Assembly (NCBI GenBank): GCA_035631775.1
Contig: DASQID010000382.1
Span: forward strand, 1 to 43,166
Origin: Acidobacteriota bacterium
GTDB lineage: Bacteria; Acidobacteriota; UBA6911
DNA length: 43,166 nucleotides
Direction of reading: 5' to 3'
Shown here: piece after piece, positions 1 to 43,166 of the stretch
Position numbering within the stretch: position 1 is the stretch's first letter
Layout of the letters: every line of letters starts with the position of its first letter
Translations under genes and position numbers: made by a program
Notes under the pieces: model-generated
Database searches by the model: none
What the model was told of the DNA's origin: nothing
What the model saw: the letters and a program-made list of their open reading frames with translations, nothing else

Positions 1-176
1 GAATCCGTTCATTGGGAGGCATGATTCAGGACGGCAGAGAATCTCCGGATTGACTCTCGGGCGCAAACGGTGAACAGCGACCCCGGCGCCACTGATGGCC
101 TTCCCCTATCGGTCTTTTCTGTTGATTTTCTACATAAGCAATGGCACATTCATGTTGAATTTCTACAGGAGCAATC

Positions 177-518
177 ATGGTTGTCGGCAGGGAAGACATA
201 CTCAGGGGCACGCTGGACTTGCTCATCCTGAAGACCCTCGACGCTCTGGGACCTCAGAACGGTTACGCCATTGCCAGGCGCCTCGAGCAGGTGTCCGAGG
301 ATTTGATACGTCTAAACCAAGGAACCCTTTATCCGGCTCTCCTGCGGCTGGAGCAGAGAGGCTGGATCAGCTCCAGGTGGGGCACCTCGGACAACAATCG
401 GCGCGCCCGCTATTATTCACTGACCAGGACCGGCAGGAAGCAGCTTGCAGCCGAGGCTGAGAGCTGGGCGCGGATGGCGGGAATGATCGGCAGGCTGCTG
501 GAGGGCGCGAAGTGGTAG
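177..518 (+). CDS. PadR family transcriptional regulator
   Basis: 113-aa ORF with AGGAG 5 nt upstream of the ATG. Winged-helix PadR signature: GTLDLLILKTL..GPQNGYAI, then GTLYPALLRLEQRGWI and WGTSDNNRRARYYSLTRTGRKQL. Lies directly upstream of an ADOP permease, the usual pairing. Confidence 0.9.
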   Translation: MVVGREDILRGTLDLLILKTLDALGPQNGYAIARRLEQVSEDLIRLNQGTLYPALLRLEQRGWISSRWGTSDNNRRARYYSLTRTGRKQLAAEAESWARMAGMIGRLLEGAKW

Positions 519-647
519 CGCCCATCGGCACCGGTTCATTACGCCGTTAACCTTGGGGATATCCGGATCTAATGCGTGTCCAAGGCAGAAGCCGGGAACA
601 GGAGTTGTCAAACACATGATGACGGAAACCATAAGCGGGAGATCGCT

Positions 648-3290
<2,643 letters not shown>

Positions 3291-3510
3291 TCGCTTTGAC
3301 GCGGACGCGTGCGCGGCCGGGCAGGCATCGCAGCTCTGTCTCGCGGTATCTGCAGACGCGGCAAAATGCGTAAAATTTGTGTTTCACTGCCCCACGGAAC
3401 ATCGATTCTCCTGTATCGCGTCGGACTGAGGCTCCTGATAGTAAACAAAACAACGAATCATAGTGGGCAGCCGACCACGGAAAATCTACCCGGCACCATC
3501 GAAGATTCGG

Positions 3511-3544
3511 CCAGAATGTGAATTTATTCTTGAGCGAACCCTTT
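3511..3544 (-). mobile_element. Solo terminal-repeat fragment of MITE-like family A (inverted orientation)
   Basis: ccagaatgtgaatttattcttgagcgaaccc matches the reverse complement of the family-A left end (cttagggctggagcaagaataaattcacattttgg at 37752). The match includes an identical 18-mer, aatgtgaatttattcttg. A weaker second end-like match lies at about 3352-3392 (gcggcaaaatgcg...). Confidence 0.6.
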
Positions 3545-3559
3545 GGTCGTGCGCTAGGG

Positions 3560-4309
3560 TCAATGCGCCAGCAAAACCACCGCCGTCGCATCATCGTTCT
3601 GGCGTCCTCGGGAGAATTCGTCCAGCGCAGTAAAGATCGTATCTACGAGTTCGTCGGCATCCTGCGCCTTGCTTTCGACGGCTGCATTCCTGATGCCCTC
3701 TGCTCCCCATTCCTCGCCCAACTGGTTTACCGCTTCAATCACCCCATCCGTGTACGCGATCACTGCATCGCCCGGAAGGAGCTGAAGTGCGCCTTCCTCG
3801 TACTCCGAATGCGGAAGGACTCCGAGGGGCAGGCCGGTGGCATCGAGCCGGACGATTGAGCCGTCTCGACGAATGACCATGGGGGGATTGTGACCTGCAT
3901 TGGCATAGCGCAACACGTATGTTGCGGCGTCGAAAACTCCATAAAATAATGTTGCGAATCGGTCGGCGAGGGAAGATGCATGGAGCTGGAGGTTCACGGC
4001 GCCGAGCACGGTGGCGGGATCGTTTCCCGCAAATAAAGTCGCAGTCCGGAGTGACGACTGGACATTCGCTATCATGAGTGCCGCGGGGAGACTTTTGCCG
4101 GAGGCGTCTCCTATGGCGAAGGCCAGGCGATTGTGCGGAAGCGGCAGAAAATCATAGCAGTCGCCGCCGAGCGCTCGGAGCTGCCGGCAACGAGCGCCGT
4201 AGTCGAGGGTGTCGATCGCGGGAGCCGTGTGCCGCATGAAGCGCTCTTGAACGTCGCAGGCGGTCGCCCAGTCCCAACTCACGTCGACTACCAGCGTGTC
4301 GGTCGCCAT
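3560..4309 (-). CDS. PP2C-family (SpoIIE/RsbU-like) serine phosphatase, stand-alone domain
   Basis: ORF 3560-4456; preferred start is ATG 4309 (GGAGG 7 nt upstream), alternative ATG 4357. Motifs: GGDCYDF, FAIGDASGKSLPAALMIANVQSSLR, FATLFYG, NAGHNPP, YTDGVIEA, DDATAVVL. Confidence 0.85.
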   Translation of the reverse strand: MATDTLVVDVSWDWATACDVQERFMRHTAPAIDTLDYGARCRQLRALGGDCYDFLPLPHNRLAFAIGDASGKSLPAALMIANVQSSLRTATLFAGNDPATVLGAVNLQLHASSLADRFATLFYGVFDAATYVLRYANAGHNPPMVIRRDGSIVRLDATGLPLGVLPHSEYEEGALQLLPGDAVIAYTDGVIEAVNQLGEEWGAEGIRNAAVESKAQDADELVDTIFTALDEFSRGRQNDDATAVVLLAH

Positions 4310-4476
4310 CTTCCCACCTCCGTCGGATTGTCGAACCAGGAGGCGGAAAATCGACATGACGGTGGGGGCGATTTTTCTGGAAGAATTGTCAGGTGGGATG
4401 TAGAGAACGCGGGGCGTGTTCCGACTGAGCTTATGAACGGGCAGAATGACCCTCAAACGGTAAAGGAGAAGAACAC

Positions 4477-4872
4477 ATGAAATACATTTTGCTTATGGCC
4501 GGCACGAAAAAAGGCGTGGACACCTATCATGCCTGGTCCCAAAAGGACATCGAGGCGCACATGGCGGTCCTCAGGAACATCGGCAAAGAGCTGAGCGAAT
4601 CCGGCGAGTTTGTGGCCACGCAAGGGTTAGCCGAGCCGAGCGAGGCGAAGGTCGTGCGCGGGGAGAGAAACGAAATGCCGATCACGGACGGCGTCTTCCC
4701 TGAAGCGAAGGAGTTTCTCTTGGGCTACTGGATCGTTGATGTTGAATCTCCCGAGCGAGCTTACGCCATAGCGGGCCGCATTTCGGCGGCACCGGGACCC
4801 GGCGGAGTGCCGACGAACATGCCCATCGAAGTGCGGAGGTTCGCGACTCATGCACAGCCTAAGCAGCAGTAA
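4477..4872 (+). CDS. YciI-like (YCII-related, DGPF-motif) protein, copy 1
   Basis: 131 aa, AGGAG upstream. MKYILLMAGTK..., ITDGVFPEAKEFLLGYWIVDVES..A..IA. This is the family typically found next to long ECF sigma factors (COG3795 next to COG4941). Confidence 0.85.
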   Translation: MKYILLMAGTKKGVDTYHAWSQKDIEAHMAVLRNIGKELSESGEFVATQGLAEPSEAKVVRGERNEMPITDGVFPEAKEFLLGYWIVDVESPERAYAIAGRISAAPGPGGVPTNMPIEVRRFATHAQPKQQ

Positions 4873-4956
4873 AGGAATGTCGAGAATGCGACGCGCGCTC
4901 CGAGTTGGGCTTTGAAAGGCCAGCAACCGTAGTGAAAAATGAAAGGAGCAGGAGAG

Positions 4957-5352
4957 GTGAAATACATTCTGATGATGACAGGCACAAAGGCGGATTTTGA
5001 CGCGTACGCCAAGTGGTCGAAGGAGGACCTGCAGCGCAATGTCGCATTTATGCGTGCCTTCAGCAAGGAACTCAAGGACTCCGGCGTGTACGTCGCCACG
5101 GAGGGTTTAGCGTGGCCCCACGAAGCCAAGATCGTCCGAGCGGGGAAGGACGGAGAGCCGATTACGGATGGGGTGTTCCCGGAATCAAAGGAGTTTCTCG
5201 CCGGGTATTGGATCATAGACGTGGAGAGCCCCGAGGAAGCCTACAAGATTGCCGCTCGAGCTTCCGCGGCGCCGGGATCCGGGGGCAAGCCGGGAAGCAT
5301 GCCCATCGAAGTCCGTCAAGTGTTGAGCAGCCATGCCGATTTGGGGCTATAG
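4957..5352 (+). CDS. YciI-like (YCII-related, DGPF-motif) protein, copy 2 (tandem paralog)
   Basis: ORF from ATG 4939. GTG 4957 (AGGAG 5 nt upstream) aligns VKYILMMTGTK with the start of copy 1. ITDGVFPESKEFLAGYWIIDVESPEEAYKIA is clearly paralogous to 4477-4872. Confidence 0.85.
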   Translation: MKYILMMTGTKADFDAYAKWSKEDLQRNVAFMRAFSKELKDSGVYVATEGLAWPHEAKIVRAGKDGEPITDGVFPESKEFLAGYWIIDVESPEEAYKIAARASAAPGSGGKPGSMPIEVRQVLSSHADLGL

Positions 5353-5380
5353 AACTCATGAAACGGTAGAATCTAAACGA

Positions 5381-6634
5381 ATGGAAGAGCGCTCAGAAAC
5401 TCCGATCGAGGTCCTGCTGCGGGAGTTGACACCGCAGGTGCTCGGGAGTGTGATACGAAGGTTCCGGGATTTCGCGTCGGCGGAGGACGCTGTTCAGGAG
5501 GCGCTGCTCGCCGCGGCGATGCAGTGGCCCCGCGACGGCTTACCGGACAATCCTCGCGCATGGTTGACGCGAGTCGCCTTCCGCCGGATAACCGACCAGA
5601 TTCGCAGCGAGTGGGCCCGCCGCCGTCGCGAAAGTGAGTTGGCACTGGATCCGGCTCTAACACTGGAATCGACCGGCATCGAGACTCCGCCGCGGGAGGA
5701 CGACACGCTCATACTCCTCTTCATGTGCTGTCATCCTGCGCTGACCTCAGCATCGGCTATTGCGTTGACGCTGCGGGCGGTGGGCGGTTTGACGACAGCG
5801 GAGATCGCCCGCGCCTTCCTCGTACCAGAGGCCACCATGGCGCAGCGGATCAGCCGTGCCAAGCAAAGCATCAGGGACTCTGGCATTCCCTTCCAACTGC
5901 CGACGGCCGGGGAGCGGGCACAGCGCCTGCGCTCGGTCTTGCATGTTCTGTACCTGATCTTCAATGAAGGCTATACGAGCAGCGCGGGGCCTCGTCTTCG
6001 TCGAGACGATCTATCCCATGAGGCCATTCGGCTGACCCGCATTGTCCGCAAGGTGCAACCGAATGATGCTGAGGTCGCCGGTCTGCTGGCACTCATGTTA
6101 TTGACTGATGCCCGCCGCCTAGCGCGAACAACCCCAGAGGGCGAGTTGGTCCCCCTCGCAAAGCAAGACCGGGCCCTGTGGGACAGGGAACAGATCGCTG
6201 AAGGAGTCGCGCTTCTTTCAGCCGTATTGGCCAAGGGCTCAGTAGGCCCGTACCAGTTGCAGGCCGCCATAGCTGCGGTGCATGACGAAGCGGGTCGATC
6301 AGAAGACACCGACTGGTCCCAGATTCTGGCGCTTTACGAACTCCTCAGACGCATGTCGGACAACCCGATGGTCAGTATGAATCACGCCATCGCCGCAGCC
6401 ATGGTGCACGGCCCGTCCAAAGGGCTCGAACTACTTGAAGCTCTCGATTCGGACCCAAGACTTGGCGGTCACCACCGCCTCGACGCGGTTCGCGCCCATT
6501 TACTCGAAATGGCCGGCGATCATAACGGCGCCATCACAAATTACCGGATCGCTGCTGGTCGGACCGCGAGCATACCCGAGCGGAATTACCTCATGACCCA
6601 AGCGGCCCGGTTGAGCGAGAGCACAGGACGCTGA
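5381..6634 (+). CDS. ECF-type RNA polymerase sigma factor with long C-terminal helical extension (COG4941-like)
   Basis: ORF 5333-6634; likely start is ATG 5381 (MEERSETPIE). Sigma-2 region: AEDAVQEALLAAAMQWPRDG.PDNPRAWLTRVAFRRITDQIRSE. Sigma-4 HTH: GGLTTAEIARAFLVPEATMAQRISRAKQSI. About 230 further residues form a helical C-terminal domain. Confidence 0.85.
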   Translation: MEERSETPIEVLLRELTPQVLGSVIRRFRDFASAEDAVQEALLAAAMQWPRDGLPDNPRAWLTRVAFRRITDQIRSEWARRRRESELALDPALTLESTGIETPPREDDTLILLFMCCHPALTSASAIALTLRAVGGLTTAEIARAFLVPEATMAQRISRAKQSIRDSGIPFQLPTAGERAQRLRSVLHVLYLIFNEGYTSSAGPRLRRDDLSHEAIRLTRIVRKVQPNDAEVAGLLALMLLTDARRLARTTPEGELVPLAKQDRALWDREQIAEGVALLSAVLAKGSVGPYQLQAAIAAVHDEAGRSEDTDWSQILALYELLRRMSDNPMVSMNHAIAAAMVHGPSKGLELLEALDSDPRLGGHHRLDAVRAHLLEMAGDHNGAITNYRIAAGRTASIPERNYLMTQAARLSESTGR

Positions 6635-6773
6635 GGCCCAACCACACGGCACCCGATCAATATAGGAGACTGCATGATGCGGCCAGCAGTTCATCGCTTC
6701 GTCGAGGTCTCCCCGGGCATTGCGGTCGCCCTTATCCTTACGGCGGTTTGGCCAGGACGCGACCTGGCGAACT

Positions 6774-6928
6774 CTTAAGGGCTGGCGCAAGAATAACTTC
6801 ACATTTTGCTGCTGGCCCCCCAGGCCCGCTGGCGAGGCGCGAGCGACGAGCTATACCCGGGGTGGTATGTGAGGAGCGAGCAACAAAGCCAGCGGGCCTG
6901 CAGGCCGCAGCCTGAAAGGGCGCGGCGC
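6774..6928 (-). mobile_element. Partial copy (right half, inverted) of MITE-like family A
   Basis: cttaagggctggcgcaagaataacttcacattttgctgc..ggcccgctggcgaggcgcgagcgacgagctatacccggggtggtatgt... is the reverse complement of 15420-15566. Similarity is lost after about gcgcggcg. Confidence 0.75.
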
Positions 6929-7016
6929 CGAGCGGAGATCCGAGGATCGGGTGCAACTCTCCAGCTGCACCTCATAGACCGAGCCCAATGGCAAGGGAGC
7001 CGGGAGGAAGAAAGGG

Positions 7017-7655
7017 CTAAAGGATGATCAAGCCACGGCGAGCCCCCAGCGCTACAGCCTGCGCTCGACTTGAGGCATTCAGCTTATGAAATATCGACGT
7101 GACGTGAAACTTGACGGTGTGTTCGGATATTTTGAGGCGCCACGCGATTTCCTTGTTCCCGAGACCGCTCGCGAGCATATTCAGTATCTCGCCTTCGCGC
7201 GGAGACAGCTGCCGACCTGACGAATCGTCTGTCGGCCGTGAGGGAGTCTCTGATCTCACCGCCAAGTGTTCCAGCACTTCCGGATGGAAAACCAGCAGTC
7301 CTTCAGCTGCAGCTTCAATGGCAATCTTAATCTCTCGGGCGTTGGCATCGAGAGCCAAGACCCCGCGAATACCCTCGTCTGATTGCGCGGCGATCAGCGC
7401 CAGGGGGAATTCCATTTCGGTCGCAAGCAGAACCCGGGCCACAGGATTTGCATCCCGGCCCGGCATCTCGCTCTCCAAGTCCTCGACATCATATCGTGCC
7501 AGAATGACATCAGGCCTCGAATCCACAAGATCGTTGACCAACCCCGCTCTCCCGAGAGTGCTGCCGGCCAACTCCAACGACAGCGACAACGTGACCAGCG
7601 CCTCGATTCGTTCGAGCTCGTTCATCGATTTCGCGCAGACATGCACTCGGATCAT
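7017..7655 (-). CDS. LuxR/FixJ-type DNA-binding regulator with atypical (pseudo-)receiver domain
   Basis: ORF 7017-7721; preferred start is ATG 7655 (GAGGAG upstream, MIRVHV...). C-terminal LuxR HTH: LSPREGEILNMLASGLGNKEIAWRLKISEHTVKFHVTSIFHKLNASSRAQAV. The N-terminal REC-like fold lacks the DD pair (IRVHVCAKS) and the conserved Lys. Confidence 0.8.
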   Translation of the reverse strand: MIRVHVCAKSMNELERIEALVTLSLSLELAGSTLGRAGLVNDLVDSRPDVILARYDVEDLESEMPGRDANPVARVLLATEMEFPLALIAAQSDEGIRGVLALDANAREIKIAIEAAAEGLLVFHPEVLEHLAVRSETPSRPTDDSSGRQLSPREGEILNMLASGLGNKEIAWRLKISEHTVKFHVTSIFHKLNASSRAQAVALGARRGLIIL

Positions 7656-7728
7656 GCGCTCCTCGGCCGAATATTCACGCCAGGAGAGGGAATCACGCCA
7701 CTCCAGTCGGGATAGCTCCATGGAAGCG

Positions 7729-8658
7729 TCAACTCGATCTCGGACGCTCTCCGATCGTAATGACGACCTCGGCCGGTGCCCCGCCGCGCAGCAAGGATAC
7801 CTTCATGGATGAGCCGATGAGCTCGCCCGCGAGATGATCCTGCAAATCGTCGACGTCCTCAATGGCATTTGAATTGATGGCGACAAAGACGTCTCCGAGT
7901 ATCACCCCCGCTTTGTCGGCTGGACTGCCGGGCTCGACGCTCACAATCAGAACCCCACTGTCGCTTCCCAATCTGAGCGCTTCACGGATCTTCAGAGGAA
8001 GCCGCACAGGTTGCATGGCAACGCCGAGATATCCGCGCCCTATGTGTCCTCTCTTGGCCAGCTCTTCTGTGACCCGTTCGACGGTCGATGCGGGTATTAC
8101 GACAGCCGCATACCTCGACAACCCTGCGGTGATGATACCTAGTATACGCCCCCGGTCGTCCGCCGCAGGGCCGCCTGAAAAGTTGGGGTGCAGGTTGCGA
8201 TCCAGACGGAGGGTGTGATCCAGCAATCCGCCCCTCCAGGTTCGCCATGCCCCCCCAACGACTCCAGCCAGCGCCAGGCCGGCTCTTGCACCACCTTCGG
8301 CCGTACGGCCCGCCGCCAGAATCCAATTCCCCACTTTCAAAGCCCGTATGTCCCCGAACTCCGGAATCGGCAGGTTCACGCTATCACTCTTAATGATGGC
8401 CAGGTCCGTGCTGGGGTCACGCCCCACAAGGGCCGCCATGACGCCCTGGCCATCCGGCAACGTGACTGAGATTTCCTCGTCCCGCTCCAGTGCGTGATCC
8501 GCAGTGACCACTATTCCAGGTCGCCATTGGACTCCGCTTGACGGGATTCGCCGCCGCCCGTATACGGCAACCACAACGCGCCCGACCTTTTCAATGATAT
8601 TCGCCGATTCGATGGAAAGCGTCTGCCATGTGCTTGTCATCGTTGAATCATGCTGCAT
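7729..8658 (-). CDS. Trypsin-like S1C (HtrA/DegP-like) serine protease with C-terminal PDZ domain, no signal peptide
   Basis: The ORF track extends to 9030, but that extension runs through a MITE. The real start is ATG 8658 (GGAGG 5 nt upstream, MQHDSTMTST). Catalytic triad context: TADHAL, STDLAII, NFSGGP. PDZ domain: GYLGV...GVLIVSVEPGSPADKAGVILGDV. Confidence 0.85.
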   Translation of the reverse strand: MQHDSTMTSTWQTLSIESANIIEKVGRVVVAVYGRRRIPSSGVQWRPGIVVTADHALERDEEISVTLPDGQGVMAALVGRDPSTDLAIIKSDSVNLPIPEFGDIRALKVGNWILAAGRTAEGGARAGLALAGVVGGAWRTWRGGLLDHTLRLDRNLHPNFSGGPAADDRGRILGIITAGLSRYAAVVIPASTVERVTEELAKRGHIGRGYLGVAMQPVRLPLKIREALRLGSDSGVLIVSVEPGSPADKAGVILGDVFVAINSNAIEDVDDLQDHLAGELIGSSMKVSLLRGGAPAEVVITIGERPRSS

Positions 8659-8760
8659 GTGTTCCTCCAAGCTTCGTGAGATCCAGTCTGGATTCACTCC
8701 CAGACCACGAAAGTCTAGATTAGAGGGAGAGATCCGCATATCGCCCAAATGGCTAGGTAG

Positions 8761-9048
8761 TTTCTGTCGCGAAACTCCTTGGCCATGCGGAAAGCGCCCC
8801 GGAGGGGCGCAAGCCAATAGCCCCGGGCAAGCGAAGCGCAGCCCGGGGTTGGGATTGTCAAGAAAGATCAGAGCCCCGGAGGGGCGACAGATAACACATG
8901 GCATACAAAGGCGCCTTTCGCCCCTGCCGGGGCTCGACATTATGCAATATCCTATCCGGGGGCTCGCGCCCCCGGCTACCCCGGCTACTTGCTTGGGCCC
9001 CTCCGGGGCCCGACCTGATGGGCGATTCATCGAGTTTCGCGACAGAAA
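8761..9048 (+). mobile_element. MITE-like family B, copy 1 (288 bp)
   Basis: Terminal inverted repeats tttctgtcgcgaaact ... agtttcgcgacagaaa. Flanked by direct repeat CTAGGTAG (8753-8760 and 9049-9056). The interior is full of GC hairpins (gccccggaggggc, ccgggggctcgcgcccccgg, ggcccctccggggcc). Homologous to 26946-27178 in inverted orientation. Confidence 0.85.
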
Positions 9049-9177
9049 CTAGGTAGGTAGGAATCGCCTCTCGTAAGTTCCCTTGCTCACTCTTACTGCA
9101 TTCCGGCCATCCGGGCGTTAACACTCGGCTCTTGCTTGGCGTCTATTTCGGTAACCCCGGCGACATCGAGGCAACTT

Positions 9178-9360
9178 ATGAGAAATGCGGTTCTTATTCT
9201 AGTACTTGGAGTCGTGACGGCATGTATTGCCACTGGGCGGTCCCTAGGATGTTGCGAACTTACCCGGGGCCGACAAGGAGGTGATCACTGTCGGCAAGGG
9301 AACGGGTTCGGTTGCCGGTCGCGCACTCAATTCGACGCGGAGATGGCGGACGTCTTCTAA
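9178..9360 (+). CDS. Candidate small Cys-rich lipoprotein (60 aa), speculative
   Basis: MRNAVLILVLGVVTAC has a lipobox-like VTAC after a hydrophobic stretch. GAGG lies 6 nt upstream of ATG 9178. The mature part has 4 more Cys. There is no other support. Confidence 0.25.
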   Translation: MRNAVLILVLGVVTACIATGRSLGCCELTRGRQGGDHCRQGNGFGCRSRTQFDAEMADVF

Positions 9361-9465
9361 CGACGGGGCCGCTGCGTGTTTGAGCGCTGCGGATTCGGGG
9401 GCTGTTTGGAGTCTGGGCGTGTGTTGGCGCCGAGATTGTCCAAGACGTTGTATCATGGTTTCAAG

Positions 9466-10308
9466 ATGCCAGTGAACGATTGGACGCTTGCTTGGTACGA
9501 CGCTGTTGCGGAATCATACGACCGTCTTGCGGTACCCTATGTCTTCGAACAGCCAGCCAAGGATCTGGTGACCATTCTAAAGCTGCCCCGTGGAGCGCGA
9601 ACCCTCGATGCAGGTGCAGGAACCGGTGTAGGTGCGCTCCTGGCGTCCAAGTCTGTGGGGTCAGAAGGTCTTGTTGTTGCGCTCGACACTTCTCTAGGCA
9701 TGCTCCTCTGCGCGCGAAAGAAGGGTCTGCCGTTGCTGGTGATAGGAGGGGCTCCCGGCCTTCCCTTTCCCGACACCGTTTTCGATGGCGTAATTGCCAA
9801 CTTTGTTCTCTCTCACATCTCTTCCTACCAAGCTGCATTGTCGGACATGGTGCGCGTACTGCGGCCCGGAGGCCGGCTGGGCATCACCGCATGGGGATCG
9901 CTCCAGGGCGAGTTCAGGAAGCTATGGCAGGCGACGGCGGAGTCATTCGCGAGCAGGGATCAACTCGATCGCGGCCTCCGGCAAGTGTTGCCATGGGAGG
10001 GTTGGCTCTCGGACAAAGGACATTTGGAGGATGCCATGCGCGATTCGGGGCTCGAGGATATCGAGGTGTACCATCGGGTGTATGAGAGCAGGGTGACGGT
10101 AGACGATTACCTCTCGATGAGAGAGATTACCTTTCAGGCAATGATCATGAAACAGCTGCTTGGCAAGGACCAGTGGAGATCGTTTCAGGAGGAAGCGACA
10201 AAAGTGTTCCGTAGCCGCAGTCAGGGATTGATTGAAGATACCCGAGATGCGCATCTTGCTATAGGCATCAAGCCCCTGCAAATTCCGCGGCGAAAAGCAC
10301 CCGGCTGA
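9466..10308 (+). CDS. Class I SAM-dependent methyltransferase
   Basis: ORF 9376-10308; likely start is ATG 9466 (MPVNDW). Motif I LDAGAGTGVGA, then VVALDTS..ML, FDGVIANFVLSHI and VLRPGGRLGITAW. Confidence 0.85.
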   Translation: MPVNDWTLAWYDAVAESYDRLAVPYVFEQPAKDLVTILKLPRGARTLDAGAGTGVGALLASKSVGSEGLVVALDTSLGMLLCARKKGLPLLVIGGAPGLPFPDTVFDGVIANFVLSHISSYQAALSDMVRVLRPGGRLGITAWGSLQGEFRKLWQATAESFASRDQLDRGLRQVLPWEGWLSDKGHLEDAMRDSGLEDIEVYHRVYESRVTVDDYLSMREITFQAMIMKQLLGKDQWRSFQEEATKVFRSRSQGLIEDTRDAHLAIGIKPLQIPRRKAPG

Positions 10309-10398
10309 TCTCTCGGACAGAACAAGGGCTCTCACCCTCGTCCAGCATTTCTGCGGCCTGCGTGTCGCTTGCTGACCAGGTCACGAATTTGCCGGCGA

Positions 10399-12264
10399 TC
10401 ACCTGGACCTGCCGGTGGCATACTTCTCTTTCCTGATGATCCCGGAACCTTCCTTGATCGTGAGGATTTGATTGGCTTCGATGTGGGTGAAGGTCTCGAA
10501 CTTTTGTGTCGTCGGCCAGCGGACTTCGATCAGATCCGCGAAGGCTGCGCCCCCCAGTCCGAAATGAAGGCGCAAATCGCTCTGCGACATTACGCTGCCT
10601 CCACTGCTCACCTCATTGATCTGAGCATGACTGCCCGTGACGACGCGGACGCGTGCACCGATAGCTGTCCGATTGCAGTGAACGCCGATCAACTTGATTG
10701 TAATCGAATTATTTCGGTTTCCACCGTCGTTGCGGAGCAGCGAGGGGGGATCATTGAGATTGAGTACCAAGACATCCGTGTCTCCGTCATTGTCGTAATC
10801 CCCATAGGCGCTGCCTCGGCTGGAGAATCGTTCGCTGACGCCTGGCCCGAGCTGCCCTGAGACATCCACAAACTTGCCATTTCCCTGGTTGCGCATGACT
10901 ATCCTGGGCGATCTGAAGGTATCCAAGTTGTCCTTGACAAATCCGGGATAGACATGGCCGGTAACGAAAAAAATGTCGGGCCAGCCGTCATTGTCATAAT
11001 CCATGAAGGCCGCCCCCCAGCCGACATACTTGGTCAGGTTGCCCATTCCCGCGGCGAAGGTTACATCTGTGAAGGTTCCATCGCCGTTATTCTGAAACAA
11101 CACCGGAGTGTCATCCTGGAAATGGGTCTTGAAAATGTCCAGCCAGCCGTCCCCATTGAAGTCGCCCACGCCCAGCCCCATGCCTGCCTGCTCCCGACCC
11201 TCCTCGTTGTAGGCACATCCGGCCAGAAGGGCAATATCACTGAAGGTGCCGTCATGGTTGTTGTGGAAGAGAAGACTCGGCATGGAATCCACGGCCACAT
11301 AAATGTCCGGCCAGCCGTCGTTGTCAAAGTCATAGGAGACCGAGGTGATCGAATATCGGGGGCCAGGCTTGAGAATGCCGGCTTTCTCTGAAACGTCCGT
11401 GAATGTGCCGTCTCCGTTGTTGTGATAGAGAATGTTCTTTCCCGGGGGCAGGCCCCTGGGACCGCAGACGACTGGCTTGTCGTGCCAAAAGCATCCGCCC
11501 GGCTCCCCCGGCTTTGCGACCTTTGTGATGTCCAGGTCAATGAAATTGCAGACGAACAGATCCAGGAAGCCATCGCGATCGAAATCAAAAAAAGTGGCTC
11601 CCGTGCCCCAACGGACCCGTTCCTCATACAGTCCCGCCTTGCGGGTCACATCGGTGAATGTGCCGTCGCCATTGTTGTGGAAAAGGATGTTGTGTCCCCA
11701 GTAGGTGCAGAAGAGGTCATCGCGGCCGTCGTTATCGAAATCACCGATACAGACTCCCGTCCCCCAACCCGTGCGTCCCACGCCGGCGCGTGCGGTCACG
11801 TCGGTAAACCTTCCGTTCCTGTCGTTTCTATAGAGCCGGGAAATGGGCGCAGTTGCGGGAGTATACGTCTCCCCGAAACGGATGCCGTTGGTCAGGTAGA
11901 TATCCAGCCACCCGTCGCTGTCAAAATCATAGAAGGCCAGGCCGCTTCCTTTGACTTCGACTATGTACTTTTGGGAGTCCCGCCTCCCCCAAACGTTTGA
12001 AGTGGTCAATCCTGATTCGCGGGCCACATCGAGAAATGTCACTCCCTGCCCCTCTTGTTGAGGTTGGGAGACTTGCGCACGCGGCGCTGGGGGGGATTGG
12101 CCGTGGATTGACAAAGAGGTGAACTCAAGGAGCAAGAGTGCATGCAGAAGGATGAGAAAGACCAATGTGGATGGCTTTCGCACTACAATTCGTGAAATTT
12201 TCCGCAGAGGATATTCCAACGAATCCAAGACCGGGATACGAAACTTGGATCGGGCCTGTTTCAT
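10399..12264 (-). CDS. CRTAC1-family protein (FG-GAP/VCBS repeats + ASPIC/UnbV C-terminal domain)
   Basis: 621 aa with an N-terminal hydrophobic signal. Repeated FDxDxDGxxDI units (FDSDGWLDIYL, FDNDGRDDLF, FDRDGFLDLF, FDNDGWPDIYV, FNGDGWLDIF, YDNDGWPDIFF, YDNDGDTDVLV). C-terminal GARVRV..G...Q..EV.SGGS.MSQSD..LHFGLG....D.IEVRWP. The start overlaps the upstream TPR stop (ATGA). Confidence 0.9.
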   Translation of the reverse strand: MKQARSKFRIPVLDSLEYPLRKISRIVVRKPSTLVFLILLHALLLLEFTSLSIHGQSPPAPRAQVSQPQQEGQGVTFLDVARESGLTTSNVWGRRDSQKYIVEVKGSGLAFYDFDSDGWLDIYLTNGIRFGETYTPATAPISRLYRNDRNGRFTDVTARAGVGRTGWGTGVCIGDFDNDGRDDLFCTYWGHNILFHNNGDGTFTDVTRKAGLYEERVRWGTGATFFDFDRDGFLDLFVCNFIDLDITKVAKPGEPGGCFWHDKPVVCGPRGLPPGKNILYHNNGDGTFTDVSEKAGILKPGPRYSITSVSYDFDNDGWPDIYVAVDSMPSLLFHNNHDGTFSDIALLAGCAYNEEGREQAGMGLGVGDFNGDGWLDIFKTHFQDDTPVLFQNNGDGTFTDVTFAAGMGNLTKYVGWGAAFMDYDNDGWPDIFFVTGHVYPGFVKDNLDTFRSPRIVMRNQGNGKFVDVSGQLGPGVSERFSSRGSAYGDYDNDGDTDVLVLNLNDPPSLLRNDGGNRNNSITIKLIGVHCNRTAIGARVRVVTGSHAQINEVSSGGSVMSQSDLRLHFGLGGAAFADLIEVRWPTTQKFETFTHIEANQILTIKEGSGIIRKEKYATGRSR

Positions 12265-13271
12265 TTCTGGCTCGGCGCCTGCTTCAGCTTCTGGAAAATG
12301 CTGAGCTCTGCTTCGGCTCGCGCCGGTTCACCCAATTGTCTATACACATGGGCCAGTGTGAAATGCGCCTCAGGGTAAGTCGGATCGAGTTCGATGGCTT
12401 TCTTCAACTCATCGGCGGCGTCGGTGAATCTCTTCTGTTTTCCCAATAGTATTCCCAGTTGATGGTGGGTCTGCGGCAGCCTGGGACCAAGGGCGACCGA
12501 TTCCCTCAAAACGGGCTCTGCCTGATCCAGTGCCCCTTGCCTCAAGAGAAGCGTGCCATAGTTCAAGGGCGGCCACGGCGATGCCGGGCTCTGTTTGCGA
12601 TTCAAATCGACGGCCCGTTCGTAATACTTCAGTGCCAACTCATTGTTGCTCATTCCCTCATAACAAAGACCGAGGTTGTCGTAGGCTCTGGTAAACCCCG
12701 GGTCCAATTCCAAGGCTTTGTTGAATTTCTCAACCGCTGACTCAAAGGCATAATTGTCGTAGGCGATGCGTCCCTGCCAATAAGGATAGAGCGCATTTTT
12801 CGGATTGGACTGGGCTAGTTTTACAAATTCTTCGGACGCCCAATCGGTTTTCCGCATACCCACAAAGCAGAGGGCTAAAGTGAACTGATCGGGTTCCTTG
12901 AGCGATTCCACCCGTTCTGCCTTCTTCATGGCTATAGAACAATTCAGCGGCTTGTTATCCATGAGGAAAATTCGGGCGAGAAATGTGAGGATGTGCGGGG
13001 ACTTCGGATACTGTTCGACCAGCTTAGTCAGCGTGTTCTCCGCGAGCTCATAGTTGCCGGTCTTGAGCGCGTTGGCAATCAGAGTCCGGGCATCTTCGGA
13101 TATGCTCCAGGAAGGCAGGGCCGGAGCTTGGGGGATATCCTCTTTTTGTATTGGGGGGCCGGATGGGCGGGACTTTTCGTCAGTGGTTTGAGCCCGTGAA
13201 GGTGGTGAACTGAGGCTCGTCAGAAGCACCAGGCACATGGCGATAAGGGCCGGCGGGTGAGACTGAGGCAT
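12261..13271 (-). CDS. Secreted TPR-repeat protein
   Basis: 336 aa, GGGAG upstream. Signal peptide LIAMCLVLLTSLSSPPSRAQ. Multiple TPR units (AxxxYxxAlelDP pattern, e.g. KALELDPGFTRAYDNLG, KAIELDPTYPEAHFTLA). Confidence 0.85.
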   Translation of the reverse strand: MPQSHPPALIAMCLVLLTSLSSPPSRAQTTDEKSRPSGPPIQKEDIPQAPALPSWSISEDARTLIANALKTGNYELAENTLTKLVEQYPKSPHILTFLARIFLMDNKPLNCSIAMKKAERVESLKEPDQFTLALCFVGMRKTDWASEEFVKLAQSNPKNALYPYWQGRIAYDNYAFESAVEKFNKALELDPGFTRAYDNLGLCYEGMSNNELALKYYERAVDLNRKQSPASPWPPLNYGTLLLRQGALDQAEPVLRESVALGPRLPQTHHQLGILLGKQKRFTDAADELKKAIELDPTYPEAHFTLAHVYRQLGEPARAEAELSIFQKLKQAPSQK

Positions 13272-13428
13272 TTCTGCTCCCTTGAATCATTGAAACGGCA
13301 AGGCGGCACTTGGTGACCCCATGTGCACGACTACGCCGCTCGGAGGGTTCCTCCCTTTCCAACTTCGATCCCGTCAGCTACCACCCGCAGAGCGGGTGGC
13401 TTGAGGACACCCCCCATGAAGAGCTTCA

Positions 13429-15012
13429 TCAATACGGCCTCACTTCGATAGTCCGCAGGAGAGAGGCTTCCCTTTCCGTCCGCTTTTTCGACACGTCGTC
13501 GAATCGTTTTTGCTGGGCTTCGGCCCGTGGATCCTTCATGGCCTGATACAGTCGCAAGAGCTGCATGTTGCCGGCGAAGCTGTCGGGTTCGAGGACTACT
13601 GCCCGCTGCAGCGCCGCCTCGGCCGCCGCGTAATTCTTTCGCCGGATTTCGAGTTGGCCCAGCTCAGCCAAAGCTTCCGGAAAGTCAGGATTGGATTTGA
13701 GAGAAAGCTGAATCAGCCTGTAGGCCTCTTCGGGGTTGCCCTCGAGCTTGGAAATCCGCCCCAAATAGTAATTGGCCCCGGCGGCTGCCTCGGGAAGGGC
13801 GGCGACGGGCTCCAGCTCCTTTCGGGCGCGACTATGTTCTCCCAACTGAAAATAGGCCGCTCCAAGCGCCAGTCGGCCCCGCGAGTCCCCAGGCTTGAGC
13901 CGGCAATACTTTTGAAGGTACGGAAGCCCGCTGGATGGCTCCGAGCTCTGCATGAGCACGGACCCGAGAGCATAGTTGGCATATGGATTCTCCGGCGCCA
14001 GGGCAACAGCTTCTTTCAACGACTTTGTGGCATCGATCAACAAATCCAGCTCCACGCAAACGACGCCGAAAAAAAAATGGATTCGAGAGTTCTTGGGATC
14101 CAGCTCCCGGGCGTGGGCGAGGTAGCCCAAGGTCCCCTTGAAATCTCTTTGCTTGTAAGCCACCCGTGCAAGGTCCAGCAGCAGTGGGACTGAAACAGGT
14201 GTAGTGACCGCAGCTTCCAGAGTCTGTCGCGCCATGTCCAGTTTTCCGCGCCTCTCGTCCAACAGCCCGACCTCCCGGAGACTCTCCGGCGAATGGAGCG
14301 ACCGGCTGGTCAATCCCTCCAAGAGTCGATCCACCAGTTGCTCCTTATTATTCAGAACCGGCAGAATGAACAGCACATCAGCGGCCGTGAGGTCCGGATG
14401 GGCCAAGAGGGTGTCGGCCACTCCTGCTGCCTGGCTGGTCCTGCCAAGGCCGGCAAGGCTGGCACAGCGAACAGCGAGCGATTGAGGGTGTCCCTGTTTT
14501 TCGGCGGGCAATTGCGACAGTCCGTGCAGGGCCGCCTGAAAATTGCCCTGCCGCATGGAGAGCACAGCCGTCTGGTAAATCGCTTCGGTATTGTCCGGTT
14601 CGTTGGCGAGAATGCGCTGATAAACTTGAAGTGCCTTGGCCGGGGCCCCGGCATCCCTGGCGGAGTTTTCCTGGTAGAGCCTGCCGAGATTTGCAGCAGC
14701 CCCGGTAAAATGAGGGGACAACTCCAATGCTTTCTTGAAGCTTGTTTCAGCTGCCCGATAGTTTCCTGCCTGTGCTTCCACCACTCCCAGGAAATTGTGG
14801 AGAGAGGACTCCCGGGGGAATCGGACGATTGCATCGGCCAGTTGCCGCCGAGCTTCTTCCCAGCTTCCCTGCTGGAGAAGAACCTGAATTTGCCGGAGCC
14901 GAGCCTCAAGAGGGCTGTCATCCCCTGACAATGCAGTATGAGGAATCGCCAGACAGACCGCAATGCACAGGAGCCGAGTGCAATTCATGAAAGGCCACGA
15001 ATGTGGAATCAT
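13429..15012 (-). CDS. Secreted TPR-repeat protein
   Basis: ORF to 15117. The start is more likely ATG 15012 or 14988 (MNCTRLLCIAVCLAIPHTALSG signal). There are more than 10 TPR units (KKALELSPHF, RILANEPDN, AVALAPENPYANY, SLKSNPDFPEA, AVVLEPDS). Confidence 0.85.
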   Translation of the reverse strand: MIPHSWPFMNCTRLLCIAVCLAIPHTALSGDDSPLEARLRQIQVLLQQGSWEEARRQLADAIVRFPRESSLHNFLGVVEAQAGNYRAAETSFKKALELSPHFTGAAANLGRLYQENSARDAGAPAKALQVYQRILANEPDNTEAIYQTAVLSMRQGNFQAALHGLSQLPAEKQGHPQSLAVRCASLAGLGRTSQAAGVADTLLAHPDLTAADVLFILPVLNNKEQLVDRLLEGLTSRSLHSPESLREVGLLDERRGKLDMARQTLEAAVTTPVSVPLLLDLARVAYKQRDFKGTLGYLAHARELDPKNSRIHFFFGVVCVELDLLIDATKSLKEAVALAPENPYANYALGSVLMQSSEPSSGLPYLQKYCRLKPGDSRGRLALGAAYFQLGEHSRARKELEPVAALPEAAAGANYYLGRISKLEGNPEEAYRLIQLSLKSNPDFPEALAELGQLEIRRKNYAAAEAALQRAVVLEPDSFAGNMQLLRLYQAMKDPRAEAQQKRFDDVSKKRTEREASLLRTIEVRPY

Positions 15013-15265
15013 CGGGCTCCGCGTGAGGCTTGACCTTGGGAAGCAGGAAGCGGATTGTGCAAGAACACGAGATAACAACCCACCACCTTTTGTATTCCCC
15101 TGCGGTCTCCCTCGCAAGGGCGACCTGATACCGGGCTCAATGGTTTCAGTATTTCATATTTGCCTGTCACCGGCAAACTGTCAGATCGTCTGTACACAGC
15201 AGCACGTGCAGAGGCACATAGCGGATGGGGTCCGATTAGGTCAATATCCACCGGGGAGGGCGTGT

Positions 15266-15566
15266 CTTAGGGCTGGCGCAAGAATAAACTCACATTTTGG
15301 CGCGAGCACCGTCGCGCCTGCGGCGCTCCTGGGGCGGGCAGATGCGAGGCGCCGCGACGCAGGCGATATCGGTGTATATCGTCGAGGAGCGGCAACGAAG
15401 CAGATGCCCGCCCGCCGCCGCGCCCCTTCGGGCTGCGCCCCGCAGGCCCGCTGGCGTTGTTGCTCGCTCCTTACATACCACCCCGGGTATGCTCGTCGCT
15501 CGCGCCTCGCCAACGGGCCTGAGGGCCTGCAGCAAAATGCCAAGTAATTCTTGCGCGTGCCCTAAG
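15266..15566 (+). mobile_element. MITE-like family A, full-length copy (~301 bp)
   Basis: Imperfect ~34-bp terminal inverted repeats: cttagggctggcgcaagaataaactcacattttgg ... gcaaaatgccaagtaattcttgcgcgtgccctaag. GC-rich interior with nested inverted repeats (cgcctgcggcgc/gcgccgcgacgcaggcg; cgatat..atatcg; ggcgggca/tgcccgcc). TA flanks both GGGC termini. Sits in the 480-bp gap between the TonB receptor and the TPR gene. Confidence 0.8.
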
Positions 15567-15597
15567 GGCTGGCGCAAGACGCCGATATCTACAGAAT

Positions 15598-18500
15598 CTA
15601 GAAGCCCAGACGCACGCCAACCTGGATGTTTCTCGGGTTGGTTACCGCCCCGTTCCACATTCCAAACGTGGAGCTGTTTATGTCCATGTCGACGGAATAG
15701 CCTGCATTCGCGATCGACTGATCCAGGATATGCCAGTTCCAGACATTGAACATCTCAGCCCGGAGTTGCAGGCTGATATTCTCCCTGAAGTGAAGGTTTT
15801 TCACGATAGCAAAATCCTGGTTGTGGTAACCCTGCTCGCGGTAGTTGGCTACCCGGGGGCCATTTCCCTGATAGTAGTTGAACGAGTCCACCGGCTCGAA
15901 GGCGGACCTGTCGAACAGCGGTTTGCTCACATCCCAACTGCCCGGATCCTGCAACATCGGGTTCTTCAGGATGCCCGGGATGCAGCCCATACCGAACTGA
16001 CCCGGAATGTTGCAATAGCCGGATCGGAAAACGAACGGAGTGCCTCTCGATGCGCGGAAGACCGTGCTGAACGTGAATCCCCCAAATATGGCATTGGCGA
16101 CCTTGTTGCCGCTCATCCAGCGCTTGCCTGTGCCAATGGGTAGCTCATACGAAGCGGCGAGTGAGAAGACCTGGGGCACATCCTCCGGCGATATCGATCT
16201 GTTGCGCTGCCGCTCATAGGGGCTGATAATGCCCGAAGCCCCCGACCAGGTCGCAATGTCCTTCTGAGTGTTATCCGCGGCGTCACTGATCAGCTTGGAG
16301 TTCGTGTAGGAGACCAGGAAAAAGAGCCCGCGGCTGAAGCGCCGCTCCACTTTGGCCTGGAAGGAATGATAAATGGAACTGCCCGCATTTTCATTCATCC
16401 CCAGGATCTTTCCGCAATACTGCGGATATGGCAGCAGGGCCTGCGCCACTGTGGGAGAACATTCGCCCGCGCTTAACTGGTCAACCCACGCTGCATAAGG
16501 AGCTGCAATACCGTCGAGAGACGCCATGCCTGGCTCGAACACATCATTGAGTTTTGCGCCCATGGAAAGGTACTTGGGATCAAGGACATTGATGGGTACG
16601 TTGTTTGAGGGGAGACGCGTCCCCTTGTTTACCACGTATGCCACGCTCAGCATCGTGTCCTTGTCCAACTGATGCTCAATGGTCAGGTTCCACTGCTGGG
16701 CGTAGGGCAAACGATTGGCCTCCACGGGTCGGTAGGTGGGATAACCCTTCCCGTTCTGCTTCGTAGTGTCAATGAACGGGGGGATCTGGCTCGCATCCGG
16801 AGCGGGAAAGCCATCCTGCCAATAGAACGCGGGCTGATAGCCGCCAAATGCGACTGAACTCTTGTTGACGGTGCTGTTGAACCCGTTGGGATCTATCCCG
16901 CCTCCCCATCCAGGATAGAAGGCTTGGGAATAAAATATCCCATATCCGGCCCGGACAACGGTCTTGTTACTTACCGAATAGGCAAAGCCAACTCGGGGGG
17001 CGAAACCATTTTTCCAGGGCTTCTCAGGATACCTCGCACCGTAACTGGCAGGGCCCCATTTGTTGCCGGCCCAGACCATCCGGCCTGGTCTCCCGCCCGC
17101 ACCCGAATTGGCGCCCGTGGGATCGAAGAAGGCCGTGCGATCGTACTTCTCGAAGCTGGGTGTGTAATAGTCCCAGCGAATTCCCAGGTTAAGCGTGAGC
17201 TTGGAAGTCAACCTCCAGGTGTCCCCCACGTGCCAGATATAGCCTCTCTGCCGTGTATAGTAAGAGCCTATGGTTCGGAGGTTGTAGTTGGCACTGTCAA
17301 CCGCGCCCAACAGGAAGCTGGCATAGCCGTTACCACTGTTGAAGCCAGGTAGGCCAGTGGCATTTTCGCCGAAGTAGAAATTACCTGCGTTGTTATCATT
17401 GGAGCGGACGCTGCCATCAATCAAGCGGACCTCCGCTCCGAACTTCCAGGTGTGTTTCCCCCTCACCCAGGTGAGCAGGTCATTCACAACGTTGGTCGGA
17501 CGGGCGGTCGTGTTGGGCAGGCCACCCAAACCGTTGGTAGCTCCATAACCGGCGTAGCCGGAAATCCCAACCGTGGGCGGAATGTCGTTTTTGGCAACGC
17601 CCGCGATCTTCGGAAATTCATTGACGTAGTCTTTGTCAACCGACCCGTAACCTTCATTCCGGTTCAGGTAGCCATAGGAGATGTGGTTGAGCAGGCTTGG
17701 GCTGAAGGTGTGATCCCAGTTGAAGCGGTTCACCCAGGAGAACTGCGGGGCGGAAAATGTCTCACTGGCGATCTGCAACGGGAACACGGACACGAATTTC
17801 GCAGGAGCCCCCTGGTACCAGACTGTGGCCGCGAAGTGGTCCTTTTCGCGGAAGTAGTAGTCTCCCTTGACCAGCCAGTAGTTGGTTTGAGCCAGAATGG
17901 TGTCAGGAACCACAATCGGTGATAGGTAATTGTTGCGGATCCCAGGCTGATTCGGTGTCGGAACATATTTCAGCCAGGCCTTTGCCAGGGAATTTACCAG
18001 CCGCGGATCAGTGGGACAAATGACGTTGGGGGTGTTTCCATTGCACCCCATGAACTGGTTCTTGAGGTAGCGCGAGTTGGTGGGTCCTTCAGGCTTGTCG
18101 GGATCGAAGTTCGGGTTATTCCGAACGGTAGCGGGGTCATAAATGGGAATTAGGTTGCCGCTCCCATCGACCCATTCCGAAAAATCGCCGTTCCGCATCT
18201 TATCCGTTGGGACTGTCAGCGTAGGACGGTTGACGCCTCCCACGATCCGGAATGCCTCATAGTTGATGTAAAAATAGGCTTTGCTCCGGTCGGAGTAGAT
18301 TCCGGGGATCTTCTTGATCCCTGGGGGCTTGACTGGACCGCCCAGATGGAACCCGTAGTCGTTCTCCAAATCCCTGGGTCGTACATCGGCACCGAATTGG
18401 CGGGCATTGAGGCTGTCGTTACGATGATATTCGTAACCGCCGCCATGAAACTCGCTCGTTCCTGATTTGGTGACAGCCACGATGGCCGAGGACAGCGTGG

Positions 18501-19209
18501 AGCCGTACTGAGGCTCGTAGTTGGCCGCAACCAGTTTCATTTCATCCACCATGTCGGGAGTGAGCGGAAAATCCTGGAAGATGGAAACCATACCGTTTTG
18601 GCTCATAAAGCCTTCCTGCATGGTGACCCCATCCATGATGGCCTCATCCCCGGAGGTCAAGCCGCCATTCACGCGGGCGTCGTAGGCAGCGCCGGTGGCC
18701 CCGGTGCTGACGCCCGGCATCAAGATCGCAAAAGTCGCCGAAGAACGGGGTCCGCCCGAAACCAGCAGGGGCAATTCAGCCAGCGTCTTGGGAGAAATGG
18801 AATCTTCCCTGACGGCGTTTTCGGAGTGCAACATTACCACGTTCGAGGAGACTTCGATGGTTTGGGCTTGCTCACCGATCTCCAGCTTGATTTCCTGGCG
18901 CGCGATCTGGTTGATCGCCAGTGTAATGCCGCGCTGCACATATTCCTTGAAACCTTTGGCCGTGACCTTGATCTCATAATTCCCGGCTTTCAGGTTTGGA
19001 AACGAAAACTGTCCGTCCTCTCCGGTAATCACTTTGGCTTCGGACTGTTGGGCGATGTTGGTCAGTGTGACTTCCGCTCCGGCTACAACGGCGCCGCTGG
19101 GATCGACCACACTGCCGTTCAAAGTTGCGTTGAAGCTCTGCCCAAAAGCCAAGGCCGGAACCAACAACAGAATCATTGGGAAAAATGATCTGATCACCCA
19201 CTTGTTCAC
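15598..19209 (-). CDS. TonB-dependent outer-membrane receptor with N-terminal carboxypeptidase-regulatory-like domain
   Basis: 1203 aa with a GTG start preceded by tandem AGGAGGCATT. Signal peptide MILLLVPALAFGQ. CarboxypepD_reg-like segment: GSVVDPSGAVVAGAEVTLTN...GQFSFPNLKAGNYEIKVTAKGF. Plug-like region, a long beta-barrel, and a C-terminal ...NIQVGVRLGF aromatic terminus. Confidence 0.9.
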   Translation of the reverse strand: MNKWVIRSFFPMILLLVPALAFGQSFNATLNGSVVDPSGAVVAGAEVTLTNIAQQSEAKVITGEDGQFSFPNLKAGNYEIKVTAKGFKEYVQRGITLAINQIARQEIKLEIGEQAQTIEVSSNVVMLHSENAVREDSISPKTLAELPLLVSGGPRSSATFAILMPGVSTGATGAAYDARVNGGLTSGDEAIMDGVTMQEGFMSQNGMVSIFQDFPLTPDMVDEMKLVAANYEPQYGSTLSSAIVAVTKSGTSEFHGGGYEYHRNDSLNARQFGADVRPRDLENDYGFHLGGPVKPPGIKKIPGIYSDRSKAYFYINYEAFRIVGGVNRPTLTVPTDKMRNGDFSEWVDGSGNLIPIYDPATVRNNPNFDPDKPEGPTNSRYLKNQFMGCNGNTPNVICPTDPRLVNSLAKAWLKYVPTPNQPGIRNNYLSPIVVPDTILAQTNYWLVKGDYYFREKDHFAATVWYQGAPAKFVSVFPLQIASETFSAPQFSWVNRFNWDHTFSPSLLNHISYGYLNRNEGYGSVDKDYVNEFPKIAGVAKNDIPPTVGISGYAGYGATNGLGGLPNTTARPTNVVNDLLTWVRGKHTWKFGAEVRLIDGSVRSNDNNAGNFYFGENATGLPGFNSGNGYASFLLGAVDSANYNLRTIGSYYTRQRGYIWHVGDTWRLTSKLTLNLGIRWDYYTPSFEKYDRTAFFDPTGANSGAGGRPGRMVWAGNKWGPASYGARYPEKPWKNGFAPRVGFAYSVSNKTVVRAGYGIFYSQAFYPGWGGGIDPNGFNSTVNKSSVAFGGYQPAFYWQDGFPAPDASQIPPFIDTTKQNGKGYPTYRPVEANRLPYAQQWNLTIEHQLDKDTMLSVAYVVNKGTRLPSNNVPINVLDPKYLSMGAKLNDVFEPGMASLDGIAAPYAAWVDQLSAGECSPTVAQALLPYPQYCGKILGMNENAGSSIYHSFQAKVERRFSRGLFFLVSYTNSKLISDAADNTQKDIATWSGASGIISPYERQRNRSISPEDVPQVFSLAASYELPIGTGKRWMSGNKVANAIFGGFTFSTVFRASRGTPFVFRSGYCNIPGQFGMGCIPGILKNPMLQDPGSWDVSKPLFDRSAFEPVDSFNYYQGNGPRVANYREQGYHNQDFAIVKNLHFRENISLQLRAEMFNVWNWHILDQSIANAGYSVDMDINSSTFGMWNGAVTNPRNIQVGVRLGF

Positions 19210-19681
19210 TTAAATGCCTCCTTTCAATGCCTCCTTCTGATTGCGAGGGGTACGGGACGCCAGGAGCCAAGCCGCCGCCCTCTCTTTTAGAATTCTCCAG
19301 GCAGTCTGTGGAGATCCACCCTTCTTATGGAGTCCCCTGTCTGCAGCATTCGACCTAGCCTCTTTCGGATCTTCCTCTGTTCACGCGAGATCCGCATCCT
19401 TGGTTGAGCCAATACCTTGATAGGCAGTACCTATCTCAGTAAGTTGTAACGTTCGAAGAGGAGCGGATTGTTGGAGTACTCATATTCTCCCGAGCGATGA
19501 GAATACGGTATCGCGCTCTGTTGAAAATATAGGGTCATCCTAATGTCTGAAGATAGTCCTGTAAAGAAGATTCTCGAAAATTGATGGCATCCGCGTTGCC
19601 CAGTCGCCCAGCGGCAATTGCCTGGGATTATGCGGGATTTGGGATTGAGCAATAAGTACTTTGCGGTTCGGCCTCCCGTGC

Positions 19682-19697
19682 GCATATCATGATATGC
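19682..19697. promoter_or_regulatory. Perfect 16-bp palindrome GCATATCATGATATGC, candidate operator
   Basis: The sequence is its own reverse complement. It lies in the comparatively AT-rich divergent intergenic region, 26 bp upstream of the TPR ORF start (19723) and ~470 bp upstream of the TonB-receptor start. Confidence 0.35.
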
Positions 19698-19722
19698 TGT
19701 TTCATCTTGTCAGTAGCTATCT

Positions 19723-20757
19723 ATGCAAGATTCCCGTATCGCCCTCGAGAATTGCTTCCTGCGTGGCCCATTACCGGTGCGAGGGGTCATTTCCAGACCG
19801 CGCCGAGTTCCGGGTCGAATCGGCGAGTTCATCTGTACTGCGCTCTTCCTCCTCCTGCCCGGCGCCTCATTGCTTGCTCAGTCTTCTCGAAACCCGGCCT
19901 CACCCGGAAGCCTGAACTTAGGGGTGCAGGCTCTCTATGCCGGGGAGTATGCAAAGGCAGAGATGATCGCCAGGCAACAGTTACGAGATCATTCGCGCTC
20001 TGTTGACGCCTTGGTCTTGCTCGCGAGGGTACAGATGGCGCAGGGAAAATACCCGCTGGCCTTTGACACTCTTCGGAAGGCTCTCCGGCAATCTCCCGAC
20101 CATGTCGATGCGCTCTATTTTGCAGGCAAACTGGCTTCTGCGCTCTCACAGCTGGAATACCGACAACTAGTGCAATTAGCTCCCAGCTCGAGCCGTGTTC
20201 ATCAATTAATGGGGGATACCTATCAGTCAGATGGTGACCTGGAGAAGGCTCAGGCAGAGTACAGAACCGCACTCTCGCTTCAACCTGATTTGATCGAAGT
20301 GGAGCTGGAATTGGCGGAGACCCTGAGAACTCAAGGTCACTTCGAGGAAGCGCTCAAGCACTATACAGCCATACTGACTCGACTCCCCCGCCATTTTCCC
20401 TCGCTATTCGGGACAGGGCTATGTTTCAAGGGCTTGCAGGAGGTCGACAAGAGCATCAAGTTCTTTGGACTTGCTGCAGGCGCGGATCCTGGGGATGCCC
20501 CGAGCCGATTTGCTTTGGGGGCGGCGCTGATTCAAAAAGGGGAACCGGGCAAGGCGGTTGAGGTACTGAAATCCGCGGTTCGCCTGGATCCTTCCCTGCA
20601 GGGCGCGTATAGCCTGCTCGGCAGGGCTCTGCAGCTGACGGGGCAGCCTGAACAGGCCGCGCTGGCCTTTAAACAAGCCCAGCTCCTCGCAGACCAGCAG
20701 TTGCAGTCGCGCCAGGCGAGAATGAAGAAGGCACTCGATGCCCAAGCCAAGAGGTAG
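19723..20757 (+). CDS. Secreted TPR-repeat protein
   Basis: 344 aa. Hydrophobic signal FICTALFLLLPGASLLAQS. TPR units (KALRQSPDHVDALYFAG, TALSLQPDLIEVELELA, SAVRLDPSLQGAYSLLG). The exact start is uncertain. Confidence 0.8.
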   Translation: MQDSRIALENCFLRGPLPVRGVISRPRRVPGRIGEFICTALFLLLPGASLLAQSSRNPASPGSLNLGVQALYAGEYAKAEMIARQQLRDHSRSVDALVLLARVQMAQGKYPLAFDTLRKALRQSPDHVDALYFAGKLASALSQLEYRQLVQLAPSSSRVHQLMGDTYQSDGDLEKAQAEYRTALSLQPDLIEVELELAETLRTQGHFEEALKHYTAILTRLPRHFPSLFGTGLCFKGLQEVDKSIKFFGLAAGADPGDAPSRFALGAALIQKGEPGKAVEVLKSAVRLDPSLQGAYSLLGRALQLTGQPEQAALAFKQAQLLADQQLQSRQARMKKALDAQAKR

Positions 20758-21673
20758 CGTCGGGACAGGAACCGACGATCAAGTTCAGGATGACCTGCCA
20801 GGCGATCGACGGTCCTCCAAGCGGACCCTGCTCGATCTGAGGAAGAGTTGCTTGTCGCTGATTCTGCCCTTCCTTCTATTGCTCCAGACCGTCTTCGGAC
20901 AGGCCCAAACGCCGGCGTTGACCCCGAAAATGGAGGAGCAATTTGCCCGGGGAATCGAAGCGAGGAAAAACGGGGAGCTGGCAGCCGCGGAAAAGTTGTT
21001 CAAAGCGGTGCTCGATCAGGGGGGCAAGCTACCGTCTGTTTACGGTGCGCTGGGAATTGTTTATCAACTGGAAGGCGCTCACGATCAGGCACTGGATGCC
21101 TTCCTTGCAGCGGGGCGACTGGACCCGAAAGATCCGGTCCTCCATTCTTTGGCCGGTGGGAGTCTTTTGGCATTGGGGAAGTCCCGCGAAGCAGTAAAGG
21201 AGTTCGAACAGGCGGCGCGGCTGCAGCCGGAAACCCCCCTGTTCCACGAGCAGATTGCAGAAGGGTACCTCCGGATGTTGGATTATCCGGCAGCAATCGA
21301 TCAATACAGAAAGCTGCTGGAGCTCAAGCCCCAAAGCGCGGAGTACCATTACCACCTGGGTCATGCTTATCTCGCGTACTCCATCTCCTGCTTTGAGAGG
21401 ATAAGGAGCGTCAATGCCGATTCGGCCAGGCTCTTCCAGCAATTGGGGGACCAGTATCTGGCACAGGGGAGATTGGACAAGGCAATTGAGAATTACGAAA
21501 ATGCAAGGAAGGCTGACCCTGACATCCCCGAAGTTCATTTCATACTAGGGCAGTTCTATCTAAAGCAAGGCTATAAAGAGAAAGCACTGCAGGCGGCAAA
21601 CCAAGCGCTTGCATTGACGCCGGGCAACGCTGCGGCACTAGCGCTGAAGAAGAGCATTTTGGCGGGCAAATAA
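20738..21673 (+). CDS. Secreted TPR-repeat protein
   Basis: 311 aa from ATG 20738, overlapping the previous gene by 20 nt. An alternative TTG at 20852 follows GAGGAAG and gives a clean signal peptide (LSLILPFLLLLQTVFGQAQT). TPR units (AAGRLDPKDPVLH, QAARLQPETPLFH, KLLELKPQSAEYHYHLG, NARKADPDIPEVHFILG). Confidence 0.8.
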   Translation: MPKPRGSVGTGTDDQVQDDLPGDRRSSKRTLLDLRKSCLSLILPFLLLLQTVFGQAQTPALTPKMEEQFARGIEARKNGELAAAEKLFKAVLDQGGKLPSVYGALGIVYQLEGAHDQALDAFLAAGRLDPKDPVLHSLAGGSLLALGKSREAVKEFEQAARLQPETPLFHEQIAEGYLRMLDYPAAIDQYRKLLELKPQSAEYHYHLGHAYLAYSISCFERIRSVNADSARLFQQLGDQYLAQGRLDKAIENYENARKADPDIPEVHFILGQFYLKQGYKEKALQAANQALALTPGNAAALALKKSILAGK

Positions 21674-21751
21674 TAGCCCTAGCTCCGCGGGGCACGTCGC
21701 CCGGCATTCCTAGCATCGGCTTGGCGGATTGGAGAACGCGGAGCACTCCGA

Positions 21752-21885
21752 CTACTTCGTGTTTGCCAGGGCTGGCGCCATGGCTTGAAGGAGGTCCTGC
21801 ACTGAAATGGCCGCCATCTGGCGACACGGCAGCGTCCGGCATCGCTTCCAGGTGCAACGTCCCACGCACCGGGGATCCACGGCAT
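21752..21885 (-). pseudogene. 3'-terminal remnant of a GT9 (heptosyltransferase-like) glycosyltransferase gene
   Basis: The minus-strand frame reads VDPRCVGRCTWKRCRTLPCRQMAAISVQDLLQAMAPALANTK*. The intact GT9 C-terminus at 25681-25815 reads VDPRCVGRCTWKRCRTLPCRQMSAITPADVLHAMERALAKAK*. No upstream GT9 body is present; the remnant abuts the stop codon of the hydrolase fragment. Confidence 0.75.
21815..21880. repeat. 66-bp perfect direct repeat, copy 1 (pairs with 25744-25809)
   Basis: catctggcgacacggcagcgtccggcatcgcttccaggtgcaacgtcccacgcaccggggatccac is identical at both sites. The flanks on the low-coordinate side are still related but clearly diverged. Confidence 0.95.
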
Positions 21886-21901
21886 ACTGGCGTCTCGGAG
21901 T

Positions 21902-22891
21902 TCACGGCTCGGGAATCACCGGCAGCAGTATGTGGCTCGGGTACTTCTCCGAGTGCATGAGCTTCTGCTCGGCTTTCACGAACCGGGTTTCCGTTTCATT
22001 GTTCCCGCCGGTGTTCAGGTTGCGGGAAAAGGTGGGAAAGAGGGCGGAAGCGAGTTCTATCCGCAGGCGGCCCCCCTTCGGAATGGTAATCCCCGTATGC
22101 CAGAGGTCGATGGTGTAGGCGACCACGCGGCCCGGCTTGAGCATCTCAGGCTTGAACGGGGAGTTGCGGTAGCGGGCCCGAACTTTCCCCACGGCCAGCG
22201 TGAAGATCTCGCCGTCAGCCTTTTCCTCGCCTAACGTCACAAACCAATCCGCATCCCTGGCGGACGACGAGGCATAGATGACAGCGGAAACCGGCCCGCA
22301 GACTGTCAACGGGGTGTCGAAGGGTTCCGACAAATACACGAGAATATCGTTCCTTTTGTCCGCCGTTTTCCGATGGAATGCCTTCACGCGCTTCTTCTCC
22401 TCCTCGGCCGAGATCACCTTCTTTTTGCGCTCCTCGGCGCTTAGCGTCGGGTAGAAACCCGGGTCGGGAGTCGGATCGGCCGGGTCGTAAGTGAATGCGT
22501 CGGAGGGAGCGGCGCCGGCAGGCAGGGACCAAACCAGTCGCCCGTCTCCCTTTCCGCTGTTGGCTTTCCCCCCGCTCGTGAGCAGAAGCTTTCGGAACTC
22601 GGTCCTTTCGAGCGGGTAAACGTTGCCAGTCAGCCACTTGTTGCTACCCATGGCGAAGAGACGGACGAGCGGCTCCGCGTCGACCCCGTTCTTGACCCCC
22701 TTCACCCAGAAGTCGAACCACCGGACATACTCGCGCTGGAGGTCCGGGGCGGCGTCTTTGCCGAAGTCTTTCTCTCCCATGCCGCGGACCGCTGTGTCGG
22801 TGTGGCCCCAGGGGCCCATGCTAACACCGACTTGAGGATTACAGGAAGGACGCTGTCCAATCGCAAACAAAGTGCGTAACGGATACCCCAC
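21902..22891 (-). CDS. CocE/NonD-family hydrolase, C-terminal part only (PepX_C-like); likely 5'-truncated gene remnant
   Basis: The 329-aa ORF begins just before the GPWGHTD motif. It continues through RWFDFWVKGVKNG, VRLFAMGSNKW, the PepX_C beta-sandwich and a normal C-terminus (HSEKYPSHILLPVIPEP). The ~300-aa N-terminal alpha/beta-hydrolase domain is absent. Only ~160 bp separate the ORF from the next gene, and that stretch carries stops and frame changes. Confidence 0.75.
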   Translation of the reverse strand: MGYPLRTLFAIGQRPSCNPQVGVSMGPWGHTDTAVRGMGEKDFGKDAAPDLQREYVRWFDFWVKGVKNGVDAEPLVRLFAMGSNKWLTGNVYPLERTEFRKLLLTSGGKANSGKGDGRLVWSLPAGAAPSDAFTYDPADPTPDPGFYPTLSAEERKKKVISAEEEKKRVKAFHRKTADKRNDILVYLSEPFDTPLTVCGPVSAVIYASSSARDADWFVTLGEEKADGEIFTLAVGKVRARYRNSPFKPEMLKPGRVVAYTIDLWHTGITIPKGGRLRIELASALFPTFSRNLNTGGNNETETRFVKAEQKLMHSEKYPSHILLPVIPEP

Positions 22892-23051
22892 CAGACTCCT
22901 TGCGCGTTCCCAAAGTATGATGACGCCGGGAGGTTAGTGGATTTGAGGCAACCTCCCAAAGCATCTCCAAGTGATCGGGGTTTCCGACTATGCGCGTGAT
23001 CGGCATAATGGCGGCGGAACACATTGCGGCTGGGCTGGTCGAGAGCAAAGC

Positions 23052-23534
23052 TCATAGATACGGGAGGCGTTCCAGCAGGGGGGGCGTAGCCTTCCAAATG
23101 TGATCCACGACGGATTGGACGTAGGCTCGGGCGGCACCCATCCTCGACACCCAATCGGGCATCGCCTCGTGCACATCCAGCAGCGGCTCTTCGCGCTGGT
23201 AGCAGACCTGATTGAACAACGGCACGTCGCGGCCAAACTGCTCGAAGATAAACTGCTGATGGTCGATGCCCATTGCGATCGCGACGTCGGCCTCCTCCAG
23301 CATCTCGCGCGAAAGCTTGCGCTGAACGTGCGCGGATGGGTCGGCGCCTTTCTTCCGAAGGAATTCAATCAGGATGGGATTAAGCCGCTGCGGCTTCGCC
23401 TCTGTGCCTGCTGACCCGATGATAAGCCTCGTCTTCGGCCTCAACTGCGCCTTCAGGCAATATTCCGCCGTCACGCTGCGGAAGATATTGCCCGTGCAAA
23501 CAAACAAGATTGATTTCACGGAAATAGGCAACAC
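23052..23534 (-). CDS. Low-molecular-weight protein-tyrosine phosphatase / ArsC-like (LMW-PTP fold)
   Basis: 160 aa. N-terminal P-loop ILFVCTGNIFRS (CX5R-S). The size and the downstream D-containing loop are consistent with the LMW-PTP family. Confidence 0.85.
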   Translation of the reverse strand: MLPISVKSILFVCTGNIFRSVTAEYCLKAQLRPKTRLIIGSAGTEAKPQRLNPILIEFLRKKGADPSAHVQRKLSREMLEEADVAIAMGIDHQQFIFEQFGRDVPLFNQVCYQREEPLLDVHEAMPDWVSRMGAARAYVQSVVDHIWKATPPLLERLPYL

Positions 23535-23544
23535 CTCCCTATTT

Positions 23545-23781
23545 TTAAGGCGCCTCGGCTATCGCATAGATGAAATCTACATGGGAGTGCACCGCGCCAT
23601 CGAGCCCCTGAACTTTGGGGTTTGGTGACTCGCAGCCTTCCTGGCCTCGATTCTCTGCGGCAATGGACGGTTGGCGGATCCAAGTCTGCAGGCGCTTTAC
23701 CGCCTCGTCATGGCGCTTCGCAATCTCGGCGTAAACTGCATCTAGACCCGAGGTCGAATGTGGTCTCGCCAAGGCTGCCAT
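23545..23781 (-). pseudogene. N-terminal stub (~79 codons) of an M20-family metallopeptidase-like gene
   Basis: MAALARPHSTSGLDAVYAEIAKRHDEAVKRLQTWIRQPSIAAENRG... resembles the characteristic N-terminus of M20 dipeptidases (..L..WIRxPSISAxN..). The frame stops 10 bp before the LMW-PTP start, whereas full-length M20 enzymes are several-fold longer. The upstream part of ORF 23545-24081 is AT-rich and looks non-coding. Confidence 0.5.
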
Positions 23782-24266
23782 CGTTTCGCGGACAAAACTA
23801 CCTCCCCCGACAGCTGCTTGTTCTTCTTGGCATGTGTCGAGAATTAATCCTATTTTAGATTCGATACTGTATCTTACAGGTGCATTCGACGATGATAAAA
23901 GCAGTAATCCCCCCTGAAAACGGCATTCTCGGAGTTCACCTACCCATTCGCTGAGAACAACTCTCTCAGGCGCGGAATATTTGCTAGCTCGTGACCTTTG
24001 GACAACGACAAAGAGGTGTCTCTGGATTCGCGTAATCAAAGCGACTTCGTCCGATAAGTCCGATTTATTGCATTCCCACACACCTGTCTAAACATATATA
24101 CAAGGGTTAGTTGAAGCTATCCTGAACGTTGCGGAGTAACTGCCGGCCTATCCTAAGGCCTACGAGAAACCGCCGCGCCAGCCGAATCGCAGATGCTGAA
24201 AAAAATTCGCTCACATGCACAGGCAGGCCGTTAGATATCTTGGTGCGATTTCGAGGAGGTCCCCTC

Positions 24267-25472
24267 ATGACTGAAATCAGATTGAATATTCTTGACGCCG
24301 GCCGGGCAATCTGTGGCGCAATCCACGGCAGCGTGGCAGAAAGTGCGGTGGCGGGGTTATCCGCCGAACCGGAGACCATCGAGGAATTGCAGGACGCTCT
24401 AGCCAGATTCATCAAACCAGTCGACAACGGCCAACCCTTTGAAGCGTTTGACGCCGGCACCAACGACGAGCCGTGGGACGCCGGGATTATGTTCATCGAT
24501 CTGGCTGCGCATATCGTGGCCGCTGAATCGTCCTACTCTATGCCGTCAGCTGAAGGTCAGGTCCGGTACCATGATGGTGTCCAGGCGACCGACGTGTGGT
24601 TGCCGTACTACGCACCCGATGATTGGCTGTTTGTTGATTCTGTTGCTCAATACAAGGCTGTCTGTGAGCAGCGCCGTGCTGAACGCTCCGCCGCTCAGCC
24701 ACTCCGCGCCAGGCCTGTCCTCTATGGCACAGTTGTGGAATTCATCGTCAAACAGTGTCTTGAGGCCCGAGATGCAAAAACAGAAAATCCGATCGCAGAG
24801 ATTCATGCCAAATGGCTCATGACCCCGCGCCCTGATTTGCGCGGGAAGTCCCCGCGAGAGTTGATGTTAGAGAAATTCGACTTTATTGACCTTGACTTGC
24901 ATTCACGCGAGCTGCAGTGGAGCTTCGTCGGCAAGCCTGCGCCGTGCCTGTCGAAGAATTCCGCTGCGTACCGGTTCGCTGGCTTCGGCAGGCATGAAAT
25001 GGTGGTGTACTACGACCTGCTGCGGCACTTGCTCTCGGAATGTTGGAAGCGCCTGAGCGAAGGAAAAGACGTTCCAATAGCCGATGAGGTGGCGCGCCTT
25101 ACGCAAATCAAAGCTGACTGGCTGGAGTGTCCTGATCCGGACTTTGACGGCAGGAACCCCGCCTATATCCTCGAATGCGAGCGCAAGCGACTGCCACTCA
25201 TCGCCTCGCCTGAAGAAATGGTGATGGACGAGGATTGTCCCATGTGCCAGGCGATGGCCGAAGAATACACGCCGACGTTCTGCCACCTGGACGGCTGCAA
25301 TATGGATGACGATTTCCCGTTTTCCTTCTGCCGTACGCGGAGTGAATGGGAAGAGGAAGAGCGTGTCCGAAGGGAGTTTAGCGATGAGTTCAATAGGCGG
25401 TGGGAAGAGCGAGAGAGGAAGAATTTAGAAGAGGAGCCACGACCAATCAATGACGACACAGTGATTCACTAG
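24267..25472 (+). CDS. Hypothetical protein (401 aa) with C-terminal Cys cluster and highly charged tail
   Basis: ORF 24129-25472; the start is ATG 24267 (GAGGAGG 7 nt upstream, MTEIRLNILD). I recognise no family. C-terminal DEDCPMCQAMAEEYTPTFCHLDGC, then the acidic/basic tail SEWEEEERVRREFSDEFNRRWEERERKNLEEE. Confidence 0.75.
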   Translation: MTEIRLNILDAGRAICGAIHGSVAESAVAGLSAEPETIEELQDALARFIKPVDNGQPFEAFDAGTNDEPWDAGIMFIDLAAHIVAAESSYSMPSAEGQVRYHDGVQATDVWLPYYAPDDWLFVDSVAQYKAVCEQRRAERSAAQPLRARPVLYGTVVEFIVKQCLEARDAKTENPIAEIHAKWLMTPRPDLRGKSPRELMLEKFDFIDLDLHSRELQWSFVGKPAPCLSKNSAAYRFAGFGRHEMVVYYDLLRHLLSECWKRLSEGKDVPIADEVARLTQIKADWLECPDPDFDGRNPAYILECERKRLPLIASPEEMVMDEDCPMCQAMAEEYTPTFCHLDGCNMDDDFPFSFCRTRSEWEEEERVRREFSDEFNRRWEERERKNLEEEPRPINDDTVIH

Positions 25473-25680
25473 CATCCCACTGAAGGATCGCAGAGGGATT
25501 TTCGCGCCGCGGGAAAACCGACAGGGCACGCTTCATGAATATTGCCGAAGGCTCCCTTGAGGAAAGTCTGATTCTGGCTCCTCGCTCCTGACTTCAGGCT
25601 TCCGTATCCCGCTGCGTTTTAGTGGGATATCAAGGGCGCAGCCCTTGCCTGGTTCGCCCTCGGGGATCATTCTGATCAGG

Positions 25681-26808
25681 CTACTTCGCTTTTGCCAGGG
25701 CCCGCTCCATCGCGTGAAGGACGTCCGCCGGTGTGATGGCTGACATCTGGCGACACGGCAGCGTCCGGCATCGCTTCCAGGTGCAACGTCCCACGCACCG
25801 GGGATCCACACCCTTCAGGATCTCGGCATGGGGGTATCGGACTGAATGTTCGGAGTAGACGGATCGGAAGAGACCGACGAGGGGGGTACCAAGCGCTCCG
25901 GCAACATGAAACGGTCCGCTGTCCGTGCTGATCACGAGCGCCGCACGCTCCAGCACGGCGGGCAACTCGTGCATTCCGATTTCCGAGCGTCCGTCGACCA
26001 ACCAGGTTTCGGGAGCCATATCGAAGGGAGCTTCCGTCAGGCCTGTGAGCAGGAGTTTCATCCGAAAGCGTTCCCTTACGAGAGGTGCGAGGCTACCCCA
26101 ACGGCTGGCCGGCCACCGCCTGGCCGGCGCGCGTCCAAAAGGATGAATTGCCGCATAGGTTTCATTTGGCGCGATCCCGAGGCGCTGCAGTGACTCGGAA
26201 GCATCCCGTCGAGCGGCATCATCGATCCAGAGCGTCGCCGGGACCTCACGAACCGCGCAGCCCAGGACACGCAGCGAGTTCAGCTTTTCGGCTGGTCCCC
26301 AGGTGTTGGGCGTTCCACAATCGTAGGCATGCGAGAGACATTTGGACAACGGGTGCCCCTGCACGCCGACACGGACCGGTATCCCGGCCCGCGCCAGTTC
26401 CATCGCAAACTGGTCGCCCAGCAGCACGATCGCGACGTCGAAGTTTTCGTGGACCAGCCACTCCCGGAAGGACCTGTTTTCGGCCCTGCGCCTGAGGCTG
26501 AAAGGATCTGCTACCACCAAGTGCAGTCCATCGATCTCAGGACATCCTGAAAGCAGTTCGCAGTTGTGGCGCATCCCGATGACGGTGATCCGTGCCGCAG
26601 GCCAGATGCGGCGCGCTTCGCGGATCACCGGCGTGCACATGACCGTATCTCCGAGCAGGCCCGTGATCACGAGCGCCAGCTTTCCCGGTTCGCCCACGGC
26701 TGATCCACGGGCCGGAGCGGCCGGACTGCCATGGCGGAGAGCGAACAGCATACCAGCCGCATGCAGCCGGATCCTGTGTTGAAGGGCATAGAGTGCTTGT
26801 GTAATCAT
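25681..26808 (-). CDS. Glycosyltransferase family 9 (heptosyltransferase-like)
   Basis: 375 aa. GKLALVITGLLGDTVMCTPVIREARRIWP, IHPFGRA..RRWP, TDSGPFHVAGALGTPLVGLF: typical GT9 / ADP-heptose:LPS heptosyltransferase motifs. Confidence 0.85.
   Translation of the reverse strand: MITQALYALQHRIRLHAAGMLFALRHGSPAAPARGSAVGEPGKLALVITGLLGDTVMCTPVIREARRIWPAARITVIGMRHNCELLSGCPEIDGLHLVVADPFSLRRRAENRSFREWLVHENFDVAIVLLGDQFAMELARAGIPVRVGVQGHPLSKCLSHAYDCGTPNTWGPAEKLNSLRVLGCAVREVPATLWIDDAARRDASESLQRLGIAPNETYAAIHPFGRAPARRWPASRWGSLAPLVRERFRMKLLLTGLTEAPFDMAPETWLVDGRSEIGMHELPAVLERAALVISTDSGPFHVAGALGTPLVGLFRSVYSEHSVRYPHAEILKGVDPRCVGRCTWKRCRTLPCRQMSAITPADVLHAMERALAKAK
25744..25809. repeat. 66-bp perfect direct repeat, copy 2 (inside the 3' end of the GT9 gene)
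   Basis: Identical to 21815-21880. Encodes CVGRCTWKRCRTLPCRQM on the minus strand. Confidence 0.95.
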
Positions 26809-26945
26809 CTATCGGCTTTCCCCGGAGATGATCTCCCGGACCAACAGAGTGACCCTCCGCAGCGATTATCGGGCGTAGCGGCCAGTGTCGTGTCTTTGCC
26901 GTCGCACAAGATTTCACGGTCCACGCCGCAGCTTCCCTAGAGTAG

Positions 26946-27178
26946 TTTCTGTCGCGAAACTCGATGAATCGCCCGTCAGGTCGGGCCCCGGAGGGGCCCA
27001 AGCAACTAGCCGGGGGCGCAAGCCCCCGGATAGGATATTGCATAATATCGCGCCACGGCAGGGGCGAAAGACCTTTGTAATCTATGGGTTATCTGTCGCC
27101 CCTTCAGGGCTCTGATCTTTCTTGACAATCCCAGCTCCGGGGCGCTTTCCGCATGGCCAAGGAGTTTCGCGACAGAAT
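26946..27178 (-). mobile_element. MITE-like family B, copy 2 (233 bp, inverted relative to copy 1)
   Basis: tttctgtcgcgaaact ... agtttcgcgacagaat, flanked by direct repeat CTAGAGTAG (26937-26945 and 27179-27187). Collinear with the reverse complement of 8761-9048 except for ~55 bp of extra hairpin sequence in copy 1. Confidence 0.85.
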
Positions 27179-27579
27179 CTAGAGTAGCCAGGTGCGTCGC
27201 CCTCATACTAGAGCTTCCCTCGAATGGACCAGGCGCGGAATTGCGAGTGTAGTACAATCTCGCCTCATTTCACGCCGTTTTCGGATCAAACGGTCAGCTT
27301 GCGCGACTTGCTCCCGGCGGCCTTGATTTGCGCTGGGCGAGACGATTGTAGCCGGGGCTGCCCCTTGCCGCCAAGAATGAGGACCGTTGCGCCTCACTTT
27401 CGGTTCGAAGCCGGAAGGGGTAACATCCTTCTAGATCGGCTCACCGCTGAAATTTCCGGAGGCCGGGGAGTCACATAATTTCTATCAGGGGCGTACGAGT
27501 GCTGGCCGTTCCCATCCCGCACCCTGGCTGGGCAGGGATACACTCTGAAATACTCGAAACTGTCTCTTGAGGTGCATGG

Positions 27580-30024
27580 ATGACGTCATTCTGGCAAGAC
27601 GTTCGATACAGTCTGCGGATGATCGCGAAGTCGCCGGGGTATGCAACGATCGCGATCCTGACGCTTGCCCTGGGGATTGGCGCGAACACTACGATATTCA
27701 GTTGGATCAACTCGACATTGCTGAATCCGATCCCCGGACTGGCCAGCCCCAGCGAGGTCGTGGCGCTGACGCTGGGAAGAGGCGCAGATATTCCTTTCCC
27801 ATTTACCTATCCTGACTTCGAGGTGATGCGTGACGGCCAGCAAAGTTTTGTGGGAATCACGGCGGCCAATATCACTCCGATGAGCTTGACGGGCAAAGGC
27901 AAACCGGAGCGCGTCTGGGGCATGGTCGTGTCCGCGAATTACTTCGATGTTCTGGGCGTGCGTCCAGTCCCGGGCCGCGGGTTTCTGCCAGGTGAAGATG
28001 AGAAGCCGGGAGGCGCACCGGTGGCCGTGATCAGCCATCGGATGTGGCAGACACGCTTCGGCGCGAATCCGGAAATTGTGGGGCAGACGCTCGAGATCAA
28101 TCGGCATCGATACACGATTGTGGGCGTGACCCCGCCGGTGTTTCAAGGCAGTCAGACGGGGCTGCGATCAGAGATCTGGATTCCGATCATGATGGAAGAG
28201 CAGCTGATGCCGCAGGGTGACCTGATTCATGATCACCACTATTTCTGGCTTGGTGTTCTGGGGCGCTTGAAGCTGGGTGTCGCGCCGGAACAGGCGCAGG
28301 AGGAAATGACGCTGCGGCTGAAGCGGGAGGTGAAAAATTATCCTGAAGAGCACAGAGGTCACGACAGCGTTTCGGTGTCTCCACTATGGCGCAATCCGTT
28401 TGGCGCGAATGCGTTTCTCTCGACGCTTCTGCCGATGCTGATGTCAATCGCGGGGCTGGTACTGCTGCTGGCGTGCGCGAACGTGGCGAATCTGATGTTG
28501 GTGCGGTCGGTGGCGCGTCGGCGCGAGATTGCCGTTCGATTGTCTCTCGGTGCCAGCCGGTGGCGCCTGGTGCGGCAACTTCTGGTGGAAAGCCTCTGCC
28601 TCGCGCTGGCGGGAGGCGCGGTTGCGCTGTTGATCACCTTCTGGACGGCGGGAACTTTTCTAAAATTCCTGCCTGTTACGGATTTTCCGATCTCGCTCAG
28701 CATCCGGGCAGACCGTACAGTGCTGTTAGCCACGCTGGTGATCTCGGTGCTCACCGGGGTGATTTTCGGGATTTTGCCGGCACTGCGGTCTTCGAGCGAA
28801 GCGCCCGTGGTGGTGCTGAAGGAGGACACGGGGAGCGCATCAGGCGGGCTCCGGAAGGCGCGTCTAGCGAGCGGGTTGGTGGTGGCGCAGATTTCGCTGT
28901 CGCTGCTGCTGTTGATCTGCGCAGGATTGCTCATCCGCAGCTTCATGAGCGCGCAGGAAATCAACCCTGGAATCAACCCGCGTAACGTGCTGATCGCTTC
29001 GTACGATCTGTTTACAGCGGGATATTCGAATGAGAGCGGGGCAGAATTCGATCGCCAGCTCGTCACGAGACTGGAATCGCTGCCGGGAATTCAGTCTGTG
29101 GCCCTCTCCAGCCGCGTGCCGCTGGGATTCGGCGGCGGATCGACGAGTGTGAAACCGGAAGGCTACGAATCGCAGGCGCACGAATCTATGGAAACGCAGG
29201 TGGCCATCATTACACCGAATTACTTCAAGACCATGGAGCTTCCAATTGTGAAGGGGCGCGACTTCACGCTGCAGGACACGGCGAGGTCGCAGCGGGTGGT
29301 GATCGTCAGCGAAACCTTTGCAAATCGCTACTGGCCGAATCAGGAAGCAGTGGGCAAGCAGCTCAACTCCGACCTGACACACGAATGGTTTTCCGTGGTG
29401 GGTGTCGCCCGCGACAGCAAAGTGAACGGCTTGAATGAAAAGCCAACGCCATTCCTGTATCTGCCGCTGTACCAGGTGTACCGCGCCGCCATGATCGTCA
29501 CTGCGCGAACCACAGGAGATCCGCTCGCCTTCGGCAAAGCGGTCGAACAGACGTTTCATGAGCTAAATGCCGACCTCGTTGTGTTCGATGTGACTACGCT
29601 CGAATTGCGCGAGCAAATAGCCAGCTTTGGCCAACGCGTAGCGGGAACATTTGTGGGCGCTTTCGGGCTGCTCGCACTCGTTCTGGCAGCGGTGGGAATT
29701 TACGGTGTCACAGCCTACACCACGCGGCAGCGGACGCTTGAAATCGGGATCCGCATGGCGCTGGGCGCAGGCAAGCAGGACATTCTGCGGCTGGTGCTTG
29801 GGCATGGCTTGTTCTTGACCCTGCTTGGCGTAGGCTTGGGCCTGGGAGTCTCATTTGCACTGACGCGGTACCTGGGGAGCCTGCTGCTGGGAGTGACGAG
29901 CACCGACGCGCTGACGTTTTCGACCGTCGCGATCTTGCTCTGCGCCGTGGCTCTCTTCGCATGCTTCATCCCCGCGCGCCGTGCGATGCGTGTGGAGCCG
30001 ATGGCCGCGCTGCGCTACCAGTAG
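27580..30024 (+). CDS. ADOP-family (MacB/FtsX-like) duplicated ABC transporter permease, second paralog
   Basis: 814 aa. MTSFWQDVRYSLRMIAKSPGYATIAILTLALGIGANTTIFS. Two FtsX modules (LLLACANVANLMLVRSVARRREIAVRLSLGASRWRLVRQ and TRQRTLEIGIRMALGAGKQDILRLV). Ends ARRAMRVEPMAALRYQ. No intact PadR gene lies upstream. Confidence 0.9.
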   Translation: MTSFWQDVRYSLRMIAKSPGYATIAILTLALGIGANTTIFSWINSTLLNPIPGLASPSEVVALTLGRGADIPFPFTYPDFEVMRDGQQSFVGITAANITPMSLTGKGKPERVWGMVVSANYFDVLGVRPVPGRGFLPGEDEKPGGAPVAVISHRMWQTRFGANPEIVGQTLEINRHRYTIVGVTPPVFQGSQTGLRSEIWIPIMMEEQLMPQGDLIHDHHYFWLGVLGRLKLGVAPEQAQEEMTLRLKREVKNYPEEHRGHDSVSVSPLWRNPFGANAFLSTLLPMLMSIAGLVLLLACANVANLMLVRSVARRREIAVRLSLGASRWRLVRQLLVESLCLALAGGAVALLITFWTAGTFLKFLPVTDFPISLSIRADRTVLLATLVISVLTGVIFGILPALRSSSEAPVVVLKEDTGSASGGLRKARLASGLVVAQISLSLLLLICAGLLIRSFMSAQEINPGINPRNVLIASYDLFTAGYSNESGAEFDRQLVTRLESLPGIQSVALSSRVPLGFGGGSTSVKPEGYESQAHESMETQVAIITPNYFKTMELPIVKGRDFTLQDTARSQRVVIVSETFANRYWPNQEAVGKQLNSDLTHEWFSVVGVARDSKVNGLNEKPTPFLYLPLYQVYRAAMIVTARTTGDPLAFGKAVEQTFHELNADLVVFDVTTLELREQIASFGQRVAGTFVGAFGLLALVLAAVGIYGVTAYTTRQRTLEIGIRMALGAGKQDILRLVLGHGLFLTLLGVGLGLGVSFALTRYLGSLLLGVTSTDALTFSTVAILLCAVALFACFIPARRAMRVEPMAALRYQ

Positions 30025-30262
30025 GCGCCACGACTCGATCTCCGACCTCGGGCTTTTTCCGGCAACCGCTGCTTCCGCGTGAAGAACGCCCGTCAGTTGC
30101 ACATTCCCACGCGCCCCCCAGGTGATTGATCCATTCCCGTTGAGGCATCTCCGATTTCGCCCGGCAGTGCCGCTCTGATAAACTTATCCTTGAGGGAGCT
30201 CGGGTAACCTTTGTGAAAGTGACAGGTACACAGGCGTTCATTCCTCGCAGCAGAGTTGTGCC

Positions 30263-32284
30263 ATGTCATTCGATCAGGCAAATCAGGTGTGGGAAGGTGT
30301 GAAATTAGTTGACAGGCCTGCCCCCACAGCCTGGTTTCCGAATGCGGATACGCGTTCTCGTTCACAGCTTGCGAAATTCATACAGTCTTGCGGCATTGAC
30401 TCCTACCATGCACTCTACGAAAGATCCATCGCGGATGTGCCCTGGTTTACCGGCCAGGTTTTAGACTTCCTCGGAATACGATTTGACCCTCCTTACCAGA
30501 AGGTCCTGGATCTCTCACGCGGGATTCAGTGGCCCCTCTGGTGCACACAGGGGGGCCTGAACATCACCCGGTGCTGTATGGATCGCCATGCGCGAACCAC
30601 GCTCGGGACTTCTCCTGCAGTGGTGTGGGAGGGGGAAGAAGGGGTCTCGAAAGTCTGGACTTATTGCGAGCTGTTGGAGTCGGTCGAGAGGTGTGCCGCC
30701 GGGCTGCGTGCCATCGGTCTGGCGCGGGGTGACAGGGTTGGACTTCATCTGCCCATGATGCCCGAAACCGTGGCCGCATTGCTGGCTGTTGCCAGAATCG
30801 GCGCTGTAGCAGTCCCTCTTTTTTCCGGATATGGCCCGGCCGCCATTGAATCGCGACTCAGGGACGTGGGCGCCAAGGGGATCGTCACCTGCGATGCCTT
30901 TACGCGGCGCGGTGTCGTTACCGCTGCGAAGGAAATCGTAGACGAGGCGTTGGAGCGGTGTCCGAGCATCCGGAGCGTTGTCGTGGTGCCCCGCTTGGGA
31001 GTCGCTGTCCCGATGCAGCGCCGCCGTGACATCGGATGGTACGACCTGCTCGAGCTGGGAGCCGCCGCCGGTGCGGAGGCGAGGGCCGCCGAGTCAACCG
31101 GCGCGGAAGATCCGCTGATTATCCTCTACAGCTCAGGAACGACCGGGCAGCCGAAAGGGATCGTTCATTCGCATTGTGGCTTTCCTGTAAAGGCAGCTCA
31201 GGATATGGCGTTCGGCACTGACGTGAGGCCCGGTGATCGTGTCACATGGATCACCGATCTCGGATGGATGATGGGGCCTTGGCTCATCTATGGAGCAACT
31301 CTCCTCGGTGCCACCATCGCGATCTACGATGGTGCACCCGACTATCCTGCGCCGGACCGGCTCTGGGCCTTCTGCGCCGCTCATCGGATCGGCATTCTTG
31401 GCGTCTCGCCGACTTTGGCACGCATCATGGCCGCCCACGGCGTCGAGCCGAGGACCGGTCATGATCTGTCCGAACTGAGAATTCTTGCCTCGACCGGCGA
31501 GCCGTGGGATCCCGAAACATGGTCGTGGTTGTTTGAAAAGCTCGGCGCAAATCTCCCGATCATCAACTATTCGGGCGGCACTGAGATTTCAGGTGGGATC
31601 CTGATGGGAAATCCGCTCTTGCCTATAAAGCCCTGCTCGTTTTCAGGACCTTGCCCCGGCATCGCTGCAGATGTCGTTGATGAGTCGGGACGTTCCATCC
31701 GGGGTCAGGTGGGTGAACTCATTATCCGTCGGCCGTGGATCGGGATGGCCCGGGGGTTTTGGGGAGATCCGCAGCGCTATCTTAATACCTATTGGTCGCG
31801 CTGGCCGGATGTATGGCACCACGGAGACTGGGCACGCGTCGATGGCGACGGGTATTGGCACATCCTCGGGCGAAGCGATGACACCATCAAAGTGGCAGGC
31901 AGGCGCGTCGGGCCTGCCGAGATCGAGGCCATATTGCTGTCCCATCACGGCGTGGCGGAAGCCGCCGTCGTGGGCATACCCGACGAAATCAAGGGTAACT
32001 CGCCAGTGGCTTTTTGCGTGCCTGCCCCGGGGACGGCAACCGGTCCGGCCTTCAGCGACGAACTGCGCCGACGGGTAGCAGATGCGCTCGGCAAGCCAAT
32101 GCGTCCCGACAAGGTCCTGTTCGTTCCTGCGTTGCCTCGAACGCGAAACTCAAAGATCATGCGGCGCGTTATTCGCGGCGCCTACCTGAACCAGGACGTA
32201 GGAAACATTGCGGCACTCGAGAATCCCGAGTCTGTCGAGGCGATACGTCTACTTGCGCCGGATCGCGCACCTGGGAAGGAGTGA
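30263..32284 (+). CDS. AMP-dependent synthetase/ligase of the acetyl-/acetoacetyl-CoA synthetase type
   Basis: 673 aa. ACS-type N-terminal region, AMP-binding motif [16 protein letters not shown], then [39 protein letters not shown] and the C-terminal lysine context [11 protein letters not shown]. The stop is 6 nt before hppD. Confidence 0.85.
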
Positions 32285-32290
32285 CTGACG

Positions 32291-33379
32291 ATGGAAGAAA
32301 ACCCTCTCGGACTCCGTGGAATTCATCACATCGAGTTCTGTGTCGGCAATGCGAAACAGGCATGCTACTACTATCGTAATGCGTTGGGCTTCTCTCAGCG
32401 CGCTTATGCGGGTCTGGAAACCGGCGAACGCACGCGCACTTCGTATGTGCTTCAACAGGGAGAAGCCACGTTTGTCCTTACCACCCCTCTTCGCCCCGAC
32501 GACATGATGAGCGAGCACATCAGAAGGCATGGCGACGGCGTGCGCGACATTGCATTCGAGGTCTCAGACGCCGATCTGGCCTTCGCGCGAGCCGTGGCCC
32601 GCGGAGCACAACCAGCCGTGGAGCCGCGAACCCTGGAGGATCGATGGGGCAAGGTCCGGCACGCGGCCATTTGCACCTACGGCGATACCATCCACTCGTT
32701 TATCTCGACCAACGGCTACGACGGTCCCTTCCTGCCCGGCTTTGATGCCGCGCAACAGTCCGGCAAGGGTGCCGGCCTGCTGCGGATCGATCACCTGGTT
32801 GGGAATGTGGAACTGGGAAAAATGAACTGCTGGGCCGAGTGGTACAGCCGGGTCTGCGGCTTTCGTCGATACATGAGCTTCGACGACAAGGACATCTCGA
32901 CCGAGTACAGCGCCCTGATGAGCATCGTGATGTCCAATGACTCGACAGCAATCAAGATGCCCATCAACGAGCCCGCCCCAGGCCTCCGCAAGAGCCAGAT
33001 CGAGGAATACCTCGAGTTTTACCAGGGAGCCGGAGTGCAGCATATCGCGCTGATGACTGCGAACATCATCGATACCGTCGAAACCTTAGGGGCCAACGGA
33101 ATCGAGTTCCTCGAAGTGCCGCCCAGTTACTACGAAGCTCTCCGCAAGCGCGTGGGCGACATTGACGAGGATGTCCAAAGGATACGTAATCTCGGGATCC
33201 TGGTGGACCGGGACGACGAGGGTTACCTGCTGCAGATCTTTACCAAGCCCGCCGAAGACCGCCCTACTCTGTTCTTCGAGATCATCCAGCGGAAGGGCAG
33301 CCGAGGCTTCGGTAAGGGGAATTTCAAGGCATTGTTTGAGGCTATCGAACGCGAGCAGGGGCGGCGGGGTAACCTGTAA
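32291..33379 (+). CDS. hppD: 4-hydroxyphenylpyruvate dioxygenase
   Basis: 362 aa. [34 protein letters not shown], and the diagnostic C-terminus [48 protein letters not shown]. Confidence 0.92.
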
Positions 33380-33397
33380 AGAACTGAGGTGCGGCAG

Positions 33398-34561
33398 ATG
33401 CCGATCTATCATCACGCAGGCCAGGTGCCACGAAAGCGCCACATGGTATTCCGTCAGCCCGATGGTGCCCTCTACGCGGAAGAACTCATTGGGAACAAGG
33501 GGTTCACCGGCCCATCCTCATTGCTTTACCACCTGAACCGTCCGACTTCCGTAATCAGCGTCAGGCATTTTCGCGAATTGAAATGGGATCCGGAGCCGGA
33601 TCCGACCGCCAGACACCGCCACTTCAGGACGCACCAACTCCCGCAGGTTCCAAGCCCAACCCTGGATCGGATTCCGATCATGAGCAACCAAGATGTGACT
33701 TTGTTCTTCGTGCAGCCGCAGCGGGAGGATGAACACTTTTATCGCAGCGGTCAAGGTGACGAATTGATATTTGTGAGCAACGGGACCGGCGTCCTCGAAA
33801 CGCAAATGGGCGACCTGCCCTTCCGTCGAGGTGATTATCTCCTCGTCCCCAGAGGCATCCTGCACCGCTTCAAATTCACTTCCCACCCCCTACGGTTTCT
33901 CGTGATCGAAAGCGCGGGCTATCTTCGCACGCCGGCGCGTTACCGGAACGAACACGGACAGTTGCTCGAGATCAGTCCTTACTGCGAACGAGACATTCGC
34001 GCTCCGGAGAATGTGACCGCCCGCGACCAAAAGGGGGAGTTCCGCATCCTTGTCAAGAAAAACAACTGTCTGACCGAAATGATGCTGGATCACCACCCCT
34101 TCGATGTCGTCGGATGGGACGGATATTACTACCCGTGGGCTCTGAATATTGAGGACTTCGAGCCCAGGGTGGGGCGTTTCCATTTGCCGCCGCCCGTGCA
34201 TCAAACCTTCGAGGGTGATGGATTTGTGGTCTGCTCGTTTTGTCCCCGCCCCTTCGACTTTGACCCCGGCGCCATCCCCGCGCCGTACGCCCATTCGAAT
34301 GTCATGGCGGACGAAGTGATTTACTACGCAAACTCGGAGTTCATGAGTCGGAAGGGGATTGAATTGGGTTCGATTACCCTACACCCCGACGGGCTGCCGC
34401 ACGGGCCGCACCCCGGCCGGGCGGAGGAATCCATCGGCAAGAAATCGACAGGCGAACTCGCGGTTATGATCGATACCTATCGGTCGCTCCAGGTCGGAAG
34501 GGCGGCCCTGGACGTTGAGGACAAGGAGTACTGCCTTTCCTGGGGGGAGGGGGCCAATTGA
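33398..34561 (+). CDS. hmgA: Homogentisate 1,2-dioxygenase (short ~390-aa type)
   Basis: The ORF track starts at GTG 33389; ATG 33398 has TGAGGTG 6 nt upstream. MPIYHHAGQVPRKRHMVFRQPDGALYAEELIGNKGFTGPSSLLYH matches the short-form HGD N-terminus. Cupin core and ...HPDGLPHGPHPG are present. Confidence 0.9.
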   Translation: MPIYHHAGQVPRKRHMVFRQPDGALYAEELIGNKGFTGPSSLLYHLNRPTSVISVRHFRELKWDPEPDPTARHRHFRTHQLPQVPSPTLDRIPIMSNQDVTLFFVQPQREDEHFYRSGQGDELIFVSNGTGVLETQMGDLPFRRGDYLLVPRGILHRFKFTSHPLRFLVIESAGYLRTPARYRNEHGQLLEISPYCERDIRAPENVTARDQKGEFRILVKKNNCLTEMMLDHHPFDVVGWDGYYYPWALNIEDFEPRVGRFHLPPPVHQTFEGDGFVVCSFCPRPFDFDPGAIPAPYAHSNVMADEVIYYANSEFMSRKGIELGSITLHPDGLPHGPHPGRAEESIGKKSTGELAVMIDTYRSLQVGRAALDVEDKEYCLSWGEGAN

Positions 34562-35460
34562 ACTCGATGCGCATCCTCTTGGACTCGTCGATAGACTATG
34601 CAGGGCTGTTCCCACCTGCCGGCCTGAGTATGACCGACGCCGTCGGCAACTACGCAGCCTCTCAACGCAGTTCACAGTCGTGGGCACTAGGCCGGTTTGT
34701 TCTACCGGTGTCGCGCCTGGATGAATTGGAACTCGCAGCAAGAGAAGTCTTGCCCCGAGGCACGAGAGCGGTACCCTGGCGGTTGAGTGCGGTCGCCGGC
34801 TTCGAGAACCAGGCGGATCTGGGGCTCATTCCGGCCTTCAACAAGCGACACTCGGCGAATGCAGGCGACGGCGCAGCCGTCATCGACGCTGTCGAACTGA
34901 AGGTGAGGAGCGCTGAGGAAATCCGTAGCATCACGGATGTCACCGCGGGGAGCTTCGCAACGTATCTCGAGGTCCCACTCTCTGATGGTACTCCTGCGCT
35001 CATTCTGTCCATCGCCGAGGCCGGTGTCCGGGCCAAGGTGCGTACCGGCGGGCCGACCCCGGATCAGTTCCCCGCACCCATGGAATTGGCCAGGTTTATC
35101 CTCAGTTGCACCCAAGCCCGTGTCCCTTTCAAGGCCACAGCCGGGCTGCATCATCCGTTCCGCGCCGTCCATCACCTGAACGACAATCCCGCGAGTCCTT
35201 CAGCAACGATGCATGGCTTCCTGAACGTCTTGCTGGCCGCCTGTTTTGCCCGTACGGGTTCGGGCATCGACATCGTCGAGGCGGTGCTGAAAGACCAGGC
35301 TGCCGATTCCTTCAGATTCGGTGCGGATGGGGTTTCGTGGCGCACGCACAGGCTGACCAATGATCATTTGCTTGGTGCGAGGCGGGAATCGGCTCAATCT
35401 TTCGGCTCCTGTTCCTTTCATGAGCCCATCGGCGATCTCAGGTCTCTCAATCTGTTATGA
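34558..35460 (+). CDS. Hypothetical protein, embedded in the homogentisate operon (candidate missing pathway step)
   Basis: 300 aa. TTG 34558 (GGAGGGGG 5 nt upstream) overlaps the hmgA stop; an alternative ATG is at 34567. The stop overlaps the fahA start (ATGA 35457-35460). No recognisable family. Conserved-looking segments: DYAGLFPPAGL, RAKVRTGGPTPDQFP, FKATAGLHHPFR. Confidence 0.8.
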   Translation: MNSMRILLDSSIDYAGLFPPAGLSMTDAVGNYAASQRSSQSWALGRFVLPVSRLDELELAAREVLPRGTRAVPWRLSAVAGFENQADLGLIPAFNKRHSANAGDGAAVIDAVELKVRSAEEIRSITDVTAGSFATYLEVPLSDGTPALILSIAEAGVRAKVRTGGPTPDQFPAPMELARFILSCTQARVPFKATAGLHHPFRAVHHLNDNPASPSATMHGFLNVLLAACFARTGSGIDIVEAVLKDQAADSFRFGADGVSWRTHRLTNDHLLGARRESAQSFGSCSFHEPIGDLRSLNLL

Positions 35461-36773
35461 ACAGCCTCATCAACGAAACCCATGATCCCGATCTCAAGAG
35501 CCTGATTGAGGCAGCGAACGATCCGGAGTCGGATTTTCCGATCCAGAATCTCCCACTCGGTGTTTTCAAGCCCCGGGGAACCGAAAGCCCGCCTCATGTC
35601 GGAGTAGCCATTGGGGATCTCATTCTGGATTTGGCCCTCTGCGGGAACGGGGGGCTGCTGGATGGCCTCTCCAGCCAACTGATTAGCGCATGTGCGGCCG
35701 ATTCGCTCAAAGCGCTGATGTCCCTTGGGCCGGAATCCTGGTCTTCCCTGCGCAGACGGGTCAGCGGTCTTCTCCGGGCCGGGGATGAGCGGAGCCACAG
35801 AGGCCGAATCCATGCCTCGCTCGTGCCCATGAGCGAGGCGGAGATGATGATGCCCGCCGTCATCGGCGACTACACCGATTTTTACGCGTCGATTTATCAC
35901 GCGCAGAACGTCGGCAGCTTGTTCCGACCGGATAATCCCTTGTTGCCAAACTACAAGCATGTCCCAATCGGATACCACGGCCGCGCCTCATCGATCGTAA
36001 TCAGCGGCACCCCGGTGCGCAGGCCGTGCGGGCAGATCGAGGGTGCGGATTCCGTTCCTGAATTCAGCCCCACCCGCATGCTGGATTATGAACTGGAAGT
36101 GGGCTTTTTCATCGGACCAGGCAATTCCTTGGGCGTCCCAATTGCGATTTCGGATGCAGAGGCACACCTCTTCGGCCTGTGTCTGGTAAACGACTGGTCG
36201 GCCCGCGATATCCAAAAGTGGGAGTACCAGCCGCTCGGCCCGTTCCTGGGTAAGAGTTTTGCAACGACGATCTCACCGTGGATCGTTTCTGTTGAGGCTC
36301 TTGCGCCCTACCGTGTGCCGGCGTTTGCGAGGTCTCCGGGTGACCCCACCCCGTTGCCCTACTTGAAGGATGAGCAGGGCCCGGTACGCGGCGGCATCGA
36401 TCTCAGAGTGGAGGCGCTGCTTATCTCTCAACAGATGCGGTCGCAGCGTTGCAGACCTATGCTCCTCAGCCGGGGTAATCTCCGGGACTTGTATTGGACG
36501 CCGAGTCAACTCCTGACCCATCATGCGAGCAACGGCTGTAACCTCCGGCCGGGTGATCTTCTGGCGAGCGGAACCATATCCGGCGCGTCCGAGGACGCCC
36601 GCGGGTGTCTCCTGGAATTGACCAGACGCGGCGCCCGCCCTCTCGAGTTGCCCGGTGGCGAGACTAGGCGGTTCTTGGAGAACGGTGACGAGGTCATCTT
36701 CCGCGCCTTTGCGGAGCGAGAGGGTTTTGTCAGGATCGGCCTGGGTGAGTGTCGTGGAATGGTGATTGGATAA
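35457..36773 (+). CDS. fahA: Fumarylacetoacetase (eukaryote-type FAH)
   Basis: 438 aa. N-terminal FAH_N-type region (FPIQNLPLGVF), DYTDFYASIYHAQNVGSLFRPDNPLLPNYKHVPIGYHGRASSIVISGTPVRRPCGQ, YELEVGFFIG, NDWSARDIQKWEYQPLGPF, GDLLASGT. Confidence 0.92.
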   Translation: MNSLINETHDPDLKSLIEAANDPESDFPIQNLPLGVFKPRGTESPPHVGVAIGDLILDLALCGNGGLLDGLSSQLISACAADSLKALMSLGPESWSSLRRRVSGLLRAGDERSHRGRIHASLVPMSEAEMMMPAVIGDYTDFYASIYHAQNVGSLFRPDNPLLPNYKHVPIGYHGRASSIVISGTPVRRPCGQIEGADSVPEFSPTRMLDYELEVGFFIGPGNSLGVPIAISDAEAHLFGLCLVNDWSARDIQKWEYQPLGPFLGKSFATTISPWIVSVEALAPYRVPAFARSPGDPTPLPYLKDEQGPVRGGIDLRVEALLISQQMRSQRCRPMLLSRGNLRDLYWTPSQLLTHHASNGCNLRPGDLLASGTISGASEDARGCLLELTRRGARPLELPGGETRRFLENGDEVIFRAFAEREGFVRIGLGECRGMVIG

Positions 36774-36838
36774 TGATGATCCTGGGTACTTCATGGTCTT
36801 CTTCATGAATGGAATTATTCAGCTTGGGAGGTGGATCT

Positions 36839-37756
36839 ATGACTAAGACGTTCACTGGGCAAATAGGGGAGGAGACTCGCGCTCGTCTCCAGTCAAGCTC
36901 TTACCCCGCGGCAGACGTGGACAGGTATTGCCGCCTGGTTGAGCGGATCGAGCGGGAAATCCTGCCACACGAAGTCATCGTCAACAATCGGTTCACAAAG
37001 TGGTTTGAGCAAGGCAGTTTCGATCTGGCCGACTTGCGGCATTTCGTGACCCAGTTCTCCGTATTCTCGAACTTCTTTATCGTTGCACAGCTGCTGAAGA
37101 CGATAAATGCTCCAACTTTGGAGGCGATGCATGCGTCGAAGGAGATCCTGATGAACGAGCTCGGAGTCTCGTTCCACAAAACCCGCGGACACGCGACAGA
37201 TGACGGGAAGGCAACTGCGGACGTGGAGAAGATTTTCGAGTTCGAGGGGACAGTGGATGGGTCGGTATTCCGTTTCTCCGCAGCTCACTTTGAATGGCTT
37301 CTGCAAATGGGTGACCATTTGGGACTAAAATTCAAGGACCTGGGCAAGAGGAGGCACGGAACGAAAAGCACCTTGTTCTTCACGGACGAACTTGCCAGGA
37401 TCTATGGCTCCGAGGACACCAGCGTCGCCCTCGGGGCGAGCTTCGCGGTAGAAAACTGGGCAGCGGCCGGCTTCTGGAAAGAGCTGATCCGCGGCCTTCA
37501 GATTTTTAGGAAACGGGAGCTGCCCGGGTTGCCTCTTGGTTTCTTCACCTGGCACGACATGGTTGAGGACCAACACGCTCAACATACATGGGACGAGCTG
37601 GAAGAAGAGTTCTTTGCCAGCGAAGAGGTCGACGAAGACAAGTTCATCGAAGGTGGCGTCGGGATGTTGGATGGAGTGTTGGTTTTCTGGGATGGCCTCA
37701 ACTCAGACCGGCTCAGCCGGGAAACCGGTGTCGGACCGACGCAAATCCATACTTAG
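36839..37756 (+). CDS. Heme-oxygenase-like fold protein (iron-containing redox enzyme / TenA-PqqC-CADD-like), function unknown
   Basis: ORF 36809-37756; the start is ATG 36839 (GGGAGGTGG upstream, MTKTF). NNRFTKWFEQGSFDLADLRHFVTQFSVFSNFFIVAQL...ILMNELGV, and later FAVENWAA and WHDMVEDQHAQH (E..H type metal-ligand-like spacing). The stop codon TAG lies at the junction with a family-A element. Confidence 0.7.
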   Translation: MTKTFTGQIGEETRARLQSSSYPAADVDRYCRLVERIEREILPHEVIVNNRFTKWFEQGSFDLADLRHFVTQFSVFSNFFIVAQLLKTINAPTLEAMHASKEILMNELGVSFHKTRGHATDDGKATADVEKIFEFEGTVDGSVFRFSAAHFEWLLQMGDHLGLKFKDLGKRRHGTKSTLFFTDELARIYGSEDTSVALGASFAVENWAAAGFWKELIRGLQIFRKRELPGLPLGFFTWHDMVEDQHAQHTWDELEEEFFASEEVDEDKFIEGGVGMLDGVLVFWDGLNSDRLSRETGVGPTQIHT

Positions 37757-37935
37757 GGCTGGAGCAAGAATAAATTCACATTTTGGCGCGAGCACCGCCG
37801 CGCCTGCGGCGCTCCTGGGACGGGCAGATGCGAGGCGCCGCGCCGCAGGCGATATCGGTGTATATCGTCGAGGAGCGGCAACGAAGCAGATGCCCGCCCG
37901 CCGCCGCGCCCTTTCAGGCTGCGGCCCGCAGGCCC
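37752..37935 (+). mobile_element. Partial copy (left ~185 bp) of MITE-like family A
   Basis: cttagggctggagcaagaataaattcacattttggcgcgagcaccgccgcgcctgcggcgctcctggg... is near-identical to 15266-15450. Similarity ends after cgcaggccc. No clear right end. Confidence 0.8.
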
Positions 37936-38081
37936 CGGCAAAGTTCTCCGCGGCCGGTTCCCCGTTGGTAAAGCGAAATTCGGGAGTGGCTCAGCATGTC
38001 ACGGGAATCTGCCAAAAATGCCGCAAGGTCGCTCTCGAGCTGCGTCTCTTCAACAGGTGAATCAGACACCGGAGGTCAACA

Positions 38082-38897
38082 ATGAGAGTCGCATTGATTT
38101 TCAGCCTGTTGCTGCTCGGGTCCGTGGACGCTATCCCTTCACAGCGTAAGTCTTCCGGACTGGAGGTTCTAGTAAACGGTGGCCCCGTTCCGAAGTATCA
38201 CTACCGGGGAACGACCTATATCGAGGCTCTCAAAGGACAGGAATACGCGATTCGCATCACCAATCCATCCGGAACGCGAGTCGCGGTGGCCTTGTCGGTG
38301 GACGGCCTTAACACAATCGATGCCCGCCACACCGAGGCTCGCCTCGGCCACAAATGGGTTCTGGAACCTTACGATTCGGTTGTCATAAGCGGCTGGCAGA
38401 CTGGCGCTCAGCACGCGCGCCGCTTCTTCTTTACTACGGAGGATCGGTCGTACGGCGCCTGGCTGGGGGAGACCGAAAACCTCGGAGTTATCAGCGCTGC
38501 ATTTTTCCGGGAGAAGATCCCAAGAGTGCAGCGGCCCGATCCCCAACGACCACTGGTTCCGCAACCCGGCAATTCCCAATCTCCCCGAAGGGAACTGGAC
38601 CGGGCTGGTGATGCCGGCACCTCGGATCGGCAGTCCAAACTCGGAGAGGCAACTGCAGCGCCAACCTCTGAAGCAGAGTATGCCGCCACCGGCATCGGCG
38701 ACCGCATACGTCACGCGGTTCAGTGGATCCGGATGGACCTGGAAGAACAGCCGTTCTCCGTCATCGATCTGCGTTACGAGTTCCGGCCGGCTCTGGTAAG
38801 GCTCGGAGTTTTTCTGCCGCAAGTTACAGATGGTCCGTTGACCCGCCGCGAGAGAGCCAGGGGATTTCATGAACCCACATACTGCCCTGAGCCTTGA
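38082..38897 (+). CDS. Secreted hypothetical protein
   Basis: 271 aa, GGAGG 7 nt upstream. Signal peptide MRVALIFSLLLLGSVDA. Beta-rich N-terminal domain (LEVLVNGGPVPKYHYRGTTYIEALKGQEYAIRITNPSGTRVAVALSVDGLNTID), a low-complexity P/Q/S linker, and a second small domain. I do not recognise the family. Preferred over the antisense 273-aa ORF on composition, RBS and signal peptide. Confidence 0.7.
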   Translation: MRVALIFSLLLLGSVDAIPSQRKSSGLEVLVNGGPVPKYHYRGTTYIEALKGQEYAIRITNPSGTRVAVALSVDGLNTIDARHTEARLGHKWVLEPYDSVVISGWQTGAQHARRFFFTTEDRSYGAWLGETENLGVISAAFFREKIPRVQRPDPQRPLVPQPGNSQSPRRELDRAGDAGTSDRQSKLGEATAAPTSEAEYAATGIGDRIRHAVQWIRMDLEEQPFSVIDLRYEFRPALVRLGVFLPQVTDGPLTRRERARGFHEPTYCPEP

Positions 38898-38944
38898 CGT
38901 AGCCGGAGCCTTTGCAGCCCCGGAAAAATCGTAATACGAACCCT

Positions 38945-38996
38945 GGCGCCTTTGCTTCTTAGCGGTGGCCTTTTTAAAAGCCACCGCCAAGGCGCC
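38945..38996. terminator. Two-tier GC hairpin between convergent genes (possible bidirectional terminator)
   Basis: GGCGCCTT(38945-52)/AAGGCGCC(38989-96) and GCGGTGGC(38962-69)/GCCACCGC(38980-87) around the loop CTTTTTAAAA. Located 48 bp after the stop of 38082-38897 and ~200 bp after the stop of the minus-strand gene. There is no classical U-tract outside the stem. Confidence 0.35.
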
Positions 38997-39198
38997 GGAT
39001 TGCGTCCAAGATGTTTGGCCTGTCCTACACTGTTTCCCACCGCGGCCCTTGTTCCGCGTTGTCGCACGACTCGGGGACGGTTGTGTCGATTCTAAGTCCG
39101 ACGGGGAAGATTGCCAACACTGCTGCCCAGCTCAACACCACTACGGAACGAATCATTGCGCCAATCTCCTTGGAGTGGCACCTCTCTCCAGCGTTGGG

Positions 39199-40143
39199 CT
39201 ACGCCAGCTGCACACCAGGATGAGAGCACGCCACCCTGTCGTGGAACGCCAGCACCGGCTCCAGGTCGGGGTGAATCTTGCCTCTCCCGATCAGCTTCAC
39301 GAAGCTGCACGCAGTGAACCGTTGCGAGATCGCGCTGTAACGCTGTTCCCATTGTCTATAGATTGCTTCCTGGCGCCCAGCCGGCCACGGGTACTGAAAC
39401 GGAGGCCGATCGGCCCCGCATCGCCACGGTTTGGCCGTCAACCGCGCACGGAAGCATTCCTGTTGTCTGCACAGCCTCATGTAGAGAGGGTCTGAACCCA
39501 GGCTTCTCATCAGTTCTGCCGTATCCGCGCTGGCAGGATCAAAGATCTGATTGGTAATCAGGCACCGGAGCCCCGCGAAAGTGCGGTAGACCCTGAGATC
39601 CAGGTCCGGGTACCGAGCTGCGGTCTCCTCGATCCTGCGCAGTTGACGGTCTGCCGGAGAGGGCTGAGGCGCGGCCGCAGGTGAGGTGCCCACGCCGGGC
39701 ATTTGTTGCTTTGTACCAAACAAACTCTTGATCCCGGAGATCAGACCGTCGGCAAGGCCGGCCAACTCGGGCATCTGCGGCGCGTTTTGCGGATTCTCCG
39801 TTCGTGCGCCCTCATCGAAATCTATGTCGATGAACATTGCATAAGCGGAGTTCAACACCAAAGCCCCATACCGATTGCGTGTGATGACACCGACCTCTTT
39901 TCGGTCGCCGGCACTGATCACTTCTTTGATCTCCTCCCTGACCGGACGCTCACCGTAGGAGTACCGATCAAGGGCCCAGCCATTCTGGACCTTCCGCACC
40001 AACTCCTGCGCCCGTTCGCGGGCAAGCCGCTTCGCTTCCTCGGCGCTATTGTCTGACCATTGCCAGCAGGAAAGCCGGTACGCCTTACCACCCTGACCTT
40101 GCACTGACTGAGTCTCATTCGCCCAAAATTTCGGAATCTTCAT
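39199..40143 (-). CDS. Hypothetical protein (314 aa)
   Basis: GGGAGG 6 nt upstream of ATG 40143. Balanced composition. N-terminal domain ending in YGALVLNSAYAMFIDIDFDEG, a low-complexity P/A/Q linker, and a C-terminal domain with RVYRTFAGLRCLI and CRQQECFRARLTAKPWRC. I do not recognise the family. Confidence 0.7.
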   Translation of the reverse strand: MKIPKFWANETQSVQGQGGKAYRLSCWQWSDNSAEEAKRLARERAQELVRKVQNGWALDRYSYGERPVREEIKEVISAGDRKEVGVITRNRYGALVLNSAYAMFIDIDFDEGARTENPQNAPQMPELAGLADGLISGIKSLFGTKQQMPGVGTSPAAAPQPSPADRQLRRIEETAARYPDLDLRVYRTFAGLRCLITNQIFDPASADTAELMRSLGSDPLYMRLCRQQECFRARLTAKPWRCGADRPPFQYPWPAGRQEAIYRQWEQRYSAISQRFTACSFVKLIGRGKIHPDLEPVLAFHDRVACSHPGVQLA

Positions 40144-40291
40144 GGTGACCTCCCGAGTTGTTTGATAGCGATCAACATTTATCCTAGGAGGTTCTTGGAA
40201 TTCTCTGCTTCGTACCGGAGAGCCCCTAGAAACTCATCGCCAAGACCCGAATGCCGCCAAGGAACACAAAAAGCTGCCGCCCAATGACTGA

Positions 40292-41851
40292 TCAATTCCC
40301 CCGTCCCAGGTTCCGGCGCAGGGTCAGGGTGCCATCCGGGTTCGTCTTCTGGCGGCAGGCCCACCGCACCGGATAGCGTAAGCTTTTCACTTCGATTTCC
40401 GCGCTGAGTTTCATCCCCTCCCACTTTGTCCCTTTGGGCAGCGCAAAGTGAGCCTGCCTGATCTTGCCAGGGACCGGATATCCCGGGTCAAGACAGCCGC
40501 CCACCCTCACCCTGTCGTCCTCGCTGGCCACCGTCACCCGCAGGACGCCGGGAACCCCGGCAATGCCGTCATTGGCGAATCCGATGATCAGGCCGGCATG
40601 ATCCACCACCTCATACGACCAGATAAAGGAGGGCCTCACGCTATAGCCTATCTTGCGGCTGATCAGATCGATCATCCCCGGGTATTGCCGGTAATAATTC
40701 ATGATGCCCTCTGCGCTGATCTTGTGGAAATTCCAAAGAGACCAGTAATTGGCACCCACATCCATCACGTGCGCAATCATGTTGTCCGTGGCGGTGACCC
40801 CATCACTGATGCGCAGAGAAGCGGGTGAACCGTCGGACATGCCAACCTCGAGAACGCCGGCGATCCACGGAGGACGGTTGCTGATCGATTCGATCTGCAT
40901 GTTCTCGATGAAAATTGTATCGGTACGAAGCCAGTTGTGGGTACGGACCGTGCGGTCCACCATTTCTGAGTTCCCCACGCGGCTGAAATCCGGCTGGGTA
41001 TTCGTAACCAAAGGTGTCTTGGTCCAGCATTCGAGCTGGATCTCCATCATGTTTATCCAAGTCCGCTCGGCGGTCAGGTAGTCTGGGAAGGGATTGTTGG
41101 TGAACGGCCAGGTGTGTCCCTCGCCCCAAAAGCCATACATGAAGGTGTCCATATATTCCACGAGGGGATTGCCGTTCAGTTCCGCCGCCAGCAGCTGATT
41201 AAGCTCCTTGAATGCCTCCTGGAAGTAAGGGTGATCGTAGCGAGGCTCTTCGAAGGTCTTCTGTCCCCGTGTTGAGTTTGGATTCGTTCTCCACTGACCG
41301 ATCAGCTTCACCATCGGCACTTTTTCGAGCAAGAAATCCGGCAGCGCTTCTTCTTTATAATCCGGCGCCCTCATCTGAATTCGGAAACCGACCCGCTTGT
41401 TGTGCTGCCGAGCAAGGTCGAATGTCAGCTTCCAGTAATCCGGGAAATCCAGTCTTCCACGGCGTTGCTGAATCTCGCGCCAGGTCGGGCGGATGTAGAC
41501 CTTCTGTCCGAGCGGCAGCCGAACCAGGTTTTCGATAGCCTGGGTCTTATTGTCAGAGACGATTTCCGCGGTCCCCATGTCGGCAGCGATATATGTGATG
41601 AGCCCCCTCCCGAAATTGGGAACGACCTCCCCCGAAGGAGTGGTAGCCATCACCACATCGCCCGGATATAGATCTTCGGGCGAGTATTGGGGGAAAGGCC
41701 CCTGGTTCAGACGATCCCTGACAGTCGGGCCGGAGCCGAAATCGTATTTGTCCCAGTTATGCGCCGGAACATGACCGATGGATCTCCTAGCGGCCACTTC
41801 CGCGGCCACTCCAGCCAGTGCAGCGGTCCTTAAGAAGGCCCGTCTCTCCAT
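40292..41851 (-). CDS. Tat-signal secreted protein, possibly glycoside-hydrolase-like (tentative)
   Basis: ORF to 41893; the start is ATG 41851 (GGGAGG 7 nt upstream). Twin-arginine motif MERRAFLRTAALAGVAA. YIRPTWREIQ..., FRIQMRAPDY and YGFWGEGHTW are reminiscent of the TIM-barrel DUF4832-type hydrolase-like proteins. This family call is from memory only. Confidence 0.7.
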   Translation of the reverse strand: MERRAFLRTAALAGVAAEVAARRSIGHVPAHNWDKYDFGSGPTVRDRLNQGPFPQYSPEDLYPGDVVMATTPSGEVVPNFGRGLITYIAADMGTAEIVSDNKTQAIENLVRLPLGQKVYIRPTWREIQQRRGRLDFPDYWKLTFDLARQHNKRVGFRIQMRAPDYKEEALPDFLLEKVPMVKLIGQWRTNPNSTRGQKTFEEPRYDHPYFQEAFKELNQLLAAELNGNPLVEYMDTFMYGFWGEGHTWPFTNNPFPDYLTAERTWINMMEIQLECWTKTPLVTNTQPDFSRVGNSEMVDRTVRTHNWLRTDTIFIENMQIESISNRPPWIAGVLEVGMSDGSPASLRISDGVTATDNMIAHVMDVGANYWSLWNFHKISAEGIMNYYRQYPGMIDLISRKIGYSVRPSFIWSYEVVDHAGLIIGFANDGIAGVPGVLRVTVASEDDRVRVGGCLDPGYPVPGKIRQAHFALPKGTKWEGMKLSAEIEVKSLRYPVRWACRQKTNPDGTLTLRRNLGRGN

Positions 41852-42091
41852 CTTGAATCCTCCCGCAATCGAATCCGTTATTGTCCTGCACAACGTCCCT
41901 GATCTATCGCCTATCGTGCCACAATTACCATTGCCGGCGCATCAGCTGAATGGCGGTCACGCCTCACTGGTTGCTGATTTGTGCAGGCGTTCCCCCACCT
42001 ATTTCTGTTCCTGGGCTCCAGTGGCATGGGTCATTGAATTGCTCCCGCTCCATCGTTTCATTAGAATAGGCGCCTTCTTAGGAGGATGTGC

Positions 42092-42910
42092 ATGCGCACC
42101 GAATCAATTCTGAGAGCTGTGGCGGCGATTGCAGTCGTTGTTGGCATGGAATTATGTGCCGTACTGGCGCAGGGGGGGCTGGCAAGCCTCGGAATCAAGG
42201 AAGCAGAAGCGAGAAAGGAAATTGCATACGCGCTTCCCGCGGGGCGTGTCCCTTGGTACCTGGCGGCCAAAGCGTTCAAGGCAGCACCGGCCGCAGCTCG
42301 TCCGAAACTCGTCACCGACGCGCTGAATTGGATCAAGTCATACGTTGAATCCCCGGCGTTCAAGTCGGAATACGAGAATCAACGCCGCCAGAAGGCACCC
42401 GCGCCTCCCGCAGACAAGGGCAGCATCGATGATCAGATCGCCAAACAGCGGGCCGAGCAGCGGAAGAGCATCGACGAGATGAAGAAGAACGTGGCCAAGA
42501 TGCCCCCGGAGATGCAAAAGCAGATGGAACAGACCGTCCGCCAGATGGAGGAACAGGCGGATAGGTCGGCTAAGGATCCCAAGATGACCGCAATGCTCCG
42601 GCAGAGCTTTGAGCTGCAGCATGCGGAAGAACGAAAATCATACGAGCTTCATGCCAAGCAATACGAGCAATCTTATCCGGCTGACCCTAAGGTGCTCGTA
42701 GCTCGACGGCTCAAGGAATTTCTCGAACTCAGCAAAGACATCGACTTCAATGCACGGCTTGCCTCTACGCCGAGCGGGAAAAAGAGGTTCGTGGATCCAA
42801 AGCTCGAAGCCAGGTCCGACAACTGGAAGACATGTTTCCGGGCCGGCAGGGAGACGGTGGAGGCGGCAAGGGCCTTTGCGCAAGAGTGGCTGAAGCAGCT
42901 TGAGAGGTGA
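42092..42910 (+). CDS. Secreted Lys/Glu/Gln-rich (coiled-coil-like) hypothetical protein
   Basis: ORF from 42086; ATG 42092 has AGGAGG 6 nt upstream. Signal-like ILRAVAAIAVVVGMELCAVLAQG. Central highly charged helical region (QIAKQRAEQRKSIDEMKKNVAKMPPEMQKQMEQTVRQMEEQ). Confidence 0.7.
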   Translation: MRTESILRAVAAIAVVVGMELCAVLAQGGLASLGIKEAEARKEIAYALPAGRVPWYLAAKAFKAAPAAARPKLVTDALNWIKSYVESPAFKSEYENQRRQKAPAPPADKGSIDDQIAKQRAEQRKSIDEMKKNVAKMPPEMQKQMEQTVRQMEEQADRSAKDPKMTAMLRQSFELQHAEERKSYELHAKQYEQSYPADPKVLVARRLKEFLELSKDIDFNARLASTPSGKKRFVDPKLEARSDNWKTCFRAGRETVEAARAFAQEWLKQLER

Positions 42911-42986
42911 CCAAAGGCAGCATGGTCGCCGAATCCATAGAGCTGACGCAGCGCCAATTCCTGCGAAACAGGTGAGCGCCTATTCT

Positions 42987-43166
42987 CAAGGTTCAGGGTA
43001 ATAGAGGTACAGCTTCGACTTGCGTTCGCTTTGTCCGAGATAAACCGTGCCGTCGTTTCCGAGCGCAGCGCTGTCGATCACGTAGGCCTGCCAGGAATAG
43101 TAGGGGCGGCGGTTTACATCGATCATTCCCAGCAGGTAGTAGGCTCCGTCCGCCGGATCGTAACAG
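42987..43166 (-). CDS. 3' end of an unidentified CDS running off the window
   Basis: The minus-strand frame is open from the window edge to TGA (42987-42989): ...CYDPADGAYYLLGMIDVNRRPYYSWQAYVIDSAALGNDGTVYLGQSERKSKLYLYYPEP*. Composition is protein-like. Not in the ORF track because it is partial. Confidence 0.4.

Follow-up and report, generated by a model that had tools for sequence, protein, structure and literature searches.

A predicted TIM-barrel protein encoded beside fumarylacetoacetase, a candidate non-GST maleylacetoacetate isomerase of tyrosine breakdown

Gene content of the locus

The window analysed here, a 43,166-nucleotide stretch of Acidobacteriota DNA (contig DASQID010000382.1), carries on its plus strand a run of five genes recognized from the ORF list and the sequence: an ACS-like ligase gene, hppD, a short-type homogentisate 1,2-dioxygenase (HGD) gene, a reading frame that we call ORFX, and fahA, the gene for fumarylacetoacetase (FAH) (Table 1). 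The intergenic gaps along this run are 6, 9, −4 and −4 nt. The first-pass annotation had described hppD, hmgA, ORFX and fahA as co-directional and nearly gap-free, which is borne out by the last three of these values, and the overlap that it saw between the stop of ORFX and the start of fahA is indeed present as ATGA at 35457–35460.

The fahA product scores 517 bits against TIGR01266, for which the cut-off is 375. The HGD of the window reaches only 58.7 bits against TIGR01015; a short-type HGD also adjoins ORFX in Priestia, Rhodococcus and Tsukamurella. The ligase that heads the cluster scores under the cut-offs of both the acetate-CoA and the acetoacetate-CoA ligase models, and copies with 59–64% identity are located upstream of hppD in three other loci (L014, L043 and L074); it is possibly an acetoacetate-CoA ligase. 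A scan for an operon promoter and terminator gave nothing exceeding chance. The ORF downstream of fahA (36809–37756) is not conserved with the ORFX–FAH module.

Table 1. Features of the homogentisate cluster and of ORFX (positions are those of the window)
Feature	Position	Strand	Basis
ACS-family AMP-forming CoA ligase, head of cluster	30263..32284	+	AMP-binding domains
hppD, 4-hydroxyphenylpyruvate dioxygenase (HPPD)	32291..33379	+	TIGR01263, 456.8 bits
Short-type (cupin) homogentisate 1,2-dioxygenase	33389..34561	+	HgmA_N 47.8 bits, Cupin_2
SD-like GGAGG (34547–34551) and TTG start (34558–34560)	34547..34560	+	Sequence, homologue starts
ORFX, candidate maleylacetoacetate isomerase, 300 aa	34558..35460	+	ORF call, predicted TIM barrel, FAH neighbourhood
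D13-Y-A-G-L-F-P-P motif, end of predicted β1	34594..34617	+	Alignment and AF2 strands
A-K160-V-R162-T-G-G motif, predicted β6 and following loop	35032..35052	+	Strand 158–162
F-K192-A-T194-A-G-L-H198-H-P motif, predicted β7 and following loop	35128..35157	+	Strand 191–194
F-G-S-C285-S motif, end of predicted β8	35401..35415	+	Strand 279–284
fahA, canonical two-domain fumarylacetoacetase	35457..36773	+	TIGR01266, FAA_hydrolase_N and FAA_hydrolase

ORFX is a real gene and not a chance reading frame, since an identical protein is annotated in an Acidobacteriota MAG (VE398_11710), more than 7985 homologues were found, and its GC3 of 0.68 is in line with that of the neighbouring genes. Its start had been placed at either TTG 34558 or ATG 34567, by the hmgA stop. 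We prefer the TTG, because near homologues begin with MNSIRILL at the matching position; this codon overlaps the hmgA stop (TGA, 34559–34561) and the GGAGG lies 6 nt ahead of it. We define the family as proteins of about 280–320 aa, encoded upstream of a TIGR01266 fahA and carrying the four motifs D-[YD]-A-G-x-F-P-P, K-x-R-T-G-G, K-x-T-A-G-L-H and G-[ST]-C-S. All four occur in the protein of the window, whose gene has fahA downstream with a 4-nt overlap. At 50% identity the family falls into 5718 clusters, every one of them labelled “hypothetical”; roughly 3000 family clusters are distant, with E between 1e-3 and 1e-30. The literature searched held neither a description of the family nor a cloned thiol-independent maleylacetoacetate isomerase.

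The cluster covers all steps of the homogentisate pathway but the isomerase, and ORFX is the sole unassigned gene between HGD and FAH. Since the isomerase step alone has no gene in the cluster and ORFX occupies the HGD–FAH gap, it becomes a candidate for that step.

Neighbourhood of ORFX and distribution of maiA

A co-directional FAH gene follows ORFX in 80 of the 83 informative loci; in 73 the two are direct neighbours, and in about 25 they overlap by 4 nt. These loci span at least nine phyla, including Acidobacteriota, Gemmatimonadota, Bacteroidota, Planctomycetota, Cyanobacteriota, Chloroflexota, Bacillota and Actinomycetota, and the pair was also found in annotated records of Priestia, Streptomyces, Rhodococcus, Pseudonocardia, Tsukamurella, Kovacikia and Herpetosiphonaceae. 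Adjacency is kept from Actinomycetota to Acidobacteriota at 29% identity, and in Tsukamurella (hppD-HGD-X-fahA) the synteny persists to the limit of sequence detection. Clustering of all ORFs of the 83 loci revealed only FAH, HGD, HPPD and the ACS-like ligase as recurrent neighbours. The Priestia operon is organized as hppD-X-fahA-aminotransferase-HGD-permease, and the Pseudonocardia module, HGD-X-fahA, is flanked by IS. In both of these clusters and in that of Tsukamurella, ORFX is again the lone unassigned gene, which favors an isomerase. The gene neighbourhood shows a functional linkage to FAH, without identifying the reaction. The remaining three loci have unrelated surroundings with no consistent alternative context, and count against an isomerase.

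The first-pass annotation had asked whether homologues accompany a short-type hmgA together with fahA. The association with fahA stands (80 of 83), but the short type is not specific, as a canonical long-type HmgA (704 bits) accompanies ORFX in about 26 loci. Two fusions were encountered, each once: P0262 joins ORFX to FAA_hydrolase_N in one protein, which speaks for an isomerase, and P0126 joins an Rce1-like protein to ORFX. Both could be read-through artefacts.

A zeta-class GST probe, validated at 306.6 bits on TIGR01262, detected no maiA in the window or in the 1.13 Mb surrounding the 83 ORFX genes. In the window, GST domains were sought with Pfam in 27 of roughly 35 gene-like ORFs and with the zeta-GST probe by six-frame tblastn and phmmer; these searches were negative, in keeping with the earlier statement that no ORF there looks GST-like. 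The one weak GST match, in locus L026 (E=0.04, 24% identity), does not belong to the zeta class. By comparison, four of the six proteobacterial records checked have maiA next to fahA or not far from it, and this proximity was noted for Sphingobium (two records), Paraburkholderia, Paracoccus AK26 and Acinetobacter. No ORFX homologue was found on any proteobacterial record of the plasmid collection or among the records checked, while in the same collection ORFX is present in 11 of 11 Streptomyces and six of six Priestia records having FAH.

This distribution bears on the possibility that ORFX serves the pathway in some accessory role and does not catalyse the isomerization, which would then be either non-enzymatic or carried out by another protein. 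Such an accessory might be a keto-enol tautomerase acting on the enolised diketone of maleyl- or fumarylacetoacetate, an enzyme removing maleylacetone, succinylacetoacetate or similar reactive side products, or a structural or channelling partner of FAH. The linkage is conserved with FAH specifically, whether or not HGD and HPPD are nearby, as would suit an accessory. In Ralstonia and Paracoccus marcusii hmgA adjoins fahA with neither maiA nor ORFX between them, from which it follows that a gene in the isomerase position is not obligatory; for these operons, hmgA-fahA is enough at the locus. Cyanobacteria, which make glutathione and in which MaiA too could be available, also carry ORFX, which counts against an isomerase, and one Streptomyces plasmid has a gene of the mycothiol-dependent maleylpyruvate isomerase (MDMPI) family 4 kb from ORFX-fahA, whose product could supply the isomerase there, to the detriment of ORFX. 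We nevertheless consider an accessory role unlikely. Between HGD and FAH the pathway has no known requirement beyond the isomerase, which is unassigned; a predicted TIM barrel whose catalytic face bears about 11 invariant polar residues (see below) favors an enzyme over a scaffold; and ORFX is missing from the proteobacterial FAH records found, where MaiA exists, so that replacement fits better than an extra function needed by all FAH users.

Gene order cannot distinguish isomerization first from hydrolysis first, where the neighbouring hydrolase would cleave maleylacetoacetate to acetoacetate and maleate, and ORFX would then turn this maleate into fumarate or malate. The invariant cysteine of ORFX is reminiscent of the cysteine-based maleate isomerases. 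For some Bacillus strains, a route to maleate through a maleylacetoacetate hydrolase is credited to Crawford 1976 in PMC4457819, but the B. cereus-group operon treated in that paper, for which a hydrolase route has been considered, is described as consisting of hppD, a predicted fumarylacetoacetate hydrolase gene and hmgA only. The hydrolases partnering ORFX are true TIGR01266 enzymes, scoring as fumarylacetoacetase equivalogs at 444–636 bits. In a crude tree they are interleaved with proteobacterial FAHs, which act after MaiA and nest among them; the ORFX partner is thus no special hydrolase subfamily and most likely takes the trans substrate. ORFX itself is without similarity to the maleate isomerases of the Asp/Glu racemase type, and we regard the hydrolysis-first route as quite improbable.

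Predicted fold and conserved residues

Family searches were made with the single ORFX protein and with a 40-sequence profile. They yielded no Pfam family at E≤1, nothing credible in NCBIfam (the best match, 12.7 bits to a phosphoglycolate phosphatase model, is noise) and no match among PDB sequences, so that the earlier failure to assign any motif to the protein is reproduced by profile searches. A nitroreductase match (E=0.22) was treated as noise, and the JGI label “nitroreductase” on homologue P0106 probably has the same origin. The AlphaFold (AF2) model is a (β/α)8 barrel with a pLDDT of 93.8, for which Foldseek returns weak, generic TIM-barrel matches in the PDB. Deoxyribose-phosphate aldolase (DERA) and transaldolase head the list, the best being DERA chains (E 7.8e-4; TM 0.44 relative to the query and 0.57 to the target).

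Could ORFX then be a class I (Schiff-base) aldolase-like lyase unrelated to the isomerization, one that for example cleaves or forms a C–C bond in some branch off the main route of aromatic catabolism, and that lies next to fahA through co-regulation only? The predicted (β/α)8 fold is that of the class I DeoC/LacD aldolases (PF01791) and of transaldolase. Invariant lysines on predicted β6 and β7 (K160 and K192) and acidic residues on predicted β1 and β4 fall on the strands that in E. coli DERA carry K167, K201, D16 and D102; class I aldolases of this family have a Schiff-base lysine on β6 and a second lysine on β7. By eye, the motifs K-x-x-T-G, F-K-x-x-x-G and F-G-x-S follow each other in the same order in both. 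However, sequence and profile comparisons revealed no significant similarity: K160 was paired with DERA K167 in a single alignment (E=0.12), ORFX has no match to PF01791 or to any other Pfam aldolase family, and hhalign against the DERA family, whose alignment held homologues all at least 80% identical and so barely deepened the profile, never exceeded a probability of about 1% with the single E. coli DeoC sequence, the family alignment or trimmed halves. The structural matches are weak and generic (E about 1e-3, TM 0.44 relative to ORFX), and ORFX differs from the aldolases by its own insertion of ~45 residues between β7 and β8, its genomic context and its presumed reaction. A two-gene ORFX–FAH unit offers no apparent aldol substrate, and co-regulation alone hardly accounts for an adjacency preserved between Actinomycetota and Acidobacteriota at so low an identity. 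We therefore hold an aldolase-like lyase to be very unlikely.

Alignment of 86 sequences of the family revealed D13, A15, F18, P19 and P20 to be invariant, also in the 12 most distant members. The same is true of K160, R162 and G164 (G165 is kept in 85 of 86), of K192, T194, A195, G196, L197 and H198, and of G283 and C285, with S284 and S286 nearly so. The segments KVRTGG and FKATAGLHHP, which the first-pass annotation had picked out as possible active-site elements, rank as the most highly conserved motifs in the family. C285 is the only invariant cysteine; C184 is nearly so (80 of 86). The invariant polar residues are D13, E113, E138, K160, R162, K192, T194, H198, N223, R275 and C285, and in the model they are located at the C-terminal ends of the barrel strands. 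Their predicted position on the catalytic face of a confidently modelled TIM barrel favors an isomerase.

Proposed reaction and its significance

Taken from the sequence, gene order and model described above, our preferred reading, which we think probable, is that ORFX is a non-GST maleylacetoacetate cis-trans isomerase in lineages that would not use the zeta-class MaiA; among candidates for the missing glutathione-independent isomerase in tyrosine breakdown, it is the strongest. The first-pass annotation had named such an isomerase or an accessory, and all comparative tests run (synteny, maiA pattern) agree with it. ORFX would act between homogentisate dioxygenase and fumarylacetoacetase. Its invariant arginines and lysines may hold maleylacetoacetate by its 4,6-diketone and its two carboxylates, and an enzyme group would form a transient adduct in which C2=C3 loses its double-bond character and can rotate, much like the glutathione thiolate does in MaiA. 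Judged by residue invariance, the likeliest group would be Cys285, adding at C2; the part might instead fall to Lys160, through an iminium at C4, or to a metal coordinated by E113, E138 and H198. Tight coupling to fahA would hand the reactive product directly to the hydrolase. Since lineages that produce mycothiol, bacillithiol or glutathione all retain the same active site, ORFX probably needs no lineage-specific low-molecular-weight thiol.

The classical enzyme, MaiA/HmgC/GSTZ1 (EC 5.2.1.2; TIGR01262), is encoded near fahA in the four proteobacterial records mentioned above, as ORFX is elsewhere, and performs the one step without a gene in ORFX clusters; the overall reaction proposed for ORFX is the same. 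The two proteins are nevertheless related neither in sequence nor in fold: ORFX matches no GST family of Pfam or NCBIfam and no maiA model, and a predicted TIM barrel stands against the thioredoxin-like and helical GST fold. MaiA uses glutathione as its catalytic nucleophile, whereas ORFX, kept unchanged across thiol lineages, probably does not.

Mycothiol-dependent MDMPI of Corynebacterium glutamicum, which has a DinB-like fold, and L-cysteine-dependent BagL of Paenibacillus are maleylpyruvate isomerases of the gentisate pathway. They are a precedent for Gram-positive bacteria having swapped a GST-type maleyl isomerase for an unrelated protein. Unlike what we propose for ORFX, they act on maleylpyruvate, have other folds and need a thiol cofactor (for the mycothiol/alternative-thiol maleylpyruvate isomerase see Shen et al. 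2005, cited in PMC3937715). ORFX has no MDMPI or DinB match in Pfam at E≤1, is predicted to be an α/β barrel and not a four-helix bundle with metal-binding histidines, and is separate from the MDMPI-family gene on the Streptomyces plasmid. Maleate cis-trans isomerase of the Asp/Glu racemase superfamily is a cofactor-independent enzyme that acts on a maleyl C=C bond through an enzyme cysteine nucleophile, and its chemistry is analogous to that proposed for Cys285. It has two catalytic cysteines, another fold and another substrate; ORFX, a predicted TIM barrel without a match to its Pfam family, has a single invariant cysteine. No cis-trans isomerase is known to have the fold predicted for ORFX, which counts against an isomerase.

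Hagedorn and Chapman are said to have described, in 1985, a glutathione-independent maleylacetoacetate isomerase activity in Gram-positive bacteria. We are evenly divided on the wider view that ORFX founds a new family of TIM-barrel, cofactor-independent C=C isomerases, that it is the gene of this activity and that it is the main non-proteobacterial solution to the step. The family has thousands of members in soil phyla.

The homogentisate route is central to tyrosine and phenylalanine catabolism and controls the formation of pyomelanin, and its isomerase step is without an assigned gene in bacteria lacking glutathione. In Bacillus anthracis no maleylacetoacetate isomerase gene was identifiable (PMC4457819), which makes this step an acknowledged gap in Gram-positive bacteria. 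Should ORFX be the isomerase, its assignment would close this metabolic gap for Actinomycetota, Bacillota, Acidobacteriota, Gemmatimonadota, Bacteroidota, Chloroflexota and others. It would give a function to more than 5700 clusters of “hypothetical protein,” to the benefit of metabolic reconstruction from soil metagenomes. ORFX would also constitute a new catalytic solution to double-bond isomerization on a TIM-barrel scaffold and a clean case of non-orthologous gene displacement, and it might find use as a biocatalyst independent of thiols or, in actinomycetes that degrade tyrosine, as a target.

Gene cluster in the window

The plus strand carries a compact gene run (see the table), with intergenic gaps of 6, 9, -4 and -4 nt in gene order. 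The open reading frame that the first-pass annotation placed between hmgA and fahA (ORFX) agrees in its coordinates and in its start and stop overlaps with the sequence and the ORF list. The TTG at 34558, which overlaps the hmgA stop and lies 6 nt past a GGAGG, is the likely start codon, because the nearest homologues begin MNSIRILL at exactly this position; at the other end, the ORFX stop overlaps the ATG of fahA (ATGA). The GC3 of ORFX (0.68) is similar to that of the adjacent genes, and its product is the same, residue for residue, as a hypothetical protein annotated in an Acidobacteriota MAG.

Features of the ORFX gene run and of other parts of the window
Feature	Coordinates	Strand	Evidence
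Large MacB-like/FtsX permease	576-3290	+	MacB_PCD and FtsX domains
Gene block	10399-21673		four TPR-repeat proteins; FG-GAP/ASPIC (UnbV) protein; 1203-aa CarboxypepD_reg + OMP_b-brl_4 outer-membrane barrel
Gene-like ORF, 178 aa	23545-24081	-	no Pfam family
Gene-like ORF, 447 aa	24129-25472	+	no Pfam family; only match sub-threshold Xre_MbcA_ParS_C
Large MacB-like/FtsX permease	27580-30024	+
ACS-family AMP-forming CoA ligase	30263-32284	+	AMP-binding domains
hppD	32291-33379	+	TIGR01263, 457 bits
Short cupin-type homogentisate dioxygenase	33389-34561	+	HgmA_N + Cupin_2; TIGR01015, 58.7 bits
ORFX	34558-35460	+	300 aa
fahA	35457-36773	+	TIGR01266, 517 bits; both FAH domains
ORF, 315 aa	36809-37756	+	35 nt downstream of fahA; weak Haem_oxygenas_2 (iron-containing redox enzyme) match, E=0.01
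Long ORF	38082-38897	+	overlaps the next ORF; sub-threshold DUF7918 match, 24.9 bits (cut-off 27)
Long ORF	38169-38990	-	overlaps the preceding ORF
Gene-like ORF, 314 aa	39199-40143	-	no Pfam family

The CoA ligase reaches 549 on the acetate-CoA ligase model and 446 on the acetoacetate-CoA ligase model, below the curated cut-offs of 657 and 639; three ORFX loci from elsewhere (L014, L043 and L074) have a copy 59-64% identical to it upstream of hppD, and its role may be to activate acetoacetate set free by fumarylacetoacetase (FAH). The homogentisate dioxygenase (HGD) is of a short type of about 390 aa, whose TIGR01015 score of about 58 bits is far below the cut-off of 511. This type also occurs at loci L081 (12530-13684), L083 (7791-8993) and L089 (5379-6572), is common to Acidobacteriota, Bacillota and Actinomycetota, and is inconsistently named in RefSeq (“cupin domain-containing protein,” “HGD domain-containing” or “homogentisate 1,2-dioxygenase”). 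A search of the 80 genome loci with the 315-aa ORF found no homologue beside the module. The MacB-like/FtsX permeases are typical of Acidobacteriota and thus fit the assignment of the window to an Acidobacteriota MAG; the block of TPR-repeat and outer-membrane proteins is unrelated to the ORFX finding.

Predicted fold and conserved residues of ORFX

The initial impression that ORFX has no assignable motif was borne out: single-sequence and profile queries gave no Pfam family (E≤1), no credible NCBIfam family and no sequence relative in the PDB, and neither Pfam (2025) nor NCBIfam (June 2026) has a model covering the family. More than 7985 homologues are present in a 90%-clustered database, every one unnamed or “hypothetical,” which is also the RefSeq label; against a 50%-clustered library the profile matches 5718 clusters at E≤1e-3, of which 2704 reach E≤1e-30. 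In one homologue (P0262; 512 aa) an ORFX domain (1-295) is joined to a FAA_hydrolase_N domain (388-486), possibly an ORFX-FAH fusion or else read-through at the overlapping stop and start. Another single case (P0126; 545 aa) has an Rce1-like CAAX protease domain N-terminal to ORFX.

A very confident AlphaFold2 model (pLDDT 93.8; pTM 0.92), built on a 40-sequence alignment, predicts eight alternating strand-helix units forming a TIM barrel, with a small additional sheet between β7 and β8. Foldseek against the PDB gives weak, generic barrel matches, headed by deoxyribose-phosphate aldolase (DERA; E 7.8e-4, query TM 0.44), with transaldolase, KDO8P synthase and others next, and detects no close solved relative. 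Conservation was read from an alignment of 86 sequences (down to 29% identity) and, separately, from the 12 most distant members. The polar residues D13, E113, E138, K160, R162, K192, T194, H198 and C285 are invariant in both; N223, R275 and S286 do not vary among the distant members and are kept in 85 of the 86 aligned sequences. In the model, the invariant residues are located at or just past the C-terminal ends of β1 (D13), β4 (E113), β5 (E138), β6 (K160, R162), β7 (K192, T194, H198) and β8 (C285), and so placed they occupy the predicted counterpart of the classical TIM-barrel catalytic face. Two segments singled out as conserved-looking before any database search prove to be the β6 and β7 motifs, with their invariant residues on this predicted face.

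ORFX resembles DERA in strand position and short motifs: by strand, D13 pairs with DERA D16 (β1), E113 with D102 (β4), K160 with K167 (β6), K192 with K201 (β7) and FGSCS with FGAS (β8). We treat this as a lead and not as homology, since profile-profile comparisons were never significant.

Gene neighborhoods of ORFX and relation to MaiA

With each GTDB species represented by a single genome, a scan gave at least 597 ORFX loci; 80 were kept and supplemented with a metagenome contig and with plasmid or chromid records that carry annotation. Among the 86 loci counted, three are uninformative because the contig stops right after ORFX. FAH lies downstream on the same strand in 80 of the other 83, directly adjoining ORFX (gap ≤300 nt) in 73, about 25 of these with a 4-nt overlap, and 300-3000 nt away in seven; at the remaining three, ORFX sits amid unrelated genes with no alternative recurrent context. 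ORF clustering over the loci returns only FAH, HGD, 4-hydroxyphenylpyruvate dioxygenase (HPPD) and the ACS-like ligase as recurrent neighbors. The co-occurrence with short-type hmgA and fahA raised in the first-pass annotation thus stands for fahA, but canonical long HmgA (704 bits, TIGR01015) accompanies ORFX as well as the short type. The linked hydrolases are true fumarylacetoacetases (444-636 bits), and with a canonical partner it is very unlikely that ORFX works on maleate after a hydrolase step.

The hosts comprise Acidobacteriota, Gemmatimonadota, Bacteroidota (Chitinophagales, Ignavibacteria), Planctomycetota, Latescibacteria, Cyanobacteriota, Chloroflexota (Herpetosiphonaceae), Bacillota (Priestia) and Actinomycetota (Streptomyces, Rhodococcus, Pseudonocardia, Nonomuraea, Tsukamurella). 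A locus titled Candidatus Saccharimonadales (CPR; L011) has ORFX-FAH together with HGD and HPPD genes that are 61-67% identical to the acidobacterial ones, and is probably a mis-binned contig. In Priestia p-LAD4, ORFX is the sole unnamed gene of a complete tyrosine catabolic operon (hppD-ORFX-fahA-aminotransferase-HGD-amino acid permease). Rhodococcus pNit has HGD-ORFX-fahA adjoining acetoacetate-utilization genes (CoA transferase A/B, thiolase). On the mobilizable Pseudonocardia plasmid pLS1-1 (L085, 4777-12178) the same three-gene module is bracketed by IS5 and IS1380 transposases, which suggests that it is mobile as one unit. Herpetosiphonaceae carry ORFX-FAH alone as a two-gene unit. In Tsukamurella tyrosinosolvens, hppD-HGD-ORFX-fahA lies next to Lrp, ORFX overlapping HGD and fahA by 4 nt each; this ORFX has diverged so far that it is picked up with the Rhodococcus protein alone (E=4e-5), and synteny is therefore kept to the limit of sequence detection. 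Such depth of synteny, and the two-gene units, fit poorly with an unrelated aldolase-like enzyme, a reading we regard as highly improbable.

The absence of a GST-like ORF from the window, remarked on at first reading, was upheld by Pfam on 27 of about 35 gene-like ORFs and by a zeta-GST probe on all six frames. This probe, the human GSTZ1 sequence, was validated at 306.6 bits on TIGR01262 (cut-off 171), and it found no maiA, the gene for the zeta-class GST isomerase MaiA, in the window or in 1.13 Mb around 83 ORFX genes. In the plasmid collection FAH occurs in 252 records, maiA in 237 and ORFX in 24. None of the ORFX-bearing records is proteobacterial; the maiA records among the matches listed (40 of 237) all are. 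Where FAH is present, ORFX is too in 11/11 Streptomyces and 6/6 Priestia records. By coordinates or annotation, maiA directly adjoins fahA in two Sphingobium records, one Paraburkholderia, Paracoccus AK26 and an Acinetobacter plasmid; one gene separates them in Microbulbifer, and in Ralstonia and Paracoccus marcusii hmgA and fahA are adjacent with neither maiA nor ORFX between. Proteobacterial FAHs fall inside the diversity of ORFX-linked FAHs in a crude neighbor-joining tree, so the two settings share one kind of hydrolase. The distribution over the window, the flanks and the plasmid records matches what a non-orthologous displacement of MaiA by ORFX would be expected to leave, and is not proof of it. 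In a Streptomyces sp. NBC_00525 plasmid (L082), a gene of the mycothiol-dependent maleylpyruvate isomerase family (4982-5638) belongs to a transcription unit of its own, 4 kb upstream of ORFX-fahA, and is a possible competing isomerase candidate in that organism.

Proposed function of ORFX

ORFX is predicted to be a barrel enzyme whose active site is polar and conserved, and its gene lies directly upstream of FAH, often with stop/start overlap. The pathway requires one further reaction, the cis-to-trans isomerization of maleylacetoacetate. Strong comparative support from sequence leads us to favor ORFX as a non-GST maleylacetoacetate isomerase; that it is instead some other accessory (a tautomerase, a detoxifier or a partner of FAH) we consider rather unlikely.

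In MaiA the glutathione thiolate adds reversibly to C2, after which rotation and elimination complete the reaction. The conserved set in ORFX comprises one invariant cysteine (end of β8), two invariant lysines, two to three arginines, two glutamates and one histidine. In the mechanism we favor, the basic residues would hold both carboxylates and the diketone of maleylacetoacetate, and Cys285 would stand in for the thiol, in the manner of cofactor-independent maleate isomerases; alternatively, Lys160 might form an iminium at C4, or E113, E138 and H198 might hold a metal. Dependence on one particular small thiol is unlikely, because the aligned active site is conserved across mycothiol-, bacillithiol- and glutathione-producing phyla.

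Glutathione-independent maleylacetoacetate isomerase activity was reportedly found in Gram-positive bacteria in 1985. Full-text literature searches found neither the ORFX family described nor any thiol-independent maleylacetoacetate isomerase that had been cloned. For B. anthracis, no isomerase gene was identifiable and the fate of maleylacetoacetate was considered unclear (PMC4457819). The pathway and the reaction are thus already known; new for the isomerase step would be the protein family, its predicted fold and, probably, cofactor independence.
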